NCBI GenBank assembly: GCA_944372355.1
Contig: CALVYS010000001.1
Coordinates: forward strand, 32,681 to 96,680
Source of the DNA: an uncultured Clostridia bacterium
GTDB lineage: Bacteria; Bacillota; Clostridia; Christensenellales; UBA1242
Reading direction: 5' to 3'
DNA: 64,000 nucleotides
Shown: piece by piece, positions 1 through 64,000 of the stretch
Numbering within the stretch: position 1 is the stretch's first letter
Layout: every line of letters begins with the position of its first letter
The notes under the pieces: generated by a model
What the model saw: the letters and a program-made list of their open reading frames with translations, nothing else
Database searches by the model: none
Told to the model about the DNA's origin: nothing
Position numbers and translations under genes: made by a program

Positions 1-1
1 T

Positions 2-1165
2 CTCATTCCTTTCGGTGGAATAATAGCGGCCATGAGAGGCATTTTTCAGGGATATGAAAACATGTTTCCAACGGCTGTGAGCCAAATCATTGAACAGGCG
101 ATCAAATTTGCGCTGGGAGTGCTTTTTGCATATATTTTTGGGAAAAGATCATTGGAAGCGGGCGTGTTTGGAGCGTTTTTAGGTGTGACGGCGGGAGAGG
201 TTGTCGCAATCGCATATTTGAGCATATATATGCGCGTTAAAACCACTTTTGCTCAGGCTAGCGAAAAAGCCTTAAAGCTGCCATTTATCAAAGCGGTGTT
301 GCCGTTGTCACTTGGAGCGTCGGTCTTGCCTTTGGCAAGTGCGGTGGATTCTTTTGTGGTTGTTTCAAGGCTTGCACTTGCAGGAATTGATGGACAGGCC
401 GCCACCGCTCTTTTTGGTTTGCAAACTGGTGTGGTTGGTGCCATTTTGAATTTTCCATTGATCCTTTCTTCTTCCATTGCGATGGCAATGCTTCCGTCGA
501 TTTCTTTCATGGAGGCTCAATTTTCGCCTGAAAGTGAAAAATCAATAGCCTCTGCTCTCAAAATCATGTGGCTGGTGCTTTTGCCAATAGTTTTTGGGCT
601 TGCCTGCATCTGCAAACCTTTGTATTCACTCGTCTATCCATCGCTTGATGCCTCCATGCTGACATTTGCGGCAAACTTGACATATATAGGCGCTGTTTCA
701 ACTGTCATTTCCGCACTTATGCAGTTTTTTGTCACGCTGTTGCAAGCGAAGGGACAGTGGAACTACATCATGCTTTCATATTTCTTGGGTGGAGCGATAA
801 AGATTGCAAGCGTTGTGCTTTTGTGCGCTTTGCCTGCGGTCAATATATATGGCGTGGTGCTCAGCAACATCGCGCTTGCTTCGACGGTTTGCATCATGGC
901 TCTGATCAAGAACAAACGAAAAATCGGAGTCAACATCTTTGATCTTTCTTTGCCTCTCTTGTCAGCGATTGCCATGACGCTTGCCATCAATTTGCTTCAC
1001 ACTCATTTGAATCTTTCAAACATTTTGCAAATAGTCTTTTCTGTGATAATTGGTGGAGGGATTTACATTTTCTTTTGCCTTCCAATTTTGGCTGGAATAT
1101 TTAAGGAGATTTTTGCCAACAAATTTAAGGGGGAGCAAAATGAACAAAATGGAATTAATCAATAA
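2..1165 (+). CDS. MOP-superfamily flippase, SpoVB/MurJ-like (5' end cut by window edge)
   Basis: Frame is open from nt 2. Multi-TM product with RGIFQGYENMFPTAVSQIIEQ, the signature region of SpoVB/YtgP/MurJ-type flippases. Confidence 0.75.
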   Translation, partial: LIPFGGIIAAMRGIFQGYENMFPTAVSQIIEQAIKFALGVLFAYIFGKRSLEAGVFGAFLGVTAGEVVAIAYLSIYMRVKTTFAQASEKALKLPFIKAVLPLSLGASVLPLASAVDSFVVVSRLALAGIDGQAATALFGLQTGVVGAILNFPLILSSSIAMAMLPSISFMEAQFSPESEKSIASALKIMWLVLLPIVFGLACICKPLYSLVYPSLDASMLTFAANLTYIGAVSTVISALMQFFVTLLQAKGQWNYIMLSYFLGGAIKIASVVLLCALPAVNIYGVVLSNIALASTVCIMALIKNKRKIGVNIFDLSLPLLSAIAMTLAINLLHTHLNLSNILQIVFSVIIGGGIYIFFCLPILAGIFKEIFANKFKGEQNEQNGINQ

Positions 1166-1412
1166 TTTGAGCAAAATCACCTCTTTAAGTGCAAAAAAGT
1201 GTGAAAAAGTGCTGAATGGACTCAATTTTTTAATTTTTGACGCTTTAAGCAAGGGCGAAAGCGTCAGACTTGCAAAACTCGGCAGATTCTATGTCAAAAG
1301 TTTTGGACGGAGGCAGCTGACAAATCCAAAAACCAAGCGCAAGTTTGTGGTGGAAAGCCGCAATATGCCTGCTTTTAAAATGAGCAGCTCTCTTAAAAAA
1401 AGCATTATTTAA
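1140..1412 (+). CDS. HU/IHF-family DNA-binding protein (divergent paralog)
   Basis: 90 aa beginning MNKMELINNLS, with GRFYVKSFGRRQLTNPKTKRKFVVESRNMPAFK matching the HU arm region. AAGGGGGA SD lies upstream of the ATG at 1140. The longer 1050 start lacks support. Confidence 0.8.
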   Translation: MNKMELINNLSKITSLSAKKCEKVLNGLNFLIFDALSKGESVRLAKLGRFYVKSFGRRQLTNPKTKRKFVVESRNMPAFKMSSSLKKSII

Positions 1413-1448
1413 GTTTGCAAAGTTTTTAAAGTCTGCTAAAATATCCGT

Positions 1449-2381
1449 ATGAAAATTGGCGGACTTGAATTGGAAAATAATTTGATGCTGGCACCACTTG
1501 CAGGAATGAGTGATGTCGGGTTTCGTGCGGTCTGTGCCTCGCAAGGTGCGGCCATCACTTTTTCTGAAATGCTTTCGGCGCAAGCGATGAAGCACGATTC
1601 AAAGAAAACGGCAGACATGACCGTGACTAACCCTGATGAGAAGATCAAGTTTGCCCAAATTTTTGGTCATGAAGCGCAAGTTATGGCTCAGGCTGCAAGC
1701 AGCCCGTTGCTTGCCGATTTTGACGGAATCGACATCAATATGGGCTGTCCAGCTCCAAAGGTTGTAAAAAATGGAGATGGCTCGGCACTGCTTAAAAACC
1801 TGTCGCTTGCGGGTGAAATAATTTCAGCAGTCAAAAATGCGACGAAAAAGCCGGTTTCTGTCAAAGTGCGTTTGGGCTTTCAGAATGAAAACATAGCCCA
1901 AATAGTTCGAGCCTGTCAAGAGGGCGGTGCGGATTTTATCACGGTTCATGGCAGAACGCGTGAGCAAGGATATGCCGGAAAGGTGAATTTGGAAGCAATC
2001 GCATTGGCAAAAAGTGTTGCCACCGTGCCGATTGTTGGAAATGGCGATGTGGTGGATTTGCAAAGCTTCCAAAACATGCTTGCAACAAATGTGGACGGAG
2101 TCATGATTGGAAGAGGGGCGCTTGGGCGACCATGGATTTTTTCAGAGCTTCTTGGACGTGAGTGCCGGAATAAGTTTGATTTGATTTTGCGGCACGTGCA
2201 GATCCTGCGAGAGCATTATCCAGAAAAATGGCTGGTGCTATACTTGCGAAAACACTTTTTGTCGTATGCCGCGGCATTCAAAGCTGGCGGAGAGGCGAAA
2301 AGGCGGCTTGCAATCAGCCCAAGCATTGATGAAAGTTTGGAAATCTTGAAAGAGCAGTTCAATCATTTTGAGATCTTTTGA
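1449..2381 (+). CDS. dus: tRNA-dihydrouridine synthase
   Basis: 310 aa. LAPLAGMSDVGFR, DINMGCPAPKV and VHGRTREQ motifs of the Dus family. Confidence 0.85.
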   Translation: MKIGGLELENNLMLAPLAGMSDVGFRAVCASQGAAITFSEMLSAQAMKHDSKKTADMTVTNPDEKIKFAQIFGHEAQVMAQAASSPLLADFDGIDINMGCPAPKVVKNGDGSALLKNLSLAGEIISAVKNATKKPVSVKVRLGFQNENIAQIVRACQEGGADFITVHGRTREQGYAGKVNLEAIALAKSVATVPIVGNGDVVDLQSFQNMLATNVDGVMIGRGALGRPWIFSELLGRECRNKFDLILRHVQILREHYPEKWLVLYLRKHFLSYAAAFKAGGEAKRRLAISPSIDESLEILKEQFNHFEIF

Positions 2382-2418
2382 AAAAGTTGTAAAATGGAAA
2401 TGAATTTAAGGAGGAGTG

Positions 2419-3600
2419 ATGAAAAGAAGCATCAAAGACCTTGCCAGTGTGGAAGGCAAAAGAATCTTTTTGCGAGCTGACTTCAACCTGCCAATGGACA
2501 GGTTTGGCCGCATAACAGACACCACCAGAGTGACAAGCGAACTTCCTACAATCAGATATTTAGTAGAAAGAGGGGCAAAGGTTATCATTTGCTCTCATTT
2601 GGGCAGGCCAAAAGGCTTTGATTTCAGGCTTTCAATGTGGCCAATCGCTCTGATACTGATGAGATATTTTCCTGGCAAAGTTCAATTTGCACACAAAGTG
2701 ATCGGCCAGGAAGTCAAAGACAGAATTGCAAACATGTCAAATGGTTCAATCTTGCTGCTTGAAAATGTCAGGTTTTACAAGGAAGAGGAGGAAAATGATC
2801 CTGGGTTTGCCAAGGAGCTCGCTTCGCTTGCCGATATATATGTCAACGATGCTTTTGGTGTGGCACACAGAAAACATGCTTCCACATATGGCGTGGCAAG
2901 ACTTCTTCCAAACGCTATTGGTTTTTTGATGGAAAATGAGATTCAAACGATAACCGAAGCTATTCAAAACCCTAAAAAACCATTTGTCGCTATTTTTGGT
3001 GGGGCGAAGGTGCAAGACAAGATCAAGGCGATTTTGAATATTGCAAAATCCGCCGATGTGATTTTGGTCGGAGGAGCCATGGCTTATTCGTTTTTGATAG
3101 CACGAGGCGAAACGGTTGGCAGAAGCATGGCCAACACTGAAAGCGTTGCATATGCCGAACAGGTGATGGCTGAACTTAAAGAAATGGGCAAGCGCTTAGT
3201 GCTTCCAGTCGATCATGTTGCATACACTTTTGGTGACAGGAAGGAGAAGACTTTTGTCACCGAAATTCTTTCAGGTGAAATGGTGGGCGCAGACATTGGG
3301 CCAAAAACCATAAAATTGTTTGAGGACGAGATTAAAAATGCCAGGCAGGTGATTTGGAACGGTCCGCTTGGCAAATATGAAGACGAAAAATTCCAAAAAG
3401 GAACGTTTGAAATAGCCAAAGAAATCGCACACTCACAGGCCTATTCAATAGTGGGCGGAGGTGACAGTGTGAGCGCTGTCAAGCAAGCAAAATGCATGCG
3501 AATGATAAACCACATTTCAACAGGTGGCGGAGCAACGCTCAAATTGCTTGGTGGTGAAAACCTGCCGGGAATAGATGTCATTCAGGAGAAATATCTATGA
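2419..3600 (+). CDS. pgk: phosphoglycerate kinase
   Basis: GKRIFLRADFNLPMD at the N-terminus and a full-length PGK-like product. AAGGAGG SD at 2408-2414. GTG at 2416 is an alternative start. Confidence 0.95.
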   Translation: MKRSIKDLASVEGKRIFLRADFNLPMDRFGRITDTTRVTSELPTIRYLVERGAKVIICSHLGRPKGFDFRLSMWPIALILMRYFPGKVQFAHKVIGQEVKDRIANMSNGSILLLENVRFYKEEEENDPGFAKELASLADIYVNDAFGVAHRKHASTYGVARLLPNAIGFLMENEIQTITEAIQNPKKPFVAIFGGAKVQDKIKAILNIAKSADVILVGGAMAYSFLIARGETVGRSMANTESVAYAEQVMAELKEMGKRLVLPVDHVAYTFGDRKEKTFVTEILSGEMVGADIGPKTIKLFEDEIKNARQVIWNGPLGKYEDEKFQKGTFEIAKEIAHSQAYSIVGGGDSVSAVKQAKCMRMINHISTGGGATLKLLGGENLPGIDVIQEKYL

Positions 3601-4346
3601 AAAAACTCATAATCGGAAATTTTAAAATGAACCAAACGCCAGAAGAAAGCAAGGCCTATTTCACAAAATTCGTGGCAGGGTTCAATGGCAATCGTGCCGA
3701 TGTGGTGCTTTGCCCTTCATATCTGTCACTTCCGGTTGCAACCTTTCTTGCCAAGGGCAGCCCTGTAAAGCTTGGTGCGCAGAATGTGAGCGATGAAGAG
3801 GAAGGCTCTTTCACCGGAGAGGTTAGCGCACAAATGCTCAAAAACCTTGGCGTTGAATATGTGATTGTCGGACACAGCGACAGACGCAACAAATTTAAAG
3901 AGAGCGATCGGCTTGTCAACAAAAAGATCAAAACGGCGCTCAAAAATGGGCTGAAATGCGTGCTTTGCGTGGGCGAGTCGCTTGCGGATCGCAACACAGG
4001 CAAAACTTTTGATGTCATTCGTCATCAAATTGAAGAAGGCGTGCGTGGGCTTTATGAAAACGAGCTTGAAAGCGTGATCATAGCCTATGAGCCAATTTGG
4101 GCGATAGGCACAGGGCAAAACGCCAGTGTCAAAGATGTTGAAAATGCTGCAAAAGTGATTCGCAAGGTTATTTTTGAAAGCTATTCAGAAAAAGCCAGCC
4201 GCGACATTCAAGTGATTTATGGTGGAAGCCTGAATGAGAAAAATGTGGGGGCGCTGCTCAACTGCGCAGGAATTGATGGCGGACTTTTTGGAAGAATTTC
4301 ACTCAACGTCAACTTGTTTTTGGACATTGCAAACAATTTAAAATAA
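3597..4346 (+). CDS. tpiA: triose-phosphate isomerase
   Basis: 249 aa. GNFKMN, VGHSDRR and AYEPIWAIGTG motifs. ATGA overlap with the pgk stop. Confidence 0.95.
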   Translation: MKKLIIGNFKMNQTPEESKAYFTKFVAGFNGNRADVVLCPSYLSLPVATFLAKGSPVKLGAQNVSDEEEGSFTGEVSAQMLKNLGVEYVIVGHSDRRNKFKESDRLVNKKIKTALKNGLKCVLCVGESLADRNTGKTFDVIRHQIEEGVRGLYENELESVIIAYEPIWAIGTGQNASVKDVENAAKVIRKVIFESYSEKASRDIQVIYGGSLNEKNVGALLNCAGIDGGLFGRISLNVNLFLDIANNLK

Positions 4347-4363
4347 CGGCTTTTAAAAAAGCC

Positions 4364-4392
4364 TTTACATAAAAGCTGTGATTTTGTATAAT
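4364..4392 (+). promoter_or_regulatory. sigma-A-type promoter upstream of dnaX
   Basis: TTTACA (4364-4369), 17-nt spacer, TATAAT (4387-4392). It places the listed 4378 start inside the promoter. Confidence 0.6.
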
Positions 4393-4410
4393 GAAAAAAA
4401 AGGTGGAAAC

Positions 4411-5526
4411 ATGGAAGAAAGCACAACACATCTTGCTCTTTACAGAAAATATAGGCCGCGCACTTTTGAAGAAGTCGTTGGGCAGGAGCACATAACCAAA
4501 ACACTTGCAAACCAAATTTTGGCAGGCAAACTTTCTCATGCCTATCTTTTTACTGGTTCGCGCGGAACTGGCAAAACCAGCGTTGCAAAAATTTTTGCAA
4601 GAGCGGTGAATTGTGAAAACAACACGACAGGCTCACCTTGTGGTGAATGTGAAACCTGCAAAAGATTGGCGGCTGAAAATGATATAAACATTATTGAAAT
4701 CGACGCGGCTTCCAACAACCGCGTGGACGACATTCGCGAGCTGCGTGAAAAAGTCAAATTTGCACCTATCGGCGCCAAGTATAAAGTTTACATCATCGAC
4801 GAAGTTCACATGCTTTCAGACAGTGCGTTTAATGCGCTTTTGAAAACTTTGGAAGAACCACCAAAATATGTCATCTTCATTTTGGCAACCACCGAAGTTC
4901 ACAAACTTCCTGCGACCATACTTTCAAGATGTTCACGATTTGATTTTAGGTTGCTTTCAATTGACAATCTGTCAAAAGTCTTGTCGTCTGTGTTTGAAAA
5001 AGAGGGCATAGATGCAGAGCCAGAGGCGATCAAACTCATCGCGGCAAGCGGAGAAGGAAGTGTGAGAGACACACTTTCCATAGCTGATTCAGTGAACGCA
5101 TATGCGAGAGGGCACATAACCAAAGAGGACGTTTTGCGCGTGCTTGGCACAACAGACCATGAACTTTTGATCAACTTTTTTGACAAAATCATAGATAAAG
5201 ATATCGGTGGTGTTTTGACTGAAATCAATCAGATCGATGCCAGCGGAAAAAATCTTGCAGTTTTTGCAAAAGACGCAGCAAAACATGCAAGAGACCTGCT
5301 TATTTGCAAAACCTGTCAGCAGCCAAATGAAATTTTAAATATGCCTGATGATGTGTTGGAAAAATATATGGCACAAGCGGACCGTGCCACTGACAAGCAG
5401 CTGATCATGTATATGCAAAATTTTGCATCGAGTGAAGCGGAGCTGAGATATGCTCTGTCAACCAGGTTGCTGCTGGAAAGCCTTGCAATCGCCTGCATCA
5501 ACGGAGAACTCGAAAAAAAAAATTGA
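4411..5526 (+). CDS. dnaX: DNA polymerase III gamma/tau subunit, domains I-III only in the genomic frame
   Basis: YRPRTFEEVVGQEH, GSRGTGKTS Walker A, a CGECETC zinc module and IIDEVHMLS. AAAGGTGG SD before the ATG at 4411. It ends two codons after an A10 run. Confidence 0.9.
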   Translation: MEESTTHLALYRKYRPRTFEEVVGQEHITKTLANQILAGKLSHAYLFTGSRGTGKTSVAKIFARAVNCENNTTGSPCGECETCKRLAAENDINIIEIDAASNNRVDDIRELREKVKFAPIGAKYKVYIIDEVHMLSDSAFNALLKTLEEPPKYVIFILATTEVHKLPATILSRCSRFDFRLLSIDNLSKVLSSVFEKEGIDAEPEAIKLIAASGEGSVRDTLSIADSVNAYARGHITKEDVLRVLGTTDHELLINFFDKIIDKDIGGVLTEINQIDASGKNLAVFAKDAAKHARDLLICKTCQQPNEILNMPDDVLEKYMAQADRATDKQLIMYMQNFASSEAELRYALSTRLLLESLAIACINGELEKKN

Positions 5527-5864
5527 TTAAGCCGCTCGCTTCGCGCTCTGCATCAAATGAGCGAGAGATTTGGGGCAAGGTGGTGTTGTTTTTGAAAGAA
5601 CACAAACATGTTGCGCTTCATGTGGCGTGCGGCGATATAACAGATGTGACAATCAAAGATGGAAATCTTGTCATATCCACCTTTGACAACACAGTGGCTT
5701 CGCTTTTGGAAGATGGCAAGCGTGAAATAGAGCGTGCTCTCAGCTGGCAAGGCTTGGAAATGGGCGTGACCATCGACAAAAAAGAGGAGCTTCCAAACAA
5801 AATGGAGCTTGACGAGGCCAAATTGAGCAAACTTTTTGGCAATAAATTAAAAGTCATTAAATAA
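5523..5864 (+). CDS. DnaX/tau C-terminal-domain-like ORF in the -1 frame relative to dnaX
   Basis: Only a TTG start and no obvious SD. The frame is open across the A10 run of dnaX. The product pattern IWGKVV..LKEHK...LVISTFDN...EIERALS resembles the C-terminal domain of full-length Firmicute DnaX (from memory, not searched). Confidence 0.55.
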   Translation: MIKPLASRSASNEREIWGKVVLFLKEHKHVALHVACGDITDVTIKDGNLVISTFDNTVASLLEDGKREIERALSWQGLEMGVTIDKKEELPNKMELDEAKLSKLFGNKLKVIK

Positions 5865-5877
5865 TGGAGGATTTAAT

Positions 5878-6198
5878 ATGGGATACGGTTTCGGTGGAGG
5901 CTTTGGCGGAGGAAATATGCAGCAACTCATGCGCCAAGCACAAAAAATTCAACAGCAAATGCAACAGGCAAGAGAGCAGCTTGATCAAGAAGAGTTTGTT
6001 GGCAGCTCTGGTGGCGGCATGGTTGAGGTTACGATGTTTGGAAACAAAACCTTGAAAAAGGTTGCTATAAATCCAAAAGTTGTCGATCCTGATGATGTTG
6101 AGATGCTGGAAGATTTGATCATTTCAGCGTTCAATGATGTTTTGGCAAAAATCGAAATCGCGGAAAAAGAGAGAATACCTCAAATTCCAGGAATGTAA
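5878..6198 (+). CDS. ybaB: nucleoid-associated protein YbaB/EbfC
   Basis: 106 aa, Gly-rich N-terminus then MQQLMRQAQKIQQQMQQAREQL. GGAGG SD. Conserved dnaX-ybaB-recR order. Confidence 0.9.
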   Translation: MGYGFGGGFGGGNMQQLMRQAQKIQQQMQQAREQLDQEEFVGSSGGGMVEVTMFGNKTLKKVAINPKVVDPDDVEMLEDLIISAFNDVLAKIEIAEKERIPQIPGM

Positions 6199-6199
6199 G

Positions 6200-6799
6200 A
6201 TGGCAAAGTTTGACGATCCTATTGAAAGATTGATTGAATATTTTAGATCGCTTCCAGGCGTTGGCTATAAAACTGCACAGCGCTATGCCTTTTCAATTAT
6301 TGAAGGTTCGCAAGAGCGCGCGGCCAACTTTGCAGAGGCCTTGACAGATGTCAAGCGCAAGATTTCTCTCTGTCAAAAATGTGGAAATTACACGGACAAG
6401 CCATTGTGTGACATCTGCACCAGCAGGGATTTGAAAACGGTTTGTGTGGTCAAAGAACCGAAAGATATTTTGGCGATGGAAAAGATCAGAAATTACACCG
6501 GCACCTATCATGTGCTGTTTGGCACCATCAGTCCACTTGACGGCAGAGGACCAAATGACATAAAAATCAAAGAGCTTTTAAAACGTGTGCAAGATGACAA
6601 AGTTTCAGAGGTCATCATGGCAACCGATCCTGATGTTGAAGGCGATGCCACTGCAATGTATATTGCAAGGCTGTTGAAGCCGATGGGCGTCAAGGTGACA
6701 AGGCTTGCACAGGGCATATCCATGGGCAGCAGTTTGGAGTATGCAGATGAGATAACTCTTTCCAAAGCAATGGAAGCACGAAAGGAGATGAATGATTAA
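6200..6799 (+). CDS. recR: recombination protein RecR
   Basis: LIEYFRSLPGVGYKTAQRYAF (HhH), a C4 zinc finger (CQKCGN...CDIC) and a Toprim region. Start is the ATG at 6200. Confidence 0.95.
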   Translation: MAKFDDPIERLIEYFRSLPGVGYKTAQRYAFSIIEGSQERAANFAEALTDVKRKISLCQKCGNYTDKPLCDICTSRDLKTVCVVKEPKDILAMEKIRNYTGTYHVLFGTISPLDGRGPNDIKIKELLKRVQDDKVSEVIMATDPDVEGDATAMYIARLLKPMGVKVTRLAQGISMGSSLEYADEITLSKAMEARKEMND

Positions 6800-8531
6800 A
6801 GAGACCGCTCAAAAGCTGTTGAACGACGCAGCAAAAAAGTTAGGGCTGCCGGAAAATTTTTCGGTGGTTTTTTCTGCGCTGCCGCAGCTTTGTGATTTTC
6901 AATCCAACTCAGTTTTTGCAATCGCAAAACAGACGCAAAAAAATCCATTGCTTTTGGCGGAGGATGTCGTCAACGCCACAGCGCCTAGCAAATGGTTTTC
7001 CTTTTCGGTTGCAAAACCTGCGTTTATAAACATCAGTCTGACACAAGAAGGTTTGGCAGAACTTGCAGCAGAGGTTGAAAAAGCCGGCAAAGCGCAGCCA
7101 AAGCAAGACAAACACATATTCATCGATTACGGCGGTCCAAACATAGGGAAGGCTATGCACATTGGGCATATGCGCTCATTCAACATAGGCGAAGCATTCA
7201 AACGCCTTTACCGAAAACTGGGCTACAAAGTTACAAGTGACATATTCTTGGGAGACTGGGGCATGCCTCTTGGCCTTATTATGGCTCTTTTGGAAAGAGA
7301 AGGCAGATTGCAGGATTGCATGTCGGGCAAGGAAAGGGTGAGCATTGAACTTATGAATTATGCCTATCCAAAGGCCAGCAAACTTAAAGAAGAAGATGAA
7401 GCTTTCAAACAGCGTGCGATGGACTTGACACTCGCATTCCAACAGAAAAAACAACCTTATTATGATTTTTGGAAAGTTTTGCGAAAGGTTTCGGTTGACG
7501 AAATCAAAAAAGTTTGCAAGGGCATCAATGTGGATTTTGACCTTTGGAACGGTGAAAGTGATGCAAGCGATTATATTCAAACAGTGATCGACATTTTCAA
7601 AGAAAAGGGGCTTGCTTACATCAGCGAAGGTGCCTTGGTGGTTGATGTGGCAGAAGAAGGGGAGCAGATTCCAATTCCTAAAAAAAGCGCAGACGAAGTG
7701 CAGCGTTATGAAAATCCGATGCCACCTCTCATGCTTCAAAAATCCAATGGAGGCGACCTTTATGCCACTTCTGACATTGCGACAATATATTATCGAAACA
7801 AACTTTACCACCCGGACATAATCCATTATTTTACCGATGCAAGGCAGTCGCAAAGGTTTACGCAAATTTTCCGTGCTTGCAAAAAGGCTGGCATCTCTCC
7901 AAAGGAGCAGCAACTTTGGCACACCGGCTTTGGGACGCTCAATGGAAAAGATGGAAAAGCTTTGAAAACGCGCAACGGTGGGAACGTGGCTTTGGTGGAT
8001 CTTTTGAACATGCTTTATGAAAAGGCAGAACAAAAGCTTCAACAAAATGGAACGGAATATGATGATGAGCTAAAACGCAAGATTGGAAATGCCGCACTTA
8101 AATTTGCTGACCTTTCAAACACAGTCGAAAAAGATTACATCTTCGATCTTGACAGGTTCACATCTTTTGAAGGGAAGACGGGACCTTACATTCAATACAC
8201 TGCCTGCCGAATCAAATCGATCCTGGCAAAGGCTGGCGAGTTTGAAAACAGTTTCAACTTTTATTCGCAAGAGCAAAAGGCGGTGGTCATCGCTTTGGCA
8301 AAACTCGAAGCCAGTTTCCCAGCCGCTTTTGTTGACAAAAGCATGAGTGGAATTTGCTCGGCGCTTTACGATGTTGCAAAAAACTTTTCAACTTTTTACA
8401 ACCAAGAGCACATTCTTTCAGAGCCGAATTTAAGCAAAAAAAGTGTCAAACTCACACTTGCAAAATTGACCTTAGATGCGATTGCAAGAGCCTGTGATGT
8501 GCTTGCGATCGAGCTTCCTGAAAAGATGTAA
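6792..8531 (+). CDS. argS: arginine--tRNA ligase
   Basis: 579 aa. GGPNIGKAMHIGHMRS class-I HIGH region and GDWGMPLG. Overlaps the recR stop by 8 nt. Confidence 0.95.
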   Translation: MIKETAQKLLNDAAKKLGLPENFSVVFSALPQLCDFQSNSVFAIAKQTQKNPLLLAEDVVNATAPSKWFSFSVAKPAFINISLTQEGLAELAAEVEKAGKAQPKQDKHIFIDYGGPNIGKAMHIGHMRSFNIGEAFKRLYRKLGYKVTSDIFLGDWGMPLGLIMALLEREGRLQDCMSGKERVSIELMNYAYPKASKLKEEDEAFKQRAMDLTLAFQQKKQPYYDFWKVLRKVSVDEIKKVCKGINVDFDLWNGESDASDYIQTVIDIFKEKGLAYISEGALVVDVAEEGEQIPIPKKSADEVQRYENPMPPLMLQKSNGGDLYATSDIATIYYRNKLYHPDIIHYFTDARQSQRFTQIFRACKKAGISPKEQQLWHTGFGTLNGKDGKALKTRNGGNVALVDLLNMLYEKAEQKLQQNGTEYDDELKRKIGNAALKFADLSNTVEKDYIFDLDRFTSFEGKTGPYIQYTACRIKSILAKAGEFENSFNFYSQEQKAVVIALAKLEASFPAAFVDKSMSGICSALYDVAKNFSTFYNQEHILSEPNLSKKSVKLTLAKLTLDAIARACDVLAIELPEKM

Positions 8532-8641
8532 ACACCTTTAAAATAAAGGCGAAAAAATAAAATAAAAATTTTTAAAAAAAACTATTTACAAATCGCAAAG
8601 TTTGTGTTATAGTAAAGGTGTCAACAAGGAGGAGAACAATT

Positions 8642-8773
8642 ATGCCAAACTTTCCACTTACAATTTTAAAAGAGAATGTGACAGTTGTTTCTTACAACCC
8701 AGTAGCGCAAAAATCAAAAGTTGCATCGATTGCTGCCAAGGTTGAGAAACAAGAAAGCGCTATGTCAAGATAA
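8642..8773 (+). CDS. small hypothetical protein (43 aa) with its own promoter, SD and terminator
   Basis: AAGGAGGAG SD at 8627-8635. ORF is MPNFPLTILKENVTVVSYNPVAQKSKVASIAAKVEKQESAMSR. Upstream TTTACA...TGTGTTATAGT promoter-like motif and an intrinsic terminator just downstream. Below the ORF-track length cutoff. Confidence 0.4.
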   Translation: MPNFPLTILKENVTVVSYNPVAQKSKVASIAAKVEKQESAMSR

Positions 8774-8785
8774 CGAAATTTTTAA

Positions 8786-8809
8786 AAACGGGCTTTTGCC
8801 CGTTTTTTT
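8786..8809 (+). terminator. intrinsic terminator
   Basis: ACGGGC-TTTT-GCCCGT hairpin followed by a T-run. Confidence 0.75.
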
Positions 8810-8868
8810 ATGTCAAATTGTTTGCTAAATCAAAAAAAGTTTGTTAAAATGATAATATATTGGAGAAA

Positions 8869-9177
8869 ATGATGCGACAATTTATCTATCCTGCAATTTT
8901 CTATTTTGATGAAGATGAAACCAAGGTCTATTTTCCAGACCTTGACATTTCAACCTCGGGCGACAATTATGACGAGGCCTTTTTGTTTGCAAAAGAGCTT
9001 TTGAAGGTTTATTTCATGTATGTTTTGACAAACGATTTCGATTTCAATTTTCCTTCAAATTTTGCTGACGTAAACAAAAAATGTGGAGAAAAGGAAAAGA
9101 CCATGCTTATAGACGCCTTTGTTTCAGATGCTGATTTGAAAGAATTTAAAAAATCATCAAAAAGGCGCGGGGCTTAA
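8869..9177 (+). CDS. HicB-like (UPF0150) antitoxin-fold protein, no HicA partner seen
   Basis: YPAIFYFDEDETKVYFPDLDISTSGDNYDEAFLFAKELL matches the HicB N-terminal pattern (yp..f..d.....v.fPdl....t.G.t.eEA). TGTTAAAAT extended -10 upstream. The ATG at 8872 is equally possible. Confidence 0.55.
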   Translation: MMRQFIYPAIFYFDEDETKVYFPDLDISTSGDNYDEAFLFAKELLKVYFMYVLTNDFDFNFPSNFADVNKKCGEKEKTMLIDAFVSDADLKEFKKSSKRRGA

Positions 9178-9223
9178 ATTGCATTTTTATGAGAATAAAT
9201 TTTATATTTCCACATGTTTTTTC

Positions 9224-9252
9224 TTGACAAAGAAAAGCGATTGTGTTAAAAT
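9224..9252 (+). promoter_or_regulatory. near-consensus sigma-A promoter for rpmG-secE-nusG
   Basis: TTGACA (9224-9229), 17-nt spacer, TGT-TAAAAT extended -10 (9244-9252). Confidence 0.7.
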
Positions 9253-9304
9253 ACACTAACACTTCCAATCACGGGGTGTTAGTTTTTTTGTTAGGAGATT
9301 AGTT

Positions 9305-9466
9305 ATGGCAGCACCAAAACGCAAATATGTGACTCTTGCTTGCACCGAATGTCAAGAGAGAAACTATGCCACATCAAAAAACAGTGCAGCAAATCCTGAA
9401 AGGATTGAAATCAAAAAGTTCTGTCCAAAATGTGGTAAGAGAACAGTTCACAAAGAAACAAAATAA
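9305..9466 (+). CDS. rpmG: 50S ribosomal protein L33
   Basis: 53 aa, [26 protein letters not shown]...[17 protein letters not shown] with the CxxC...CxxC zinc ribbon. Below the ORF-track cutoff, translated by hand. Confidence 0.9.
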
Positions 9467-9483
9467 ATCCGCGGGGAGGCGAT

Positions 9484-9864
9484 ATGTCTAAAAAGAAACA
9501 CTTGAAAGAGAACATCTCTGAAAGTAAATCAGCCGAAGAAGAGGTTGTGGTTGCAAGCGAAGATGCTGGCGACACGACCTTGCCTGCGAAAGAAGAAAAA
9601 AACTCTGAAAAAGCTTTGAAAAACGACAAAGCCAAAGACGCTAAACAAGACAAGAACGCAAAAAAGAAAGAGAAAAAACCAAAAGAGAAAAAACTTGCTC
9701 GCAAAGCAAAAGAAACTGTAAGCGAGCTTAAAAAGGTTACATGGCCAGGGTTTGGCGAAGTGTGCAAAAAAACCGGAGTCGTGCTTGCAGTTGTTTTGAT
9801 TTTCGCGTTGGTGTTGTTTGGACTTGACACGCTTTTTGGTTATTTGTTTGGGCTTTTGACATAA
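9484..9864 (+). CDS. secE: preprotein translocase subunit SecE with a long Lys/Glu-rich N-terminal extension
   Basis: C-terminal ETVSELKKVTWPGFGEVCKKTGVVLAVVLIFALVLFGLD is the SecE core. Sits in the conserved rpmG-secE-nusG position. Confidence 0.85.
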   Translation: MSKKKHLKENISESKSAEEEVVVASEDAGDTTLPAKEEKNSEKALKNDKAKDAKQDKNAKKKEKKPKEKKLARKAKETVSELKKVTWPGFGEVCKKTGVVLAVVLIFALVLFGLDTLFGYLFGLLT

Positions 9865-9877
9865 GGGAGGATAGAAT

Positions 9878-10507
9878 ATGGAAGAAATCAACAATCAAAC
9901 GGAAAATGTTGAAGTAGACAAAGTGCAAACCACGGAAGCGACTGCACCAGAACAAGCAGCCTCGCCAGAGCAAAAAGAAGATCCAAGATCAAAAGCAAAA
10001 TGGTATGCTCTTCACACTTTTTCAGGATATGAAAATGTGGCAAAAGACAACTTGACAACTGTTGTCAGCAAGTTCAACCTTCAAGATCGCATTTTCGACA
10101 TCATCATTCCTATGGAAACAGTTGTTGAAGAAAAAAATGGCAAGAAAAAACTTGTTGAACGCAAAAGCATGCCTTGCTACATCTTCGTGAAAATGATTTA
10201 TGGAGATGATCTGTGGCACAATGTCATCAACACGAGAGGCATCACTGGTTTTGTTGGACCTAATGGAAGAGCACTTGCACTCACTGACGAAGAGGTTCGC
10301 AAAAACAAACTCGAAAAAATCAAGGTGGAAGTTGACCTTCAAATTGGAGACAAAGTGGAAGTCATCGATGGCCCACTTGAAGGCACAATCGGCACTGTTC
10401 AAAGCGTGAACCCAGAAGCCGGAATCGCAACCGTTGTGGTTGAGATGTTTGGAAGAGAGGCACCAGTTGACCTTGACTTCACTCAAATGCGTCGCATCGA
10501 TGTTTAA
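9878..10507 (+). CDS. nusG: transcription termination/antitermination factor NusG
   Basis: KWYALHTFSGYENVAK NGN domain and a C-terminal KOW (GDKVEVIDGPLEGTIGTV). Confidence 0.95.
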   Translation: MEEINNQTENVEVDKVQTTEATAPEQAASPEQKEDPRSKAKWYALHTFSGYENVAKDNLTTVVSKFNLQDRIFDIIIPMETVVEEKNGKKKLVERKSMPCYIFVKMIYGDDLWHNVINTRGITGFVGPNGRALALTDEEVRKNKLEKIKVEVDLQIGDKVEVIDGPLEGTIGTVQSVNPEAGIATVVVEMFGREAPVDLDFTQMRRIDV

Positions 10508-10621
10508 ATGGTATTTCGCGAGCAATCGCTAAAAATACAAAAAAATTAAGGCGTGAAAAACGCCAGTGGGAGAGCGGGAACTGCATCTGCTCACATCACC
10601 ACAAACTATAAGGAGGAAAAA

Positions 10622-11053
10622 ATGGCAGTAGTAAAAAAGATTGGGGCGGTTGTAAAACTTCAACTCCCAGCTGGTAAAGCCACACCTGGACCACCTGTCG
10701 GCTCATCTCTCGGCCCTCATGGAATCAACATCGCGGCATTTACCAAAGAATTCAACGACAGAACAGCTGCACAAGCTGGGCTTGTCATTCCTGTTGTGAT
10801 CACAATTTATCAAGACAGGTCATTCTCATTCGTGCTGAAAACCCCACCAGCAGCAGTGCTTATCAAAAAAGCAATTGGTCTTGAAAAGGGTTCAGCAAAA
10901 CCAAACAAACAAAAAGTCGGATCAATCACAAAAGCTCAAATAAGAGAGATCGCTGAGCTGAAAATGCCAGACCTCAACGCAGGCAGCATTGAAGCAGCTA
11001 TGAGCATGATTGAAGGTGCGGCACGCAGCATGGGCGTGACCGTGGTTGAATAA
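10622..11053 (+). CDS. rplK: 50S ribosomal protein L11
   Basis: [46 protein letters not shown]. The upstream 10553 start is unsupported. Confidence 0.95.
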
Positions 11054-11067
11054 GAGGAGAGAGGCAG

Positions 11068-11751
11068 ATGAAAGTTGGAAAAAGAATGAAAGCTGCGCTT
11101 GAATCTTACAACAAGCTTAAAGCTTATCCGGCAAGCGAAGCTATGGAAAATGTTTTAAACAACGCGAAAGCAAAATTTGATGAAACCATCGAACTTCATG
11201 TCAAACTCGGCGTTGACGGAAGAAATGCAGATCAACAAGTTCGTGGCGTGGTTGTGCTTCCACACGGAACAGGAAAAAGCGTTAAAGTGCTTGTCGTTGC
11301 AAAAGGCGACAAGGCTGACGAAGCAGTCAAAGCAGGCGCAGACTTTGTTGGAGCAGAAGAAATGGTTGCAAAAATTCAAGGTGGCTGGTTGGATTTTGAT
11401 GTTTGCATCACAACACCAGACATGATGGGCGTGATCGGACGCGTTGCAAGAGTGCTTGGTCCAAAGGGACTTATGCCAAACCCAAAAAGTGGCACAGTGA
11501 CCATGGACGTTAAAAAAGCGATTTCTGATGTTAAAGCTGGTAAAGTTGAATACAGACTCGACAAAACCAACAACGTTCACGTTATTCTTGGCAAAGCAAG
11601 TTTTGGCAAGGAAAAACTTATGGACAACTACAACACAGTCATCGAAGCTCTTGCGAAAGCAAAACCTGCTGCGGCAAAAGGACAATATTTCAAAAATATT
11701 TCAATTTGTTCAAGCATGGGCCCTGGCGTAAAAGTTGTAACCATGGGTTAA
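11068..11751 (+). CDS. rplA: 50S ribosomal protein L1
   Basis: 227 aa. [24 protein letters not shown] and [15 protein letters not shown] motifs. Confidence 0.95.
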
Positions 11752-11766
11752 GAATTAAAATAAAAA

Positions 11767-11790
11767 ACAAGCCGTTTGGCTTGTTTTTTT
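11767..11790 (+). terminator. intrinsic terminator after rplA
   Basis: ACAAGCC-GTTT-GGCTTGT hairpin plus a T-run. Confidence 0.75.
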
Positions 11791-11807
11791 GATTTTAATA
11801 TGTTTGC

Positions 11808-11834
11808 AAAAAAAACAGGCGTTTGCCTGTTTTT
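11808..11834 (-). terminator. intrinsic terminator of the giant minus-strand gene
   Basis: ACAGGC-GTTT-GCCTGT hairpin immediately after the TAA stop. The plus-strand A-run gives the T-run on the minus strand. Confidence 0.7.
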
Positions 11835-14800
11835 TTATTTAACCTTGATTCTCTTTCTGAGTTTCACAATGATTATGATTGCAACAATCACTGCCACACA
11901 GCCGATCACGATGGCCGCTATTGCCCAGCCGTTGAGAGGTTCGGTTTTTGTGACTTTGTAGCTGAACAACAAGTTGCCGCTCATTGATCTTGCAGTGATG
12001 AAGTAGGTTCCAGTTGCTTGGATTGAAAATTGTGTTGTGCCCATTGAAGAGATGGTCTCTTCGCTGATGTGGAACACAGTTCCAGCAACTGTGATCATGC
12101 ATTCGCCCACGGTTTGATAAATTCGCTCTGCGTTGAAGGTTACGGTGATTGGCGAGGAGCTTGATTGACCTTCCGTCAGAGAAATGTCGATTGGAACCGA
12201 TGCGGTGTTGATCCAGTAAGAGAAGGTGAGTTCGGTTGGAAGCGAGTAGTCACTGCGATTGAAGTTGCCGTTGGTTGCGATGGTGACGGTGTATCTTCCA
12301 CTTCCTGTTCCGATGTAAGAGGTCACAAGTTCTTTCAGATAGGTGACTCCGTCCACAACAACTGTTTGAAGTTGCAATCCAAGAGTTGGGTTTTCACTTG
12401 CCATATCATTTAAAATTGTTTGAGTGATGTCGCCAAGATTGTCTTTGACAACCGATTTGATGTAGTAATTTTGATATGGGGCGAATTCATATGAATAGCG
12501 CGACTCATTTGGATTGACGATTGTGAAGTTGTAGGTCTGTTGACGAACGTCAACTCCTGTCACGCTGGTGCCCACAAACCAAACGGTGTAGTAGCCAGGA
12601 TCGGAGAAGGTGAAGGTGTGAGTGTTTGCATCGTAGTTGAAGCTTGTGATATCTTGGCCGTTGCGTTGTGCACGAATCATTCCAAGTCCGCTTCCGCTGG
12701 ATTGAGCGGTGTAATATTCGTTCATGTTGAGAATGGTAAGTTGCACATCGCCATTGAACACACCTTTGTTGATCGGGTCGGTTGTCACTTGCTCGCCAGT
12801 GGCTGCATCTGCGAAAGTCATCGAAAATGCGACATCTTTCAAGAACACAAACCTTTGTGAGGTTGATGCGGAAGAGGTTCCGTATGCAAACACCTGAACA
12901 TTTCCTGCTGTGTCGACAAATGAAAGTGTGTAAGTTCCGCTCCTGTCTAATGTGACATAATTGTAATTGCTGTCAGTTCGATAGGTGACAGGGAATTCAA
13001 CTCCGTCTTTTAACACATGCAAATCAATAATGTTGGTGCTGATTCCATAGGTTTTTGACCAGCGGATTGTCACCGAATCAAAGTTTGATGTGGAGGAAAT
13101 GATTGCGTTGATCGTGCTTGAAGAAAGCATGTTGAAGGTTTCGTTTGTGTTGTAATAGTAGCTTGCTTCTGCAACGATTTCCGATGTTGGAGGAATGTAG
13201 GTTATGAACACTATCCTGTAAAATGGTGAGATTCCGGAACCAGTTGGAGGGACATATCCGCCAACCGAGTCTTGCGTGTAGTTTGTAACCAGGAAGGAGC
13301 GTGTCACAACTCCATTTCCCTCAGAGATAGGAGTGAAGATGTCATCAACCACAACGATGTTTTGATAGTCGTTTGGAACGATGCTTACAGAAGCTTGATC
13401 TGTGTAATAGTTGACGTTTGTGATGTAATAATCAGAATATTCAGTGCCTTCGTAGGTGTAGTAATTTTGTGCTTTGTCAACTACCACGCCGTTGTTGGTG
13501 ACTCTGTAAAATTCACTTGAAGATTCAAGAATTTCCACTCTGTAAAGGTCATATTCATTTGCCAGCACTCGCTCACCACTTTCATTTGCTGCATAACGAA
13601 CCAAGAAATAGTAAACGCCGCTTTCGTCAAATCTGGTGCCTGATGAGAATGCTTCAAAATCTTGCATAGAGCCTTCTTTATAGTAAAGCACTTCATATGG
13701 ATATGCAAAGTTTGTTGGGTCTGGCTCGTATGAAACGGTGACATTGAGTGCGAAGGTTTGACCTGAAAGTGTAACGCGATAGCGCGTGCCATTCAAAGTG
13801 AGATAACGCACGCTTGAATCGGTGAGGGTTTCCTCTGTGATGTTTGTGCCATAATGGTCGCTGAATCTTATAGTTGAAAGAGCGTTTGTCATCTCTCCCA
13901 CTGCGAGCTCTGGTTTGACCTCATATAGGTGCAGATAAAGCTCTTTCACAAACAGATTTTCATCGATCTGGCCTGGGTTTTCATCATCGACTTCATAAAC
14001 TCTGATTCGGAAGCGTTGATCAATTTGAGGTTGATTTGTTCCTCTTGCAAAGGTCATGGAGATGATGTCTGTGCCGCTTGTGGTGTAGTCTTGATTTTGC
14101 GTAGCGGTAATCCAAGTTCCATCTAAGAATTTTTCAACCACAGGAATGTAGATGTTGCGGTTGTAGGTGTAGACGAGGTTGGTTGGATTGATGTAGCTTG
14201 TCACATATTCTCCACCAGTTATTGCAGGGTCAGAGATGATGTCTTGATATATTTGAGTGCCAGAAGTGGTTGAAACTTCTTCAAACGAGCTTTGGCCGAA
14301 GATGTGCACCAAAGTTGTGACATTTCCAAAGTTGTCCACGATTCTGTATCTGATCTTGTCTCCAACATTAGGGAGGTTTATGTAACTAAATCTCAGAGTG
14401 CGTGTCACAGATTCATAGGTGAATTCGATATAGTTGTTGCTTGTCCAAGCTGTTGTATAGTTGTAAGCGGAGTTTTGCAAGTTTTCCAGCGAGTTTGGAT
14501 CATTTTGCAAACTGTATCTTTGGCTGTTGTCGCCAGAGGTTATCTCAACAGAAACAGGGTAGGCGGTGTTTGAGGTTCCAACTGTCAAGTATTCAGCCTC
14601 AGAACTTGAAGAGTGGTTTGCATTCAAACTAACGCCATTGATCAAGTATAGTGCGATCTGCAAATGACTTCCATTTGTTCGGTTGGAAAGTGTCAGGGTG
14701 ATTTGGCTTTCGCTTGAAGCGTAGCCACTGAACAGCGAAGAGATTTGAACGTATTCACCAGTTGCCATGTTGATGACGCGGCCCTCTTCCCATGGACTGA

Positions 14801-17800
14801 ACATATAAGTGGAAGATGAGTTGTTTCGAGAAATGGTCAGCGTCAACCATTCGTCTCCAAACAGGTTGAGATTTTGCAAATTGAAATTTGTTGAGGAGTA
14901 AGCTGCAACAACTTTTTCAGTTTGAGTTTGTGCCAAAATTTGTGCGTCACTGATGCGTTTTTCCTCGTTGTCATCGGTGAATTGCAAGCCTTGATATTGA
15001 GTTGTGCTTCCTGAATTAGGATCAGTTACAACAAAGCCGTTGCCATCATCCGTGCCGTAAACATAGACAAGATAAATCGTCAAGTTTCCGGCCAAGTCTT
15101 GTTCCACAATTTCATAGTAAGTTCGTTGTGTGTAAGTGCTTGCATCGGTTGAGAGAGGAGTGAAGTTTGATGAAGCAAAAGACGATGGGTCGGTTTCAGC
15201 ATAGCTTCCCGAATAAGGATCGCTAACTGCGCGGTAGTAAGCGTTGACGGTTGAGCCTGAGTAGTTTCCGGCTGAATTTGAGTTTTCCTGAGCTTGTGAT
15301 GCAAGTGAGGCAAGGAAAGCACCGTCAACAAGATAGGAATAATATTGGAATGTCCCTGTTGATGCCGAGATGTTGTAAGCTGCCTCTGCTGGGGTGGTCA
15401 CATTTGTGCCATCAATGTTTTGATAGGTTCTGAGTGAAGTGCCATTTAATTGATAGGTTCCATTCGAGAAGTTGGAAACGTTTGCAATCAAGCTTGAAAT
15501 CATTTCATTGCTTGCGGTTTTGTCAACGACAACTGTTTTCAAAGCTTTTGAGTAGTAATTGTCGTTGTGGCCAACGAACTGCATCGTCACACTCACACGA
15601 ACGCCATTCTCATAAAGGCCTGCTTGCTCCAAATTTAAAGTCAGATTGTTCAAGTTGTTGGTTGTGGAAAATTGAAGTGCGCTTGCGATGCGTTCACTAT
15701 TCACATCGCTCGATCCGTCGAGATAGCTTACAGAAATGCCGTCTGAAACATCAACAATCATATCATCATAGTCACGGCTGAACGAAAGCTGAATTTGTGT
15801 TTTGTCGATGTCTGCAATATATCTGTCGTTTGCATCTTGCCAAGAAGCTGTGAAGTTTTTTTGATTTGTGTAGTAGTTTGTTGCATCTAAGGTGCTTAAA
15901 GAACTTCCATTTGATGCCAACGAAAATTCAGGTGATGCCGACTGAATTGTGAAAGCAAACATATAGTTTTTGGTGAAAACGTTGTCGGTTCCTGCGCCGC
16001 TAGCGTTTGCTGCTTGCGTGATCAAAACATAATATGTGCCGGCTTCTGTGAGCTCGTTGAGAGAGGAGCCATCAGAACTTACAAAGGTTAAAAATCCATT
16101 TTCAGATCCAGATGAGGAGTAGGTGCGTGTGGCGCCTGTTTCGCTTGAAACAAAACGGATTTGAGCTGTCAGCTGATAGCTGGTTATCGACGAAGCTGAA
16201 ATTGCGTTTTGGTCATAATATGAAAGCAGCGGATTGTTGTTTGAAGAATATTCCACTTCATTTGTGTTTCCAACCGACGATTCCGAGTTGTTGATTGTGT
16301 ATTTATACGAAGGGATATAAACTTTCACTGGAAGTTTGTTGGTTTCAAAAATCACTGTTGGAGGATTGTCAAAACTCCAATTGTCGTTAGGATCGGTATA
16401 GAAGCTTTCACCAGAGTTTATGTGGTTTTCACGATGAGGGAAGGTGACTGACAACACTGCACTTTCATCATCGATGCCGTCATACATGTTTACGAAGATG
16501 TCGCCGCCCACGATGCTTTCAAGCGTTGGACCAAGACGAAGACTTTCCAAAGTTGAAGAGTCGATCACATCAGGCGTGGTGTTTGTCTCAAAGCTGTTAG
16601 TTCCGTTGGAAATTGCAAGTTTGCCAAATCTGAATCCACCTTCCAGCAAAATATATCTCAAATCGTTGTTGGTCCAGGTTGAAATATATTCGACAGGAGT
16701 TTCCAAATTGCCTGCATCATAAGCAGTGAAAGTCAAATTGACACCTGACAATGGATAGCTTGGGTCAGTTGAAGAGACCACGATCAAATTCTCGTAAACA
16801 ATTGCTGTGTAAGCTGGTGCGTTTGTGGTTGAATCGACAAGTGTGTAAACGTCAGGATCGTAACTCACGGTTTCTTGTTCTGTGATCACGCCATATCTGT
16901 CAACATACATGGTCAACGTGCGCTCGTTATAGTCGAAAACATCAACGGTGTAGTTGTCGCCTGACATATAGGTTCTGTAAATCACATATTTGCCTTCGCG
17001 AGTTGCATTGCCTGAGAGGTTGATCGCTTCGGTGATTGCTTCGGTGCTGCTGTTGGTTCCATCGAAGGAATAAATTGGGATAGTTGTTGAAGGGGTCTGA
17101 GAAATTGTTCGATAGTATGAAAGCATGAATTGGTCAGATCCCACAGCTTGTGAAGCGACTATTTGAGTTTGGTATGGGAAAAATTCAATGTAAACTTCCT
17201 GCACTTGTGTGCTTTGACCGTTGTCATAGTTTACTGTTGGGACAAAGGAAATGTAAAGGGTGGTGTCAAGTGCGGTTGGTGTGTAGTAGCTGTTTTTAAA
17301 TGTGCTTCCACCATCTGCATCAACACCTGAGGTCGAATAAGCAGCAGTAAACAATGTGGTGTTTGCTTCGTTTGAATCATTATGTGAGTCACGATAAACG
17401 ACTCTGGTCAGCGAAGTGTCTCCGGTTACAGTTATGTATTGGCTGTTTGACGGATAGGTGGTCAATCTGTCAAGAGCGGAAAGATTTGCTCCTTGCGTGT
17501 TGGATTCGTCGCGAAGCATGAATCCATATTCACCTTCCATGTCGACAAAGGTTTGTTGCTCTGCGTCATATGTCACGCCGTCAACAACGATTGAAAGCGT
17601 GCCGCTCTCGCTCAGCCTTCCTGTTCGAGAAGGGTCTGACAGCGAGGTCAAAGTGGTTGCGCCGCTCACGCCGTAGAAGAACTCTCTGCTTCCGTCGCTG
17701 TAAACGATGCGATAAAGGTCGGCTGTTTGCAGTTGCTCGGTGATGGTTGTGACATCCAGCATCGCACCTGTCAAAAGGTTGGTGTAAAGGTTGTCGGTGG

Positions 17801-20621
17801 TTGTTGAAGCATAAAAGCTGGAATCAGAAGCCAGATAATGAACAGAGAATGAAAATTGAATGCTCATGCTGTTTACAGCGTCAGTGGTGGAGTAGACGTC
17901 TGCGGTTCGATCTTTAAAGGCAATTGTGTCATCGATTTCGCAAAGATAGTAGCAGCCGCTTCTTCCATAAGATGCGTTCAAATTGATTTGCTGAACATCA
18001 CCTTGTGAAATAAAACTTTGCATAATTTCCAAAAGTGAGTTGCGTCCATCATTTGCTGTGTCATCTTCTTCGTCGCCATTGACATTTGTAATGAAATCGC
18101 CTGTTGTTAGTGTTTCCAATGACGCGCCCTCTGCCAGGCTGATCCTGATCCCTTTGTAGTCACCCCAATAGATAGTTGCGTCGGAGGTGAGGGTGTGATT
18201 GGAGCTGGTCAGAACGTCATAGCCATTTGAAGTGCTTATTGCAAAGTAAGGAGAGGAGTCATCTAAGAACACGAATGCGGCATTGCTGTTTCCAGCCTCG
18301 TCGAAAACTTGGAAGATGTAAAGTCCTGCGCTCTCTTTCAAATAGTTTGCTGGGATTGATGTGCTTGGGTGAGCGCCTGCATTGTCGTAAGTTTGCCACT
18401 CAGGATTTACTGACAAGTCCAGCATTCTGTCAGCGCCAAGGAAGGAGGAGGAATAACTTAAAGTTGATGAAATCAAACCTCCCAAAGCCGTGACATTGTA
18501 ATAATCATATGTGTTTAGTGGATAGTAACGCACAAAGCCACGAGTTGTAGCGCCACTGGCTTTTTGGTTTTGCCAGGTGAAGACGAATGCCTCGTTGGTT
18601 GCCGAACCCAATTGGTTTACAAGGGTCAAGTTGCTTGACGAGGTGGAAGTTGTCACAGAATAGGCTTGCAAGTTTTGAATTGGCGTGGTGTCGATTGTGA
18701 AAGTTCGTGTGATTGGAGTCTCTTGCATGGCGTTTTTGCCGTAGTAAATGCGAAGAGTGTAGGCTCCGTCTTCTTCGATGGTTGTCTCAGTTTCTCCATT
18801 GTTGAAAAGATAGCGTTCTGCTCCCACTGAGCCGGTGTTGAAGTCGCGCCTTGTCAGAGTCACATAAACAGGCGAGTTGAACGCGTTGTCTTCGTTTGAG
18901 AATGCGATCGTCACATCTTGATTGGTGTATTGGCCGGAATAAAGGGTCGTGCCGCCTGTTTCAACAGTCACCTCAGGTGTGGTCTTTGAAATTTCAAAAT
19001 AGAAATATTGATAGAAAGGTGTGGTAGTTTCAAGAATGCCTGATGAATTTGTGTAGTTTGAAAAGTTGTAGCTTAGACGTATCAAGTAAACTCCATCATC
19101 ACTCAAATTTCTTGTTGCTGAAATAGCCTCTCCGCTGTCCCAGGTGTCGCCTGTTTTAGTAAAAAGCGTTGCAGAAACGTTGTTTGCATAAGTTGAAAGT
19201 CTGACTGGCGTTTGGTTGGTTTTGACAGGGTCATTAGAAGTCAGATAATCGTTCAATGCGTCGTCTGTTTCAGGGGCCCATTCGCCTAACGAGGTTCCCA
19301 AAGCCTTTGTGATGTCGGCGGCAGCAGAGATTTCCACTCTGTTTTCAGCAGAGGAGATGGATTTGAATTCTGCAAAATCGTTGAGTTCATAGTCCGTGTA
19401 GAAAATCTGCGCACCGTAAATATAAAATTTTTGATCCAAAACAGTGTGAGAAAGTTCATAAACGTCTGAACCGATGGTGTAGATGAGTTCGATGTCGATG
19501 TTGTAAAGGCCAAGGTCGTTGAAATAGATTTTTATTTCGTCGTCCATCACATCATCGGTGTTTTGATCAAGATAAACTGCACTGTTGACAAAACTTGGCA
19601 CATTGAAGGTGTTTTCGGTTGGGTCAAAAGTGATGGTTTGCGTTGCAGAAGAGTTGTTCAAAGATTTTGTGATTGTCAATCTGTAAAGGCGAGGGTTGTA
19701 AGTTATGTAAGGCAGCTCGTTTGTTGCACTTGAACCCTTTTGTGAAGCATTGTAAAAGTAGTTCCATCTGTGGTTTGAGGATTCGCTTTGTGTCTGCTCG
19801 GTGTTGTTCACATTATAGCCAAAGTTTGGAGATGTGAGGTCGGAACCGTTGAAATAGGTTGCGGTTTCGAGCATGAAGATGCTGTAATCAAAAGTTTGGC
19901 CGGTTATGATGGAGTAAGTTTCCACAGCTTCGGCTGCGCCTGTTGAAGTGCTGGCAGGCGTCAATGTGACATCGTAAAGATCATATGTCACAACAACGCG
20001 GAATAAGCCCTCTTCATGCAAAGTGAGTTTGGCATGGCCGTCGTTTCCAGAGGCTGTAATGGTTGATTCTTCCGACGTAGTGTCTAATTCCACTTGAAAA
20101 TCCAAAGTTTCAGGGAAAAAGTTTGCATCAAAGATGGAAGGCACGTTTGATGCTTTGAGCAAAGCATTGACATCACTTGTTTCTGAAAGCACAAGTTCTT
20201 GCCCGTTCAAATAGAGGTTGACAGATCCGATGTTCAAATAGTAATAGTGCAGAGGGTTGATGGGCTGGCCACCATTGTCCATTCCGTCAGGATAATAGCG
20301 ATAGATGCAAGCATCGACAGTTGAATCGTTTTCATCACCAGTTTGAACCTGATCGTCTTGACTATCTCCATCTCCATCTCTGTCGGCTTGTTCAATAAAA
20401 TCAAACCTGATCGTGGCGTTTTGAGCCTGGGTGTTGAAATATATCTCCGAGCTGTGACCGCCATTATCAAAAAACACAGGAAGCTGGTTTGTGATCTCAG
20501 CTTCATTGATGGCTGCGTGCACTTCGGTTTTGCTCGTGCAAAGCATTGCTCCTGTTGTTGCCAGGCAAAATGCTGCAAGGCCGAAAACAGCGAATTTGAA
20601 AATTTGTTTAACTCTGCTCAT
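11835..20621 (-). CDS. giant (2928 aa) signal-peptide-bearing, C-terminally TM-anchored surface protein made of many divergent beta/Ig-like modules
   Basis: Single uninterrupted ORF. N-terminal signal peptide (MSRVKQIFKFAVFGLAAFCLATTGAMLCTSKTEVHA) and C-terminal TM plus basic tail (WAIAAIVIGCVAVIVAIIIIVKLRKRIKVK), with no LPXTG. T/S/N/Y/D-rich, with recurring G-x-Y-x-hydrophobic strands and D-x-AGN motifs (FQVFDEAGNSN, FVDTAGNVQVF, EQDLAGNLTIY, VDNFGNVTT). Confidence 0.85.
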   Translation of the reverse strand: MSRVKQIFKFAVFGLAAFCLATTGAMLCTSKTEVHAAINEAEITNQLPVFFDNGGHSSEIYFNTQAQNATIRFDFIEQADRDGDGDSQDDQVQTGDENDSTVDACIYRYYPDGMDNGGQPINPLHYYYLNIGSVNLYLNGQELVLSETSDVNALLKASNVPSIFDANFFPETLDFQVELDTTSEESTITASGNDGHAKLTLHEEGLFRVVVTYDLYDVTLTPASTSTGAAEAVETYSIITGQTFDYSIFMLETATYFNGSDLTSPNFGYNVNNTEQTQSESSNHRWNYFYNASQKGSSATNELPYITYNPRLYRLTITKSLNNSSATQTITFDPTENTFNVPSFVNSAVYLDQNTDDVMDDEIKIYFNDLGLYNIDIELIYTIGSDVYELSHTVLDQKFYIYGAQIFYTDYELNDFAEFKSISSAENRVEISAAADITKALGTSLGEWAPETDDALNDYLTSNDPVKTNQTPVRLSTYANNVSATLFTKTGDTWDSGEAISATRNLSDDGVYLIRLSYNFSNYTNSSGILETTTPFYQYFYFEISKTTPEVTVETGGTTLYSGQYTNQDVTIAFSNEDNAFNSPVYVTLTRRDFNTGSVGAERYLFNNGETETTIEEDGAYTLRIYYGKNAMQETPITRTFTIDTTPIQNLQAYSVTTSTSSSNLTLVNQLGSATNEAFVFTWQNQKASGATTRGFVRYYPLNTYDYYNVTALGGLISSTLSYSSSFLGADRMLDLSVNPEWQTYDNAGAHPSTSIPANYLKESAGLYIFQVFDEAGNSNAAFVFLDDSSPYFAISTSNGYDVLTSSNHTLTSDATIYWGDYKGIRISLAEGASLETLTTGDFITNVNGDEEDDTANDGRNSLLEIMQSFISQGDVQQINLNASYGRSGCYYLCEIDDTIAFKDRTADVYSTTDAVNSMSIQFSFSVHYLASDSSFYASTTTDNLYTNLLTGAMLDVTTITEQLQTADLYRIVYSDGSREFFYGVSGATTLTSLSDPSRTGRLSESGTLSIVVDGVTYDAEQQTFVDMEGEYGFMLRDESNTQGANLSALDRLTTYPSNSQYITVTGDTSLTRVVYRDSHNDSNEANTTLFTAAYSTSGVDADGGSTFKNSYYTPTALDTTLYISFVPTVNYDNGQSTQVQEVYIEFFPYQTQIVASQAVGSDQFMLSYYRTISQTPSTTIPIYSFDGTNSSTEAITEAINLSGNATREGKYVIYRTYMSGDNYTVDVFDYNERTLTMYVDRYGVITEQETVSYDPDVYTLVDSTTNAPAYTAIVYENLIVVSSTDPSYPLSGVNLTFTAYDAGNLETPVEYISTWTNNDLRYILLEGGFRFGKLAISNGTNSFETNTTPDVIDSSTLESLRLGPTLESIVGGDIFVNMYDGIDDESAVLSVTFPHRENHINSGESFYTDPNDNWSFDNPPTVIFETNKLPVKVYIPSYKYTINNSESSVGNTNEVEYSSNNNPLLSYYDQNAISASSITSYQLTAQIRFVSSETGATRTYSSSGSENGFLTFVSSDGSSLNELTEAGTYYVLITQAANASGAGTDNVFTKNYMFAFTIQSASPEFSLASNGSSLSTLDATNYYTNQKNFTASWQDANDRYIADIDKTQIQLSFSRDYDDMIVDVSDGISVSYLDGSSDVNSERIASALQFSTTNNLNNLTLNLEQAGLYENGVRVSVTMQFVGHNDNYYSKALKTVVVDKTASNEMISSLIANVSNFSNGTYQLNGTSLRTYQNIDGTNVTTPAEAAYNISASTGTFQYYSYLVDGAFLASLASQAQENSNSAGNYSGSTVNAYYRAVSDPYSGSYAETDPSSFASSNFTPLSTDASTYTQRTYYEIVEQDLAGNLTIYLVYVYGTDDGNGFVVTDPNSGSTTQYQGLQFTDDNEEKRISDAQILAQTQTEKVVAAYSSTNFNLQNLNLFGDEWLTLTISRNNSSSTYMFSPWEEGRVINMATGEYVQISSLFSGYASSESQITLTLSNRTNGSHLQIALYLINGVSLNANHSSSSEAEYLTVGTSNTAYPVSVEITSGDNSQRYSLQNDPNSLENLQNSAYNYTTAWTSNNYIEFTYESVTRTLRFSYINLPNVGDKIRYRIVDNFGNVTTLVHIFGQSSFEEVSTTSGTQIYQDIISDPAITGGEYVTSYINPTNLVYTYNRNIYIPVVEKFLDGTWITATQNQDYTTSGTDIISMTFARGTNQPQIDQRFRIRVYEVDDENPGQIDENLFVKELYLHLYEVKPELAVGEMTNALSTIRFSDHYGTNITEETLTDSSVRYLTLNGTRYRVTLSGQTFALNVTVSYEPDPTNFAYPYEVLYYKEGSMQDFEAFSSGTRFDESGVYYFLVRYAANESGERVLANEYDLYRVEILESSSEFYRVTNNGVVVDKAQNYYTYEGTEYSDYYITNVNYYTDQASVSIVPNDYQNIVVVDDIFTPISEGNGVVTRSFLVTNYTQDSVGGYVPPTGSGISPFYRIVFITYIPPTSEIVAEASYYYNTNETFNMLSSSTINAIISSTSNFDSVTIRWSKTYGISTNIIDLHVLKDGVEFPVTYRTDSNYNYVTLDRSGTYTLSFVDTAGNVQVFAYGTSSASTSQRFVFLKDVAFSMTFADAATGEQVTTDPINKGVFNGDVQLTILNMNEYYTAQSSGSGLGMIRAQRNGQDITSFNYDANTHTFTFSDPGYYTVWFVGTSVTGVDVRQQTYNFTIVNPNESRYSYEFAPYQNYYIKSVVKDNLGDITQTILNDMASENPTLGLQLQTVVVDGVTYLKELVTSYIGTGSGRYTVTIATNGNFNRSDYSLPTELTFSYWINTASVPIDISLTEGQSSSSPITVTFNAERIYQTVGECMITVAGTVFHISEETISSMGTTQFSIQATGTYFITARSMSGNLLFSYKVTKTEPLNGWAIAAIVIGCVAVIVAIIIIVKLRKRIKVK

Positions 20622-20945
20622 TTAAACACCTCTTCTGTCAAATTTTGACAAAAACATTCTAACATAATTTTGCCCAAAAACAAAATAAATATATATAATA
20701 AATTTAATATATAAATATAAAACTTTTAAATAAATTTTAATTGACATTTTTTGAATTTTAAAATTTTAAAAAATTAAAAACATTTTTATAAAGCATTTTT
20801 AAGCATAAAAAAGTGATTATTTAAGAAAAATTAATGAATTTTTCGCAATTTTTTGCATTTTTTGGCCTATTTTTTTATTTTTTTTAAATTCACATTTATT
20901 TTTATTTTCGAATAAGCATTTATTATAAGTTTTTTAGGAGGCCAA

Positions 20946-22025
20946 ATGACCATTTCTTTATGCATGATTGTCAAAGATGAGGAGGCCGTGCTTGAACGCA
21001 TTCTGTCCCAGGCCAAACGCTTTGCAGATGAAATCATCGTTGTCGACACGGGCTCGAAAGATCAAACCGAGCTTATCGCCAAACGCTATGCCGACAGGGT
21101 GGAAAAGTTTGCCTGGAATGGGGATTTCAGTCAAGCCAGAAATTTTTCCTTTTCATTTGCCACCTGCGATTACATCATGTGGTTAGATGCTGACGACTAC
21201 ATTTTGGACGAAGATATCGAAAAAATCAACAAGCTTAAAAACTCACAAATGGGCGCAGACATATATATGTTTGAATATGTTTTGACATATGAAAAAGACA
21301 TGACTCCAATTTTTAAATATATGCGTGAACGTTTGTTTAAGCGAAGCAAAAACTTCAAATGGGTGGATCCGGTTCATGAAGTGATTTGTTTGGAAGGAAG
21401 CATAGAAAAGTTGGACATAAAAATCTATCACAAAAAAGAAAAGCCGACTCTTCCAGGCAGAAACTTGAAAATCTATCGCAGGTTAAAACGAGAAAAGTGC
21501 CCGTTTTCTGCCAGACAACAATTTTATTTTGCACGAGAGCTGATGTTTAATGGATTTTACAAACAAGCCATCTCTCAGTTCAACTCCTTTTTAAAGCGAT
21601 CTGACGGTTGGGTGGAAAACAAAATTCAGGCCTGCATTGACAAAAGCCTGTGTTTTAAATCGCTTTCAAATCGTGAAGGGGAATTTAAAAGTTTGGTGGA
21701 AGCCTTTGAATATGCACCGCCAAGAAGTGAAGTCAGCTATCGTTTGGGCAACTGGTTTTTGGCAGAAAAGCGTTTAGATGAGGCGGAGTTTTGGTTTTTG
21801 TGTGCCATCGAGCATTCCATTGTTCCAGACAACGGGGCCTTTATAGAAAGGGATATGCATGACTTTTTGCCTGCATTGCAGCTTTGCTATCTTTATTATT
21901 TAAAGGGCGATGTTCAAAAGTCCTTCCATTTTCATGAAATGAGCAAACTTCTCAGGCCCAACGACAAGACGGTCAAAAATAATGAGGAATTCTTTTTAAA
22001 TCACTTTGAAAAATTGTGCAAATAA
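20946..22025 (+). CDS. family-2 glycosyltransferase with a C-terminal helical-repeat (TPR-like) region
   Basis: ISLCMIVKDEEAVLERIL...IIVVDTGSKDQT...WLDADD, i.e. GT2 DxD-type motifs. AGGAGG SD. Confidence 0.8.
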   Translation: MTISLCMIVKDEEAVLERILSQAKRFADEIIVVDTGSKDQTELIAKRYADRVEKFAWNGDFSQARNFSFSFATCDYIMWLDADDYILDEDIEKINKLKNSQMGADIYMFEYVLTYEKDMTPIFKYMRERLFKRSKNFKWVDPVHEVICLEGSIEKLDIKIYHKKEKPTLPGRNLKIYRRLKREKCPFSARQQFYFARELMFNGFYKQAISQFNSFLKRSDGWVENKIQACIDKSLCFKSLSNREGEFKSLVEAFEYAPPRSEVSYRLGNWFLAEKRLDEAEFWFLCAIEHSIVPDNGAFIERDMHDFLPALQLCYLYYLKGDVQKSFHFHEMSKLLRPNDKTVKNNEEFFLNHFEKLCK

Positions 22026-22086
22026 TCTACAATTTTCTTATACAAATTGACAAAAAATTGCAATTTTTGTAAGGAAAGGAGTTGTT

Positions 22087-23503
22087 ATGTCAAAGTTTGT
22101 TTGCGCAGTTTGCGGTTATGTTTATGAAGGTGACGTCCTTCCTGAGGATTTTGTTTGCCCTGTTTGTGGTGTGAGCAAAGAGTTTTTTTCAGAAGTTGAG
22201 CCTTCGCCGAGAGAGGAAACCGTTTTCATTGAGGTTGATGACGACAATCCAAGCATTGCGCGAGATGCATCAAAGTGTGTGTATTGTGGAAACTGCAAAT
22301 CTGTTTGCAGATTTAAGCAGGGAGTTTACGGCTACTATGACATTCAAAAAATCAAATACAAATCTGTTTGCATCGACTGCGGCCAATGCACTTTAAATTG
22401 TCCGAAAGGGGCGTTGCATATTAAAGAGGACTACAAAGAATTGCAAAAACTTTTAGATGATCACAAAAAGGTTTTTTGTGTTTCAAACTTCGCCTTCTGT
22501 CAGAGTGTCGCTTGCAGAAGAGTTCGGTCAGCAAGCGGGAAGCATCTGCACCGAAAAATTGGTTGCCATGTTGAGGTTGCTGGGTGCTGATTATGTGCTT
22601 GACACAACGTTTGGTGCTGACATGACGGTGATGGAAGAGGCCCATGAGTTTTTGCAAAGGTTTGAAAGCGGAAACAAACTGCCAATCATGACGAGTTGTT
22701 GCCCTGCTTGGGTGAAGTTTGTGGAGATATTTTATCCAAAATATATCAAAAATCTTTCCAGTGCCCGCAGTCCAATTTCTATGCAAGGCAGTTTGATAAA
22801 AACCTATTTTGCAAAAAAGATCGGGCAAGATCCTGAAAACATCGTAAGTGTTGCAGTCACCCCATGCACTGCAAAAAAAGCGGAAATCAAAAAGTTTGGA
22901 GATGTCGATTTTGTCATTCCAATCCGCGAGCTTGCAAAATGGTTTAAAGAAAAAGGGCTCAGCTATGACGCCCTTGAAAACTCACAATACGACTCTATCA
23001 TGGGAACGGGCAGCGGTGCTGGCGTGATTTTTGGCACTTCTGGCGGTGTGACCGAAGCGGTTTTAAGAACGGCGAATTTTATGCTCACGGGGAAGGACCT
23101 TGAAAACCTTGAAATCAAAGTTGTTCGAAATCTTGATGGCTTTGTTGAGGCTGAGGTGGAGCTTGCCGGCAAAACCATTTCAATCGCATCGGTGTCTGGA
23201 ACTATAAATGCGCGCAAACTTTTTGAGGAAATCGAAAAAGGAAAGCAATATGATTTGGTTGAGGTTATGGCGTGCCTTGGAGGCTGCATGGCCGGCGGAG
23301 GTCAACCGATCAATGTCCGCTTGTCTCACGAGCAAACCAGAATTGCCCGCAGCAAAGCGCTTTATCAACTCGACGAAAAATCAAGTGTGCGCTATTCTTA
23401 CAAAAATCCAGATGTCAAAGCGGTTTACGAAGAGTTTTTAAAAGATTTTGGCAGCCCTTTGCTTCACACTTCTTATCAAGACAGAAGCGAGATTTTAGGC
23501 TGA
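22087..23503 (+). pseudogene. [FeFe]-hydrogenase with N-terminal rubredoxin-like and 2x[4Fe-4S] domains, frame broken at 22465-22477
   Basis: ORF1 (22087-22590) holds CAVCG...CPVCG rubredoxin-like and two CxxCxxCxxxCP ferredoxin motifs. ORF2 (22457-23503, +1 frame) holds the H-cluster motifs TSCCPAW, TPCTAKK and MACLGGCMAGGGQP. Homology continues across the A5-GG-T6 tract (..LLDDHKK | [18 protein letters not shown]). Confidence 0.75.
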
Positions 23504-23590
23504 AAATTCACACAAGCACTTGCGAAGATCATATAATAATTTGACAAATATGTTGCAAAGTGCTATCATTAGAATATAGGAGGTTTTAAT

Positions 23591-24094
23591 ATGAAAAACA
23601 AAGCTTTGACTGCGTTTTTGGTTTCGTTGTCTTTTATCGCAGCAATGATATTGGCTGTTCCATCAGTCAACACGCCTGTGGTTTGTGCTTTTGCAGCAAT
23701 CGTGGTGGGCATGATTCCAATCTGCATCGCACTTTTTGGCATAAAAGACAAAAAACTTGCATCAAAAACATTGCAGCCATTCACTGTTTTGGGCGCTGTT
23801 GCAATTTTAAGGTTGTTTTTGGATTGCCTCTTTTTCATGATTCTCGCTGGAACGGGAGACTACAATGTGCAGGCAGCTTATCTTATCGTTCAAATAATTC
23901 TTGCTGTTTTGCTCTACGTTTTGGAAATTGTTGTGCTTGTGTTCATTTGCCTTGGCAAAGACGTGCCAGTTGTTGGCAGCTTTGCAAACAAAATTGTTGG
24001 CATTGAAGAGGCAAAAAAGGCTGAAAACAAAACTAAAAACAAAACAAACGCAACTGAGCAAGAAGAGCTGGAAGAGGGCGAAGAAAAAGAGTGA
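23591..24094 (+). CDS. hypothetical multi-TM membrane protein with a charged C-terminal tail
   Basis: AGGAGG SD, about 4 hydrophobic segments, terminator follows. No family recognised. Confidence 0.6.
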   Translation: MKNKALTAFLVSLSFIAAMILAVPSVNTPVVCAFAAIVVGMIPICIALFGIKDKKLASKTLQPFTVLGAVAILRLFLDCLFFMILAGTGDYNVQAAYLIVQIILAVLLYVLEIVVLVFICLGKDVPVVGSFANKIVGIEEAKKAENKTKNKTNATEQEELEEGEEKE

Positions 24095-24112
24095 TTTTCA
24101 TCACTCTTTTTT
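24088..24112. terminator. hairpin terminator between convergent genes
   Basis: AGAGTGAT-TTTC-ATCACTCT followed by a T-run. Confidence 0.65.
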
Positions 24113-24912
24113 CATCTTAAAAAGTTTTGTTCTTCTCTCTGCATTTGGCGGAAGCGGATTATGCTGTCAGTCAATCTGTCGAGTCGCTCTGGGTTCATTC
24201 GCTTGCCGTCAATGAGTCGTGTGTTGGTTTCCTCGTCATTGAGAGAAACTTTAAAGGTGGCTGTTTTGTCATATTGATCGGTTTTGGTCAAAAAATTGTT
24301 TAATTTTGAGTAAGCTGCTTTTGGCATGGTGGCGATATAGTCTTTTGGCAGATGCAGGCTCACCACGGTTTTAAATGGAGAGAGCAAGCTTCTTATCCTT
24401 TCAAAGCTGATCCTGTCTTTGTGAGGAAAACGTTTTGTTAATTGATCTGGGTGGTTTTCGGCAAATTCTTCGAGAAAATATGAATTGTATTCATCAAATG
24501 CAACGCCCATCGTGCCGCCCATGTCGATGATCGCAGGGCCTTGCAGTGAGCTTAACACTTCTTCCAAAAGGCGAATTTCGAATTGTTTGCGATAGCAGTG
24601 CCAGCCAACAGTTCCATAGTTTAAATCCATTTTTCTGCTGAAAGCCAAATCAAAACCCATCTGTTCGTAATTTGGAACGTTTGGAAATTTTTGGCGCAAA
24701 TCAAGCTGAGCGCTCAGGCGCTGTTTTTCCTCTTCATCTGTTTGCTCTGAAAGCATTTGTTTGAGCTCGTATAAGCTTGGAAGCCTTACAAACTCATCAA
24801 GCTCTATTCGCGGCATTCCAAGTTTTTGAGATAGATTTGAAGAGATCAAACTTTTGCAGCTGCCAACAGGGCCGGTTAAAATTATTGAATCGTTTAATAT
24901 TTTTTGTTGCAT
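24112..24912 (-). CDS. hypothetical P-loop-kinase-like protein with a degenerate Walker A
   Basis: N-terminal IILTGPVGSCKS resembles GxxxxGK[ST] but has Cys where the second Gly is expected. Otherwise unrecognised. Confidence 0.5.
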   Translation of the reverse strand: MQQKILNDSIILTGPVGSCKSLISSNLSQKLGMPRIELDEFVRLPSLYELKQMLSEQTDEEEKQRLSAQLDLRQKFPNVPNYEQMGFDLAFSRKMDLNYGTVGWHCYRKQFEIRLLEEVLSSLQGPAIIDMGGTMGVAFDEYNSYFLEEFAENHPDQLTKRFPHKDRISFERIRSLLSPFKTVVSLHLPKDYIATMPKAAYSKLNNFLTKTDQYDKTATFKVSLNDEETNTRLIDGKRMNPERLDRLTDSIIRFRQMQREEQNFLR

Positions 24913-25080
24913 TTTTGCTCCATAAAATCATTTTAACTCATTTGCTGGTCTTTTTCAAGGTTCTTGGCGAAATTTGTTGAATTTTTTTGATTTTTTAAGC
25001 CAAAATTTTGTTACGATTTTTTTATTATTTTTCTTCGAAAATTGTGTGAGGCTGTGATATAATTAACCGAAGAGGTTTTT

Positions 25081-28000
25081 ATGCGAACGATATATAAATA
25101 CTACAAGGAGAGGCTGATTGAAATCAGCGGAAGAAACCGCAGTCTTTATTCTAAAAAAATCAGCAAAAAATATTCTTTTGACATTGGTTCAATCATTGCA
25201 AATGACAAAGATCAGTTGCAAGAGCTTTTGGATTTCGTGTGGAAGGGCAGACGCAAGGGCTTTACTTTGATTGACAAGGACATGAAGGAGAAGCTCTTTG
25301 AAAATTTTGGATTGGACAAAAAATTGAAGGCAAGCTTTGCCGATCAGTCTGGCATGAGCACTGAGGAAAAACGTCTTGACAACTTAAAGAGAGAAAGGCA
25401 GAAGCGTGAAGAGAGCAAAAAGCTTTTGTTAAGTCAAGTTTCCGCTTTAAAAACTTTGAAAAGGGAGATCGAAGAATTTGCAAAAGAAACCGGTCGCTAT
25501 GAGATGTTTGTTGGCTATCCTTTTGTGACAGGCTATATTTCACCAGATTTACAAATCAAGGCTCCGCTCATTCTCTTTCCGGTCACGATAAATGTGGAAA
25601 ACGACTCGACTGTTTCATTGGAGGTCAAGCCAGAGGAGTCTGTGCAGTTTAACAAGGTGCTTTTGCTTGCATATGCAAAAGCGAGAAAGCTGAACATTGA
25701 CAATCTCATCATGGAGTTTGACAATCTGATGGACTATCGTTTGAAAAACATCGCAGACGTGGTCAAATATTTGGCAAGTTTTGATATTAAAATAAAATAT
25801 CAGGAATCGGACAAGGGTTTAGTGGCTTTTGACACGATTCGCGATGCGGCAAAGGGCGAGGGGTTGAAGATCGTCAACGCTTGCGTTATTGGAAGGTTTC
25901 CGCTTGCCAATTCTATATATAATGATTACACGCTTTTAGACAAGAGAAGGCTTTCAAGTGACGCCATCGACGAACTTCTTGAAAGCAGACCAAGCAAAAA
26001 AATCAAAAGGCCAAACACTCAACTTTACACAATCAACGATTTGGACTATGCGCAAGAAAATGCCATCACAAAGCTCAACACTTATGGAAACATGGTCATT
26101 TACGGCCCACCTGGCACAGGCAAAAGTCAAACCATTGTAAACATAATCTCCGACGCCCTTTGCAAGGACAAAAGGGTGCTGGTGGTTTCGCAGAAGAAGG
26201 CGGCTCTTGATGTGGTGTTCAACAGACTCAAAGAGCTCAACTCCAAATGTATGTTCATCGTCGATGCCGAGAAAAACAAAGTCGCTTTCTATGAGCGTTG
26301 CAAACAGATGCATCAAGAGATAATGGACGGATATAAAGGGCAGGAAGACTATCAAGAAAATTTTGAAGCGATTCAAAAAAATCTCGAAAAAGAAACCGCC
26401 GAACTTGAAAACATCAGCGACGTGCTGTTTTCAAAAACTCCGTTTGGATTGACTTTGCAACAACTATATTCCAACTCTGCAAAAATCGGAAAAAACAGTG
26501 CGGATTACGACATCTACAAAAAACTTATCAAAAACAAAGAGTTGATGAAACTCGATTTCAACGATTTTTATCAAGCAACCAGGGTGATTGCCGAGAAAAA
26601 CAAGTGTGAACTTTACTATAAGTATATGCACTTGAAAAAATCCAATCCGCTTGTCGATCACATAAACGGAAAGTTGGAAATTCATGTGGTCAATCAAGTC
26701 AAAACCTTTTTAACAAATCTTTTGAACAAAAATATAGTGCCTTTCGACAGCACAAAGTATCCTCACTCTCGTCAGCTTATGGCCTATCTTTTAGAAAACA
26801 ACTTGCCAGACAACACCGACATCAAACCATTGGTTCAGATGGTGAGCAAGGTTTGCTATCCAAAATTACATAAAAGCCTGAACATTTCCAAGATTTTCTT
26901 CCCACTTTATCCATATTTCAAGGCAAAAACCAACAAAGCGGAAAAGCAGCTTGAAGAAAACTTCCAACAGGCGATGGTTGACATTCGCGCGTATGTTGGC
27001 AATTACAAGTTGCTGGAAAAGGTGCTCGACCGAAAGGGCTATGTGATGACGGTTGACAACATCTTAAATGGCAACCATGCCTTTTTAAGACTTCTTTTGA
27101 ATGCGCTAAACGATTATATTGAAATCCGCGATGTCGTCGTCGCGTTAAAATCCGCCTCACCACATGAAAGGCTTATTTTGGATTTTGCTTATGAAAACAG
27201 CAAGAGTTTGAAGAATTTTAAAGAAATTGTTTCAAAGTTGCTGGAAATTCGCATTTATCATGAGGCCGTGACATATGAGGAAAAATATAAAGAGGATCTT
27301 TCCAAAATCATCGATTTTGAAAACATTCGAAACCGAATATTGTCATTGAAAAATGAAGAAAAGTCGATCGCAACGATGATTTGTTTGGACAAGTTTAAGG
27401 AAGAATATCAAAATTATTACTATTCAAATCCAGAAAACAAAAACTTCCTATATCAAATCACCAAGCAGCAGTCGCTTATGCCGATTCGAAAGATGATGGA
27501 CACATATGGCGACTTCCTGCTGAAACTCTTTCCATGTTGGCTGCTTTCGCCAGAAAGCGTTTCAAACATTTTCCCGCTTGAAAAGAACTTGTTTGACATC
27601 GTGCTTTTCGATGAAGCTTCGCAGGTGTTTATTGAAAACACGTTGCCGTCAATTTACCGCGGAAAGTTTATCGTTGTGGCAGGGGACAACAAGCAGTTGC
27701 GACCAACCTCCACCTTTATGAAACGCTATATGGGAAATGACAGTGAAGAGGAGCTTGATCTTTCCACTCAGGCGGCCTTGGAAGTTGAAAGCCTTTTGGA
27801 TTTGGCCACCTCGCGTTATCACAGCACAAACCTCACTTATCATTACAGAAGCCGAAATGAGGAGCTTATCAACTTCTCAAACTATGCTTTTTATGATGGA
27901 AAGTTGCAAATTGCGCCAAACACAACAAAAAACATAGGCAAAAAACCAATCGAGCGCATTAAAGTAAATGGCTCTTGGATCGGACGAAAAAATCAAGAAG

Positions 28001-28887
28001 AGGCCGGCGCGGTTGTTTCGCTGCTTAAAAAGCTGATCAAAAACAAGCGAAACAAGCTTTCAATAGGGATCATCACTTTCAACTCTGAGCAAGAGGCTGC
28101 GATTGAGGACGCCATCGACAAAGAATGTCAAAAAGACCAGGCCTTTCGCGATGCTTACATACGTGAGCAAAATCGCATAAGCAACGGAGAGGACGAGAGC
28201 ATTTTCATCAAAAACCTTGAAAACGTTCAAGGTGACGAGCGAGACATAATAATTTTCAGCACGGGCTATGCTAGGAATGAATTCGGAAGAGTTGTCGCTC
28301 ACTTTGGTCCGCTTTCAGTTGAGGGAGGCGAAAACCGATTGAACGTGGCGATAACTCGTGCCAAAGAAAAGATCTATGTGGTGACAAGTATTGAGCCGGA
28401 AGAGCTGCAAGTTGAAGGCACAAAAAATGCCGGACCAAAGATATTCAAAAAATACCTTCAATATGTCCGCGCCGTTTCGGCAGGCAAGAAAAAAGAGGTT
28501 GGATACATTTTGGATTCCTTTAAGCCGGTGCTTGAAAAGAAAGCTGAAATCAATCTAAATCAGTTTGAAGGCGAAATCAAGGCCGAACTTGAAAAGCTTG
28601 GCTATGAGGTTGAAACCAATCTTGGAAACACCAACTACAAACTTTCACTTGCAATCTATGACAAAAAGCTAGACAGATATTTGCTTGGCATTGAATGCGA
28701 CTATGCGGCATATCAAAGCAGTGATTCGGTGCTGGAAAGAGATGTCTATCGAAACAAATTTTTGCAATCTCGTGGTTGGAAAATTTTGAGAGTTTGGAGC
28801 AGAGACTGGTGGCTCAACAAAAACAAGGTTGTCTCAAACATCGTCAAACAAATTGAGGCCAGCAGAAAAAAGTTTAAAGAAGCTTAA
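25081..28887 (+). CDS. SF1 (Upf1/DNA2-like) helicase fused to a C-terminal Vsr/DUF559-type endonuclease-fold domain
   Basis: IYGPPGTGKSQT (Walker A), VLFDEASQV (Walker B), YHYRSRNEELINF, QGDERDIIIFS and RLNVAITRAK. The C-terminus LGIECDYAAYQSS...RDVYRNKFLQSRGWKILRVWSRDWW matches the restriction-endonuclease-like module seen in DUF4011/DUF3320-type helicases. Confidence 0.85.
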   Translation: MRTIYKYYKERLIEISGRNRSLYSKKISKKYSFDIGSIIANDKDQLQELLDFVWKGRRKGFTLIDKDMKEKLFENFGLDKKLKASFADQSGMSTEEKRLDNLKRERQKREESKKLLLSQVSALKTLKREIEEFAKETGRYEMFVGYPFVTGYISPDLQIKAPLILFPVTINVENDSTVSLEVKPEESVQFNKVLLLAYAKARKLNIDNLIMEFDNLMDYRLKNIADVVKYLASFDIKIKYQESDKGLVAFDTIRDAAKGEGLKIVNACVIGRFPLANSIYNDYTLLDKRRLSSDAIDELLESRPSKKIKRPNTQLYTINDLDYAQENAITKLNTYGNMVIYGPPGTGKSQTIVNIISDALCKDKRVLVVSQKKAALDVVFNRLKELNSKCMFIVDAEKNKVAFYERCKQMHQEIMDGYKGQEDYQENFEAIQKNLEKETAELENISDVLFSKTPFGLTLQQLYSNSAKIGKNSADYDIYKKLIKNKELMKLDFNDFYQATRVIAEKNKCELYYKYMHLKKSNPLVDHINGKLEIHVVNQVKTFLTNLLNKNIVPFDSTKYPHSRQLMAYLLENNLPDNTDIKPLVQMVSKVCYPKLHKSLNISKIFFPLYPYFKAKTNKAEKQLEENFQQAMVDIRAYVGNYKLLEKVLDRKGYVMTVDNILNGNHAFLRLLLNALNDYIEIRDVVVALKSASPHERLILDFAYENSKSLKNFKEIVSKLLEIRIYHEAVTYEEKYKEDLSKIIDFENIRNRILSLKNEEKSIATMICLDKFKEEYQNYYYSNPENKNFLYQITKQQSLMPIRKMMDTYGDFLLKLFPCWLLSPESVSNIFPLEKNLFDIVLFDEASQVFIENTLPSIYRGKFIVVAGDNKQLRPTSTFMKRYMGNDSEEELDLSTQAALEVESLLDLATSRYHSTNLTYHYRSRNEELINFSNYAFYDGKLQIAPNTTKNIGKKPIERIKVNGSWIGRKNQEEAGAVVSLLKKLIKNKRNKLSIGIITFNSEQEAAIEDAIDKECQKDQAFRDAYIREQNRISNGEDESIFIKNLENVQGDERDIIIFSTGYARNEFGRVVAHFGPLSVEGGENRLNVAITRAKEKIYVVTSIEPEELQVEGTKNAGPKIFKKYLQYVRAVSAGKKKEVGYILDSFKPVLEKKAEINLNQFEGEIKAELEKLGYEVETNLGNTNYKLSLAIYDKKLDRYLLGIECDYAAYQSSDSVLERDVYRNKFLQSRGWKILRVWSRDWWLNKNKVVSNIVKQIEASRKKFKEA

Positions 28888-28900
28888 AAATTAACAAAAA

Positions 28901-28926
28901 AATGCACAAAAAAGTGCATTTTTTTG
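28901..28926 (+). terminator. intrinsic terminator after the helicase gene
   Basis: AATGCAC-AAAAAA-GTGCATT plus a T-run. Confidence 0.7.
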
Positions 28927-28997
28927 TTGTTTAATTGCAATTATTAAAACCATTGCGTTTAATTTATTTTTTTCATTTTCAAAAGCGATAAAATGGC

Positions 28998-29026
28998 TTG
29001 CACTTTTGGCCTTCTTGTGCTAGAAT
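28998..29026 (+). promoter_or_regulatory. promoter of tRNA-Ser
   Basis: TTGCAC, 17-nt spacer, TGC-TAGAAT extended -10. The tRNA starts about 15 nt downstream. Confidence 0.65.
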
Positions 29027-29041
29027 TAAAACAGCTTTTTT

Positions 29042-29134
29042 GGAGACGTATCGAAGTGGTCGCAACGAGCTTGACTCGAAATCAAGTTGTCGGTTAAATC
29101 CGGCACGTGGGTTCGAATCCCACCGTCTCCGCCA
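29042..29134 (+). tRNA. tRNA-Ser (anticodon CGA), CCA encoded
   Basis: Hand-folded. Acceptor GGAGACG/CGTCTCC, anticodon arm CTTGA-CTCGAAA-TCAAG, long variable arm, T arm GTGGG-TTCGAAT-CCCAC. Confidence 0.9.
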
Positions 29135-29481
29135 AAAATTGTCGTTTGAACTCAAACGGCAATTTTTTTAGTTTACGCAAGGACGCTTCGTCCTTATTCT
29201 CATCGTCTGAGATTTCTGTTTTGTTGGATTTAGAAGACCCATATTATGTTGCAAATGAACTTCAAAAAAATAGTGTGTGACATTAAAAATATTTCCTTTA
29301 ATAAGAAGTGGACAGAAGGCTAACAAGAGAGACAAAGAAACTTTAACGAAATTAAAAAGCTAAAATGGTCAAAATCCGTGACACATTTTTATACAAGCGG
29401 TTTATTACAGCCGTTTTTTTGATGAAAACATAAGGGGAAGGGAGGGGAAAGAGAGATTTTTGCGTGGACGGAGATTTGCTT

Positions 29482-29625
29482 ATGTTTAATATCCTATCAA
29501 AACTAGCTGCGGGCTGGAGCAGTTACACGTGGACGGGCAATTATACCTGGCTAAACGATTTGTTTTCTGTCCTTGAACAATTATGGCTGTCGCTGGATCA
29601 ATGCCTAATAATTATAAAAAAATAA
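29482..29625 (+). pseudogene. truncated, diverged paralog (47 codons) of the 29714-30067 membrane-protein gene, including its leader
   Basis: MFNILSKLAAGWSSYTWTGNYTWLNDLFSVL... aligns with MMNLISMLAGWKDISWPKQYTWLPQLFTVL... The upstream leader (AAAACATAAGGG...GATTTTTGCG.GGACGGAG) is also shared, in inverted orientation. Confidence 0.45.
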
Positions 29626-29713
29626 CCATAAACGGTTATCTTCTTTGTTATTTTATTGTTTAATAGGGAAAATTTGTGCGCAAAAAAGCGACCATTGTAG
29701 GTCGCTTCCTATT

Positions 29714-30067
29714 TTATTGAGCGGGTGAAGGTGAAATTACTTGTCCTGGACTTGTTGGTGTGCCGATAAATGCTTGCAATATCAAAGGAAGAAGTTCATT
29801 GAAGAAAACAACAAGTAAAATCGTAACTGCAACTGCAATGATTGTTGTAATCAATCTCTTCTTTGCTTCGTCACGCTTGGATTGGTCCTCTGCACGGGCG
29901 AGATTGATGCCAAGCACAATGGCATAAACTGCACCTGCTGCGCCAACAACAGCCATTATTGCATACAACAATGGATAAAGCACAGTAAACAATTGTGGAA
30001 GCCAAGTATATTGTTTAGGCCATGAAATATCTTTCCAACCAGCCAACATCGAGATCAAATTCATCAT
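29714..30067 (-). CDS. small two-TM membrane protein, topology reminiscent of VirB2/TrbC-type conjugative pilins
   Basis: 117 aa with two hydrophobic helices separated by a charged loop (ARAEDQSKRDEAKKR). GGAGG SD and a terminator at 29682-29706. The family call is tentative. Confidence 0.55.
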   Translation of the reverse strand: MMNLISMLAGWKDISWPKQYTWLPQLFTVLYPLLYAIMAVVGAAGAVYAIVLGINLARAEDQSKRDEAKKRLITTIIAVAVTILLVVFFNELLPLILQAFIGTPTSPGQVISPSPAQ

Positions 30068-30398
30068 AAGAAAACCTCCGTCCGCGCAAAAAAATCGTTC
30101 CTACCCCCTCTCTCCCTTATGTTTTAAGGAAGGAGCGGAGATGACTTTAAAGCGCTAATTAATTTTAATATTTGTAAAAAAGATTTTTCTATACCGAAAT
30201 CTTTTTACATGACAATCTTAGCATAAAAAATTTTTAATACCAAATGATTTTACATAATTTTCAAAAAAAAATAAAAAAATTTTTTTTCTAATTTTTTAAT
30301 AAAAAAGGCCCTTAAATTTAAGGGCATGAAAAATCAAGAAAAAAAATTGTTTGAAAAAAGTGGATTTTACAATTTTAATTGCAATTTTTCTATATTTT

Positions 30399-30578
30399 TT
30401 AAAATAATCTTCCGCTGCATTGGGCAGGGCAGGTGTTTGCACAGCCCCAAAAATTGTTTCCATTCGAAAGCGCCAAAAGCAGCAGCAACAGAAAGTTGGT
30501 GTTTGTGTTTAAATTTGTGTCAGTGGCGTTTGCAAAAATAGACAACAAAAGAACCAGCAAAATGTCTTGTGAATTCAT
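30399..30578 (-). CDS. small (59 aa) hydrophobic Cys-containing peptide, divergent from the ArsR gene
   Basis: AAAGGAGGA SD 4 nt before the ATG. Product is MNSQDILLVLLLSIFANATDTNLNTNTNFLLLLLLALSNGNNFWGCANTCPAQCSGRLF. GCCCTTAAATTTAAGGGC terminator plus T-run downstream. One codon under the ORF-track cutoff. Confidence 0.45.
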   Translation of the reverse strand: MNSQDILLVLLLSIFANATDTNLNTNTNFLLLLLLALSNGNNFWGCANTCPAQCSGRLF

Positions 30579-30728
30579 AAAATCCTCCTTTCAACATTTT
30601 TTAATCTTAAAGTGCAAAAAAAGTCAAAATCCTGTTTTGCCAAGTTTCTTTTGTAAAGGATAATAATTGTTGTTACGGTTGTTATATATGAAAAAGCTTG
30701 CTTGTTTGACACAATTTAAGGAGAGTTT

Positions 30729-31061
30729 ATGGAAAAGTTTTTGATGCTTTCAGAGCGCAGAAAAAATGAGTTGCTGTCATTTTTGCCCACCGAATCCGAG
30801 CTTTCACGGCTTGCGGACTACTTTCAAAATTTTTCTGATTCCACAAGATTGAAGATCATCTCGTGTCTCTCGCTTTGCGACATGTGCGTGGGAGATATTT
30901 CCACTTTGCTTGGGATAAATCAAACCACGGTTTCTCATCAGCTTAAAATATTAAAAGATCAGGGGCTTGTCGCCTATCGTAGAGACGGCAAGATTTTGCT
31001 TTACAGTTTGATTGAAAGATCTGTAAATGATGTTATGATGTATGCAGTGGAATATCTGTGA
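30729..31061 (+). CDS. ArsR/SmtB-family metalloregulator
   Basis: RLKIISCLSLCDMCVGDISTLLGINQTTVSHQLKILKDQGLV, a wHTH with a CxC metal-site-like motif. Confidence 0.85.
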   Translation: MEKFLMLSERRKNELLSFLPTESELSRLADYFQNFSDSTRLKIISCLSLCDMCVGDISTLLGINQTTVSHQLKILKDQGLVAYRRDGKILLYSLIERSVNDVMMYAVEYL

Positions 31062-31065
31062 AGGA

Positions 31066-31094
31066 TTGACTTTTGTAAAATTATCTGCTAGAAT
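31066..31094 (+). promoter_or_regulatory. promoter placing the TSS at or next to the ATG of the 31102 gene
   Basis: TTGACT, 17-nt spacer, TGC-TAGAAT. The -10 ends 7 nt before the ATG at 31102, and no usable SD is present. Confidence 0.5.
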
Positions 31095-31101
31095 TTAGGA
31101 C

Positions 31102-31527
31102 ATGAAAAAGCAAGACATAGAACTGATTTTGCCAAAGGGCTTTTCTGCATTGGAAGAAAGATACGAGCTTTCCAACGACCAGAATTTGCAATTCCACGAA
31201 AACGTGCTTTCACCAAGTGGAGCTGTCATCTCGGTTTTTGAAGCCAAAGAGGATATGCAAACCTATGACAAAATGATAAGAGACTACGCAAATGTCACCG
31301 AAAATTTGCAAATGAAAAAAAAGTTTTCCATCAAAATCGGTGAAAAACAATGCTACATATATATAATAGGAAAGGCCGACTTTCTTGCACAGGGCTTCAT
31401 AGAGGTGAGGGGCAAACTTTTCAGCTTTGTCACATCGCTGCAAAATTTGGGCAAAAATTATGCCGAAACCAAGGCGGCCAATCCGTCGTTTGCCGATCTG
31501 GTTGAACTTATGAGGACAGTGAAATGA
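31102..31527 (+). CDS. hypothetical protein (141 aa)
   Basis: ORF overlaps the queH start (ATGA). No family recognised. Confidence 0.6.
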   Translation: MKKQDIELILPKGFSALEERYELSNDQNLQFHENVLSPSGAVISVFEAKEDMQTYDKMIRDYANVTENLQMKKKFSIKIGEKQCYIYIIGKADFLAQGFIEVRGKLFSFVTSLQNLGKNYAETKAANPSFADLVELMRTVK

Positions 31528-32078
31528 AAAAACTTCTTTTACATAGTTGCTGCGGGCCCTGTTCCACTCATGTGATTAAAGTGCTTTCAGATTCTTACGA
31601 TTTGACAATTTTCTACTTTAATCCAAACATTTATCCGGCAGCTGAATATCAAAAACGCTTGGGAGAGCAACTCAAATATGCTAAACTGAAAGGCATAGAG
31701 GTTTTGGAAGGCAAGTATGACGAAGAAGCGTTTTTAAAGCTTGTTAAAGGGCTGGAAGATGTGCCAGAGGGCGGTGCGAGATGCCGAAAATGTTTCGAAA
31801 TGCGCCTTGCTGAAACCGCAAAGGTGGCAAAGCAAAAAGGGTTCGACCTTTTTGCCACAACGCTTTCAGTGAGCCCTCACAAAAACACGGTTGTGATAAA
31901 CAGCGTGGGAGAGGAAATTGCCGCTCGCGAAAACATAGAGTTTTTGCCAGAAAATTTCAAAAAGAAAGATGGCTATCTTGACAGCATTCGTCTGTCAAAA
32001 GAGTATGGCCTTTACAGGCAAGATTATTGTGGCTGCCGTTTTTCAAAAAAGGAAAGAGATGCTAGGGTTTCAAAGTAG
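31524..32078 (+). CDS. queH: epoxyqueuosine reductase QueH (DUF208)
   Basis: LLLHSCCGPCST, CRKCFEMRL and YRQDYCGC motifs typical of QueH. Confidence 0.85.
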   Translation: MKKLLLHSCCGPCSTHVIKVLSDSYDLTIFYFNPNIYPAAEYQKRLGEQLKYAKLKGIEVLEGKYDEEAFLKLVKGLEDVPEGGARCRKCFEMRLAETAKVAKQKGFDLFATTLSVSPHKNTVVINSVGEEIAARENIEFLPENFKKKDGYLDSIRLSKEYGLYRQDYCGCRFSKKERDARVSK

Positions 32079-32907
32079 AAAAGCCAAACGCGGAGAAGAG
32101 TACATCGAAAGGAGTGTGAAAAAATACCCCAAGATTTTGTTTTGGAGTTTTCTCATTTACTTTTTGCTGTTCGCTGGTTATATGGGGTGGTATTTTTACT
32201 TTATCAACACCTTCACACTTTGCAAAGTTGAAGGCATCAGCATGCAAAACACTTTAAATCCTTATATCACCAGTGCAGATGACTGCGATGATTGGTTCTA
32301 TCTTTACAATGACAAAAAGCCCGAGCTTTTTGACATCGTTGTGGTCACTGACATCGAACTCAATGAGCAAGGTGAGGAACAGGAAGTTTCTCTTGTCAAG
32401 CGAGTTATTGCGCTTGAAGGCGATCTTGTCACGATCAAGCGTGCAACTGGTGAGGGAGAAGATGGCTACTTTCACGTGTATGCGCAGCGCGTCGGTGAAA
32501 ATTATCCCACCATGTTGCAAGAGGATTATGTAAAAAGCTACTATGAGTGGACCTATGGCGGTTCGTTTTCACAAGTTTATGAAGACACCACAGGCGAGAG
32601 TGTTGTGGAATATGAATACAGATTTCATCAAACTTTCATAAACAATAATGAAGAAAACACCATCAAAATCGATGATACCTGGTATTATCGAGTTCCAGAG
32701 GGGTGCGTGTTCTATTTGGGAGACAATCGCGCTCGTTCATCTGATTCGCGTGTGCGTGGCGTGGGCAGCCTTGACGATGTGCAAGGCGTTGCTGAAATCA
32801 TCTTACACAATGCCGAAGATGCATCTGAAGCCCAGCGTTTTGGCATAAAATTTGTTTCAATCGCCGGTTATTACTGGGAAAAAGTGGAAAATGCCTTTGC
32901 CAGATAG
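32059..32907 (+). CDS. lepB: signal peptidase I
   Basis: N-terminal TM, then GISMQNTL (catalytic Ser), LVKRVIALEGD (Lys) and GDNRARSSDSR. Start chosen at the ATG at 32059 after AAGGAAAGAG. Confidence 0.85.
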   Translation: MLGFQSRKAKRGEEYIERSVKKYPKILFWSFLIYFLLFAGYMGWYFYFINTFTLCKVEGISMQNTLNPYITSADDCDDWFYLYNDKKPELFDIVVVTDIELNEQGEEQEVSLVKRVIALEGDLVTIKRATGEGEDGYFHVYAQRVGENYPTMLQEDYVKSYYEWTYGGSFSQVYEDTTGESVVEYEYRFHQTFINNNEENTIKIDDTWYYRVPEGCVFYLGDNRARSSDSRVRGVGSLDDVQGVAEIILHNAEDASEAQRFGIKFVSIAGYYWEKVENAFAR

Positions 32908-33050
32908 CAATATCGCCACAAAATGTGGCGATTTTTGTTTTGGCGGTTTAAAAATGCTTGCAAATGGCGAAAATCGTTTTGTTTAAAAGGGTTTTTATGC
33001 TAAACTTTTTTTAGCATAAAGATGCTAAAATAAATAAAGGGAGAAACATT

Positions 33051-33323
33051 ATGAACAAATCTGAATTTATCAAAGCTTTTGCTGAAAAGGCAAATTTCAC
33101 ACAGAAAGATGCTGGAATTGCTTTTGAAGCTATGGTGGCAACCATTGTTGACACACTTAAAAAGGGAGACAAAATTGCAATCGCTGGTTTCGGAACTTAT
33201 GAAGTTAAAAAGAAACCTGCAAGAGTTGGCATCAATCCAATGACCAAACAAAAAGTTAAAATCGCAGCAACAAACGCTCCAGCTTTCAAATTCGGAAACA
33301 GTTTTAAAGCAATCTTCAACTAA
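33051..33323 (+). CDS. hup: DNA-binding protein HU
   Basis: 90 aa, canonical MNKSEFIKAFAEK...GFGTYEVKKKPARVGINPMTKQKVKIAATNAPAFKFG. Confidence 0.95.
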   Translation: MNKSEFIKAFAEKANFTQKDAGIAFEAMVATIVDTLKKGDKIAIAGFGTYEVKKKPARVGINPMTKQKVKIAATNAPAFKFGNSFKAIFN

Positions 33324-33350
33324 AAAAAACCGCCTCGGCGGCTTTTTTTA
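33322..33350. terminator. bidirectional terminator between hup and rubrerythrin
   Basis: A-run, CCGC-CTCG-GCGG hairpin, T-run. Confidence 0.65.
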
Positions 33351-33935
33351 TGACTCAGGAAAGTCGATGACGACATAACCTTGTGGATATTGGCAAAGGG
33401 GGCAAGTTTTCCAAGCCTCCTTTTTTGTTTGCCGAAATCCGCAGTTGGAGCATTCAAACTGTTTGGGAACCGGCGATTTATATAAAGACTTTTTCTTGAA
33501 CATCTCCGCGAGGAATGCCAGTTTTTGTGAGTGAACTCTCTCAACGTCTGCCACTTGCTGAAAGGTTTTTGCAATTTCTGGGAAACCTTCGTCCTTGGCA
33601 ATCTTTGCAAAGGAAGGGTAGATGTTTTCAGCCTCCGACTCTTCAATGAGCGCGGCTGAACTGAGTGAAGTTTTGAGTTCTGATTGTTTGAACGGAAATC
33701 CAGCCTCGATGTTGACATTGCCGTTTGTGGCTTGCAAATTGTCGATGAGGTGCTGATAAAACATTTTGGCATGCGCCATCTCATTTTTGGCCAGCATTTT
33801 TAATATGGTTGAAATGTAGTTCATCTGGTTTTGTTTGGCGTCTTTTGCAATGAATTGATATCTTGCTCCGTCCTGACATTCTGCGGCAAAAGCCCTGGCA
33901 AGGTTTTGCTTTGTTTTGCTTTCTTGAAAATCCAT
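33348..33935 (-). CDS. rbr: rubrerythrin
   Basis: N-terminal ferritin-like domain (NLARAFAAECQDGARYQF, EMAHAKMF) and a C-terminal rubredoxin-like CSNCG...CPLC. Confidence 0.9.
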   Translation of the reverse strand: MDFQESKTKQNLARAFAAECQDGARYQFIAKDAKQNQMNYISTILKMLAKNEMAHAKMFYQHLIDNLQATNGNVNIEAGFPFKQSELKTSLSSAALIEESEAENIYPSFAKIAKDEGFPEIAKTFQQVADVERVHSQKLAFLAEMFKKKSLYKSPVPKQFECSNCGFRQTKKEAWKTCPLCQYPQGYVVIDFPES

Positions 33936-34035
33936 TGTTTTCCTCCTCGGCTAAGTTATAGACAAATTTTTGCCCTTTCAAACATTTGCTTTTTTTATAT
34001 AAAACATGTTAAACTTTAATCACAAGGGGGCAAAT

Positions 34036-34797
34036 ATGGAAGATACTGAATATCCAATTGTCAAACATCATTACGATATGCTCAGAGACGATGTTTCGAA
34101 AGTGATAAAAAAGCTTGATCGCGAGCTTGCGTTTTATCGCTTTTATTTCGACAGCCGTGTCAAGGGTGTGGAAACCATCTATGACACTCCAACCGATTTG
34201 CTTTCCAGTGCAGGCATAGTGCTCAGCAAACAGTTTGAAAATGGCAAATCCTATTTCAAAGTCAGAAAAATTTCATATTTGCCAACCGAACTGAGAAAGC
34301 CAAGCTCCAAATTTTATTTGGCCGAGTGCAGCGGAAAAGAAACTCCGAAGGACTATCCAATTCAAATTGCCTCAGCCATCAACAACGCATTTTCAAACGT
34401 TTTCACAATCGACCTTGTTGAAGTTGTAAAACAGACGATTCCAAGATATGAAATCAAGGTTAAGGGAGAGCTTTACACTTTGACAAGTGGAACGGGAATG
34501 AAAGGTTCCATCATGTTTGAAAACGCCACTTACAAAGATTTTTCAACTGGCAGAAAGGTGAAAAAGAAGGGCGCGACAGTGGCACTTCCAAGTGATCCAA
34601 CCTTCAAGAAAGAGGTTGAAGAGGTGCTCGACGCCATCGAACGCAAATGTAAAGAGCTTTTTCCATACAACGAAAGCAGATTTGAAATTGCACAAAGGGT
34701 GCTCAGGCCAAAAAAACAAACAGGTCCGAAACTCAGCCGCAAAGAGATGAAGGAAAAATTGAAAAATCAAAACGAGCAAGATCAAAACGAAGCTTAG
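34036..34797 (+). CDS. hypothetical protein, possibly CYTH-like, with a Lys-rich tail
   Basis: VETIYDTPTDLLSSAGIVLSKQ resembles the CYTH pattern (YfDtpd..L...g..LR). AAGGGGG SD before the ATG at 34036. Weak assignment. Confidence 0.45.
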   Translation: MEDTEYPIVKHHYDMLRDDVSKVIKKLDRELAFYRFYFDSRVKGVETIYDTPTDLLSSAGIVLSKQFENGKSYFKVRKISYLPTELRKPSSKFYLAECSGKETPKDYPIQIASAINNAFSNVFTIDLVEVVKQTIPRYEIKVKGELYTLTSGTGMKGSIMFENATYKDFSTGRKVKKKGATVALPSDPTFKKEVEEVLDAIERKCKELFPYNESRFEIAQRVLRPKKQTGPKLSRKEMKEKLKNQNEQDQNEA

Positions 34798-34815
34798 GCT
34801 TCGTTTTTTTAAAGG

Positions 34816-36309
34816 TTGTCCTGTTTTTGCAGGCTGTCGCATATATTTAAAATTGTGAAAAACAGATCTGGCAGAAACGCACTTCCATTTCAAAACAAGC
34901 TTTGCTATGGCATCGGAGGGCTTGGTTACAACTCGCTTTCCCAAACCATGGGTTCTTTTTTGATGTTTTTCTGCACCTCTATTATGGGGCTTTCAGGCAC
35001 ACTGGTTGGGCTTGCCATTGGCATTGCGTCTCTGTGGGACGGCGTCAGTGATCCGCTGGTTGGGCATCTTTCTGACAAAGCCAAAGTCGGCTTTTTTGGC
35101 AAACGGCTGAAATTTATGCTGCTTGCAGTTTTTTGCATTGCATTTTGCAATCTGGCCCTTTGGAGCATGCCTCAGACCAGCCAATTTGGAATGTTTGTTT
35201 GGCTGCTCTTGTTTTTGCTGCTGCTGGAAACAGCAAACACCTTTTGGTCAACTCCGTTTTCAGCGCTTGCCCTTGACATAGCGCCTGATTACAATGAGCA
35301 ATCAAAAATTCAATCTTACAAAACCTTTTTTAATGTGATAGGCATGATCTTGCCAAGCCTTTTGATGTTTTGGATCATGCCATCACTGACTTTGGGAACA
35401 GATGCGGCGGAGGCCAGTCAAGGAGGATTTATAAAAATTGCCTTGTTGAATGGTGCACTTGTCATAGTTTTTGGATTGATTGCCATTTTTGGAAATTTGA
35501 AAAGGGTGCGAAGATTTGTTGAATATGGAAATCCTCCGTCAAAAGAAAAGCACGCCATCAAAAACCTCATGCTGGGGTATTTCGACGTGTTTAAAAAATC
35601 CAGCTTTGCTTGTTTGATTTTGGGTTATTCAATAGCGCAAATTGCCTCTTCATTTTTGACCTCGGTCGGCATGCACCTTTTCACTTATTGTTATCACTTT
35701 TCCACGGCAAAAATTTCGCTGCTTTTGATCGTTTTGTTTGGCGGCGCCATCATATCGCAACCTGTTTGGGTGGGGCTTGCCAAAAGAATAGACAAAAAAG
35801 GCGCGCTGATTTCTGCACTTTCCTTGCTGTTGTTAGGAATTGGACTCACGCTTATTTCTTTTCTTTTTAGGCAATATGTGCCAGTTGACACACTGTTCAT
35901 ATTTGTGATTGTTTGCATCTTTATTTGCGGCTTTGGATTGGGTGCAATGTATTCACTTCCAATTTCTATGTACGCTGACGTGGTCACGTTGGAGCAATAC
36001 AAAAGCGGAGTCAACAGGTCGGGAGCTTATCTTGGATATTATTCTTTCACTTACAATCTTTCAAACTCCATTTCCATGTTGTTTATAGGCATTTTGCTTG
36101 ATGCCATAAAATTCGACTCCTCGCAACCCGTGCAGGCTTTAAGCGTGCAAACCGGCCTTGGAACCATCGTCTTTTGTGGTTGCTCAATCGCATTAGCAAT
36201 CGCCATTGCTATATTTTCAAGATACAAGGTCAAAAGGGCAGATGTTTTAAAAGCACAGTTGAAACTTGGCAAAACTTCCAAGGGCGCGCAAGAAAATCCC
36301 GAGAGCTAG
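34816..36309 (+). CDS. GPH-family (MelB-like) MFS sugar:cation symporter
   Basis: KLCYGIGGLGYNSLSQTMGSFLMFF...LWDGVSDPLVGHLSDK signature and about 12 TM segments. Start uncertain (TTG at 34816 or GTG at 34855). Confidence 0.8.
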   Translation: MSCFCRLSHIFKIVKNRSGRNALPFQNKLCYGIGGLGYNSLSQTMGSFLMFFCTSIMGLSGTLVGLAIGIASLWDGVSDPLVGHLSDKAKVGFFGKRLKFMLLAVFCIAFCNLALWSMPQTSQFGMFVWLLLFLLLLETANTFWSTPFSALALDIAPDYNEQSKIQSYKTFFNVIGMILPSLLMFWIMPSLTLGTDAAEASQGGFIKIALLNGALVIVFGLIAIFGNLKRVRRFVEYGNPPSKEKHAIKNLMLGYFDVFKKSSFACLILGYSIAQIASSFLTSVGMHLFTYCYHFSTAKISLLLIVLFGGAIISQPVWVGLAKRIDKKGALISALSLLLLGIGLTLISFLFRQYVPVDTLFIFVIVCIFICGFGLGAMYSLPISMYADVVTLEQYKSGVNRSGAYLGYYSFTYNLSNSISMLFIGILLDAIKFDSSQPVQALSVQTGLGTIVFCGCSIALAIAIAIFSRYKVKRADVLKAQLKLGKTSKGAQENPES

Positions 36310-36428
36310 CCTCGGGATTTTTCGCCGCTTTTGCGGCGAAGGTGGGCTTCAATGCCCACCTTGCGCGCCCGGTCATTACAGCATGAATTTTTTCACTTTC
36401 TCCGGCCACACTAAAAGTGGAGGAAAAA

Positions 36429-36917
36429 ATGAAAACAAAATTGCTGTCTATTATCGCGCTTGGCCTGTCTGTCAGTCTGTTAATGACAGGTTGTGGCAAA
36501 ACACTTACATATGGAATTCTTGAAAGAGATTCGGCGCTGACCGGAGGAAATTTAAGTTTTGTTTATGATGAAAACACCCACACTGCAACTTTCGGTAGCG
36601 AAGGTGAGGTGGTCGCTTATTATCCTGCCGAGCCGGAACTTGGAAGGTCAGCAGGCAACAGAATTGGAGTGAAGATCTATGCTCCAAGCGAAGTTACAGA
36701 TTATTCGAAAGCCAAATTATATTTTGAGGGAAGCGAATATGTCGGTGGTTCGTTTATGACCATGGTGTATGACCAGGTGCAAAATTATTTTGTGCTCACT
36801 CCGATTGTCAGCGAAGACCATCGCGAGCTTAAAGTTTATGTCACTTGGCTGCAAGATTTCGAGCAGCAAACCTACACCATCAAAATTGCAGATGGCACAA
36901 AATTTGCCTCAGCCTAG
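36429..36917 (+). CDS. lipoprotein, unknown function
   Basis: MKTKLLSIIALGLSVSLLMTGC lipobox. GGAGG SD. Confidence 0.65.
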   Translation: MKTKLLSIIALGLSVSLLMTGCGKTLTYGILERDSALTGGNLSFVYDENTHTATFGSEGEVVAYYPAEPELGRSAGNRIGVKIYAPSEVTDYSKAKLYFEGSEYVGGSFMTMVYDQVQNYFVLTPIVSEDHRELKVYVTWLQDFEQQTYTIKIADGTKFASA

Positions 36918-36962
36918 TCAAATCAGTTTTTTAAATTCTGAAAGTGTGATATAATCTCTTTC

Positions 36963-37790
36963 ATGAAAAGAGAAGAAGTTAAAATTGAAGACGAGCCTTC
37001 CAATGCAAAAGCAGCGGTGGCTGAGAAGAAAGAACACAAAAAGTTTGACAAAAACGAGTTTTTTAGAGTGTTGAAATTTGTGGGCTTTTCAATTTCTGCG
37101 GGAGTCATACAGCTTGGCTCTTTTGAAATCTTGTATCATGCAATCAATTGGAACAACTGGTGGGCATGCTATCTGATTTCGATAATACTGTCTGTGATTT
37201 GGAATTTCACATTCAACAGAAAGTTCACCTTTCAGTCGGCAAACAACATTTACATAGCTATGGGCTGGACGCTATTGTATTATGCCGCATTTATTCCAAT
37301 TTCTGTGTTTGGCGGCGATGCACTTGAAAGCATTGGCTGGCATGGAACTCTTGTGACTGTGCTTATGATGCTGTTAAATTTTGTGACCGAATTTTTGTGG
37401 CAAAGATTGTTTGTGTTCCGCAAGTCCATAAATTCCAAGCCGCTTGCAAAAACAGTTCACATGCATTTGCAAAGCCAGCCGTTTGAAAGCATCGCAAGTG
37501 GCAAAAAGACGGTTGAAATGCGACTTTTTGATGACAAACGCAAAGATTTGCATGTTGGAGACAAAATAATTTTCACAAAAGATGGTGAAGAAAATCAAAA
37601 ACTCAAAGTGAAAATAACAAAGCTGAACAAGTTTGCTTCCTTCACAGAGTTGTATGATGCCTATGAAGACAAAAGCGTTTTAGGATATGGCCCAGATGAC
37701 AAGGCAGATCCAAAAGATATGGAAAAGTATTACACAGATCAGCAACAAGAAAATGGAGTGCTTGCAATTGAATTTGAATTAAAAAAATAA
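36963..37790 (+). CDS. GtrA-family membrane protein fused to a C-terminal ASCH domain
   Basis: The N-terminal half carries the GtrA motif (FVGFSISAGVIQLGSF...VIWNFTFNRKFTF). The C-terminal ~110 aa (ESIASGKKTVEMRLFDDKRKDLHVGDKIIF...GVLAIEFEL) fits the ASCH beta-barrel pattern. Confidence 0.7.
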   Translation: MKREEVKIEDEPSNAKAAVAEKKEHKKFDKNEFFRVLKFVGFSISAGVIQLGSFEILYHAINWNNWWACYLISIILSVIWNFTFNRKFTFQSANNIYIAMGWTLLYYAAFIPISVFGGDALESIGWHGTLVTVLMMLLNFVTEFLWQRLFVFRKSINSKPLAKTVHMHLQSQPFESIASGKKTVEMRLFDDKRKDLHVGDKIIFTKDGEENQKLKVKITKLNKFASFTELYDAYEDKSVLGYGPDDKADPKDMEKYYTDQQQENGVLAIEFELKK

Positions 37791-37957
37791 TCCGCAAAAA
37801 TGCGGACTATTTTTTTGTATGCTGCACTTTTTTGTGTAAAAATTAAAAATATTTTTTCGCTTGTCAATAATTTTGAAAAAAATAGATTTTTTTATTTGAA
37901 AAATCATTTTTTTACAATTGCTTGATATGTTATAATTTTTTCAAATAGGAGAGGTTT

Positions 37958-40699
37958 ATGGAAACAACTGTGACAGCCCAAGAAGAGGTGGCAAAAAAGC
38001 CAAAGAAGAAAATCGATTGGTGGAAGGTTTTGGAGTTTAGCCTGCCAGCCTTGATTGCACTGGGCATTTTCTTTTTTGCGATGATAATAAAGGGCGTCTA
38101 TCCTTTTGGTGACAATCATATAGGATATATCGATTACGACGATGGGCTGGTTCCGGCTTACACCTATCTGTGGGACGTGCTGCATGGAAATGCCAACGTT
38201 TTTGTGGATTGGAATTTGGGCGCTGGTGGCAGTTTTGTGACCTCGGCGATTACAAACAGTTTTCTTTCTCCAATAAGCTGGTTGATTGCAATCTTCCCGC
38301 GTTCTGGCATCATGTATGGCATCGCATTTTTGGTTGTGATCAAACTCATGCTGATGGCGACCACAGCCTACATCTGCTTTAAGAAATATTTTCCAAACAT
38401 CAGCAAGTGGTTGCTTTTGCTGTTTTGTTTGACCTGGACTTTCTCGGGCTGGACTCTTGTGCATTTCACCAACATTGGCTGGCTGGACATTATGATTTTG
38501 CTGCCACTTTTATTGATATCAATGAAAAAATTGGTTTCAACTGGCAAGATATTTTGGACTGTCATCATTCTTTCTTACATGCTGATGCTTTCTTATTACA
38601 TCACTTACATGGTTTTGGTTGGTGTTGTGGTGATCGCAACGCTTTATGTTTGCCTTTTGGCCAAGGATAAAAAACGCACAGCTTCCAGTTTGTTTTGGGC
38701 GATCATCATAAGCATCTTGATCAGCGCGGTGGCCTTCATTCCTTCATGTTTGACTTCGCTGCAAGCACACAGATTTGGGTCAGCAGAGGAGAGTGGAATA
38801 GGCAGCCTTTTTGAAAACTTTTTCACAAAACTTTCTGTAATAATAATGTTTGCACTTCCAGTGGTCTTTTTTGTAAGACTTTTGTGCACATATAAAAAAG
38901 ACAAAAAAACCGTGCTGTTTTTTATGCTGGCTTTCATCATCTGTTCGATTGGTTTGATCATTGAACCGATCAATGAAATGTGGCACACCGGCAGTTATTA
39001 CAGTTTCCCTTTCAGATACAGCTTTGTGATAATTTTGCTTATGATCTTTGGTTCGCTTTATTACATCAACAAATACATCTCTTCGCCGCAGGAAGAGCTT
39101 TCCACAGAGAACGCAGAAAAACCTGAAAAAAAGCAAAAAGTTGGTTGGGTTTGGGCACTTCTGCCACCTGTGATGGGCGCTGCAATCATTGCGACCATCT
39201 TAGGCGGCCTCATGGCAACGCTGTTTATTCCTTACAGGCCGATGAGCATTAGACAAGCGATTTTGTGGATTGTGATTTTTGCGGCGACATATGGGACGAT
39301 AGAATTGCTGCTTCGATTGAAATCTGAAAAACTCAAACTTGGCAAAATGGCAGGTGGCGCGATAATCTTTGCTCTTTGCATAGCTCAAATTTTTGCGCTG
39401 ACAGTTGGGTTTGTGGGAGTGCCAGACAGCAACATTGAAAGAATCACCAATGCCGAGCAGATTGACACTTCGATTTTGGAAGATGGTTATAAGCTTAAAG
39501 ATCGCGAGGCACTTTACAATCACAATTTTGGATATATAACTTCCTATCCAACTCTCTCCACTTGGATTCATATTTCCAGTGAGCAGCAGTTTCAGGCATA
39601 TAACATGCTGGGATATAATTCAAGCTCGACCATTTTGTTCTCCTCAGGTGGAACCATGATGACCGATGTGCTGCTTGGCAACAAATATGTGCTTTCAAGA
39701 GAGGAGTTGAATGCAAGCTATTACACTCTTCTTGACACCTTCAATTTTGTCGACGAGTCCAGCAAAGAGGAAGGGGAGATCAACCTCTACGAGCTCAACT
39801 TTGAAATACATCCAGCCTATGCTGTGAATTCCGACCTATCGCAAGTGCTTTCTGAATGGGAAACCTGGTTTGACGCGCAAAATCTGCTGTTTAAGGAGCT
39901 TTATGGCTCGCAAGAAAATGTCATCGAAACTTTTGATGCGTCAATCGTTATCACTCCTTTTGAGCTCACAGATGAGGAAATCGAACAAAATCCTGATGCA
40001 ATTTCAAAGGGCTATGTGATTGAATTGCAGGTTCCGACTGACAAAAACATCTATCTCGCAAGCACAATTTCTTCTGGTTTAAACGCGACAATCAATGGCC
40101 TGGATCGCTCGATATATTATGGACTCACCGACCTTGGCTTTAACGAAACTGGAAGAATTGAAATTGTCGTGGAAGATTTGGAAGAAAATTTAACCGAACA
40201 AAACATTTTGGACGCCTTCTCATTTGGGGCTTTTGATGCCGAACTTTTCGCTTCGGAACATGCTGAGTTTGCAACCAACAACTCGATCGACCTGCAATTA
40301 AATGGAGACTCGATTCAACTGCAATATAACAACACAGAAGGTTACGCCTATGCTTTCGTGCCTTACACTTATCTAAACAATATGACTGGCACAAACAATG
40401 GTGAAAGCGTTGAAGTAAAGACGGCCTTTGAGGGCTTTATGTTTGTTCAACTTCAAGATGGCGAAAACCAAATCACCATCACTTACGAACCGCAGTATTT
40501 GAAAATCTGCCTTATTGTCACCTTGGTGGCGATTGCACTGTTTGTGATTTTCTCGGGGCTAAATTGGAAGTTTGATCTGGCAAGCAAAAAGTGGATTGTG
40601 TGGCCAGGTTTCATCGGAGCGTGTTTGATCTTAGGTGTTGTGGGAGTGCTGGTTTACATCAAGCCATTTTTCTATGATTTCTTCGTCAGACTGTTTTAA
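37958..40699 (+). CDS. YfhO-family polytopic membrane glycosyltransferase-like protein
   Basis: 913 aa. Many TM segments followed by a large extracytoplasmic domain and a final TM. The N-terminal region (GVYPFGDNHIGYIDYDDGLVPAYTYLWDVLHG) is YfhO-like. Confidence 0.7.
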   Translation: METTVTAQEEVAKKPKKKIDWWKVLEFSLPALIALGIFFFAMIIKGVYPFGDNHIGYIDYDDGLVPAYTYLWDVLHGNANVFVDWNLGAGGSFVTSAITNSFLSPISWLIAIFPRSGIMYGIAFLVVIKLMLMATTAYICFKKYFPNISKWLLLLFCLTWTFSGWTLVHFTNIGWLDIMILLPLLLISMKKLVSTGKIFWTVIILSYMLMLSYYITYMVLVGVVVIATLYVCLLAKDKKRTASSLFWAIIISILISAVAFIPSCLTSLQAHRFGSAEESGIGSLFENFFTKLSVIIMFALPVVFFVRLLCTYKKDKKTVLFFMLAFIICSIGLIIEPINEMWHTGSYYSFPFRYSFVIILLMIFGSLYYINKYISSPQEELSTENAEKPEKKQKVGWVWALLPPVMGAAIIATILGGLMATLFIPYRPMSIRQAILWIVIFAATYGTIELLLRLKSEKLKLGKMAGGAIIFALCIAQIFALTVGFVGVPDSNIERITNAEQIDTSILEDGYKLKDREALYNHNFGYITSYPTLSTWIHISSEQQFQAYNMLGYNSSSTILFSSGGTMMTDVLLGNKYVLSREELNASYYTLLDTFNFVDESSKEEGEINLYELNFEIHPAYAVNSDLSQVLSEWETWFDAQNLLFKELYGSQENVIETFDASIVITPFELTDEEIEQNPDAISKGYVIELQVPTDKNIYLASTISSGLNATINGLDRSIYYGLTDLGFNETGRIEIVVEDLEENLTEQNILDAFSFGAFDAELFASEHAEFATNNSIDLQLNGDSIQLQYNNTEGYAYAFVPYTYLNNMTGTNNGESVEVKTAFEGFMFVQLQDGENQITITYEPQYLKICLIVTLVAIALFVIFSGLNWKFDLASKKWIVWPGFIGACLILGVVGVLVYIKPFFYDFFVRLF

Positions 40700-40712
40700 C
40701 AAAAAAGCGATG

Positions 40713-41927
40713 CTATTTTGCATCGCTTTTGCAATTTAAAACCACCTTTATTGTGTCTTTTGGATTTTCAATCAAAAGTTTGAAAGCCTTTTTGTAGTCA
40801 TCAAGAGGGAAGCGGTGGGTTATGAAGCCGTCAGTTATCAGTTGATGATTCAGCATCATCTCCTTGACCATTTCAAAAGTTTGTTTTGGCTTGCCATTGA
40901 CAATTTCGAGGCCGTGTGAGTCGGCGCCTATGATTTGCAAGCCCTGCCACCAGATTGGAGTTTCGTCAAATTTGGTTTTGGTCATTTGGTAGCCGACTTT
41001 AACAAGGGTGCCCTGCGCTTTCAGCCATCTCAAAGTGTCGTTGAAAAGTGTGCCCTTGCCAACGCAATCAAAGATGACATCAAAGCCGCCCATTATCATG
41101 CGGTTTTTGCCTTTCCCATAAAGTTTGCCGTCGGTTGCTTTTGCCACAACGGCATATGGATCGCCAGAGAGAATTTCATCTGCGCCAAGTTTTTTTGCAA
41201 ATTCGTGCTTGTTTGGATTGTTTTCCATGACATAAATTTTGCACTTAGGTTGCAAAAGTTTTGCAAACTGAATGACGTTGAGGCCAATCATTCCTGCACC
41301 AATCACCAAAACCTTGTCATCAGGATTTGGCACGTGTTTTAAAACCGCGTGCAGAGAAACCGCAAAGGGCTCAATCAACACCGCATCGTCATCGCTTAAA
41401 CCATCCACTGACATCAGCTGACCTTCTGGTGCGATGTAGCTGTCGCCCATGCCGGCGCCTGCTGTGATTTCGAATTTTGCAGGCTCGCCATAGTTTTCGC
41501 AATCAGAGTAGTTGCCCATTTTGCACATAGGGCAAAATTCTTCTGGCAAAAATCCTTTAAGTTCGCAGCTTGCAAGATATTTTCTCATGCACACCCTGTC
41601 GCCAATTTTGAAGTTTTTGACTTTGCTGCCAACTTCCACCACTTCGCCAACCGTTTCATGACCAAGATAGGTGACGTCTGAACATGGCATTGGCAAAAAC
41701 GCAGTGCTCGGCCCTTGTGCGCAACGATAAAAGGTCATGTCAGAGCCGCAAATTCCAGTTTGAATGTTTCTCACTCGCACCCAGTTTTCAGCCGGCAGTT
41801 TTGGGTCCGGGAGTTTTTTGTAGACCACAGGCGAAAGCTTGCTGTGATAGGCTTTTTTAGAAAATGCTGAAAGCACTTTGATGATCGCCACTTTTGAAAT
41901 TTTTCCTTCAAATAAAATCGTTTTCAT
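40713..41927 (-). CDS. zinc-dependent medium-chain alcohol/polyol dehydrogenase
   Basis: GICGSDMTFY, GHETVGEVVEVG and a Rossmann VLVIGAGMIGL. Confidence 0.85.
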   Translation of the reverse strand: MKTILFEGKISKVAIIKVLSAFSKKAYHSKLSPVVYKKLPDPKLPAENWVRVRNIQTGICGSDMTFYRCAQGPSTAFLPMPCSDVTYLGHETVGEVVEVGSKVKNFKIGDRVCMRKYLASCELKGFLPEEFCPMCKMGNYSDCENYGEPAKFEITAGAGMGDSYIAPEGQLMSVDGLSDDDAVLIEPFAVSLHAVLKHVPNPDDKVLVIGAGMIGLNVIQFAKLLQPKCKIYVMENNPNKHEFAKKLGADEILSGDPYAVVAKATDGKLYGKGKNRMIMGGFDVIFDCVGKGTLFNDTLRWLKAQGTLVKVGYQMTKTKFDETPIWWQGLQIIGADSHGLEIVNGKPKQTFEMVKEMMLNHQLITDGFITHRFPLDDYKKAFKLLIENPKDTIKVVLNCKSDAK

Positions 41928-42055
41928 TTGCTTCTCCTTGCAAAAATTATAACATCTTTTGTCAAAATGTAAAAAAGATTTAACAAAGTGGAAAGGAAAA
42001 CGATCTAGAATAATTCTTTGCTTTTTGAAGACAATAAAGTAAGGAGGGAAAAGAA

Positions 42056-42304
42056 ATGATTATTGCAAATTACATCGCGTATGTTTTAGTTCTCATTGGC
42101 GGCCTCAATTGGGGGCTGGTTGGTATTTTCAATTTTGACCTCGTAAATTGGATGTGCGGAGGCAGAAATGCGGGCTCAATCATCATTTACGTGATCATCT
42201 TGCTTGCAACTATTTGGCTAATCATCTCGCCAATTCTTTCACGCGGAATGCTTGATCTCGGCTGCAAATATAGAAAAAGCATGCAAAATGACAAAAAAGA
42301 CTAG
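42056..42304 (+). CDS. DUF378 small membrane protein
   Basis: LIGGLNWGLVGIFNFDLV signature. Confidence 0.8.
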   Translation: MIIANYIAYVLVLIGGLNWGLVGIFNFDLVNWMCGGRNAGSIIIYVIILLATIWLIISPILSRGMLDLGCKYRKSMQNDKKD

Positions 42305-42320
42305 CATTTAGCTAGTCTTT

Positions 42321-42809
42321 TTAATTAAAATACGTGATTTTGTAATAAGAAGTTTTTATCTCAAACCTTTCGCCTTGTGCGTCGATAATTTCAAGATTGC
42401 CATTTGAATGCACTTTAACTTGAACAAAATGTTCTGTGATTTCTGTTATGCTCCATAAAATATATTTGTTTTCAGAAGAAGAAAAATATTTGTAGCTTGT
42501 GTTTTCAGCAAAATTTAACGTTTTGTTTGTGCCCATATCAACGCGGCTGACGGGTTCTTTAATCTCAGCAGTTGAAGAGTCGTATTCGGATTGAGAGACT
42601 TCCAGCACTTCTGTGTCAAAAGCATAATATGAATCAAGGCTATTCATGTCGCCATTTTCATCTAGGTAACTGACAGTTGCGGCCGCGCTGAAACCTTCAA
42701 CAAATTGTCCTATTTTTTCAACAGTTTCATTGCAGCCAAACATAAAGCAACAACAAAACAGAATTAGTGAAAAAGACATTACTGCAAAAACACTTTTTTT
42801 CATAATCAC
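42321..42809 (-). CDS. lipoprotein, unknown function
   Basis: Signal peptide ending in the FMFGC lipobox. Shares a bidirectional terminator (42293-42322) with the DUF378 gene. Confidence 0.6.
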   Translation of the reverse strand: MIMKKSVFAVMSFSLILFCCCFMFGCNETVEKIGQFVEGFSAAATVSYLDENGDMNSLDSYYAFDTEVLEVSQSEYDSSTAEIKEPVSRVDMGTNKTLNFAENTSYKYFSSSENKYILWSITEITEHFVQVKVHSNGNLEIIDAQGERFEIKTSYYKITYFN

Positions 42810-42919
42810 TCCTTAAATTATTTTAACATATTGTTTTGGCTTTTGCAATGAAAAAAATTATGATATATGTTTGATAAGCAAAATAAAATTTTATTAGAAT
42901 ATAAAAAAAGAAGTGTGTT

Positions 42920-43225
42920 ATGAATTTTATAAAAAGAATGTTTGGCGCAAAAGCGCAATATATAATGATGGTGGATGACACGCGTGTAAGCAGCAAGAGA
43001 CTGGGTGTGCAGTCGATCATCTTGGCAATTGTCGGTTTGTGTGTTGTGACTGTTGGCGTTGTGGCAGGCAGTTTGCTTGCCCATGAGCTTTCGCTTGCTG
43101 CATCGGCGGAGGAATACAGTTTTCCAATATTCACTTTCATCGGTGTGATTTTGTGTTATTGCATAGCGTTGGCAGCCTTTTTGAGTTGCTCGCTCAGCAA
43201 AAACGAAGCTGTTACGCTTCGTTAA
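42920..43225 (+). CDS. hypothetical small membrane protein
   Basis: 101 aa with two hydrophobic segments. Weak start context. Confidence 0.4.
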   Translation: MNFIKRMFGAKAQYIMMVDDTRVSSKRLGVQSIILAIVGLCVVTVGVVAGSLLAHELSLAASAEEYSFPIFTFIGVILCYCIALAAFLSCSLSKNEAVTLR

Positions 43226-43227
43226 TC

Positions 43228-43249
43228 TTTTTGGTAGCCTCAAGGGGAG
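43228..43249 (-). repeat. orphan copy of the tRNA-Glu 3' end (22-nt exact direct repeat of 43358-43379)
   Basis: TTTTTGGTAGCCTCAAGGGGAG occurs at 43228 and again, 130 bp away, as the 3' acceptor/T-stem end plus flank of tRNA-Glu. Confidence 0.8.
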
Positions 43250-43361
43250 CCATACCCTAAAAATGATAAATCATTTTCAGGGAACCCACGAACCCAAGGG
43301 TTCGACTCCTTTGCTGCTTAAAGTTATAAAAAAAACGAAGACTTTACTTCGCTTTATTTTT

Positions 43362-43436
43362 TGGTAGCCTCAAGGGGAGTCGAACCCCTCACTCCGCCGT
43401 GAAAGGGCGATGTCTTAACCGATTGACCATGAGGCC
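43362..43436 (-). tRNA. tRNA-Glu (anticodon UUC), CCA encoded
   Basis: Hand-folded from the reverse complement. Acceptor GGCCTCA/TGAGGCT, anticodon arm TCGCC-CTTTCAC-GGCGG, T arm AGGGG-TTCGACT-CCCCT. Confidence 0.9.
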
Positions 43437-43516
43437 ACATGACTTGCGGACGAAAACGATTATAATCGAAAACACGCAGCAAAGTCAAGTGTTTTGGATA
43501 AAAAAGTCATTTTGTT

Positions 43517-44245
43517 TTATTTTTTGCCATATCTATTGCGTGCAAAAGTGACAACATACACCTTGTCTGCCACCTTTTTCAAGGTTTTTGCGCATTCGTT
43601 TGCGGTTGCACCAGTGGTCATCACATCATCAACCAGCAAAATCTTTTTATGTAAAAGCTTCACTTTGTCTTTGATTTTAAATGCGTTTTGCAAATTTTTC
43701 TGCCTGTCAGAAAATCCAAGTTCTTTTTGATGCTTGGTTTCTTTTTCCTTTACAAAACTGGTGGTGTCCACCGGCAACTTGAAAATTTTGCCAAGCTCCT
43801 TTGCCAACAGTTCAGCCTGATTGAATGAACGTTTGTTGAAAGATTTTTGAGAAAGCGGTGTGGGAACGATCAAGTCAAAATCAAAATTTTCTGCATAGAG
43901 TCTCTCTGCCATCAAGGCTGCCATTTGAGGGGCCAGATATTTTGCGTTGTCGTTTTTTAGTTTTAAAACCAAGGCCTTGACGCTGCCCTCGTAAGAAAAG
44001 GGTGAAACGGCCTTGTCAAAGCTTTTGTGATGAGATTTGCAGTTGTCGCACACTTCGCTGTCGCCACAAACGACATCGTCACAAATTTTGCAGCGCTTGC
44101 CAAGGTTGAAAGGAAGCGATTCTGCACAATTTTGGCAATAACAAATTTTGGGAGACGAAACATCTCTTCCACAAAACATACATGTCAAGTTTGAAGGAAA
44201 AAAGAATTCTAAAATCGCATTCCAGCACTTTTTTATGATGTTCAC
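43517..44245 (-). CDS. comFC: ComF-family phosphoribosyltransferase-domain protein
   Basis: N-terminal double zinc ribbon (CMFCG...CQNC...CKIC...CDNC) and a PRTase motif (ILLVDDVMTTGAT). Confidence 0.85.
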   Translation of the reverse strand: MNIIKKCWNAILEFFFPSNLTCMFCGRDVSSPKICYCQNCAESLPFNLGKRCKICDDVVCGDSEVCDNCKSHHKSFDKAVSPFSYEGSVKALVLKLKNDNAKYLAPQMAALMAERLYAENFDFDLIVPTPLSQKSFNKRSFNQAELLAKELGKIFKLPVDTTSFVKEKETKHQKELGFSDRQKNLQNAFKIKDKVKLLHKKILLVDDVMTTGATANECAKTLKKVADKVYVVTFARNRYGKK

Positions 44246-45003
44246 TAGCGGCTCCTTTCCACATTTTCTAGTTGCGGCATCAGCTCAGCACAAACCTTTT
44301 CAAGATTTCCCTTTATGCGCAATTTTGGATTTTGCCTGAAAGGGAAGGAGACAAAATCTTTGTCGATCGAAATCAAAGTGTAGCCACGAAAGGCTTTTTT
44401 GATCAGGTTATATGGCAAATCGGTTGCAAGGCTGGTTCCCATCACGATCATGGTGTCAGCGTTTTGGCAAGCTTGCCAGGCCTCTTCTGCACAAGGGATA
44501 GCTTCATTATACAGCACAACATCGGGTCTGACTATGCCGTTGCAACCTGGTTCATCACAATGAAACAGCGCTTTTTGTTTGACTTGGTCCAATGTGAATG
44601 TTTTTTGACAATCCGTGCAGTGCCAGTTTTGAATTGTTCCATGCAGTTCAATCACATCTTTGCTGCCAGCTTTTTGATGCAAGCCATCAATATTTTGGGT
44701 GATCACCGTCACATTTTTGCCAAAAGATTCCAGCTTTTTAATAAATTTGTGGCAAACGTTTGGCTCGCGGGGGCTGGAAAAATAGTGCATGACAAAATCG
44801 TAAAAAACCTTGGGATTGCTTTCGAAAAACTCGTGAGACAAAATTTCTATGGGTTTGAAGCCTTCAAAAGTTAAGTTGGAATCATACAAGCTTTTAAAAT
44901 CAGTCAAGCCGCTTGCGGTTGAAACTCCCGCGCCGGTTAAAACCACGATGTCCTCGGCCATATTCAAGCATTTTAAAAAACTTTCAATATCACTTTTTTG
45001 CAT
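44245..45003 (-). CDS. cobB: NAD-dependent protein deacylase (sirtuin, CobB/NpdA type)
   Basis: VLTGAGVSTASGLTDFKS, TQNIDGLHQKAGS, HG and a zinc ribbon (CTDC...CDEPGC). Confidence 0.9.
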   Translation of the reverse strand: MQKSDIESFLKCLNMAEDIVVLTGAGVSTASGLTDFKSLYDSNLTFEGFKPIEILSHEFFESNPKVFYDFVMHYFSSPREPNVCHKFIKKLESFGKNVTVITQNIDGLHQKAGSKDVIELHGTIQNWHCTDCQKTFTLDQVKQKALFHCDEPGCNGIVRPDVVLYNEAIPCAEEAWQACQNADTMIVMGTSLATDLPYNLIKKAFRGYTLISIDKDFVSFPFRQNPKLRIKGNLEKVCAELMPQLENVERSR

Positions 45004-45015
45004 AAAACACCTCTA

Positions 45016-45638
45016 TTAAATCAAAAATTTCAGCGGTATGCTTGGGTCCAAATTGCCTTTAAACACAGGTTCAGCCTGTTTTTTTGTGGCAGTTTGTGGG
45101 ATAGTGTTATAGTGGGTTGGAATCACAAGCTTAGGCCTAATGAGGTTTGTCAAAAGTGCAGCCTCTTTTGCGTCCATGGTGTAGGTTCCTCCAATCGGGA
45201 CCAGCAAAACATCGGTTTTGATGGTTTTGAGCTCGTCCGTTGCGTCAGTGTCGCCACAAATTGTGTAAGTCACTCCGCGAATTGTCACTTTGAATCCAAC
45301 AAAGCCAAATTCCTTAAAATGGTGGTGGCCAAAATTATATGCAGGGAAGGTTTCAAACTCGACGTCAAAAACTCGCCCTGTTTGATTTGGGGTTAAGCAA
45401 TTATTTTGTTTTTGTAAGGCAGCTTCTCTTTACAAGGGGTTGAACAAACGATCACCGTGTCTGGGGATATGATGTTGTCTATAGATTCAAGGTCAAGGTG
45501 ATCAAAGTGTGGGTGAGTAATGAAGATGATTTTTGCAGGTTGTTGTCTGCGCTCAATTTTGAATGGGTCAAAGTAGATGTCTCCATCTATACAAATTGAG
45601 CTGTGGCAGTTGATTTTGATGTTTTCGCCAAGTTTCAT
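45016..45638 (-). pseudogene. MBL-fold metallo-hydrolase, frame broken near 45390-45415
   Basis: The N-terminal ORF (45393-45638) has the HPHFDHLD motif. The rest of the fold (NQTGRVFDVEF...GHHHF...ICGDTDAT...PIGGTYTM...IPTHY) continues in another frame, read by hand across the stop. T4/T5 runs sit at the junction. Confidence 0.7.
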
Positions 45639-45695
45639 ATTTTCTCCTTATAACAAAAAAAAGGTGAAGCCACCTTTTTTTTCTTGCCTTCAATT

Positions 45696-45926
45696 TTAAA
45701 TATTTAAAAGGCGCATAATTCTTCCGCTTACGATCATCAAAACAAGGTCGATCAGCCAAACGATGTTGAAGCCGAAGAAGATTCTGAGAATGCCTGCAAC
45801 AATTTTGCCTTCTTTAAACCTTGTGATAAAACCTAAAAGCCAAGCGGTGACAGGAATGATGGCCAGAATGATGCTGACGATTCTGCCCATTCCAAAATAG
45901 TCTTTTCTTGCTTTTGTTTTAGCCAT
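45696..45926 (-). CDS. small two-TM membrane protein
   Basis: 76 aa, AGGAGG SD. An A8/T8-flanked hairpin terminator (45655-45682) lies downstream. Confidence 0.5.
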   Translation of the reverse strand: MAKTKARKDYFGMGRIVSIILAIIPVTAWLLGFITRFKEGKIVAGILRIFFGFNIVWLIDLVLMIVSGRIMRLLNI

Positions 45927-46065
45927 GGCACTTTTCCTCCTTGTTTTAATTATAGCACCTTTTTAAAAAACGACCAAGCAAATTGAGTTTTGTTTTTTAA
46001 TTGCTTGTTTTTTTATCAAATAAGTTTTAAAATGATAATCTAAGAATGTATAGGAGGAGGGAAAT

Positions 46066-46674
46066 ATGCAACAAAAGAAGATTTTGATCGCAACATCTAA
46101 TGCCGGCAAAATTGCCATATACTCGCAAGTGCTGGACGAATTGGGCCTTGAATATGTCACTTTGCGAGATATGCATTTAGATGTTCAGGTGGAGGAGACC
46201 GGCGCAACCGAACTTGAAAATGCGCTTTTAAAGGCCAAAGCCTATCATGAAGCCACTGGTTTGCCGGTGATCGCAAACGATAGCGGGCTGTTGATCGAAA
46301 GATTAAAGCCAGAAGATCAACCGGGAGTGTTCGTGCATAGATATGGCGGAAACGAGCTTTCCGACGAAGAAACTATCAAGATTTTTTCTAAAAAGCTTGA
46401 AGAGGTTGGTGGCGAAAGTGATTCTTATTTCAAAATTGCGCTTGTCACTTGCGATTTTGATGGCAAGTATCACACAGCTGAATTCAGAAGCTATCGTTAT
46501 ATGGTTGCCAAGCCAAGCAAGACGGTTATAAAGGGCTTGCCATTGCGATCGCTCGATTACAGCAAGGAAAAGCAAAAATATTGGAGCGAGATGACAATAG
46601 AAGAGGCCAACAAACTCGAAGGCAAATGTATCCAGGACCAAAAAGAGTTTATAAAAAAGTGCTTTAAAAAGTAA
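46066..46674 (+). CDS. Ham1/RdgB-like non-canonical purine NTP pyrophosphatase
   Basis: KILIATSNAGK...VEETGATELENALLKAKA...ANDSGLLIE pattern of the Ham1 family. Confidence 0.7.
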   Translation: MQQKKILIATSNAGKIAIYSQVLDELGLEYVTLRDMHLDVQVEETGATELENALLKAKAYHEATGLPVIANDSGLLIERLKPEDQPGVFVHRYGGNELSDEETIKIFSKKLEEVGGESDSYFKIALVTCDFDGKYHTAEFRSYRYMVAKPSKTVIKGLPLRSLDYSKEKQKYWSEMTIEEANKLEGKCIQDQKEFIKKCFKK

Positions 46675-46686
46675 AAGGAGAGGCCT

Positions 46687-47061
46687 ATGAAAAAGTTAGA
46701 ATTTTTCAGATGCAATGTATGCGGAAACATCTGTGTCAAACTTCACGATTCCGGCGTTCCTGTTTTTTGCTGCGGGGCTCCAATGCAAAAGATCGAGCCA
46801 AACACTGTTGATGCCGCCAGTGAGAAACATAAACCGGTTGTCAAAATTGAAGGCGGAAGGGTTGATGTTCAAGTGGGAAGTGTGCTTCACCCTATGAGTG
46901 AAGAACATTACATAACAATGATTGTTTTGGAAACAAACAATGGCTTTTCAGTCAAGTATTTAGCTCCAACTGACGCCCCACAGGCAAGCTTCATGCTTTT
47001 AGGGGGCGAAAGCGTGAAAAGCGTGTATGCTTACTGCAACTTGCATGGATTGTGGAAATGA
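46687..47061 (+). CDS. dfx: desulfoferrodoxin (2Fe superoxide reductase)
   Basis: N-terminal desulforedoxin CNVCGN...FCCG and a C-terminal SOR domain (EKHKPV, HPMSEEHYI, CNLHGLW). Confidence 0.9.
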   Translation: MKKLEFFRCNVCGNICVKLHDSGVPVFCCGAPMQKIEPNTVDAASEKHKPVVKIEGGRVDVQVGSVLHPMSEEHYITMIVLETNNGFSVKYLAPTDAPQASFMLLGGESVKSVYAYCNLHGLWK

Positions 47062-47666
47062 AAATCAACCGCTTTAAAAATGTTGATGACATAAAAATCG
47101 ATTTTGAAAAATTTCCTGGTGAAAGCAAAATACTTTTTGTCACGGGATTGTCTGGCAGCGGAAAGAGTTGGACGGCGAGAGAACTTGCCGAAAGTTGCGG
47201 CGCCAGCATTTTTCAACCGGAATGGCTGATTCACTCCAAACATGTTTCGCAAGAGTTTAAGCCGTTGTTGGACGAGTTTTTGAGGGCAAATCCAGAAATA
47301 GTGCCATATGTTGAAAACAAATGGAATGATGTCAAAAATGAAGATGAGCACGAACTTTTAAAAAAATACATCAACATGTTTTTGCAATCATTTTTAGATT
47401 CATGTGACAAAAGCCGAACCTATATTGTTGAAGGGTTGCAAATTTTTACCCTCATCGATTTTGAAGTAGTAAAAAATTTTCCAATCATAGTGAAAGGCAC
47501 ATCAAGCTTTCAATCGTTAAGAAATCGACTTAAAAGAGATTTGCCAAAGCATAAAAACAAAACACATTACTTTTTTAAGGTTTTGAAACAAAGTCGTCTT
47601 TATCAATTTAAACATCGAAAAAAGTTAAATAATTTCTTAAAAAAGCTGAAAGACCAACTATTATAA
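47052..47666 (+). CDS. hypothetical P-loop NTPase/kinase-like protein
   Basis: Walker A at VTGLSGSGKSWTA. Otherwise unrecognised. A long hairpin terminator (47650-47686) spans its stop. Confidence 0.55.
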   Translation: MEMKINRFKNVDDIKIDFEKFPGESKILFVTGLSGSGKSWTARELAESCGASIFQPEWLIHSKHVSQEFKPLLDEFLRANPEIVPYVENKWNDVKNEDEHELLKKYINMFLQSFLDSCDKSRTYIVEGLQIFTLIDFEVVKNFPIIVKGTSSFQSLRNRLKRDLPKHKNKTHYFFKVLKQSRLYQFKHRKKLNNFLKKLKDQLL

Positions 47667-47793
47667 AAACAGTTGGTCTTTATTTTCCTAGCGTATAAGA
47701 ACAAGGATATAAATATTTTTATAAAAATGATAATTTTTTTTACATTACTTTATTAATTTAATGTGCTATAATAATATAAAGGGGGAAAATATT

Positions 47794-48381
47794 ATGCCTC
47801 AGTATATAAAAACCAAATCTGATTTACAAAAATTTTTAAATGTTGAATTAAAAATAATATCAAGGTATACGAATTTAAAATTATTAAAATGGTTTCCTAT
47901 TATTATTTACGAAGACCAAATCAAATATAGATTCATTAAAACACTTCGCAAGGCTGAGTACTTCACAAATTCAAACAAAAAGCTGCGGGGGTTTTTTTAC
48001 AGATTAAAATTTTTTCATTTACAAACTAAATATTGTTTAAATATACCGATGAATTGTTGTGATATCGGATTAAATATTGTTCATGTGGGCCCAATAATTA
48101 TAAATGACAATTGTTTAATTGGCAAAAATTTCAAAGTTAATGTCGGTGTAAACATTGGTAATAATGAATTTAAAAGCCATAATAAATGTCCTACAATTGG
48201 GGATAATGTGTTTATAGGGCCTGGTGCTAAGCTGTTTGGAGACATAATAATTGCAAACGGGTGTCGGATAGGAGCTAATGCGGTTGTAAATAAATCTCAT
48301 TTAATAGAAAATTCAACAATTGTTGGTGTGCCTGCAATTCAAAAAAATATTTTTTACAAAGGAAATGAAGATGAAAAATAA
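47794..48381 (+). CDS. left-handed beta-helix (hexapeptide) O-acetyltransferase, CysE/WcaB-like
   Basis: Hexapeptide repeats (IGKNFKVNVGVNIG...IGDNVFIGPGAKLFGDIIIANGCRIGANAVV). GGGGG SD, with a TGC-TATAAT promoter at 47764-47772. Confidence 0.8.
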   Translation: MPQYIKTKSDLQKFLNVELKIISRYTNLKLLKWFPIIIYEDQIKYRFIKTLRKAEYFTNSNKKLRGFFYRLKFFHLQTKYCLNIPMNCCDIGLNIVHVGPIIINDNCLIGKNFKVNVGVNIGNNEFKSHNKCPTIGDNVFIGPGAKLFGDIIIANGCRIGANAVVNKSHLIENSTIVGVPAIQKNIFYKGNEDEK

Positions 48382-49537
48382 GATATTAATAGTAGGTATG
48401 GGGTATGTGGGACTTGCTAATGCCCTGATGTTGTCACAAAAAAATGATGTAATAATATTTGATATTGATAAAATGAAGGTTTACAACTTTAATAGGGGAG
48501 TTCTTCCGCTTGGCGAAGATATGTATGAAACTTTTTACAATAAATACCGAGATAATATTATTGCGATTTCAGACGAATCACAAGCATTGTCTAATAAATA
48601 TGATTTTATTATTATTGCTTTGCCTACTGATTATGATCAAGATAAGAAGGCTTTTAATACTACATCAATAGAAGATTTGATTGTAAAAATTATCGACCAC
48701 AACATCGATACATGTATCGTTTTTAAGTCCACATTACCTATTGGATTTACACGTTTGATTAAAGAAAAATTTCAATATGATCAAATATTGGTTTCACCAG
48801 AATTTTTAAGAGAAAACAAAGCTTTATCAGACTGTTTAAATCCCTCTAGGATAGTTGTTGGTGGAAATAAGATCTATGCAATGAAATATGTAAAAATGTT
48901 AAAAAATGTTAGTAAAATTGAGAAAGAAAAGGTTTTTATAATGAATGAGACCGAGTCAGAAGCTGTTAAATTATTCTCCAATGCATATCTCGCAACAAGG
49001 GTATGTTTTTTTAATGAATTGGATAATTTTTCTTTAATTCATAATTTAGATGCAAAAACAATCATATCTGGAGTTTGTTCAGATCCTAGAATAGGAGATC
49101 ATTATAATAATCCATCTTTCGGTTTCGGCGGATATTGTTTGCCAAAAGACACCAAGCAGTTAGCAAACAATTATCCATATGCAGACAATTTGTTTTCCGC
49201 CGTATTAAACAATAATAATAAGAGAGCAGAAATCATTGCGCAAATTTTAAATCGTGATGATACTATAAAAACAATTGGTATTTACAAATTAGCAATGAAA
49301 AAGAGTTCGTATAACTGTAGAAATTCCGCTATTTTTAATATTATTAGCAAATTACAAAACAAAAATCTTATTGTATATGAACCATTAGATAAAACAAATT
49401 TTAATAATTTAAAAAGAATTGATGACTTATCGGTGTTTAAACAAATGTCTGATTTAATACTATGTAATAGATATGATGCATTGCTAGAAGATGTAAAATA
49501 CAAGGTTTTTACAAGAGATGTTTTTAATGAAAATTAG
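48371..49537 (+). CDS. ugd: UDP-glucose 6-dehydrogenase family protein
   Basis: KILIVGMGYVGLANA Rossmann fold and the catalytic-Cys motif GFGGYCLPKD. The ATG at 48365 is an alternative start. Confidence 0.85.
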   Translation: MKNKILIVGMGYVGLANALMLSQKNDVIIFDIDKMKVYNFNRGVLPLGEDMYETFYNKYRDNIIAISDESQALSNKYDFIIIALPTDYDQDKKAFNTTSIEDLIVKIIDHNIDTCIVFKSTLPIGFTRLIKEKFQYDQILVSPEFLRENKALSDCLNPSRIVVGGNKIYAMKYVKMLKNVSKIEKEKVFIMNETESEAVKLFSNAYLATRVCFFNELDNFSLIHNLDAKTIISGVCSDPRIGDHYNNPSFGFGGYCLPKDTKQLANNYPYADNLFSAVLNNNNKRAEIIAQILNRDDTIKTIGIYKLAMKKSSYNCRNSAIFNIISKLQNKNLIVYEPLDKTNFNNLKRIDDLSVFKQMSDLILCNRYDALLEDVKYKVFTRDVFNEN

Positions 49538-49563
49538 TTCAGGGTGTGTAAATAACATAAATA

Positions 49564-49592
49564 TTGACTTTTAAGCTATATTGTTGTATAAT
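49564..49592 (+). promoter_or_regulatory. consensus-like promoter in front of the ABC-F gene
   Basis: TTGACT, 17-nt spacer, TATAAT. It shows the listed 49564 start is inside the -35 box. Confidence 0.65.
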
Positions 49593-49611
49593 AACTACAG
49601 AGGTAGAGTCT

Positions 49612-51294
49612 ATGTTGATTTTGAATATTGACAAATTGAATAAAAACTTTGGGTACGGCAGTCTTTTTACAGACCTATCTTTTTCGTTAAATGAAGGAGA
49701 AGTTCTATCAATAGTTGGTCCCAATGGTTCTGGTAAATCTACTCTTTTAAAAATCATTGCGGGATTGGAAAGGCCAGACTCTGGCAAAGTAAATATTAAG
49801 AAAGGCGCAAACGTGGCATATCTTGATCAAAAGAGCGCTATCATAAGTGACAATAGAACAGTTTATGAAATACTTTTAGACGTTTTTGATGATTTAAATA
49901 AAATTAATCAACAAATACAAGAATTTGAAGACAAACTTGCATCGACATCCCCAGATGATAGCAACTACAATAATATTCTTGAAAAATATTGCGCTCTTAT
50001 GGAAAAGTTTTCAAACAATGGCGGATATGATATTGATGTGTCTATCAAAATGGTTGCAGACGGATTAGGTATATCTGAAGAAATGCTCTTACAAAATTAT
50101 AACAGTTTAAGCGGAGGAGAAAAAACCCTTGTTCAACTTGCTAGTTGTTTATTAAAAAAACCTAACTTGTTACTTCTTGATGAACCAACTAATAACTTAG
50201 ACATAAAAAAGATTGAATGGTTAGAAGATTTTATTAAGAGATATAAGGGGGCTATAATAACAATATCTCATGATAGATACTTTATTGATAGAACTTCATC
50301 TAAAATTTTAGAAATAGAGGCTGGAAAAAGTAAAATATTTTCAACAAACTATAGTGGCTATATAAAAGAGAAAGAGCGTGATTTTGAAAAAAATATGGCT
50401 CTTTATAAAGATCAGCAGGAACAGATTAAACACGATATAGAAATGTATAGATACTTTCTGAATCATAATTTTCCTGACAAAGCTAAATATTTTAGAGAAA
50501 AATATGAAAGAGAAATAAGAGAAGCTATTCCAAGGCCTAAAAAACCCAAAAAAATTGATTTTAATTTTGATTTGAATAGGAAATCTAGCAAAATAATAAT
50601 TAAAACAGATAACTTAACAGTTACGAGCCCTCAAAATAAGCCAATATTACAAAATATAAATGTACAGATTTGTGCTAATGAAAGAATTGCTCTTCTTGGT
50701 GATAACGGAAGCGGAAAATCTACTTTTATTAAATCTGTATTAGGACAACAAACATTGCCTGTATATGGCCAAATAACTATAGGTCCAAGCGTGCAAATCG
50801 GTTACTTGCCACAAGTTATTCATTATAATAATGAAAATGATAGTGTTCTTAAAACATTCGAATTTCAGTGCGGATTAGGTGAAGAAAAAAGCAGATCTGT
50901 TTTGTTTAGATTCGGTTTTAATCAAGAAGATGTGAATAAACTAATAAAAAATCTATCTGGAGGAGAAAGAGTAAAATTTAAATTAGCCGAGCTTATTCAA
51001 AAAGGAGTAAATACTTTAATACTAGATGAGCCTACCAATCATATTGACATACCGACAAGAGAATCTTTAGAGGAAGCTTTATCTGATTTTAATGGAACAT
51101 TAATATTTGTGTCGCATGATAGATATTTTATAGATAAATTTGCAAATAAAGTACTTGAGTTTAAAGATGGAAGCGTAAGGGCATATGATGGTGGCTATAA
51201 GTTTTATTTGTCCCAAAGAACAACAGATGCAGGACAATTGAAAAAAACAAAAAAAATAAATGTAAAAAACTATAACGAGGAAAGGGTTCTATAG
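49612..51294 (+). CDS. ABC-F family ATPase (two ABC domains, no TM domain)
   Basis: Two Walker A motifs (GPNGSGKST, GDNGSGKST), two LSGGE signatures, a charged interdomain linker and no membrane segments. Confidence 0.9.
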   Translation: MLILNIDKLNKNFGYGSLFTDLSFSLNEGEVLSIVGPNGSGKSTLLKIIAGLERPDSGKVNIKKGANVAYLDQKSAIISDNRTVYEILLDVFDDLNKINQQIQEFEDKLASTSPDDSNYNNILEKYCALMEKFSNNGGYDIDVSIKMVADGLGISEEMLLQNYNSLSGGEKTLVQLASCLLKKPNLLLLDEPTNNLDIKKIEWLEDFIKRYKGAIITISHDRYFIDRTSSKILEIEAGKSKIFSTNYSGYIKEKERDFEKNMALYKDQQEQIKHDIEMYRYFLNHNFPDKAKYFREKYEREIREAIPRPKKPKKIDFNFDLNRKSSKIIIKTDNLTVTSPQNKPILQNINVQICANERIALLGDNGSGKSTFIKSVLGQQTLPVYGQITIGPSVQIGYLPQVIHYNNENDSVLKTFEFQCGLGEEKSRSVLFRFGFNQEDVNKLIKNLSGGERVKFKLAELIQKGVNTLILDEPTNHIDIPTRESLEEALSDFNGTLIFVSHDRYFIDKFANKVLEFKDGSVRAYDGGYKFYLSQRTTDAGQLKKTKKINVKNYNEERVL

Positions 51295-51298
51295 AGTT

Positions 51299-52330
51299 AT
51301 GAAACGTGTTTATATGTCCACATACATTAGCGGATTTCACAGTGTAATAGAACAAATTCTGAAACAAAAAATTGGCGACGTTCAAATAATTAATAATATG
51401 GACGGTGCCATAATATATAAAAGTAATATAAATATACAAAATTTACATTTGCCTTTTTTTAATAATTCATTTTTGGTGATAGGATATGATTCTTGTAATC
51501 CAAAATTAGATTTTAATAAGTCAATCCAAAATTTCATTTTTAATAACAAATTTTCATTAGATAATGCAACAGATTATATAAATTTCAAGAAGGACAAAAC
51601 TTTTAAAATTCTTGGTATAGATAAAAATCAGCCCTCGTCATTAGATTATAAATTAGTTGAAAATATTGAAAAGAAAATACATCAATCATGCAGATTATCT
51701 GTTGCATTTAGAAAACATGATTTAGATTTTCTTTTTGTAAGAAGAACAGAGGGAATAATCTTATTTTTACTGAAAATAACATATAGTAGAACAACAGAAA
51801 AATTTTTAAATCAAGGAGAATTAAGGCCCGAACTTGCTTACATTCTTTCTTGGTTAGGCGATATTCAAAATCCAGATGTGGTTATGGATCCATTTTGCGG
51901 ACATGGTGCAATTCCTAAAGCAATCGTTAAAAATTTTCATTACAACATGTTGTTTGCAAGTGATTTAGATAAAAGTATGATCGACAAGTTAAAGTTGGAA
52001 TATAAAAACAATAAAAAAAATTTTTATATCAAACAAAGAGATGCAACAGATTTGTCATATTTTGAAAATAATTTTATAGATAAAATTATTACAGATCCCC
52101 CTTGGAATATATTTAACTCAAAGGATAATATAAATTATAAAATATTTTATGAGAAAGTTTTAAAAGAATTTTATCGCATTTTAAAACCAAATGGGACTTG
52201 TATTGTTTTGATGGGGAATGTTAAAGATTTTGAATATGCATTACATAAAGTTAAATTTATGCTCAAAGAACGATTCAATATTTTAGTTAATGGGAAAAAA
52301 GCTAATGTATATAAGTTAATTAAGACCTAA
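51299..52330 (+). CDS. class I SAM-dependent methyltransferase of the UPF0020/RlmL-Trm14-like (DPPW) type
   Basis: VMDPFCGHGAI (motif I) and IITDPPWN (motif IV), preceded by a ~170-aa THUMP-like N-terminal region. Lies 4 nt after the ABC-F stop. Confidence 0.7.
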   Translation: MKRVYMSTYISGFHSVIEQILKQKIGDVQIINNMDGAIIYKSNINIQNLHLPFFNNSFLVIGYDSCNPKLDFNKSIQNFIFNNKFSLDNATDYINFKKDKTFKILGIDKNQPSSLDYKLVENIEKKIHQSCRLSVAFRKHDLDFLFVRRTEGIILFLLKITYSRTTEKFLNQGELRPELAYILSWLGDIQNPDVVMDPFCGHGAIPKAIVKNFHYNMLFASDLDKSMIDKLKLEYKNNKKNFYIKQRDATDLSYFENNFIDKIITDPPWNIFNSKDNINYKIFYEKVLKEFYRILKPNGTCIVLMGNVKDFEYALHKVKFMLKERFNILVNGKKANVYKLIKT

Positions 52331-52543
52331 TACATTAGCTTTTTAAACATTCTTTTATCATCTCGTATATAATTTCATTGATTTTGTTATCTGTCATCCT
52401 ATTAAGCATTTGGGATAAAGTGCATAAGACTTGCGTTCTTCAATTATGTTTTAATTATTATAGAGCCAAATACAAAAGTTGCAATTTTTAATAAAGCCAT
52501 ATTTTTGTTAATATGATATACATTATGCATAGACTATTTCATA

Positions 52544-53701
52544 TTATTCATCTTTCACAAAGTCTCTAATAATTGGTTGCTTACGAACACCTTCCCATTT
52601 AAATCGTGTTGGTCTTTTTGAACAATATTTACAAAATGGGATTGCGTGGGATAATTTATCAATTAGCTCCCAACCGTTATTTGTAGTTGTAAGCTCATAA
52701 CAATCTCTTTTATTTACAATAAAATTGGTAGAAAATTTTTCATTTAATTTATAACATAAAAGGGGATAACAACATTTTGAAATAAGTCCATTGCGTACCA
52801 TCCAGCAAAACTTGCCATAACAATTTCCATATCCGGAATTTTTAATAGACTTTTTATTATTTAAAGTTAAACAAGTGTGGAATTCTTTAATGATGTCTTC
52901 ATTTGAATATTGTTTGTGTCCTTGTCCATAAAAATGCATAATTTTTTTATCGTTAAGATATTTTTCTATATTTGCGATATTTTTATATGTAGGTTCATAA
53001 ACAGTTATGTTTACAACAATGTTATTATCCTTTAGTGAATTGCATGTTTTTTCATTCATGCTTGGTATCAGCAAACCATTTGAAACTAGGAAGATTTTTG
53101 ATTTTGGGAATTTTTTTCTAACATAACAAATGTATCTATCTAGGTCGCTTGCAAGCAATGCTTCTCCGCCCATAAGTCTTATAATGGGAATATTATAATT
53201 TTTAGATAATAAATCGACATCTTTACAAAATTTTTCATAATCAGTTTCATTTTTTTCAAAAGTATTTGCAAAGTGTGTGCAGCCTTTACAGTTCAAATTA
53301 CATAAATCTGTAACGTGCATTTCAACATATTTCATTATTGGCTTTTCTTGTAGATTGTATATTTGGATGCATTCTTCTGATATCATTTTTCCGTTGAAAA
53401 GATTTGTTGATTCTTTAATCATTATATAAATTTTGTTATATCCTTCTTTAAACAAATCATAATAGAACTCATTTTTATATGGCATATCATCTAATATTAA
53501 TATTTCATCAAAAAGTTCTTTTTTTAACAATCTTGAACCAGCAATTTGATAAATTGGTAAGAGGTTGCCACTAGTTGATGATGACATGTTTGTTAATTTA
53601 CATGTAATAGAATAGTATTTATCTTGATTTATTTTTTTTATTATAGAATCTGCAAAACTATTTTCGCCAATTACGGCAATCCTTGTTCCTTTGTTAAACA
53701 T
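52544..53701 (-). CDS. radical SAM enzyme with an N-terminal ~135-aa extra domain and a Cys-rich C-terminal region
   Basis: The CNLNCKGC CX3CX2C motif follows VEMHVTDL. Additional C-terminal cysteines (CYGKFC, KCCYPLLC, FCKYC). Start chosen at the ATG at 53701 (GGAGGA SD), which overlaps the aminotransferase stop. Confidence 0.8.
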   Translation of the reverse strand: MFNKGTRIAVIGENSFADSIIKKINQDKYYSITCKLTNMSSSTSGNLLPIYQIAGSRLLKKELFDEILILDDMPYKNEFYYDLFKEGYNKIYIMIKESTNLFNGKMISEECIQIYNLQEKPIMKYVEMHVTDLCNLNCKGCTHFANTFEKNETDYEKFCKDVDLLSKNYNIPIIRLMGGEALLASDLDRYICYVRKKFPKSKIFLVSNGLLIPSMNEKTCNSLKDNNIVVNITVYEPTYKNIANIEKYLNDKKIMHFYGQGHKQYSNEDIIKEFHTCLTLNNKKSIKNSGYGNCYGKFCWMVRNGLISKCCYPLLCYKLNEKFSTNFIVNKRDCYELTTTNNGWELIDKLSHAIPFCKYCSKRPTRFKWEGVRKQPIIRDFVKDE

Positions 53702-55007
53702 TTGCAACAATCCTCCTTCCATACAAATAATCTTCAATAGATTTACATATAATATCAATTCCATGCTTAAATTCTTCTTCTGTTGTACAAATTGATGGCA
53801 TTAAGCATATTGCTTGACACATCTGGCTAACTATTAGTCCATTGTTCCTCAATCTTATATCAAAATCGGGAATATTTAAATCTGAATTTGTTTTAGGGTC
53901 AATTAATTCAATAGCTATCATCAAGCCAATTATTCTTATTTCTCCTATATATTCTTTATTTTTAAGATCTGAAAGAATATTTTTAAATACTTCTTCTTTT
54001 TGGTGAACAACATCTAATAGATTTTCATTTTTGATTATATTCAAAGTAACACTTCCACAAGTACAAGCTATAGGATGCCCACTATTCGTAAATCCATGTC
54101 TAAATTGACGATCTCTACGTTGCGATAAAAAAGTTTTGTAAATTTTTTCGGTTACTATGACACCTGCAAGTGGCTGAACTCCGTTTGAAATACCTTTACC
54201 GAACAAAATCATATCTGGATATATATTGTATTTCTGACATGCAAACATAAAACCAGTTCTGCCTGTTCCGCACGATATTTCATCGAAAATCACTATTATA
54301 TTGTTTTTATGACATAAATCAACAACCCCTTGTAACCATTTATTATCTGGTATTATAATACCACCAACTCCCATTATGGGCTCTAATATCAAAGCGCAAA
54401 TATTTTCGGCACCATAAAAATTTATTTGGTATTCAAGATCTTTTAGGCAAGCATAATGACATACACTTTTACTTAAACCCATTCGACATTTATAACAATA
54501 TTGAGGATAAATTTTTAAAGTGTCTTTTAATAGTGGATCAAATGGTATTCTGTCCCAAGGATCCCCAGATGCACTCATGGCACCCAATGTAGAACCATGA
54601 TAACTTTCATATAATGATATAACTCTTCTTTTATTACCTTTGTTCTTTGAATAAAAATGACCTCTTGCAAGTTTAATAGATGTTTCTACCGCTTCTGCTC
54701 CGCCAGATGTAAAAAATACATGTTTAAAATCATTTGGCAAATATCTCAGCAATTGATCTGCAAGTAGTTCTCCAGCTGAATGTTGAAATCTTATATTTGG
54801 GATATATTCAAATTGAGAAAGTTGTTTATTTATTTCTATTGCATATTCTTTTCTCCCATACCCTAAAATAGTATTCCAGGTTCCAGAATTTAAATCCAGG
54901 TACTCTTTACCATCCTCATCTATTATTTTATTTCCAAAAGCTTTTATAATTTTTTTTCTTTCAAAATACATTTGTGTTTCCGATGTCCAAAATTGTTTTG
55001 TGTCCAT
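53694..55007 (-). CDS. class-III (BioA-like) PLP aminotransferase
   Basis: SGGAEAVETSIKLAR, DEISCGTGRTG and the FGKGISNG Lys motif. Termini resemble BioA-type enzymes (FWTSETQM..., ...LMPSICTTEEEF). Confidence 0.85.
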   Translation of the reverse strand: MDTKQFWTSETQMYFERKKIIKAFGNKIIDEDGKEYLDLNSGTWNTILGYGRKEYAIEINKQLSQFEYIPNIRFQHSAGELLADQLLRYLPNDFKHVFFTSGGAEAVETSIKLARGHFYSKNKGNKRRVISLYESYHGSTLGAMSASGDPWDRIPFDPLLKDTLKIYPQYCYKCRMGLSKSVCHYACLKDLEYQINFYGAENICALILEPIMGVGGIIIPDNKWLQGVVDLCHKNNIIVIFDEISCGTGRTGFMFACQKYNIYPDMILFGKGISNGVQPLAGVIVTEKIYKTFLSQRRDRQFRHGFTNSGHPIACTCGSVTLNIIKNENLLDVVHQKEEVFKNILSDLKNKEYIGEIRIIGLMIAIELIDPKTNSDLNIPDFDIRLRNNGLIVSQMCQAICLMPSICTTEEEFKHGIDIICKSIEDYLYGRRIVANV

Positions 55008-55009
55008 AT

Positions 55010-55939
55010 TTATCCCCCATATTTTTTATCGTTTTTTAACATTTTTTTTAATATTGTTTTTCTGTTAATCCATATAAAATTTAATTTAAGTTTTAAGTTA
55101 AAAGAATGAGAGAGCTTTAAATATTCATTTTTAGCCTTATATGCCAAATCATCTTTATAAAGCCGAAGCAAGTCTAAAATTCGATTCTTATAATAATTGT
55201 ATTTTACCAGTTCTTTTTCCTTATTAGTTAATAAATTAAAATATCGTTGACACATTTCATAATAAATTTCATCAGCAATTAAGTTTTTTTCTGTTATGCC
55301 GGTTATTCCACTATTTTTATCATGTGCGTAATAAGTGACTAAATCTTCTTTTATTACGCCAATTTTATATCCGTTTGCAAGAAGCTTCAATAACACAACG
55401 CCATCTTGATGAGAATGGATAGATTCAAAACCTCCAATTTTAAGTAGTATGGATTTTTTGAGCATCCAAAAAGATGTCCCCGCAATGTTAAAACACATTT
55501 GAATGGCTAAAGGATTTCCTTCATGACTGGTATTTTCCATTTCTTTTTGACCATTTGGATAAATAATAGTCCCATAACAATACACTAATGATATTGAATT
55601 GTTTTCGTTTAAATAAGAAATTTGTTTTTCAATTTTGTTCGGTTTAAATTCATCATCATCGTCAAGAAAAGCAACAAATTCTGCAGAAGCGTGTTTAACC
55701 CCGACATTTCTAGCTTGTGCTCCACCTAGATGCAAACTTTTAGTAATAAATTTTACATCTGGATATTCGCAATCTATTTTTTCTTTTATTTTATTCCTAA
55801 AAGAAAGATCCTCATAATTATCATCAACAACGATAATCTCTATGTTTTTGTAGGATTGATTTTTAACACTATCTATAGCTCTAAAAAGGGTGTCAAATCT
55901 TTGATATGTGGGGATTATTACACTAACTTTATCCATCAT
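55010..55939 (-). CDS. family-2 glycosyltransferase
   Basis: VSVIIPTYQRFDTLFRAIDSVKNQSYKNIEIIVVDD...FLDDDDE. Confidence 0.85.
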   Translation of the reverse strand: MMDKVSVIIPTYQRFDTLFRAIDSVKNQSYKNIEIIVVDDNYEDLSFRNKIKEKIDCEYPDVKFITKSLHLGGAQARNVGVKHASAEFVAFLDDDDEFKPNKIEKQISYLNENNSISLVYCYGTIIYPNGQKEMENTSHEGNPLAIQMCFNIAGTSFWMLKKSILLKIGGFESIHSHQDGVVLLKLLANGYKIGVIKEDLVTYYAHDKNSGITGITEKNLIADEIYYEMCQRYFNLLTNKEKELVKYNYYKNRILDLLRLYKDDLAYKAKNEYLKLSHSFNLKLKLNFIWINRKTILKKMLKNDKKYGG

Positions 55940-55942
55940 TTA

Positions 55943-56803
55943 TTATCCTTTAAAATTTTTTAATGAGTTTATTTTATTTTTTAAAAACGGATTCAAAAGT
56001 TTTATCTTATAATCTTGTAATCCGTAACAAAATGAAAAATTTAATTTTTTTCTGTTACAATAATTTATAATTTTTACATAGTTATAAATCCCAAGAGATA
56101 AAGATTTATAATATTTGTCCCACCAAAAAATGCAGTAATATAATGTATTCGTTTCTTTGCTTTCATAGACAATACCCTCTGCAATAGATATACCTTGTGA
56201 ATTTATTAAGCTAATTGTATGAAAATTATCGGTACTGTAAAAGTAATTATATGCAGCTATTGCATCTTTGGAAAAATTTTTGTTAAATTTTTCATTACAG
56301 TATTTATTCCAATGTTTTAAAACATTTGGAACGGTAACATTATCAACTTTTAAGCTTATTAAACAATCGTTGCGCCTTATCAAATAACTGTATTTTTTTT
56401 GAAATTTCAAATAATTAAAATCCTCATTAACGGAACACGCTATAAAATCTCCATATGTGGCTAAATTTATAAGATGCCCACTTGCTGCATAATCCAAGTG
56501 ACTTAATAATAATTTTATAAAACTTTTTTCATAATTTAATGGGAAGTGATATGAAAAAGTTATTTCATATTGATTTCCAAACTTATCTGTTAACTTTTTA
56601 ATGTTAAAAGAAATTGCCAATAAAACAATACATTCACTTTTGTTAAACTTATCTTTAATTTTGTCTATTTCTAAAGTATCAATATGTTTTGTTTTTTCTT
56701 GTAGCAAGTCAACAACATCAATATTTTTGTTAATTTTTTTGCCATTGATAAAAATGTCTTCATCAATTACTTGAATCTTTAAGCCCTTACTGCTCAAAAA
56801 CAT
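55943..56803 (-). CDS. hypothetical, C-terminal half resembles CelD/BioF2/FemAB-like GNAT acyltransferases
   Basis: ...GISIAEGIVYE...SLSLGIYNYVKIINYC...FSFCYGLQDYKIKL matches the fDfg.G...YK end motif of Acetyltransf_6-type proteins (from memory). Start chosen at the ATG at 56803 (GAGGTG SD). Confidence 0.5.
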   Translation of the reverse strand: MFLSSKGLKIQVIDEDIFINGKKINKNIDVVDLLQEKTKHIDTLEIDKIKDKFNKSECIVLLAISFNIKKLTDKFGNQYEITFSYHFPLNYEKSFIKLLLSHLDYAASGHLINLATYGDFIACSVNEDFNYLKFQKKYSYLIRRNDCLISLKVDNVTVPNVLKHWNKYCNEKFNKNFSKDAIAAYNYFYSTDNFHTISLINSQGISIAEGIVYESKETNTLYYCIFWWDKYYKSLSLGIYNYVKIINYCNRKKLNFSFCYGLQDYKIKLLNPFLKNKINSLKNFKG

Positions 56804-57572
56804 TTTTTGCACCTCTAAATAACCAAACTCTAACAGTATGTTCGGGAGCATATTTATATGTTAAGTCTTCTAATTGTTGTAAACGCTGAATTTCATTTTT
56901 CCACAAAATATGTAGCTGAGAACGATAAAATTTAATTGCATTGAGTTTTATGTGCCAATTTTTTTCTGAAACTTTTATCAAATTGAATTCCATATCTTGC
57001 CCCCAATTTGATTTCTTTCTAGATTTATAATAATAGCATACATAGGGCACGTCTTCATAGAAATAGATTGGTTTTTTTATTATTTTTGATGCCATCACAG
57101 CGGCCCTATGGAGAATTGTATGGTCTGCATGTGAACCTAATCCCATGGGCGCAAAAATAATATCAGCATCTGCAACTTCAATCTCTATACGCTTACTTAT
57201 ATCCTTGGTCAATTCATTGTCTTCATTCTTCAAGTGATAAATTTCTTTCAAATTAGGGTATAAAATCGCGCCTTTATTGTTTTTTCTATATAGGCATTCA
57301 TAATAACCTAGATGTTTATACTTGCAATTTAACCAGTTGAGAGCTGCAATGTCTTCATTTGACCTAAAGTCCATTGATTTATGGTCAAGAAAACAATTGC
57401 TATGAAATTGTTTTGCTGCCGCTGAGAGGTCTTTTTCGTCTGGGCATCCCGTAAAAAATGTGATCACACATACATCATCGCCTTGCTCGGTAAACTTATC
57501 AATTAATTCTCCACATGACAACACACAATCATCAAAATGAGGCCCTAAAAAGACTATTTTCTTCATAATCAT
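56787..57572 (-). CDS. PIG-L/LmbE-family N-acetylglucosaminyl deacetylase
   Basis: FLGPHFDDCVLSCGE and HADH metal-binding motifs. ATGA overlap with the GT4 stop. Confidence 0.8.
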   Translation of the reverse strand: MIMKKIVFLGPHFDDCVLSCGELIDKFTEQGDDVCVITFFTGCPDEKDLSAAAKQFHSNCFLDHKSMDFRSNEDIAALNWLNCKYKHLGYYECLYRKNNKGAILYPNLKEIYHLKNEDNELTKDISKRIEIEVADADIIFAPMGLGSHADHTILHRAAVMASKIIKKPIYFYEDVPYVCYYYKSRKKSNWGQDMEFNLIKVSEKNWHIKLNAIKFYRSQLHILWKNEIQRLQQLEDLTYKYAPEHTVRVWLFRGAKNVFEQ

Positions 57573-58756
57573 CTCCTGATAATCTGTTGATAGACTTTAT
57601 CAATTTTATTCTTCATATCTACTATATTAAATTTTTCTTTAATAGTTTTTTTTGCATTTTGAGAGATCTCTTTTAATTTTGAATCATTGCTAATTAATTC
57701 GATTACTACTTTGGACATAGTCTCATAGTCTCCCTTGTTTACTAATATCCCGTTTGATCCATCTATTATTTCGTGAAGGCCACCTACATTTGTGGCTATT
57801 ACAGGAATTCCTGCCGCCATGGCTTCTAAAACGCACCTTGGAGTGCCTTCGGTATCAGAGGTTAGCAATAACATATCAATAGAGGAATAAATAATATCAA
57901 CAGGATCTATAACTCCAATAAAGTTAATTTTATTTTGCAAGCGCTTGTTCTTTACTAATGTTTGCAGGATAGGCAACTCATCTCCACTTCCCACTACAAT
58001 AAAGTTTAAATTAGATTTACTTTTTAAAATATTCTCACAACATGTTATAAATCCATCAACTCTTTTTTCTGGTGCCAAACGTCCAATATATGCTATCGTT
58101 TTGTAATTATTGTTAATATTGTGTTCATGCTTAAATTCTTTTACATCTTTTAATTGGTAATGTTCTGGAGTTTTAACACCATTTTTAATATTAAATAAAA
58201 GTTTTTTACGATATTTCTTTTTCGCCTCTAATCTTTTTAAATCTTTTTCACAAACAGTTATTAAGGATTGAGCAACAGCGTATGATGCAAAATCCAGCAT
58301 TGTATAAAATTTATCTTTTATGTTATTTTCAATCCAGCCATGGCATGTCATAACCGTTGGAATTTTTCCGTATGTATGTACATATTTCTTTTTTAATGCA
58401 TAGGTTAGATAATTCGCATTGTATTGGTGACTATGAATAACTTTTATATGATTTAAAAAAGAAATTTTGCCCAATGATTTTAATATTCTACTGATGTTCT
58501 TTTCACGAACGCAACTTATATAGCCTATGTTATTCATTTGTAATTTCTCTTCATACTCTGGATTTCTACAAAATAAAACCACAGGTTTTAATCCCGGTGT
58601 CTCCCTTTGAACAATTGATAGGTGCAAAACATGTGTGTCAGAACCTCCAATTCTTCCTGCTGGTTGTGGGACGATTACTTGTAACACCAAATCTTGATTT
58701 TCGTAATCGTCAGGAATATTTATTTTCAAGTTATCAATATTGTATATCATATTCAC
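57569..58756 (-). CDS. GT-B fold family-4 glycosyltransferase
   Basis: C-terminal EGTPRCVLEAMAAGIPVIATNVGGLHEII signature. Confidence 0.9.
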   Translation of the reverse strand: MNMIYNIDNLKINIPDDYENQDLVLQVIVPQPAGRIGGSDTHVLHLSIVQRETPGLKPVVLFCRNPEYEEKLQMNNIGYISCVREKNISRILKSLGKISFLNHIKVIHSHQYNANYLTYALKKKYVHTYGKIPTVMTCHGWIENNIKDKFYTMLDFASYAVAQSLITVCEKDLKRLEAKKKYRKKLLFNIKNGVKTPEHYQLKDVKEFKHEHNINNNYKTIAYIGRLAPEKRVDGFITCCENILKSKSNLNFIVVGSGDELPILQTLVKNKRLQNKINFIGVIDPVDIIYSSIDMLLLTSDTEGTPRCVLEAMAAGIPVIATNVGGLHEIIDGSNGILVNKGDYETMSKVVIELISNDSKLKEISQNAKKTIKEKFNIVDMKNKIDKVYQQIIRR

Positions 58757-59733
58757 CTCATATTATTAATAATTTCTTCTAACACGGTTTTATTGTTTAT
58801 CTTAATTGCTTTATTTAATAATTTTGTGGCAGTAATATAATCTTTACCGTACGCAATGCTAATTGCTTCTTTTAAAAAGAATTTAGCACGATTATTTTTT
58901 ATAATAGCATTGTTGACATTTGGGAACCTTTTGAAATAAACCTTTTCTGCCTTTTTAAAACCATTCACATCGGTTTTGGCCTTTAATTTGTAAAAATTTT
59001 TAATCTTGGCTCGTGAGGAACTATCTGTATTAATTTTGATTCGATATAAAGTTTCGCATCCTTTTAAGAAGACAAATTTTCCACTATGTGCTCCATACCT
59101 CAACCAGGTGTGGGAGTCTTCGGAAACTCGTTTAATTGGAAATTTTTCCATATATGCTAAGGATGTTTTTACTGAAGTGGCAGAAGTTAAATTAGTATAG
59201 TTTTTTTTCAGCGCTATTTTTAACCATGAATTTTCTCCTTCAACAATGTCTGATTTGTGTCCATCCAATATTTCCTTGATAGAATCGCATAAATTTTTTT
59301 CTGGCACGAGATTATCAAACTCATCTATTACTTTAAACGAAGAATAAACTACATTGACTTTAGGGTCGTCGAAAATTTTCCTTGTTTCCCTTAATCTATC
59401 TTTATTAGAGATGTCGTCTGAATCATTGTACAATATAAATGGGCACCTAAGCTTATAAGCCATTTCTATACCAATATTCCTTGAAAAACCTGGTCCTTTA
59501 TTCTTTTTATTTGATAATACAATAACCCGGGAATCTTTTAAAGCGATTTTATCAAGATAATGTTTTATGGATTTATCTTTTGAGCAATCATCAATAATTA
59601 TCAATATTAAATTTTTATCGCTTTGATTTAAGATGGATTTTATACTTTTTTCTAAAACTGGCCGAAAATCATTCATATTATCTGTAAAAACTGGCATTAT
59701 AAATGCGGCTGTTTTATCGTTTATCATTTTCAT
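58753..59733 (-). CDS. family-2 glycosyltransferase
   Basis: AAFIMPVFTDN...LILIIIDDCSKD...YNDSDD. Start chosen at the ATG at 59733 after GGAGA. Confidence 0.8.
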   Translation of the reverse strand: MKMINDKTAAFIMPVFTDNMNDFRPVLEKSIKSILNQSDKNLILIIIDDCSKDKSIKHYLDKIALKDSRVIVLSNKKNKGPGFSRNIGIEMAYKLRCPFILYNDSDDISNKDRLRETRKIFDDPKVNVVYSSFKVIDEFDNLVPEKNLCDSIKEILDGHKSDIVEGENSWLKIALKKNYTNLTSATSVKTSLAYMEKFPIKRVSEDSHTWLRYGAHSGKFVFLKGCETLYRIKINTDSSSRAKIKNFYKLKAKTDVNGFKKAEKVYFKRFPNVNNAIIKNNRAKFFLKEAISIAYGKDYITATKLLNKAIKINNKTVLEEIINNMR

Positions 59734-60564
59734 CTTTATCTCCATTATGTTTACTTGAAATAGAATATCATATTTTACTTTACTTTGCAAGAATGTATAA
59801 GATTTTTATTTTCAACTTATTAGTTGAATTTAGCTGATTTTATGACTAATTAACTTACAAAAGTTTGTGATATTATGGATATATAAATGAAGAAAAGTTG
59901 AGATAGATGCGATTTGAAGAGGAAAAAGATATATTTTGAAATGAAAAGGCAAAGAAAAAAAACATCTTTCAAAGAACCAAAAAGGAGTATTTGCTAAAAG
60001 TTGCAACATAAATATATTTGACTAATCTTGGAACAAATAGCTTAGAAAAATTTTGTAAAAGAATAATCTAAACAATACTACAGCCGGCGTCTATTCAATT
60101 TGTATTATGTAGCCAAATACAAAAGTGCAAATGCAATAAGTAATCCTCTTATAAAAATGATTGAGCATGTAACAGAATCATTTGAGAGAAAGCAGCAAAA
60201 TGTGAAGAATTGGAACTTGGTGAAGAAGAAAATCTTTGCGATGAAATTATTGAACTTGAACGAAAGCTTGGAGAAAAAAAAGTAAAGAACAAGGACGAAG
60301 AAAGCGCAGGTAAAAATATTTTGAAATGTAAAAAGCACTAGAGGCGCTTTGCTATAAAACACACTAAAAACAAGGTTGCTTGCAAAAATCTGATACTTTT
60401 GAGAAAAAAATGATGAATTTTTAAGTACTTGAATCGAGCCACTAAATTATCATTTGTAGTTCGATTTTTTGTTTTTAATTGAAAATTTCTAGGAATGTGG
60501 AGGTCGCAAATACAGCAAATATTGTAACATGCGATGGCGGCATCTAGCCTCTATAAAGGTTTTA

Positions 60565-60639
60565 TGGTGCTCCCGTCAGGGCTCGAACCCGAACTAATGG
60601 TTCCGAAGACCATTGTGCTATCCATTACACCACGAGAGC
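60565..60639 (-). tRNA. tRNA-Arg (anticodon UCG), CCA encoded
   Basis: Hand-folded. Acceptor GCTCTCG/CGGGAGC, D arm GTGT-AATGGATA-GCAC, anticodon arm ATGGT-CTTCGGA-ACCAT, T arm TCGGG-TTCGAGC-CCTGA. Confidence 0.9.
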
Positions 60640-60726
60640 AGGAGCTATAAAGTTTTAAATTAGTGTTTGCAATAATTTCTGAGGAACAATTAGTTCCTTA
60701 GGGGCCCTTAAAATCTAAAAGATTTT

Positions 60727-60891
60727 GGGGAGCGGAGCATGGCAACGAGAGCGTAGCCAGCGAGCTGGCGAGCGTGAAAGTTGCCAAATGCGAGCAGGTT
60801 CCGAAGACCATTGTGCATTAGGAGCACTCACTCGCTTGCGATGGTGGGTGTGACGACGCCGCATCGCAGATCCGTTTTCACCACGAGAGCA
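60727..60891 (-). ncRNA. candidate structured element built around exact tRNA-Arg fragments (function unknown; could be a decayed or rearranged tRNA/att scar)
   Basis: GC-rich island in AT-rich spacer. It contains exact copies of tRNA-Arg nt 1-12 (60879-60891) and the D-3'/anticodon arm (60797-60816). These are separated by a 62-nt hairpin-forming insert and followed by a 70-nt segment with nested stems (GGCAAC/GTTGCC, GCCAG/CTGGC). Confidence 0.3.
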
Positions 60892-61051
60892 AAAGTGTTG
60901 AGTGATCCTACCAGTTATATTACACCAATTAAATAAATTTTGCAAATAGAAATTTGTATATCAAAAAATTGTTCCAATATGACAAAAAATATTATAAATG
61001 TTTTTATAAATCATATTTTTGTGATAAAATATAACTATATTTGGAGGAAAA

Positions 61052-63040
61052 ATGAAAAAGTTTTTCACTAATTTTCTAGTTTATGGCATTCTTTTTGCAA
61101 TTCTCGGTTATGCAATAGGTGTTGGACTTGCTTTTTTGATAAACAACTTGACATGGGAGTCGGCCTTGCTGAGTGATTCTATTGCGTTTATATGTTTGGC
61201 GATAGGTGTGGTTTCTGGATTTATAATGGCAGTCACTCTCAAAGTCAAAAAATCTGACGCAAACAAAAAGAAGGGCAAATCGGCTTCGGGAGAGGAAATG
61301 GAGTTGCACTTTGATGCAGGTTTTGTGACAAGAGACAAGATTTTGGCGGACAAACTTTTGATCAACTCCACATGGAGTTCGTTGCCGTCCTTAAAAAACA
61401 CCGGCATGGTGTTTAGGAATGAGTATTTTGGATCTCGTTATGAAGTGACAATGAAAGACGAAACACATGCTTTGATCATTGGAACGACCGGCACGGGTAA
61501 AACCACTATGATTTTGGAGCCAACCATCAGAATTTTGGCTCACACGGCAGAAAAGCCTTCGCTTGTGATTGCCGATCCAAAAGGAGAGCTTTTTGACCAT
61601 CACGCAAAAGCTTTGATGAACGAAGGATATGATGTTCGAGTGTATGATTTGGACAATCCTTACATCTCTTCCAGATGGAACCCAATGGAAAAACCTTTTA
61701 AAATGTATCATCAGGCTTTAAACATTTACAAGGAAGCGAAAAAATATCAAAATTGCACGCCGGAACAGGCAGGCAAGGCGCGAATGGAAGGCAGAGAATA
61801 TGGCGATGTTTGGTATGAATTTGACGGAGTTGCATTCCCAAATGAGGAGGAACTCAACAAACAGCTCAATTCTCGCAAACAGGAACTTTTAACGGCGGTT
61901 TCTGCCGAAATCAAAGGCATTGCAGCGTCGCTTTGTCCGGTTTCACAGGGCACAAATGACACGATCTGGGAACAAGGCGCGCAGGACTTTTTGAATGCAT
62001 TGATGCTGGCTATGTTGGAAGATAGCACGGATCAAAGGCTTGGCGAAAACAAGTTGAGAATGGATCAATACAACTTCTACAATCTTTACAAAATTGCAAA
62101 CAAAAAAGATCCAACCAATGCAGATGACGCCTTTGGCCCATTGAAAAGATACTGCATGGGCAGGCCGCAAACCTCCAATGTCAGTGCTTTGGCCTTGTCC
62201 GTTATCAACGCTGCGCCTTCAACGACAAAATCATATATGTCAGTGCTTTCGGGTAAGATCAACAACCTCATGAGTGATATGGGCATCTGCTACGCCACCT
62301 CGGGTTGCGACATTCAGTTCACAGAATTTGTTGACAGACCAACTGCATTTTTCATCAAAATTCCAGATCACAAAAAAGAGCGTCACTCTCTTGCAACCAT
62401 TTGCATTTCACAGCTTTATCGAACGCTTGTTGATGTTGCAAACAATTATCCAAACAGAAAACTTCCACGCCACGTTTACTTTATTTTGGACGAGTTTGGA
62501 AATCTGCCAGTTATTCAAGATTTTGGCACGATGATCACGGTTTCACGTTCAAGAAATATAATCTTTGAAATCGTCATACAGTCTTTCACCCAGCTTGACA
62601 CCAAGTATGGCAAAGAGATTGCTGAAACACTAAAAAGCAACTTCAATATTCAAATCTTCTTGGGAACGGAAGATCCTGCAACCAGGGAAGCATTTTCCAA
62701 GAGTTGCGGCGAAATTCAGCTCACCACACAAGAAGAATCCACCACAGAAAACAAGGGCAAAACCGAGACTTCAAAATCGGTTTCCACCTCGCAGCAACGT
62801 GTTACCAGGCCGCTTGTCGATCCATATGAGCTTTCAGTGCTGCCTTATGGAACCGGCATAGTCAAACTTTTCAGATACAATCCAATCAAAGTCAAACCAG
62901 CGCCATGGTATAAAACAAGTCAGATGACAAAATATGATCCACTGGTTGTTTCAAAAATAGGCAATTCGCTTGATGAAAACAAAGTGTTTTACGATATCGA
63001 CAAACGAAACAACATTGTGCTTGGAAGAAGCGCTTGGTAA
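61052..63040 (+). CDS. type IV secretion coupling protein (VirD4/TraG family)
   Basis: Two N-terminal TM segments, Walker A IIGTTGTGKTT, Walker B YFILDEFGNLP. Terminator at 63047-63077. Confidence 0.9.
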   Translation: MKKFFTNFLVYGILFAILGYAIGVGLAFLINNLTWESALLSDSIAFICLAIGVVSGFIMAVTLKVKKSDANKKKGKSASGEEMELHFDAGFVTRDKILADKLLINSTWSSLPSLKNTGMVFRNEYFGSRYEVTMKDETHALIIGTTGTGKTTMILEPTIRILAHTAEKPSLVIADPKGELFDHHAKALMNEGYDVRVYDLDNPYISSRWNPMEKPFKMYHQALNIYKEAKKYQNCTPEQAGKARMEGREYGDVWYEFDGVAFPNEEELNKQLNSRKQELLTAVSAEIKGIAASLCPVSQGTNDTIWEQGAQDFLNALMLAMLEDSTDQRLGENKLRMDQYNFYNLYKIANKKDPTNADDAFGPLKRYCMGRPQTSNVSALALSVINAAPSTTKSYMSVLSGKINNLMSDMGICYATSGCDIQFTEFVDRPTAFFIKIPDHKKERHSLATICISQLYRTLVDVANNYPNRKLPRHVYFILDEFGNLPVIQDFGTMITVSRSRNIIFEIVIQSFTQLDTKYGKEIAETLKSNFNIQIFLGTEDPATREAFSKSCGEIQLTTQEESTTENKGKTETSKSVSTSQQRVTRPLVDPYELSVLPYGTGIVKLFRYNPIKVKPAPWYKTSQMTKYDPLVVSKIGNSLDENKVFYDIDKRNNIVLGRSAW

Positions 63041-63128
63041 AAATCAAATGAGGCTTTTTAAAAGCCTCATTTTTTTTGTGAGTAACACATTTTTTTTCTT
63101 CGTCATATGAAAAGCCGAGGTGTGAGTT

Positions 63129-63608
63129 ATGGAATATGACGATTTCGCTTGCCCAACGCCAGATGAGTATGAGGCTCTGGCCAGGGCGTATTCCAATTCT
63201 TTGAAACAAAAAGGTTTTATCTTTGTTAGGCTTGACACTGAGGGCACGAATGTTTTGATCGATGAGGTTTTTGACCTCATGTTTAAATTGCGCGCGTCTT
63301 ATCGTATACTTGGGCAGTTTATGGGCTGTGACAAGTTTTATGCATTAAATGAAGAGCAACTTGAACTTTTGAGAGACAAATTCAATTACAAACAAAATCG
63401 CGGCTTTAAAATGAATTGGAACAAGACAAAGTGCTTTTTAAACACGATAAGTCTGGAAAATCGTTTGCTCATCAAGCTGTTTTTGCTTGCACAAAAAAGC
63501 GACGAGTTTGAGTTTCTCGTCGGCTTAATCTTTCAACGCATGCGGTTGTCCGCGGATTTATATGAAATTGGTGATGTTATGAGCGCCAGGTTGGGGTTAG
63601 GCGAGTAA
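63129..63608 (+). CDS. hypothetical protein (mobile-element cargo)
   Basis: 159-aa ORF after the T4CP terminator. No family recognised. Confidence 0.45.
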   Translation: MEYDDFACPTPDEYEALARAYSNSLKQKGFIFVRLDTEGTNVLIDEVFDLMFKLRASYRILGQFMGCDKFYALNEEQLELLRDKFNYKQNRGFKMNWNKTKCFLNTISLENRLLIKLFLLAQKSDEFEFLVGLIFQRMRLSADLYEIGDVMSARLGLGE

Positions 63609-64000
63609 GAAGTCCAGCACCTTTGGCAGCGCTTTGTCCAATGCGCGTTGATATGAACGCAATTTTTCTGGTGAATATTTGACCTCTCTGTTTGGAGCTT
63701 CCACCAGTTTTTTTGCTGTTATTTGCATTTCATCGACAATGCCTTCACAAAGCAGATTGCCAAGCACTGCCATATAGTTTTTTTCATCTATATCATTTTT
63801 TTGAATGATCTGTTGAAGTTTGTCGCTGTCGCTGATTTCCTCAAAAGCATAATTCAAGAAAAATTGCAATTTTTCGATAGTGAATTCATTGCCATTTGCT
63901 GCGGCGAGAATCGCCCATTGCATGTAAAGGTCATAGTTTTGCGGCACCAAATTTTTGACGCCGTCTTTATAGTAATAGCTTATCACATCTTGTGCGATGG
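63597..64000 (-). CDS. hypothetical protein with a Sel1-like repeat pattern, 5' end beyond the window
   Basis: The frame stays open to nt 64000 upstream of the listed GTG. YYYKDGVKN...QWAILAAANGN resembles Sel1/SLR repeats (weak). Confidence 0.4.
   Translation of the reverse strand, partial: IAQDVISYYYKDGVKNLVPQNYDLYMQWAILAAANGNEFTIEKLQFFLNYAFEEISDSDKLQQIIQKNDIDEKNYMAVLGNLLCEGIVDEMQITAKKLVEAPNREVKYSPEKLRSYQRALDKALPKVLDFLLA

Follow-up and report, generated by a model that had tools for sequence, protein, structure and literature searches.

A conserved split of dnaX at an A9/A10 tract in uncultured gut Clostridia: a probable recoding site with gamma as the predicted default product and tau made by a slip

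The stretch of DNA analyzed here, hereafter called the window, comprises 64 kb of one genome of an uncultured gut Clostridia bacterium, apparently of the Christensenellales family UBA1242, and carries on its forward strand a dnaX reading frame that stops immediately after a run of adenines. This frame-0 ORF (positions 4411-5526) is preceded by a Shine-Dalgarno sequence, GGTGG (4402-4406, read off the sequence), located 4 nt 5' of its ATG at 4411, and encodes a gamma-like product of 371 aa, which covers domains I-III and ends in ...NGELEKKN followed by TGA. The product scores 507.9 bits against NCBIfam model NF004046 (cutoff 400), aligning to model positions 2-360 of 567, and 447 bits against TIGR02397, dnaX_nterm (cutoff 250). 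Moreover, Pfam recognizes in it DNA_pol3_delta2 (PF13177), DNAX_ATPase_lid (PF22608) and DNA_pol3_gamma3 (PF12169), i.e. the AAA+ module, the lid and domain III, and judging by these matches the ORF is the N-terminal part, domains I-III, of DnaX, the gamma/tau subunit of DNA polymerase III. The downstream neighbor on the same strand is ybaB/ebfC (5878-6198), and this context recurs: a YbaB_DNA_bd gene also follows the split dnaX in related contigs, with recR after ybaB wherever the contig extends that far. No second copy of dnaX was found in the 64-kb window; our view being confined to these 64 kb, a second, contiguous dnaX is possible elsewhere in the genome.

The run of adenines, A10 at 5513-5522 of the forward strand, is the longest homopolymer of the window and holds two heptamers in the frame-0 register, A_AAA_AAA (5514-5520) and A_AAA_AAT (5517-5523). 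Directly 3' of it, the frame-0 stop TGA (5524-5526) ends gamma, and a stop in the +1 frame, TAA (5528-5530), follows two codons past the tract. Counting alone would predict one or two A runs of at least 9 per 64 kb at 39% GC. The significance of the tract rests not on this count, but on the invariance of run and stop in 79 sequences, where the flanks stay below 1 bit per position. The next ORF, 113 aa in length, extends from a TTG at 5523 to a TAA at 5862-5864 in the -1 frame relative to dnaX, and this frame is open from 5436 and, consequently, across the entire A10 run. An earlier interpretation of this DNA from its letters (the sequence-only reading) had described just this arrangement, with dnaX ending ...GELEKKN at the A10 run, and had noted that the -1 ORF has a TTG only and no Shine-Dalgarno sequence of its own. 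Both descriptions agree with what we see, and no SD-like motif lies upstream of the TTG at 5523. From the tract onward, the -1 frame consists of a linker (5520-5570), made up of the final Lys codon within the tract and 16 further codons (K-LIKPLASRSASNEREI), which would join gamma to the C-terminal domain, and of the putative tau C-terminal domain itself (5571-5864; WGKVVLFLKEH..ALHVACGDITDV..WQGL..), which ends at the TAA given above.

Taken alone, the C-terminal domain gave nothing significant in Pfam, NCBIfam or PDB sequence searches, and for this reason its homology was established by means of a profile search. Namely, a profile of the C-ORF, searched against 1.84 billion representatives, matches the extreme C-terminus of two contiguous DnaX proteins, both of which carry domains I-III: residues 403-506 of 507 in P0245 (whole-library E of 3.1e-5) and residues 450-551 of 552 in P0260 (whole-library E of 2.3e-4). 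These matches bear out the earlier suggestion that the -1 ORF encodes the domain that follows domain III in full-length DnaX. Judging by this homology, and by its occupying the same position as in contiguous tau, the C-ORF is the C-terminal domain of DnaX tau. An AF2 model of the domain (pLDDT 80) superposes best, among solved structures, on DnaA domain I (4tps_D, TM 0.78 on the target, rmsd 2.3), with 2e0g (also DnaA domain I) and DciA (8a3v_C) as further matches and E. coli tau (5fku_E) as a weak one, all of them at E above 0.001. The fold of tau domain V is KH-like and is common to DnaA domain I and to the N-terminal domain of DciA. In other bacteria, the C-terminal domain of tau tethers the replicative polymerase and, by analogy, the domain described here may bind PolC or DnaE.

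If the two frames are joined, be it by one additional A or by a -1 ribosomal slip, the conceptual product is a tau of 484 aa, next to the 371 aa of gamma as the predicted default product. This corrects the length of about 495 aa proposed in the sequence-only reading, whose predicted junction, ...ELEKKKLIKPLASR, was right. The fusion reads ...ELEKKK-LIKPLASR... through the tract and continues to the tau stop. With one A added, its alignment to NF011523 is end to end, with residues 9-482 falling on positions 3-472 of 474. Rare assemblies with one extra A (L061, L086/P0271, P0325 and P0338) encode exactly the predicted fusion. In the case of transcriptional or tandem slippage, the expected junction peptide would be KKKLIKPLASRSASNE, while a slip on A_AAA_AAU would keep the Asn and give KKNLIKPLASRSASNE.

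The locus was compared with 79 other species-level genomes of uncultured gut Clostridia, apparently of the same family and coming from many independent metagenome assemblies. The same out-of-frame tract is present in 78 of the 79, in the form A9-C-TRA in 72 species and A10-T-TRA in 6 (TRA being TGA or TAA), and in every split locus the C-domain lies in the -1 frame. The sequence-only reading had named relatives with an unsplit dnaX as the outcome that would speak against it; the outcome was the opposite, with split, A-run and frame relation all shared. In the 79 aligned sequences, the A9/A10 tract is invariant and the stop stands at exactly the same position (79/79 in both cases), with TAA in place of TGA in 26, most of which read CTAA. 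Tract and stop reach 2 bits per position, as opposed to mostly less than 1 bit in the flanks. What is more, 117 of the 120 closest homologues of the N-terminal part are gamma-sized (366-393 aa), and the best 120 of the 221 homologues found for the C-ORF are all stand-alone ORFs. The codon preceding AAA-AAA-AAC is GTA, GCA, ACA or TCA: the encoded amino acid varies, and yet the third base of this four-fold degenerate codon, which is the ninth A, is an A in 72 of 72 species. The naive probability of this, calculated from the codon usage of each gene, is 1e-57, and selection at the tract acts on nucleotides. In addition, the +1 frame runs into a stop within 8 codons past the tract in 95% of species, the background being 39%, and more distant lineages (L081, P0167 and others) retain KKKLI across the tract. 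In other words, the position, the direction and the motif of the putative frameshift are all conserved.

There are several informative exceptions to this pattern. In the distant relative L084, the split is kept with the run broken to A7 (CAA-AAA-AAC-TAA). Tau is in frame solely in the rare variants L061, L085 and L086. Of these, L085 is a relative with the normal polarity, i.e. with tau in the genomic frame, and its A10-TAACTGA places stops in both alternative frames, L061 sits among A9-type species, and L086 (A11) belongs to the same species as L004 (A10), the two sharing 97.5% identity over 3141 nt with just one gap. In two species clusters formed at 90% identity, the in-frame contigs number 3 of 29 and 4 of 36, or about 10%. 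Such in-frame contigs may be homopolymer errors or RNA-derived assemblies. Separately, some tau could arise from length variants at the level of DNA.

The C-ORF bears the marks of a protein-coding sequence. The -1 ORF stays open for 110-119 codons in 79/79 sequences, its linker spans 14-19 codons and exactly 16 in 55 of the 79, and the alignment of the domain contains 17 invariant columns. Information content by codon position is 1.05, 1.35 and 0.47, the third position being the least conserved, and the median dN/dS equals 0.32. By these measures the C-ORF is under purifying selection. When it comes to how it could be translated, ATG, GTG and TTG are all absent from the stretch that separates the tract from the conserved domain with its Trp in 36 of the 79 loci, and an SD-like motif is found in only 2. 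Independent initiation of the C-ORF was considered and rejected, there being no conserved start codon or Shine-Dalgarno sequence; to judge from the sequences, it is translated, but not on its own.

The search for elements that could stimulate a ribosomal frameshift gave the following picture. RNAalifold, applied to the region from -30 to +75 in 40 loci, found 0 conserved base pairs, and folding the window sequence downstream of the tract on its own revealed no stimulatory structure. The z-score of the downstream fold relative to shuffled sequences has a mean of -0.48 over 79 loci and is +1.19 for the window, i.e. it is ordinary. Rfam, searched with the whole window at gathering thresholds and with 5400-5700 at E up to 10, returned no dnaX frameshift element and no relevant family. 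About 60 of the 79 loci carry a GGnGA motif at -20 to -16, which lies 6-11 nt upstream of the tract and, viewed as a candidate Shine-Dalgarno sequence, has a spacing of 6-9 nt. The motif overlaps Gly-Glu/Asp codons that are themselves conserved, and it may serve as an SD-like stimulator from within the gene.

We consider it probable that the tract is a conserved programmed recoding site of dnaX, with gamma as the default and tau made by a slip, in which slippage of RNA polymerase is the favored mechanism. Standard decoding would yield the 371-aa gamma-like clamp-loader subunit, ending at the stop directly 3' of the tract, and the 484-aa tau would come only from expression events that shift to the -1 frame there. 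A tract of A9/A10 has about the length of the RNA-DNA hybrid, and the nascent oligo-A could shift its pairing with the oligo-dT template and thereby acquire an additional A. Transcripts with this extra A would produce tau by ordinary translation, while those with one A fewer or two more would meet the nearby +1-frame stop and give gamma-sized products too, and in this way the tract would set the gamma:tau ratio. We favor slippage of RNA polymerase over -1 ribosomal frameshifting because there is no conserved RNA structure and because +1-frame stops are found in 95% of species. Moreover, all nine A's are invariant, while a ribosomal heptamer needs only seven. That said, two heptamers of the tract, A_AAA_AAA and A_AAA_AAY, are in frame and slippery in the -1 direction, A_AAA_AAY lying directly 5' of the stop, and the A7 of L084, a short run for slippage by polymerase, is more readily reconciled with ribosomal frameshifting. 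On balance, the slippage is most likely transcriptional rather than ribosomal.

A programmed -1 ribosomal frameshift, by a tandem slip on A_AAA_AAA or a slip on A_AAA_AAY, alone or together with transcriptional slippage, is the alternative that we regard as possible, if rather unlikely. Here, a part of the ribosomes would enter the tau frame on unedited mRNA, possibly aided by the slow-to-decode stop immediately 3'. Both heptamers are in the right frame-0 register in 79/79 sequences, the invariant stop lies directly 3' of the heptamer, GGnGA is present upstream in most loci, and L084 keeps A_AAA_AAC-TAA with seven A's only. Furthermore, E. coli dnaX uses -1 frameshifting, and the same has been suggested for the A7 two-ORF dnaX of Chlorobium phaeobacteroides (PMC5009743). 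However, in E. coli A_AAA_AAG is a far stronger slippery site than A_AAA_AAA or A_AAA_AAC (PMC5009743), and no hairpin or pseudoknot is conserved downstream. In particular, a single heptamer does not explain nine invariant A's, one of them at a four-fold degenerate site, and under pure -1 frameshifting the enriched nearby +1-frame stops would serve no purpose. It is also conceivable that the length of the tract varies in the DNA itself in a manner resembling phase variation, so that tau is made only in a subpopulation with one more genomic A and the consensus reflects the majority genotype. The A11 and A10 versions within one species, the in-frame contigs of the two clusters and the position of L061 among A9-type species are in line with this, with the reservation that the in-frame contigs themselves are possibly erroneous or RNA-derived. 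Tau is the polymerase-tethering subunit, and the requirement for it is established for E. coli. Cells with gamma only would be expected to be non-viable, and yet out-of-frame genes account for 78 of 79 species and for about 90% of contigs. Nor would a neutral switch stay in one state so uniformly over roughly 80 species. We therefore consider this explanation very unlikely. A combination of the two levels, in which polymerase slippage gives the basal gamma:tau ratio and frequent one-base genomic changes (A9 to A10 or A10 to A11, and back) flip the polarity between strains of one species, is in our view unlikely. If true, it would amount to a heritable, reversible replisome switch between gamma-rich and tau-rich states in gut populations, and to the first Firmicute lineage with gamma as the default dnaX product.

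What if the gene has simply undergone fission, with a gamma-only DnaX and a C-domain that is translated separately, by re-initiation or coupling at TTGA/CTGA, and assembles with it non-covalently? Gene callers do annotate the C-ORF separately, and the TTG of the window overlaps the TGA stop (TTGA). Against this, the stop is TAA in 26 of the 79 loci, mostly as CTAA, where the overlapping CTA is unable to initiate, start codons are absent from 36 loci and SD-like motifs from nearly all, as described above, the -1 frame stays open and of conserved length from the tract itself onward, and the invariant A9 with its constrained synonymous site is left unexplained; fission strikes us as highly improbable. 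The odds are slighter still, to the point of being negligible, that we are looking at an assembly or sequencing artefact, i.e. a one-base homopolymer under-call, or at a decaying pseudogene in this genome. Homopolymers are error-prone, and one additional A is seen in a few assemblies from related strains. The under-call had been the main alternative in the sequence-only reading, but it is effectively excluded, and refuted as a general explanation, because 78 of the 79 relatives share the split, in two types (A9-C and A10-T) and one register, and 117 of the 120 N-part homologues are gamma-sized. The purifying selection on the C-ORF speaks against artefact and decay as well. The related claim that two other genes of the window are broken at A/T runs could not be reproduced. 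Listing every A/T run of at least 7, we found none elsewhere in the window that breaks a gene, several A8/T8 runs lying inside intact ORFs. Pfam was applied to ten flanking ORFs, which represent a part of the flagged pairs, and all ten are separate, distinct and complete genes, so that nothing in these ORFs points to systematic homopolymer errors in the window.

How does the site compare with known dnaX systems? In E. coli, dnaX undergoes a -1 programmed ribosomal frameshift at A_AAA_AAG, with a Shine-Dalgarno sequence about 10 nt upstream of the heptamer and a stem-loop downstream, and is represented in Rfam by the dnaX frameshifting element. The gene, the domain boundary, the two products gamma and tau, the slippery tract of lysine codons and the stop at the site are the same here. 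On the other hand, there is no AAG heptamer (only A_AAA_AAA and A_AAA_AAY), no conserved stem-loop and no Rfam match, the polarity is reversed, and the tract exceeds a heptamer and is conserved as a length. A parallel in mechanism may be Thermus thermophilus, whose A9 tract is subject to transcriptional slippage (Larsen et al. 2000 and Yurieva et al. 1997, as recounted in PMC5009743 and PMC3290774). Shared with it are a tract of at least 9 A's at the end of domain III (79/79, with the A7 of L084 as an exception), nearby stops in the frames other than that of tau and two products from one gene by proposed polymerase slippage. The genomic frame of Thermus, however, is that of tau, and slipped transcripts give gamma, while here the genomic frame is that of gamma and tau needs a slip to the -1 frame; L085 is a relative with the Thermus-type polarity. 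Poly(A)-tract frameshifts rescued by transcriptional slippage are also known from Buchnera and Blochmannia (PMC5009743). These, too, are out-of-frame genes with a long A-tract whose full-length product relies on the infidelity of polymerase, but they are scattered, lineage-specific lesions in degenerating genomes, and not a single site conserved in register over about 80 species.

The nearest counterpart is the two-ORF dnaX described by Antonov et al. 2013 (NAR 41:6514, PMC3711429), where recoding makes tau. It occurs in Chlorobi, Bacteroidetes and Verrucomicrobia, namely in Chlorobium, Pelodictyon, Prosthecochloris, Chloroherpeton, Flavobacterium, Cytophaga, Capnocytophaga and Coraliomargarita (PMC3711429), mostly with A10 and in the range A7-A10, and transcriptional realignment has been proposed for it (PMC3711429, PMC5009743). 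In both cases the ORF for domains I-III stops just past the poly-A and the C-terminal part of tau lies in the -1 frame, and by this layout the locus described here belongs to the same type. Production of both polypeptides is predicted for it as well, and both are presumably functional. The proposal that recoding is needed to make tau, with a polarity reversed relative to the classical examples, is supported by the split in 78 of the 79 relatives, but it is not new as a layout: it was already known in other phyla, and what we add is a lineage. None of the named poly-A taxa is a Firmicute (PMC3711429), while the phylum here is Bacillota, class Clostridia, and a literature search for a report of such a dnaX site in a Firmicute or in Clostridia found none. 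The sites also differ in that here a pyrimidine and an immediate stop follow the tract (A9-C-TGA/TAA or A10-T-TRA), in place of a G and a stop a few bases later, in that tau is very short, with its 484 aa and 16-codon linker, and in that the clade is much larger, with about 80 species and more distant lineages.

As in the case of the sites of Antonov et al., which RefSeq annotation had missed, those described here have been missed too. The tau part appears as an ORF of its own, labeled 'hypothetical protein' in the few cases with a source name, and dnaX is annotated at the size of gamma; because of this, the genomes look as if they were without a polymerase-tethering subunit. Recognizing the site corrects the annotation and provides a simple search pattern. 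Among the Firmicutes that serve as models, B. subtilis, S. aureus and S. pyogenes produce full-length DnaX only (PMC13220808, PMC3290774), and a large clade of Clostridia with gamma as the predicted default is relevant to the long-standing debate over whether gamma fulfills a role of its own. In terms of evolution, this would be another lineage, apparently an independent one, in which a one-base change of polarity has become fixed at the same domain boundary, in support of the idea that transcriptional slippage and frameshifting can replace one another as means of setting the ratio of the two subunits.

In the window, the frame-0 dnaX ORF (+ strand) runs from ATG 4411, with the SD GGTGG at 4402-4406 (+) upstream, to a stop codon at 5524-5526, encodes 371 aa, and ends ...AAC GGA GAA CTC GAA AAA AAA AAT TGA. 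The A10 tract near its end (5513-5522, +) is the window's longest homopolymer, and the -1 frame of the same strand is open from 5436, across the tract, up to the TAA at 5862-5864. The second ORF (+), as called by an ORF finder, starts at TTG 5523, has no SD before this TTG and encodes 113 aa. The window sequence thus bears out the layout described in the sequence-only reading, namely a dnaX split at A10, followed by a -1-frame ORF with a TTG and no SD. The frame-0 product corresponds to DnaX domains I-III (NF004046, 508 bits, profile positions 2-360 of 567; TIGR02397, 447 bits), and one additional A or a -1 shift at the tract would yield a protein with the junction ...GELEKKKLIKPLASR...; the fusion frame is the one proposed for a recoded tau, with an actual length of 484 aa in place of the suggested 495 aa or so.

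Is the split biological, or is it, as the main alternative of that reading had it, a 1-nt under-call of the homopolymer? A search with the 113-aa ORF gave 221 homologues at 45-97% identity, the best 120 of which are all stand-alone ORFs of 80-125 aa, while 117 of the closest 120 homologues of the frame-0 part have 366-393 aa. Taking one genome per GTDB species resulted in 80 loci from MAGs of uncultured gut Clostridia or Eubacteriales, drawn from many independent assemblies, on which the two parts were located by tblastn. In 78 of the 79 loci that have both, dnaX stops directly past A9 or A10; the -1 frame is open across the run and encodes the C-domain. The tracts are of two types with the common register AAA AAA AAY stop: xxA AAA AAA AAC TGA/TAA in 72 species, and xAA AAA AAA AAT TGA/TAA, which the window shares with its six closest relatives. 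In a tract-anchored alignment of 79 sequences, there is no variation at nine A's, nor at the T and the last A of the stop, while the flanks mostly carry less than 1 bit per position. Elsewhere in the window, no A/T run of at least 7 was found to interrupt a gene (ten flanking ORFs checked, all distinct and complete); the remark that A/T runs break two more genes was therefore not reproduced, with no second frameshifted gene among the flagged pairs checked. Given the same split in nearly all relatives, the stand-alone C-terminal ORFs and the intact genes checked at other runs, an under-called homopolymer is untenable as its cause. The dnaX split is real, and the recoding interpretation is supported.

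As for the rest of the window, the ORF pairs checked at 34-64 kb are separate complete genes (hexapeptide transferase and UDP-glucose dehydrogenase; ABC-F and methyltransferase), as are the radical SAM, aminotransferase, GT2, PIG-L and GT1 genes checked in the same range. A stretch of approximately 1.8 kb (28890-30700), adjoining tRNA-Ser(CGA) at 29042-29134, lacks long ORFs on both strands and is A/T-rich with many homopolymers (A9 30263-30271, T8 30280-30287, A8 30339-30346); Rfam found nothing in it except the tRNA. A single ORF of 2928 codons occupies 11835-20621 on the - strand.

The 113-aa ORF has no match in Pfam, NCBIfam or PDB sequences. The profile of its family, searched against 1.84 billion representatives, matches mostly short ORFs, but also the extreme C-termini of two contiguous DnaX proteins whose domains I-III are confirmed by Pfam, P0245 (residues 403-506 of 507) and P0260 (residues 450-551 of 552). 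Moreover, the full-length model NF011523 and the conceptual product of 484 aa can be aligned from one end to the other. An AlphaFold model of the C-domain (pLDDT 80) has a small alpha/beta fold, for which the best-superposing solved structures, with weak E-values, are DnaA domain I and DciA; their fold is of the KH-like group that includes tau domain V, with which the modeled C-domain is no more than consistent. On these comparisons, the second ORF is the predicted C-terminus of tau. Across the 79 species, the -1 ORF is open for 110-119 codons and shows the periodicity of coding DNA, with an information content of 1.05 at the first codon position, 1.35 at the second and 0.47 at the third; its median dN/dS is 0.32 (0.08-0.24 in close pairs). 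No ATG, GTG or TTG lies between the tract and a conserved Trp in 36 of the 79, an SD-like motif occurs there in only two, and the linker length is kept at 14-19 codons. Together, these features argue that the C-domain would be expressed, and only as a fusion.

A transcript with one extra A and a -1 ribosomal shift end in the same reading frame. It is our belief that tau is probably made via RNA-polymerase slippage, and that ribosomal -1 frameshifting, alone or contributing, is less likely, even though the tract holds A_AAA_AAA, as well as A_AAA_AAY adjoining the stop, and most species have a GGnGA stretch a few bases upstream. Namely, all nine A's are invariant, whereas the ribosomal heptamer needs only seven, and nine nucleotides is approximately the length of the RNA-DNA hybrid. 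In particular, A9 begins with the third base of a GTA, GCA, ACA or TCA codon; while the amino acid varies, all 72 of 72 species have A here, as set against each gene's own codon usage, and such a constrained synonymous position points to selection on tract length. Nor was a conserved RNA structure found 3' of the site, or a match to the E. coli dnaX element. In addition, a +1-frame stop comes within 8 codons in 95% of species (background 39%), and such stops would be useful only if indels of several sizes arise, which points to RNA polymerase. Slipping on the A tract, the polymerase would produce transcripts with one extra A, read in the tau frame, and others whose indels lead to stops near the tract. 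In a related dnaX of opposite polarity, from a JGI metagenome (L085, 625-641), the site reads GTC A10 TAACTGA with tau in frame 0; this is the Thermus arrangement, overlapping TAA and TGA closing both alternative frames right 3' of the tract. That said, in L084, a distant lineage, the split persists with a run of no more than seven A's: the site (692-709; AAC A7 C TAA) reads CAA AAA AAC TAA in frame 0, with A_AAA_AAC and the stop intact, and tau may here depend on ribosomal frameshifting.

Rare assemblies have one more A in the tract and thereby encode a contiguous tau. One locus (L061, 2491-2504) has A10-CTGA among A9 species and encodes exactly the predicted junction, as do three of the 120 N-terminal clusters (P0271, P0325 and P0338). 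L086 (A11, 1786-1800) and L004 (A10) belong to one species: they are 97.5% identical over 3141 nt, and the single gap between them is that one base. Of the contigs in two clusters at 90% identity, 3 of 29 and 4 of 36, approximately 10%, have the fused form, and the other 26 and 32 have the gamma-sized one. True polymorphism, homopolymer errors or RNA-derived assembly may account for these variants. In essentially every species, the consensus tract is nonetheless out of frame, an argument for this being the selected state.

The loci include Candidatus Caccovivens (L025), of GTDB genus UBA11517, family UBA1242, order Christensenellales (PMC8035907), and an isolate, UBA11517 (L010). More distant lineages with a split dnaX (L081, 717-733; proteins P0219, P0167, P0177, P0178 and P0227) retain the A10-C-TAA site, but have highly acidic, low-complexity linkers of 90-130 residues between the tract and the C-domain, which may be the counterpart of tau domain IV. 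The reading ...KKKLI... across the tract is preserved in L081/P0219, P0167 and about fifteen other representatives. The trait is therefore an old one, with a wide distribution in this part of Clostridia.

Antonov et al. described 17 dnaX genes, in 12 genera, whose DNA itself carries a -1 shift, nine of them with A10 (Chlorobi, Bacteroidetes, Verrucomicrobia), and, on the model of Thermus, suggested transcriptional realignment as the mechanism (PMC3711429), an account repeated in the 2016 review by Atkins et al. The kind of site is therefore known, and the finding is a new lineage of an already known recoding-site type. The motifs differ, a pyrimidine and an immediate stop following the tract here, but a G there, with the stop a few bases further along. 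We found no Firmicute or Clostridia case in the literature; B. subtilis, S. aureus and S. pyogenes have only full-length DnaX, according to reviews (PMC13220808, PMC3290774). The few C-terminal ORF homologues with a source name (window 5523-5864 and relatives) are called 'hypothetical protein', the named N-terminal homologues, of gamma size, go by 'DNA polymerase III subunit gamma/tau', and none of these names mentions a frameshift, apparently a gap that runs systematically through the annotation of the clade. The value of the finding is practical, for annotation, and it is of some interest for the gamma/tau question.

Follow-up and report, generated by a model that had tools for sequence, protein, structure and literature searches.

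Producers of 50S-targeting antibiotics classically pair an ABC-F ATPase with an rRNA methyltransferase in the biosynthetic cluster: TlrC with TlrA/B/D, CarA with CarB, SrmB with SrmA and LmrC with LmrB. Known aminoglycoside producers rely on FmrO-type 16S methylases and are not known to use THUMP enzymes or ABC-Fs. Among aminoglycoside biosynthetic modules, BtrM/BtrD carry out GlcNAc transfer and de-N-acetylation, BtrB/NeoB are class-III aminotransferases, and BtrN and SpeY are twitch radical-SAM dehydrogenases.

Two further systems resemble the one described here. In rlmL-uup, found in E. coli and many other bacteria, the genes for a THUMP/UPF0020 guanine-N2 rRNA methyltransferase and an ABC-F lie on the same strand and are co-transcribed. 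EmtA (23S rRNA (guanine2470) methyltransferase), encoded on Enterococcus faecium plasmids, confers resistance to avilamycin and evernimicin as a lone resistance gene beside an IS element.

We have analysed a 64,000-nt stretch of DNA from an uncultured Clostridia bacterium (the window), in which an ABC-F gene and an RNA methyltransferase gene (the pair) lie among genes for sugar and amino-sugar chemistry. Like the producer pairs, this is a ribosome-binding ABC-F with an RNA methyltransferase, inherited within sugar and amino-sugar tailoring genes. It differs from them in methyltransferase class (THUMP m2G, where theirs are Erm or RlmA-type) and in its hosts, which are anaerobic gut Firmicutes.

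Layout and promoter of the pair

The ABC-F gene (49612..51294, + strand) encodes 560 aa and ends with a TAG at 51292-51294; 4 nt later, at 51299, comes the ATG of the methyltransferase gene (51299..52330, + strand; 343 aa, DPPW motif), the spacing that the sequence-only reading of this DNA had reported. The junction is also tight in relatives, with a 9-nt gap in loci L007 and L089 and a 4-nt overlap in L113. Both are real genes, since both have strong homologues (bit scores of the best up to 1238 for the ABC-F and 761 for the methyltransferase). A GAGGT lies 8-12 nt upstream of the ABC-F ATG. A longer, TTG-started open reading frame from 49564, whose start falls on the -35 box, is not the ABC-F gene: homologues and database gene calls begin at MLILN.

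The sigma-70-like promoter assigned to the two genes by consensus match alone, TTGACT-17 nt-TATAAT (49564..49592, + strand), is intergenic, lies where the sequence-only reading placed it and is near-consensus (score 11/12). It is the top match within 46.5-61.2 kb, tied by one intragenic minus-strand site. In DNA this rich in AT, promoter-like matches are frequent (106, where shuffles lead one to expect 87±10), and the motif by itself is therefore weak evidence. Between the end of the -10 box at 49592 and the ATG at 49612 there is room for a leader of about 20 nt, not for an attenuator-type one; the long 5′ leader with an attenuator or uORF that is characteristic of inducible AREs is thus missing from the ABC-F gene.

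The ABC-F belongs to a cassette-specific clade

The ABC-F contains two ABC_tran domains and an ABC_tran_Xtn linker, that is, the two nucleotide-binding domains (NBDs) and helical linker of the ABC-F family, with no hydrophobic segment. Walker A, signature, Walker B-Glu and H-loop are found in both halves and both catalytic glutamates are kept; the protein has two intact ATPase sites. It has an NBD1 arm and a short linker, which measures 140 residues from H-loop 1 to Walker A2. The corresponding lengths are 168 in VgaA, 171 in MsrA and 160 in a Streptomyces ARE-like protein, and 136-138 in EttA, YdiF and OptrA; the protein therefore lacks the extended linker (160-171 residues) of AREs that reach into the peptidyl-transferase centre. 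The short-linker AREs OptrA and PoxtA, along with EttA and YdiF, resemble it in their NBD1 arm, linkers of 136-147 residues and catalytic glutamates. However, it is just 27-38% identical to them, is separate in the tree and passes no specific model.

The ABC-F scores far under the cut-off of every specific ARE model (Vga, Lsa, Msr, Sal, OptrA, CplR and TlrC/CarA/OleB/SrmB), for example 321 against 800 for ABCF_producer NF000171, 314 against 780 for CplR and 310 against 725 for Vga. It passes only the broad NF000355, as does a stand-alone relative. The scores are likewise below the housekeeping equivalog cut-offs for EttA (383/599), Uup (333/900), YbiT-type (318/762) and YheS-type (276/917) proteins, and identity to these housekeeping types is 28-30%. 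In our tree its family stands apart both from the AREs and from the housekeeping ABC-Fs, and by sequence we assign it to an uncharacterised Clostridia ABC-F family.

Within that family, the cassette ABC-Fs form one clade (100% bootstrap) in which the L094 protein branches basally; the sister is a clade whose two checked members stand alone. All five directly read contexts in the cassette clade (the window, L007, L011, L089 and L113) include the methyltransferase and the sugar operon, and for four more members this context is implied indirectly only. In every case read, no ABC-F of the clade was seen without the cassette. Classification against the ARE and housekeeping types, as proposed earlier, thus separates two expectations: the placement away from a housekeeping locus holds, whereas membership in a named ARE subfamily does not, with a linker of 140 residues and no attenuator leader.

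The methyltransferase is a predicted THUMP-type RNA guanine-N2 enzyme

The methyltransferase has a UPF0020 domain call. Its DPPW motif (residues 266-269, within T265-D-P-P-W269) and its SAM motif (D197-x-F199-x-G201) are invariant in 36 homologues, and together they give the motif I plus motif IV (D/N)PP(F/W/Y) combination of THUMP guanine-N2 methyltransferases. Foldseek matches its AF2 model (pLDDT 92) to TrmN and Trm14 over the full length (TM 0.75-0.77). The layout is that of THUMP-type enzymes, an N-terminal ferredoxin-like and THUMP region followed by a class-I methyltransferase domain, and the family profile reaches the N-terminal domain of 3LDU. We predict a THUMP-type SAM-dependent RNA guanine-N2 methyltransferase, with an RNA substrate favoured because of the THUMP fold. 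The protein identities given in the sequence-only reading were right for both genes, and examination of the N-terminal domain, which it had recommended, places the enzyme with RNA methyltransferases rather than with DNA or small-molecule ones.

The tRNA m2G6 enzymes TrmN (Thermus) and Trm14 (Pyrococcus) are its best whole-chain structural relatives and its best solved relatives by sequence, although it is only 15-17% identical to them. To our knowledge, neither is linked to ABC-F or sugar genes. The closest characterised relative is EmtA, which hhalign aligns with the methyltransferase family profile over 332 of ~340 columns (probability 99.7, E 3.5e-27). The two have the same length, share an N-terminal domain followed by a Rossmann methyltransferase domain, and are carried on mobile DNA of gut Firmicutes. 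They differ in sequence (~20-25% identity), in motif IV (TNLPF in EmtA, TDPPW here) and in setting, here a biosynthetic cassette, and our enzyme stays far under the EmtA family model NF033398 (58 bits against a cut-off of 625).

We found the methyltransferase family in 396 stretches among 185,579 species genomes. Non-cassette members have a GC content lower than their flanks in 20 of 21 loci. Both findings suggest that the gene behaves as an accessory one. Cassette methyltransferases are intermixed with non-cassette ones of similar identity and form no separate subfamily.

The comparison with rlmL-uup is one of arrangement. Gene order there is the reverse, and the E. coli genes are chromosomal housekeeping genes, not mobile biosynthetic cargo. 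The ABC-F is 28% identical to Uup, and the hhalign match to RlmL is weak and covers the catalytic domain only (E 2.5e-4). The two systems are analogous, not orthologous.

Sugar and amino-sugar genes of the island

The pair lies in a low-GC island (47052..60564, unstranded) delimited by GC contrast: 0.25-0.30 inside, 0.42-0.44 in the flanking genes. The island, a horizontally acquired cassette plus spacers, spans ~13 kb and adjoins a tRNA-Arg and a conjugation gene. Upstream of the pair on the + strand are two variable accessory genes, for a hexapeptide (CysE/WcaB-like) acetyltransferase (47761..48381) and a member of the UDP-glucose 6-dehydrogenase (UGDH) family (48371..49537). Elsewhere the acetyltransferase gene is found in L007, L011 and L113, persists as a frameshifted remnant in L094 and is absent from L006 and L089.

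Downstream, a seven-gene operon runs on the - strand. It opens with a GT2 glycosyltransferase (58753..59733), whose counterpart is fused to the GT4 in L094, followed by a retaining, BshA-like GT4 glycosyltransferase of GlcNAc type (57569..58750), to which BshA is the nearest solved match and TarM-type and other wall-polymer GT4s are weaker ones. Next come a PIG-L/LmbE-type GlcNAc de-N-acetylase (56787..57566; nearest solved, the Dbv21/Orf2* pseudoaglycone deacetylases), a 286-aa protein (55943..56803) that we tentatively call a probable Fem-like (aminoacyl-tRNA-dependent) GNAT-fold transferase, and a second GT2 (55010..55939). The last two genes encode a class-III (omega-transaminase/BioA-like) aminotransferase (53694..55007) and a twitch radical-SAM dehydrogenase-like enzyme with an extra N-terminal domain (52544..53701), whose model (pLDDT 93) has as top fold matches SpeY (E 1.5e-14) and BtrN, both names being taken from PDB descriptions. 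These two genes overlap by 8 nt, and the radical-SAM enzyme is translationally coupled to the aminotransferase.

The logic of the cassette looks like that of an oxygen-independent, aminoglycoside-type pseudo-oligosaccharide pathway that would glycosylate, deacetylate, oxidise an alcohol and transaminate. It shares with aminoglycoside modules the GT4 plus PIG-L deacetylase and the SpeY/BtrN-like enzyme coupled to a class-III aminotransferase, and differs from them in its two extra GT2s and Fem-like protein; identity in the fold alignments is 13-16%. Among the island proteins there is no DHQ-synthase-like, FmrO, APH or AAC domain of the kind that defines 2-deoxystreptamine clusters, and no 2-deoxy-scyllo-inosose synthase or other cyclitol-forming enzyme. 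Nor does the island have the flippase, ABC exporter, polymerase or membrane priming transferase of a surface polysaccharide locus, and none of its 12 proteins has a credible transmembrane segment. The earlier proposal that the island makes a translation-targeting glycoside has thus gained support in one part, an aminoglycoside-like glycoside, from the radical-SAM enzyme with its aminotransferase, the BshA-like GT4, the Dbv21-like deacetylase and the absence of membrane proteins.

The pair is inherited with the cassette

The core operon (BshA-like GT4, PIG-L deacetylase, probable Fem-like protein, SpeY/BtrN-like radical-SAM enzyme, class-III aminotransferase and GT2s) occurs with the methyltransferase in eight independent loci: the window, L006/L010, L007, L011, L089, L094, L096 and L113. 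The methyltransferase is kept with it in all eight and the ABC-F in six, two cassette versions lacking the ABC-F. In L094 the genes stand in a new order within a single operon (methyltransferase, PIG-L, Fem-like, GT2, aminotransferase, ABC-F, GT2/GT4 fusion, radical-SAM). Across loci the identities of the methyltransferase and ABC-F drop in step with those of the other cassette genes, and in the window both genes have the GC content of the island. This co-localisation and co-inheritance is what is seen for self-resistance genes embedded in clusters. The pair belongs integrally to the mobile cassette and is inherited with it, and the link to the sugar island drawn from sequence alone is borne out by their retention and co-divergence. 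Across the loci read, the cassette is not consistently accompanied by an exporter or a regulator.

The methyltransferase is also found with a second glyco/radical-SAM cassette, which has another organisation and includes a Fem-like GNAT, and it accompanies GT4/PIG-L genes in CPR bacteria. The cassette is rare and horizontally mobile in gut anaerobes. Related cassettes lie on contigs of uniform 26-29% GC; nearby mobility genes include, at separate loci, a resolvase, transposases with Gabija-like genes, and ParB with a helicase.

Possible roles of the pair

As inherited parts of a cassette that resembles an aminoglycoside-type sugar pathway, the pair probably shields or tunes the cell's own translation machinery. 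The best single reading, which we offer tentatively and at less than even confidence, is that of a putative portable immunity module against a translation-interfering amino-sugar glycoside from the cassette. The glycoside would be assembled in the cytoplasm. The methyltransferase would install m2G in rRNA, as EmtA does at 23S G2470, or possibly modify the tRNA acceptor stem, as TrmN and Trm14 do. Bound at the ribosomal E site, the ABC-F would use ATP to bring the P-site tRNA and the peptidyl-transferase centre back into place in ribosomes perturbed by the drug, acting indirectly in the manner of OptrA and PoxtA, without reaching into the drug site. Expression would be tied to biosynthesis by position: in the window the pair's own promoter lies 3′ of the acetyltransferase and UGDH genes, and in L094 the pair is inside the biosynthetic operon.

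Several observations were counted against self-protection: the want of a conserved exporter or regulator, of a specific ARE model, of an attenuator leader and of a cyclitol enzyme; the 140-residue linker; the two ABC-F-less cassettes; the intermixed methyltransferases; the translation-gene neighbours; rlmL-uup; and the FmrO-type methylases of known aminoglycoside producers.

Self-protection competes with a role as general translation factors because, outside the gut clade, the methyltransferase family adjoins EF-P (five loci in two phyla), SelB-like and BipA genes, a Trp/Tyr-type tRNA synthetase gene and thiI, and because of rlmL-uup in E. coli. The pair could be a counterpart in Firmicutes of rlmL-uup or of the methyltransferase-EF-P neighbourhoods, with the RNA modification and the E-site factor jointly sustaining ribosome function or assembly, and could travel as a benefit to any host or as an aid to expressing an AT-rich cassette, with no tie to the target of the product. 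The adjacency and co-transcription of rlmL and uup, the neighbouring EF-P, SelB-like and BipA genes, the short housekeeping-like linker with no attenuator, and the mixing of cassette with non-cassette methyltransferases agree with this, as does the functional redundancy of EF-P and ABC-Fs as stall-relief factors (PMC10895253, PMC11381351). We nevertheless find it doubtful: it leaves unexplained why the pair stayed in the biosynthetic operon when that was reshuffled (L094), why cassette ABC-Fs have a clade of their own that is never without the cassette where read, and why the methyltransferase accompanies a second glyco/radical-SAM cassette and CPR GT4/PIG-L genes. Neither more nor less doubtful is a biosynthesis centred on tRNA, in which the Fem-like enzyme would use aminoacyl-tRNA to aminoacylate the deacetylated amino sugar, the methyltransferase would mark or tune the donor tRNA so that ribosome and pathway share it, and the ABC-F would buffer translation against the drain. 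The tRNA acceptor end is where THUMP domains dock and where TrmN and Trm14, the best structural matches, methylate G6; the methyltransferase gene overlaps the end of thiI, the gene of another THUMP tRNA enzyme, in L025 and lies 3′ of a Trp/Tyr-type tRNA synthetase gene in L029; a Fem-like GNAT also comes with it in the second cassette type; and its being more constant than the ABC-F is accounted for. The Fem-like orthologues match Acetyltransf_6 (4/6), FemAB (1/6) and ATE_C (2/6), but this is a weak assignment: the copy in the window matches no Pfam model, the sequence search turned up no solved relative, and profile comparison of the two Fem-like sets gives E 0.15. Moreover, the cassette was found to have no dedicated tRNA gene, the part given to the ABC-F is ad hoc, and no biosynthetic pathway known to us has a tRNA methyltransferase of its own.

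EarP adds rhamnose to EF-P, and in animals the queuosine of tRNA receives its sugar from enzymes of the GT4 and GT2 families. By analogy, the cassette might place a modified amino sugar on a tRNA or rRNA nucleoside or on a factor such as EF-P, with the methyltransferase and ABC-F acting on the same substrate. All its enzymes are soluble, there is no exporter, an RNA-binding enzyme and a ribosome-binding ATPase constantly accompany the glycosyltransferases, and the methyltransferase family adjoins EF-P elsewhere; yet no cassette contains a substrate gene (efp, tRNA or rRNA), a rare, mobile accessory cassette is unlike core translation-factor modification, and its enzymes are nearest to ones that act on small molecules; we consider this reading decidedly unlikely. 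Improbable, too, is a locus for cell-surface glycan decoration (e.g. of wall teichoic acid, or protein glycosylation at the cytoplasmic face) with the pair as syntenic baggage of a low-GC donor lineage. The TarM-type and other wall-polymer GT4s among the weaker matches suit it, such pathways have soluble GT2 and GT4 enzymes, and UGDH and acetyltransferase genes are typical of polysaccharide loci. The island has, however, neither a flippase nor a polymerase, priming transferase or membrane protein of any kind; the SpeY/BtrN-like dehydrogenase, aminotransferase and Dbv21-like deacetylase are natural-product-type enzymes; and baggage would not outlast the L094 rearrangement or recur with a second cassette type. 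Most improbable is that the pair was acquired independently, as resistance to external antibiotics or as a DNA-methylation defence module such as MADS, even though emtA is the sole plasmid-borne methyltransferase relative found and PADLOC matches mad3 (191 bits) and mad2 (70 bits). The earlier alternative, that the pair is a resistance cassette acquired on its own, is rejected because its GC content is that of the island and it co-diverges with the operon; nor was it ever seen alone on a resistance element, and the THUMP fold points to RNA as the substrate. MADS was discarded as a candidate: mad2 is an RM-type DNA N6-methylase matched in the catalytic half only, the mandatory mad6-8 are absent, and the matches are of generic domains.

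One broader possibility, which we consider unlikely, is that the cassette makes no free antibiotic and is a mobile system working on or through translation-machinery RNA: either an aminoacyl-tRNA-dependent amino-sugar pathway with its own tRNA-marking THUMP methyltransferase, or one that puts a modified hexosamine on a translation factor or on a nucleoside of tRNA or rRNA, the ABC-F being the partner on the ribosome side. If true, bacteria would have a glycosylation system directed at the translation apparatus and spread by conjugative elements.

Island edges

At the left edge, a P-loop NTPase-like open reading frame (47052..47666, + strand; GC 0.34) with weak AAA_22/16/18 matches only is found in this lineage only and is missing from the other cassette loci; it is unlikely to be a core cassette gene. 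The right boundary is a tRNA-Arg(TCG) gene (60565..60639, - strand), a possible integration site, and a 20-nt segment inside it recurs exactly at 60797-60816. Beyond it lies a gene for a VirD4/TraG-type type-IV coupling protein (61052..63040, + strand), a conjugative-element context, and L113 has the same kind of neighbour together with a MobL relaxase. Two further promoter-like elements on the - strand, one in the convergent spacer and antisense into the methyltransferase gene (52457..52484), the other 5′ of the seven-gene operon (60104..60131), have their spacer and -10 box in common.

Genomic setting of the ABC-F and methyltransferase genes

The island covers about 13 kb of the window (47.05-60.56 kb) and has a GC content of 0.25-0.30, against 0.42-0.44 in the flanking genes for desulfoferrodoxin, Ham1 and a coupling protein. 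Its plus strand carries, in this order, genes for a P-loop ORF, a hexapeptide acetyltransferase and a UDP-glucose dehydrogenase (the latter two at 47761-49537), the ABC-F and the methyltransferase. Converging on these from the minus strand is a seven-gene operon (52544-59733) encoding a GT2, a GT4, a PIG-L deacetylase, a 286-aa protein (55943-56803), another GT2, a class-III aminotransferase and a radical-SAM enzyme. The right edge is marked by a tRNA-Arg(TCG) gene (60565-60639), followed by the gene of a VirD4-type (CD1115-type) coupling protein. All twelve island proteins lack a credible membrane segment, and there is no flippase, polymerase, priming transferase, exporter, cyclitol synthase or 16S methylase among them. 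Besides the boundary tRNA-Arg, no dedicated tRNA, riboswitch or leader RNA was found in the island, and no convincing pair of direct repeats was found between its two edges.

The ABC-F ORF (49612-51294, plus strand; stop codon TAG at 51292-51294) opens with an ATG preceded by GAGGT, and a 343-aa methyltransferase ORF (51299-52330, plus strand) starts 4 nt past its stop. The promoter, both ORFs and their junction thus lie where the sequence-only reading had placed them. The promoter is a sigma-70-like consensus match, TTGACT-17 nt-TATAAT (49564-49592, plus strand); it is correctly positioned and its score of 11/12 is the best in 46.5-61.2 kb, equalled by one intragenic site. DNA this AT-rich yields many such matches (106 seen, 87±10 expected), and the motif is therefore suggestive only. 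At about 20 nt, the ABC-F leader is too short for an attenuator. Pfam and NCBIfam find two ABC domains with an ABC-F linker in the first protein and a UPF0020 domain in the second, in which DPPW (266-269) and SAM motif I are unchanged across 36 homologues.

The methyltransferase is predicted to act on RNA

The AlphaFold model of the methyltransferase, built with 36 homologues (pLDDT 92, pTM 0.90), aligns along its entire length with TrmN and Trm14 (TM 0.75-0.77), tRNA m2G6 methyltransferases in which a ferredoxin-like N-terminal domain and a THUMP domain are joined to a class-I methyltransferase. Weaker matches follow to Trm11, YpsC/RlmL-like proteins and RlmKL, and sequence profiles concur. 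The nearest characterised relative by sequence is EmtA, a plasmid-borne 23S rRNA G2470 methylase that confers avilamycin and evernimicin resistance (hhalign probability 99.7, E 3.5e-27, full length over 332 columns); at 58 bits against a cut-off of 625, the protein falls outside the EmtA family proper. E. coli RlmL is matched weakly (E 2.5e-4). This kinship in fold and profile to TrmN, Trm14 and EmtA predicts an RNA guanine-N2 methyltransferase and not a DNA or small-molecule enzyme. The earlier assignment to the RNA-type enzymes is upheld by both the superposition and the EmtA match, and the THUMP fold suspected for the N-terminal part is supported by the TrmN/Trm14 alignment.

The ABC-F belongs to a lineage of its own

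The ABC-F passes the broad NCBIfam model NF000355 ('ribosomal protection-like ABC-F'), which we rejected as evidence for an antibiotic-resistance (ARE) function: a stand-alone chromosomal relative clears it just as the cassette-linked ones do, so it does not discriminate. No named ARE model is passed, and neither are the EttA, Uup, YbiT-type or YheS-type models. The best annotated relative is a 642-aa Staphylococcus aureus ABC-F encoded beside rex (38% identity), which we take to be of the YdiF type.

In a bootstrapped neighbour-joining tree the cassette-linked ABC-Fs form one clade (100% support), with a large ABC-F clade from Clostridia as its sister (97%); both members of the latter that were checked (n=2) are stand-alone. 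The ABC-F of a divergent cassette locus, L094, is basal to the two clades (100%). The whole family stands apart from EttA, YbiT, Uup, YheS and YdiF as well as from OptrA, PoxtA, Vga, Msr and a Streptomyces ARE-like protein. Between the H-loop of NBD1 and the Walker A motif of NBD2 the linker spans 140 residues, a length shared with housekeeping ABC-Fs and OptrA (136 in EttA; 138 in YdiF, Uup, YheS and OptrA; 139 in YbiT) and below the 160-171 of long-linker AREs; the NBD1 arm is present. Of the two checks proposed earlier, phylogeny places the protein apart from housekeeping types and AREs alike, and linker length groups it with the short-linker proteins. OptrA and PoxtA protect ribosomes indirectly, and if the window ABC-F is protective it, too, would have to act indirectly, because its linker is short. 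Of its suggested standing as an ARE candidate, the two-domain ABC-F identity holds; the named models, the tree and the 140-residue linker speak against the ARE part.

Biosynthetic character of the cassette

The GT4 is nearest to BshA, which transfers GlcNAc onto a small-molecule acceptor, and the PIG-L enzyme to Dbv21 and Orf2*, which deacetylate glycopeptide pseudoaglycones. The model of the radical-SAM enzyme (pLDDT 93) has SpeY as its top match (E 1.5e-14, TM ~0.7), an enzyme that the PDB describes as a twitch radical-SAM dehydrogenase, with BtrN next. The cassette's radical-SAM gene overlaps that of the class-III aminotransferase, which suggests a route from alcohol through ketone to amine. 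Distant members of the radical-SAM family (P0335, P0354, P0358, P0352 and P0357) are fused to GT2 or WecF-type (Glyco_transf_56) glycosyltransferase domains, and these fusions support a sugar as the probable substrate.

The 286-aa protein is tentatively a Fem-like aminoacyl-tRNA-dependent transferase: its orthologues match Acetyltransf_6 (4/6), FemAB (1/6) or ATE_C (2/6), while the window copy has no Pfam match. Aligned with an Acetyltransf_6 protein from a second type of cluster (described below) it gives an hhalign E of 0.15, and neither profile has a solved-structure relative by sequence. As a set, the cassette enzymes parallel BtrM/BtrD, BtrN or SpeY, and BtrB/NeoB of aminoglycoside pathways. 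A literature search returned no description of the cassette or of a pairing of an ABC-F, a THUMP methyltransferase and glycosyltransferases, and nothing on aminoacyl-tRNA together with LmbE and radical SAM, on 7WZV or SpeY, or on gut aminoglycoside clusters.

The pair is inherited with the cassette

Independent look-ups from the ABC-F, the methyltransferase and the radical-SAM protein retrieved the core operon in eight independent loci: that of the window (L001-L005, several samples), L006/L010, L007/L008, L011, L089, L094, L096 and L113/L114. The methyltransferase is retained in all eight and the ABC-F in six; in L113 the two genes overlap by 4 nt. First-tier loci are 52-59% identical to the window in the methyltransferase, 66-70% in the ABC-F and 36-72% in the other genes, and L094 is 41%, 38% and 36-56% identical, respectively, so that identities drop in step across the pair and the rest of the cassette. 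L094 is a single co-directional operon in a different order: methyltransferase, PIG-L, Acetyltransf_6-like protein, GT2, aminotransferase, ABC-F, GT2/GT4 fusion and radical SAM. Co-inheritance, and retention through this reordering, lead us to reject both simple hitch-hiking of the pair and the alternative raised in the sequence-only reading, an independently acquired resistance cassette. Scanning JGI metagenomes with the radical-SAM profile gave nothing of use, just a single 2-kb contig (L093).

All the related loci fall within 26-29% GC, and the cassette therefore looks native to low-GC gut and rumen Clostridia and Bacilli and imported into the window's host of about 42% GC, whose desulfoferrodoxin and CD1115-type coupling protein point to an anaerobe-like Firmicute. 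Mobile contexts recur: a coupling protein, MobL and a LexA-like repressor in L113, a resolvase in L007, the coupling protein and tRNA-Arg in the window, ParB and a helicase in L089, and transposases with Gabija-like genes in L096.

The wider METHYLTRANSFERASE family

A survey of 185,579 species genomes gave 396 relatives of the methyltransferase, and the patterns below are those among the 80 that were listed. A second cluster type (L018-L023, L026 and L037), found in hosts from Oscillospiraceae and uncultured Bacilli (Firmicutes) through to a Patescibacterium, ends with the same methyltransferase family and has no ABC-F. It comprises two GT1s, a CE4 deacetylase, an rSAM-SPASM protein, a GT2, a homologue of the window's radical-SAM protein, an Acetyltransf_6/Fem-like protein, an SDR, a GH97-like protein, the methyltransferase and a NUDIX protein. 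Elsewhere, PIG-L lies immediately 3' of the methyltransferase (L028 and L030) and a cassette-type GT4 neighbours it in two CPR loci. Cassette methyltransferases form no separate clade and are mixed with solo copies, for example from gut Alphaproteobacteria. In 20 of 21 non-cassette loci the gene is lower in GC than its flanks. Solo copies (L012-L017, L035 and others) likewise have a lower GC than the contigs around them, the gap reaching 0.13 in a Paenibacillaceae contig of 57% GC, and this consistent offset suggests that the gene moved horizontally on its own, repeatedly.

Beyond the gut clade, it is translation genes that recur beside the methyltransferase. Four Thermoanaerobaculia loci and one Caldilineaceae locus have EF-P adjoining it, four Chloroflexota loci (L073, L077, L078 and L083) have a SelB-like GTPase gene directly 3' of it, and BipA is close by in two CPR loci (L057 and L062). 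Upstream genes encode a Trp/Tyr-type tRNA synthetase in L029 and IscS-ThiI in L025. We also note an efp neighbour in one CPR locus (efp loci: L038, L043, L049, L056, L060 and L076). A housekeeping instance of the same kind of pairing is found in E. coli K-12 (1007844-1011871), where rlmL, for the THUMP 23S m2G2445 methylase, is followed after 11 nt by uup, for an ABC-F; in the literature the two genes are adjacent in many bacteria and co-transcribed in E. coli. EF-P and ABC-Fs overlap in function as stall-relief factors (PMC10895253, PMC11381351). From these neighbourhoods, rlmL-uup and the EF-P/ABC-F overlap, the family can be read as a translation-apparatus enzyme, repeatedly partnered with factors at the E site and on P-site tRNA.

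Possible roles of the pair

Very probably, the two genes make up a module that is directed at translation and forms an integral part of a mobile amino-sugar cassette working in the cytoplasm. As to its purpose, we infer that producer immunity is the likeliest, and we hold this tentatively. The pairing of an ABC-F with an rRNA methylase is classical in antibiotic producers, the enzymes are natural-product-like, and co-inheritance, mobility and the kinship to EmtA fit as well. However, an exporter and a leader are missing, the ABC-F linker is short, some cassette versions lack the ABC-F, and the methyltransferase family behaves in a housekeeping-like manner. Two further roles are possible, each rather unlikely: one centred on tRNA, beside the Fem-like enzyme, which the TrmN/Trm14 fold would suit and which leans on a tentative Fem assignment, and one in general translation support by analogy with rlmL-uup, in keeping with the family's translation-gene neighbours.

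Glycosylation of a translation component, which would bring the glycosyltransferases and the pair onto one target, is doubtful, somewhat more so than either of these. That the cassette is a surface glycan locus with the pair as syntenic baggage is improbable; a UDP-glucose dehydrogenase and an acetyltransferase are typical of polysaccharide loci, but the membrane machinery is missing and the pair persists across loci. An independent resistance or defence module, for which EmtA kinship might speak, is very improbable given the linkage. Whether ribosome-directed genes embedded in a cluster or an rlmL-uup-like pair, the module would be of a known kind, and there is a modest chance of something categorically new.

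Should the pair serve immunity, uncultured low-GC Firmicutes of gut and rumen would carry a family of oxygen-independent, aminoglycoside-like biosynthetic clusters that has not been described before. These would move on conjugative elements with built-in resistance genes, among them a relative of emtA (clinical avilamycin resistance) and a new ABC-F lineage. They would offer a source of translation inhibitors that are new, and ribosome-protection genes would have in them a natural reservoir and an origin. Should its role lie instead in a tRNA-dependent step or in modifying the translation machinery, the pair would reveal a new link among RNA modification, E-site factors and glycosylation. Either way, the recurring pairing of a THUMP m2G methyltransferase with an E-site factor, be it the ABC-F of the cassette, Uup of E. 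coli or EF-P of other phyla, offers a testable clue to the roles of many ABC-Fs.

Further features of the island and related loci

PADLOC matches to mad3 and mad2 reflect features that ABC ATPases and amino-methyltransferases share in general, and mad6-8 are not present; a MADS defence system was rejected. A 20-nt stretch inside the tRNA-Arg gene (60599-60618) recurs exactly at 60797-60816, 198 nt rightward toward the coupling-protein gene, and looks like a scar of mobile-element integration at this tRNA. Two minus-strand promoter-like sites share a spacer and -10 box (CTTTTGTATTTGGCT[C/A][T/C]ATAAT), their likeness being limited to about 24 nt. One (60104-60131) is upstream of the seven-gene operon; the other (52457-52484), in the spacer where the two gene sets converge, is directed antisense into the methyltransferase gene, and the two sites could serve co-regulation or antisense control. 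The P-loop NTPase-like ORF (47052-47666, 204 aa), possibly a small kinase, overlaps the end of the desulfoferrodoxin gene, is intermediate in GC (0.34) and is restricted to this lineage's version of the island.

Among related loci, L094 carries frameshifted fragments of a hexapeptide acetyltransferase, a decayed accessory gene, between the ABC-F and the GT2/GT4 fusion (7303-7848), and L113 an extra 430-aa radical-SAM gene (12751-14043) between the methyltransferase and the usual radical-SAM gene. L009 (3144-5181), where a 59% identical methyltransferase adjoins a truncated aminotransferase (residues 153-428 only) and a weak GT2-like match, with no further core-operon gene above the 50%-coverage threshold, is probably a degraded cassette remnant. 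Beside the cassette lie a UvrD helicase with an OLD-type ATPase-TOPRIM pair (Gabija-like) and a DEAD helicase in L096 (16630-21155), and an AAA_15/21 ATPase, an ADP-ribosylglycohydrolase, DUF488, ParB and an SLFN-like helicase in L089 (1-8378), which hints that it lodges in defence or mobile islands. In L111 (2525-8713) a sister-clade ABC-F without the cassette has a UDP-glucose dehydrogenase, a 501-aa class I/II aminotransferase, a nucleoside 2-deoxyribosyltransferase and a MazG-like gene upstream and integrase fragments on its 3' side; accessory islands of sugar or nucleotide genes other than the cassette may also carry members of this ABC-F family.

Follow-up and report, generated by a model that had tools for sequence, protein, structure and literature searches.

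A GC-rich tRNA-Arg(UCG) mosaic in an uncultured Clostridia bacterium: a possible recombination scar

According to passages in two earlier reports, the anticodon loop and stem of tRNA genes are a usual crossover site of tyrosine integrases, the common cores are typically 30-45 bp, and the sequence of the incoming element normally restores the gene that it splits (PMC10865867; PMC4383910). Recombination with the 5'-distal part of a tRNA is rare and documented, as stated in a passage of PMC6563490 that cites Zhao & Williams 2002. Elements which disrupt a host tRNA while supplying a complete tRNA of the same isotype are also known (PMC10865867).

The locus described here lies in a window of 64,000 nt, which is the whole stretch of DNA that was analysed and to which all coordinates refer. 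The intact, or rebuilt, tRNA-Arg(UCG) gene occupies 60565..60639 on the minus strand (ARAGORN; 59.2 bits with the Rfam tRNA model), and its nt 1-41 represent the downstream copy of a direct repeat. Analyses of the DNA upstream of this gene confirmed the partial tRNA-Arg copies reported in an initial annotation: nt 1-12 are found exactly at 60879..60890 (minus strand) and nt 22-41 as an exact 20-mer at 60797..60816 (minus strand; window-wide E=3e-6), the two being collinear, at most 75 nt apart and separated by 62 nt (60817-60878). The 20-mer covers the D-stem's 3' half, the anticodon stem's 5' strand, the loop and 3 nt of the 3' strand, and the match to the tRNA stops at nt 41|42, 3 nt 3' of the anticodon loop. 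The UCG loop that had been described as preserved is indeed kept as sequence, but identity ends inside the anticodon stem, of which just 3 of the 5 pairs can form. A T-arm and 3' acceptor strand are missing from the element, as had been noted, and neither ARAGORN nor Rfam made a call there, even at E<=10. The 12-mer at 60879..60890 reads as the 5' end of the original tRNA gene, still joined to its native promoter region.

Comparison with related loci (referred to below by their numbers) clarified this arrangement. In L012, from species B, the upstream copy of nt 1-41 is unbroken, with a 41/41 match, and is followed by the inserted module and then by the full tRNA. This excludes a chance origin of the repeats and indicates that the basic structure is a 41-nt direct repeat flanking a short insertion. 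The module (60640..60796, minus strand) is 157 nt long in the window and 166 nt in L012, and each of the five alleles that are complete or nearly so (window, L014, L015, L018, and L012) carries it. It was missing at the same position in L016, L009, L005, and L011, which keep the order of coupling-protein-like (T4CP) gene, promoter and tRNA-Arg with no element. The alleles sampled represent two species and five alleles, all from a single origin. An assembly artefact was rejected, as the arrangement recurs in independent assemblies from different samples and with different alleles.

The contrast in base composition between the element and its surroundings was also borne out, with 55% GC at 60715-60900 against 19% at 60901-61051 and 30% at 60640-60726, in a window of 38.8% GC overall. 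The unit reaches down to 60640, including an AT-rich hairpin and an inverted tRNA copy that were missing from the initial annotation, and its AT-rich surroundings are two-fold, a strain-specific island of 28.6% GC lying on one side and a divergent promoter region on the other. The open reading frame across the element (60715-60945) had rightly been taken for an artefact: it has no Pfam match, was not called as a gene in any assembly, and has its frame broken by indels of 5, 7, and 9-10 nt between alleles, and coding potential was rejected on these grounds.

The D-loop region of the dead fragment (60817..60878, minus strand) was delimited by allele comparison. A 62-nt insert had been said to replace the D-loop, and 62 nt are present, but they are better described as a 53-nt insertion after GGAT plus small changes: the 53-nt hairpin (60817-60869) is a second insertion after AAAACGGAT (60870-60878), which replaces TAATGGATA. 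The 7-bp stem reported within it was found, pairing TGCGATG (60862-60868) with CATCGCA (60837-60843). In other alleles this insertion measures 58 nt. The window, L014, L015, L018, and L008 carry the D-loop block, which splits their repeat, and L012 does not. As L012 and L018 are 98% identical overall yet differ by this block, it is separable and either present or absent within one species. A 22-mer from the block had 0 matches in 185,579 species genomes, and the proposal that it is a duplicate of the module was rejected for lack of any similarity between them. The block is a second event, and the repeated nested integration suggested earlier is not supported as such.

The module is made up of two hairpins, one long and GC-rich and the other AT-rich, of a dyad derived from the tRNA in inverted form and of an AT-rich spacer. 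It has approximately 60% GC, compared to 39% for the window, and no similarity to the leaders of sister species (L005, L009, L010, L011, and L016); together these features indicate that it is foreign, and its descent from an ancestral leader was rejected. The nested stems described earlier were both found: folding gave a long hairpin, GCAT..GGCAAC / GTTGCC.ATGC (60737..60791, minus strand), with an internal loop of 10+9 nt and an apical hairpin (60756-60769). Its stems do not vary among alleles; in the apical stem a single compensatory change was seen, the pair being G-C in the window and A-T in L014/L015, with A.C in species B. The apical loop has 4 nt in the window; elsewhere it has 10-15 nt, the figure varying with the way the apical stem is drawn. 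Of the internal loop, the 3' strand (TACGCTCTC) is constant and includes GCTCTCG, identical to tRNA nt 1-7, and the 5' strand is variable. The window allele is without the CTCGC strand of one hairpin, and one H1 pair is broken in the other alleles. The AT-rich hairpin, CCCC-AAAATCT-TTT-AGATTTT-AAGGG (60705..60730, minus strand, consensus fold), does not differ between alleles except at a site just 3' of it, 60704 in the window, which occurs in three states.

An inverted-repeat search identified, at 60678..60698 on the minus strand, the tRNA segment across the break point copied in inverted orientation, with a local dyad AGGAAC-TAATT-GTTCCT inside the copy. Read as its reverse complement, 60678-60696 agrees with tRNA nt 31-49 at 16/19 positions in the window (17/19 in other alleles), and local alignment reduced this to tRNA nt 36-49 (13/14 in the window, 14/14 in L012), the exact inverted 14-mer occurring in L012, L014, and L018. 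Only 14 of 2000 shuffles were as good (p about 0.007), and the copy matches the A45 tRNA variant that is specific to species A and B. A more extended inverted homology to the 3' half was rejected, significance being limited to the 14-19-nt core, as was covariation of a T-loop base with the inverted copy, which was true in two alleles and broken in L014 and L018.

The locus resembles the ends of tyrosine-integrase tDNA islands (Islander) in several respects. There is an intact tRNA with a directly repeated fragment (nt 1-12 and 22-41 in the window, nt 1-41 in L012), the 41-nt block falls within 30-45 bp and ends beside the anticodon loop (criteria in PMC10865867), and the uninterrupted site is found in relatives (L016, L009, L005, and L011). 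It differs from such ends in that the displaced fragment is the 5' part, the rare reversed orientation, rather than the usual 3' part, and in that 157 bp separate the repeats, with no integrase, no cargo and no promoter of its own for the rebuilt gene. CIME-type remnants, as described for Streptococcus ICESt, are kilobases long and can be mobilised in cis by an incoming ICE. They share with this locus attL/attR-like repeats without an integrase, but the remnant here is 157 bp and nothing indicates its mobilisation.

In tRNA-dependent lysogeny of actinobacteriophages (Guerrero-Bustamante & Hatfull 2024, PMC10865867) a host tRNA is likewise disrupted, the junction itself does not restore it, the incoming DNA brings along a complete tRNA of the same isotype, and the site is in the anticodon region. 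Here, in contrast, there is no prophage or integrase, the host is a member of the Clostridia, the tRNA lies 157 nt from the junction, and 41 nt are shared instead of about 10; that model would also need an extra deletion step at this locus. The RtT, or tyrT-operon, repeats of E. coli (RF00391) are similar in being tRNA-linked, co-transcribed repeats with a piece of tRNA. However, the tRNA piece in them is the 3' part and they are located downstream of the gene, whereas the element here carries the 5' part and lies upstream, and its score against RF00391 was 13 bits against a threshold of 45 (E=8), which is no match. IS110 bridge RNAs and IscB-TnpB omega RNAs are also structured RNAs of ~150-200 nt with loops or flanks identical to target DNA, but there is no cognate gene, family match or mobility in this case, and the identity to the tRNA is a contiguous 41-nt fragment rather than short loop guides. 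A hairpin-dense, tRNA-like mosaic can come from ordinary recombination at tRNA genes, and a few related loci are sufficient to resolve it.

Our preferred, if tentative, reading is that the element is a recombination scar from an integrase-type insertion at the anticodon arm of tRNA-Arg(UCG). It most likely does not act as a gene product with its own function, as a decoy or as a guide RNA, nor does it belong to a conjugative element. The original gene would have stood behind its promoter, beside the VirD4-like gene, and would have been split after nt 41 by inserted DNA which brought either its own tRNA nt 1-41 or a tRNA-Arg gene in full. This would have re-formed an intact tRNA 157 nt downstream and stranded the old 5' part at the promoter. 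The agent would most likely have been a tyrosine-integrase-type element with the anticodon arm as attachment site, in the rare 5'-side orientation, and the parental attP would read tRNA nt 1-41 and then TGCTCGCATTTGGCAAC. We speculate that the element body was later lost, for example through recombination of an element-borne tRNA-Arg with the displaced native 3' fragment, and that attL, a 157-nt remnant and attR were left behind. A hairpin of 53-58 nt may subsequently have inserted into the D-loop of the dead fragment, cutting the 41-nt repeat into 12 + 20 nt, which should slow precise deletion of the scar. The locus would then have moved between two species within a tract of ~2.3 kb whose right end is in the tRNA fragment.

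Of the three readings offered by the initial annotation, an att scar is the sole one to fit the data, through the repeat structure, the junction near the anticodon loop and the empty sister sites; it is partly supported, as no integrase or parent element was found and its nested integrations were not borne out, and a duplication or template switch is nearly as good. No integrase gene, remnant or parent element was identified in the window, in the 10 kb beyond it or in any related locus, and the genes neighbouring the repeats had no recombinase domains in any locus. BLAST of plasmids and phages gave tRNA matches only; five exact patterns had 0 matches among viral contigs; and, of two module patterns in metagenomes, one had 0 matches and the other had two chance matches in unrelated GC-rich DNA. 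The absence of an integrase or parent element from the loci and public collections weakens the case for an integrase origin, and the inverted copy of the break-spanning segment, which is not standard in attP arms, is a further point against it. In addition, a large 5'-side element would need a tRNA promoter of its own, and since none is evident, an insertion that was small from the start is favoured.

A promoter-like site, TTGCAA-17-TAATAT, was read from the sequence at 60917..60945 on the minus strand. With 8/12 matches it falls below the 9-of-12 threshold of our promoter scan, and it is conserved in L014/L015. The 9-mer at 60919-60927, which had been counted as a further piece of the tRNA, is at chance level, as there are many equally good 9-mers in the window; it sits in the -10 part of the promoter-like site, is mutated in L015 and is missing in the second species. 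In species B (L012) there is an 11/12 promoter, TTGAAA-17-TATAAT, whose end lies 10 nt ahead of fragment nt 1; in L016 the intact tRNA follows a promoter of the same type at a distance of 22 nt. The stretch immediately preceding the rebuilt tRNA had no site at the 9-of-12 threshold. The position of the fragment right behind the native promoter, together with the lack of a comparable one before the rebuilt gene, suggests that the element is probably transcribed as a 5' leader. Most likely, fragment and module would be read from the native promoter as a leader of 200-270 nt and then removed by RNase P. The configuration is rare: the displaced part is the 5' one, the tRNA was rebuilt at a distance of only 157 nt, and its own leader probably contains the scar.

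The window and L012/L018 are 95.6% identical over a tract of ~2.3 kb, compared to 67-73% in both flanks. Selection had seemed to be indicated by conservation of the element (92-100%) against that of the T4CP gene (72% at the nucleotide level), but this was overturned by comparison of the other flank: a recently exchanged ~2.3-kb tract explains the high identity between the species without selection. High identity of two metagenomic loci is thus no evidence of selection before their flanks have been compared. The sequence alignable between species starts exactly at tRNA nt 1, the end point of the shared tract is inside the tRNA sequence, and the locus was moved by homologous recombination. A tract recombined between two species and ending in a tRNA illustrates how tRNA genes can be anchors for gene flow between diverged genomes. 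Metagenome assemblies break at this site because of the short tRNA repeats.

The strongest alternative to an integrase-type scar, unlikely but worth serious consideration, is a local accident of replication or repair. The 5' region of the tRNA would have been tandemly duplicated, or a template switch would have occurred at the quasi-palindrome GGAACC|ATTAGTTC, with GC-rich filler captured at the joint, for instance if foreign DNA was being taken up and underwent homology-facilitated illegitimate recombination; the outcome would be the same non-functional scar, transcribed as a leader. A process of local duplication demonstrably acts at the locus, given the tandem duplications in L023 of species D, whose leader has a 28-nt tandem duplicate (CTATTT plus tRNA nt 1-21) with no foreign DNA and a further fragment, TAATGCACAATGG; the corresponding fragment there is without the anticodon loop sequence. 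An accident would also be consistent with the break being at the centre of the tRNA dyad and the module holding an inverted copy of exactly that segment, with a small size that fits continued read-through expression, with no recombinase having been found anywhere in the loci searched, and with the homologous recombination that demonstrably moved the locus and had its end point in the tRNA. However, ~100 nt of GC-rich hairpin DNA and a block of 53-58 nt would be left without an explained origin. Neither block resembles the other or nearby sequence, and no donor was found in our searches. Moreover, identity that ends near the anticodon loop and a block that runs exactly to nt 1 have the look of a gene-restoring att site.

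It is rather improbable that fragment and module have been co-opted as a functional 5' leader or stable small RNA, whether it pairs with the 3' half of tRNA-Arg and so controls how the tRNA folds or is processed by RNase P, or serves as a tRNA-half bait for an anticodon nuclease. Such an RNA would very probably be transcribed, as the only good promoter is upstream, and the long hairpin keeps its stems in all alleles, with a single compensatory change and an apical loop that is free to vary. Two species and several diverged alleles have retained the scar despite direct repeats through which it could be deleted, and the copy of nt 22-41 is 20/20 identical in every allele. Set against this, the G9A change of L014/L015 is carried by both tRNA copies, and exact repeats can therefore be explained by gene conversion or concerted evolution. 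Divergence among module alleles (about 6-10%) is no lower than in flanking coding DNA (3-4%), the CTCGC strand of one hairpin is lost in the window allele and one H1 pair is broken in the others, L012 is without the D-loop block, and sister species manage without the element.

Tests of the RNA itself also argued against a functional leader. No RNA family could be matched, in line with the initial annotation: Rfam searches of two alleles on both strands returned none at the gathering threshold or at E<=10, the best scores (SNORD35, 15 bits; snoU18, 14 bits; RtT, 13 bits) being noise, and a known family was rejected. The check for covariation across related loci, which had been proposed as a test, gave a covariation term of 0, with 1 compensatory pair among 66, on too few independent sequences, and the minus-strand fold was not unusual (z = -0.8). 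The idea of a tRNA mimic or decoy did not hold up, as the anticodon stem is cut to 3 bp, fragment nt 11 is C in 4/5 insert-carrying alleles, breaking the 11-24 pair of the D stem, L023 has lost the loop, and the family models call the intact tRNA alone in two alleles. A leader that proved both stable and active would amount to a tRNA-derived regulatory RNA of a new kind, a reading which the data do not require.

We consider it improbable that fragment and module are other than inert, either as an enzyme-less hitch-hiker that uses homology to the tRNA or as a stable tRNA-half RNA derived from the leader. In the former version of this joint reading, the unit would persist and spread between species through the universally conserved tRNA, with the D-loop insert as a device against deletion; in the latter, the RNA would modulate maturation of tRNA-Arg(UCG) or titrate an anticodon-directed factor.

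There is very little likelihood that the element is an active miniature mobile or switchable element, such as a 198-bp non-autonomous integrative element acted on in trans or an invertible segment, or that it is a guide RNA resembling bridge or omega RNAs for an enzyme encoded elsewhere. The symmetric 10+9-nt internal loop under a small hairpin has an outline reminiscent of bridge-RNA loops, GCTCTCG of its 3' strand equals tRNA nt 1-7, inverted sites of 11-19 nt flank parts of the module, and the D-loop block is present or absent within a species. Nevertheless, six-frame translations of the window and L001 (with 10 kb added) had no IS110-type DEDD motif, and no IS110, IS1111, TnpB, IscB, invertase or integrase was among the Pfam matches or called genes of the window, L012, L014, and L018; a nearby IS110-type transposase was rejected on the missing motif and the lack of a recombinase Pfam match. 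The earlier suggestion of a guide RNA for a recombinase outside the window failed likewise, with no IS110, TnpB or IscB within ~10 kb on either side of any locus and no cognate recombinase or nuclease gene in the window, L001, L012, L014, and L018. As the 5' part of the tRNA is contiguous in L012, the 12- and 20-nt "guides" are simply a gene fragment. No second copy was found in the window, in ~200 kb of related loci searched with a structure-aware covariance model or in pattern searches of public collections; the dispersed copies expected of a MITE were not seen in the sequence covered. Inverted sites, as in an inverton, are present, yet every independent assembly has the same orientation and a single junction, and all occurrences come from one insertion at one site.

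The notion of a tRNA-Arg decoy carried by a neighbouring conjugative element has next to no credibility: a VirD4, or T4SS coupling-protein-like, gene does lie 160 nt from the element (Pfam PF02534, 1e-44) and the UCG loop sequence is kept, but at least seven related species have that gene in this position beside a shared set of three small genes, GlmS follows further on, and the arrangement is kept in species at 63-75% identity. Neither a relaxase nor VirB4 nor an integrase is near it in the window or related loci, the element is in a tract across a species-specific boundary from it, and the anticodon stem lacks some of its pairs. As an orphan, the VirD4-like gene is the sole component present of an integrative conjugative element, and there is no conjugative element here, contrary to what had been assumed; a lone VirD4-like gene is no evidence of one. 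Lastly, the plus-strand fold was somewhat better than that of the minus strand, with z = -2.4. A plus-strand RNA was rejected, as it would be antisense to the tRNA and would lie behind a hairpin and T-run, just downstream of the tRNA, that we read as a terminator in strains without the island.

Upstream of the intact tRNA-Arg(UCG) gene (60565-60639, minus strand; identified by ARAGORN and Rfam), exact copies of tRNA nt 1-12 (60879-60890) and nt 22-41 (60797-60816) were present in minus-strand sense within hairpin-dense, GC-rich DNA, in agreement with the initial annotation. The copies are separated by 62 nt of other sequence (60817-60878) with a 7-bp stem (TGCGATG/CATCGCA) and followed by a GC-rich tail with nested stems, whose long hairpin (60737-60791) contains an apical hairpin (60756-60769). 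The 20-mer has E = 3e-6 window-wide by itself, and the 12-mer is collinear with it. The GC content is 55% over 60715-60900, against 19% for the promoter region above it, 30% for the spacer below it and about 39% for the whole window. ARAGORN and Rfam did not recognize the element, even at E<=10. The 76-codon ORF across it, previously regarded as a translation artefact, is indeed one: it had no Pfam match, was called as a gene nowhere and is broken in frame by indels in other alleles. A tRNA 9-mer at 60919 had also been counted as part of the element and can be set aside, as it is at chance level, mutated in L015, missing from species B (a second element-bearing species) and contained in the -10 part of a promoter-like site (TTGCAA-17-TAATAT, 60917-60945).

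In the sister-species loci L005/L006, L009, L011 and L016 (63-70% identity), a plain tRNA-Arg(UCG) gene lies between a gene for a VirD4-like coupling protein (T4CP) and a variable downstream gene, and no tRNA fragments were found in the tRNA-Arg leader. This is the ancestral arrangement. L016 has the complete order (200-aa gene, tRNA-Arg, promoter, T4CP), with a promoter, TTGAAA-17-TATAAT (11/12 match), that ends 22 nt upstream of the tRNA. The element was also found in species B (L012, L018 and L008), whose T4CP is 75% identical to that of the window in amino acids and 72% in nucleotides. In L012, an 11/12 promoter ends 10 nt upstream of an unbroken copy of tRNA nt 1-41, which is followed by 166 nt starting TGCTCGC and then the complete tRNA. 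The unbroken copy indicated that the basic structure is a 41-nt direct repeat of the 5' part of the tRNA around a module, which is 157 nt in the window (60640-60796) and 166 nt in L012. The same structure can be described as 198 bp inserted after nt 41; because the insert brought its own nt 1-41, the gene was rebuilt. The 62-nt sequence described as replacing the D-loop is present, but it represents a separate, second insertion, of 53 nt in the window and 58 nt elsewhere. This D-loop block occurs in the window, L014, L015, L018 and L008 and is absent from L012, which is 98% identical to L018 and L008.

Within the module, the long hairpin is followed in minus-strand sense by an AT hairpin (60705-60730) and then by an inverted copy of the tRNA segment spanning the break point (60678-60696; its reverse complement resembles tRNA nt 31-49). 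Of the 19 positions of the inverted copy, 16 match in the window and 17 in the other alleles. An exact core 14-mer, GGAACCATTAGTTC, occurs in L012, L014 and L018, and in a shuffle test only 14 of 2000 shuffles scored equally well. The break at nt 41|42 is in the middle of the tRNA dyad represented by this copy. A longer likeness of the module to the whole tRNA 3' half and an apparent mirrored substitution between tRNA and module both failed against the other alleles. No part of the module varies more than the apical loop of the long hairpin, which has 4 nt in the window and, according to where the apical stem is drawn, 10-15 nt in the other alleles. In L014/L015 this loop holds a C6 run (TCGCCCCCCTTC; L014 2386-2400). 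The 3' strand of the internal loop is invariant.

The fragment represents the original 5' end of the tRNA gene and remains joined to the gene's promoter; directly before the rebuilt tRNA, no site reached the 9-of-12 threshold of the promoter scan. Based on these observations, transcription most probably runs through the fragment and module, giving a long 5' leader that RNase P would remove. We consider it likely that the element is a scar, taking an integrase-type origin and a local accident together. Among the earlier proposals an att scar was closest to the evidence, although no parent element or recombinase came to light: there were no other copies in plasmids and phages or, with five patterns, in viral contigs; the D-loop insert 22-mer was not found in species genomes; and of two patterns searched in metagenomes, one had no match and the other 2, both chance matches in unrelated GC-rich DNA. 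A tyrosine-integrase-type insertion at the anticodon arm is favoured because the 41-nt block fits the common cores of such enzymes, usually 30-45 bp, and the anticodon loop is a frequent crossover site (PMC10865867). It is also favoured because split tRNA genes are normally restored by the islands concerned (in passages of PMC10865867 and PMC4383910) and the 5'-side orientation is rare but documented (in a passage of PMC6563490). On the model of tRNA-dependent lysogeny, an element with its own tRNA-Arg would disrupt the host gene, and its tRNA would then recombine with the displaced native 3' fragment, deleting the rest of the element. By this analogy, such a two-step route would yield exactly the present structure.

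The main rival, the local accident, would be a duplication or a template switch at the quasi-palindrome that also captured filler DNA. Two features speak for it: the module contains the break region in inverted form, and the rebuilt gene lacks any promoter. It is further supported by the leader of L023, a more distant species (T4CP 65% identical) with a different set of tRNA-Arg 5' fragments (L023 4778-4840, minus strand). There, the fragment TAATGCACAATGG, which begins about 60 nt upstream of the tRNA and has its GCACAATGG core at -56, shows the same GGATA-less junction as the fragment in the window, and a 28-nt tandem duplicate (CTATTT plus tRNA nt 1-21), with six bases substituted, abuts the tRNA. 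The scar, for which we favour the integrase-type origin, belongs to a known class, tRNA-gene recombination relics, of which it is an unusual yet explicable example.

In L014/L015, G9A is present in both repeat copies, indicating that the repeats evolve in concert, which explains their exactness without invoking function. The D-loop insert splits the 41-nt repeat into 12 + 20 nt and should lower precise deletion, which may be why insert-bearing alleles predominate.

It appears unlikely that the leader has gained a function. The fold of the element was unremarkable on the minus strand (z = -0.8) and somewhat better on the plus strand (z = -2.4), but an RNA from the latter would be antisense to the tRNA. 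A consensus fold of four alleles had 66 pairs, a covariation term of 0 and a single compensatory change, which lies in the apical stem: where the window has G-C, L014/L015 have A-T and species B has A.C. One hairpin has lost its CTCGC strand in the window allele, the 7-bp stem has one pair broken in the other alleles, and nt 11 is C in 4/5 insert-bearing alleles, with the 11-24 D-stem pair broken. A covariance model identified no second module copy in about 200 kb of related-locus sequence.

Selection was considered as a reading of the high identity of the module. Over its first 100 nt, the window and L012 differ only at one A/G site and by a 9-nt indel at the hairpin apex; the T4CP genes of the two are only 72% identical. 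The window is 67-73% identical to L012/L018 at the far left and over at least 5.8 kb on the right, GlmS included, and 95.6% identical over a ~2.3-kb tract (window 45694-47647 plus 60565-60890; L012 1465-3817; L018 2138-4547). This tract extends from within a 76-codon membrane-protein gene (~45694) through Ham1-like, desulfoferrodoxin and 204-aa genes, the tRNA and the module to nt 1 of the tRNA fragment. That it is far more identical than both flanks indicates exchange between the two species by homologous recombination, with one end anchored in tRNA sequence. Given this exchange, the high identity is not evidence of selection; divergence between alleles is also no lower in the module (6-10%) than in flanking coding DNA (3-4%).

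The suggestion of a decoy RNA carried by an adjacent conjugative element was not supported. Identity to the tRNA ends inside the anticodon stem, so that just 3/5 stem pairs are left, and no relaxase, VirB4, integrase or other conjugation genes were found near the T4CP gene (61052-63040, plus strand; PF02534, 1e-44) at the loci compared. Its homologues form a graded series in uncultured Clostridia, from 75% down to 45% identity, and the homologue of one neighbouring gene carries the label Candidatus Caccovivens. Every locus compared has, directly after it, an identical set of three small genes encoding 159 aa, 186 aa and 240 aa (window 63129-63608, plus strand, and 63597-63986, minus strand; whole block L001 10001-13854); they have no firm domains, the 240-aa one having a weak DUF975 match. 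Acetyltransferase, GlmS and APH-type kinase genes come next at loci extending far enough. The position of the block is unchanged across related uncultured Clostridia (at least seven species, 63-75% identity). The T4CP gene is thus an orphan fixed in this lineage, apparently domesticated, and not an ICE. A guide RNA was equally unsupported, with no recombinase domain or IS110-type motif near any allele.

A strain-specific island of 12.9 kb (47648-60564; 28.6% GC) starts exactly after the CCA end of the tRNA and replaces about 115 nt, among them the final codons of the 204-aa gene and a presumed terminator formed by a hairpin with a T-run behind it. It encodes a hexapeptide transferase, UDP-glucose (sugar) dehydrogenase, ABC-F ATPase, methyltransferase, radical SAM protein, aminotransferase, glycosyltransferase and PIG-L family protein; no recombinase was found. 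L014/L015, from the same species as the window (T4CP 99% identical), lack the island and keep the element. In the island-bearing strain, AAACCTTTATAG (60551-60562) and AAAACTTTATAG (60645-60656), 12 nt with one mismatch in minus-strand sense, directly flank the tRNA downstream and upstream, respectively; the pair may have arisen by chance, the DNA being AT-rich, or may record how the island joined. In the window, an extra minus-strand ORF (45020-45650) separates the Sir2-like gene from the 76-codon gene; it has a metallo-beta-lactamase-type HPHFDH motif and an apparent in-frame stop, and is missing from L012, L014 and L018. Elsewhere, one minus-strand ORF (11835-20621) spans about 2,930 codons.

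Three metagenomic contigs end within a tRNA-Arg gene or fragment (L008 position 1, L010 position 1 and L017 position 4267), consistent with assemblers breaking at a short repeat. Given its contig end, L010 could hide the same kind of element.
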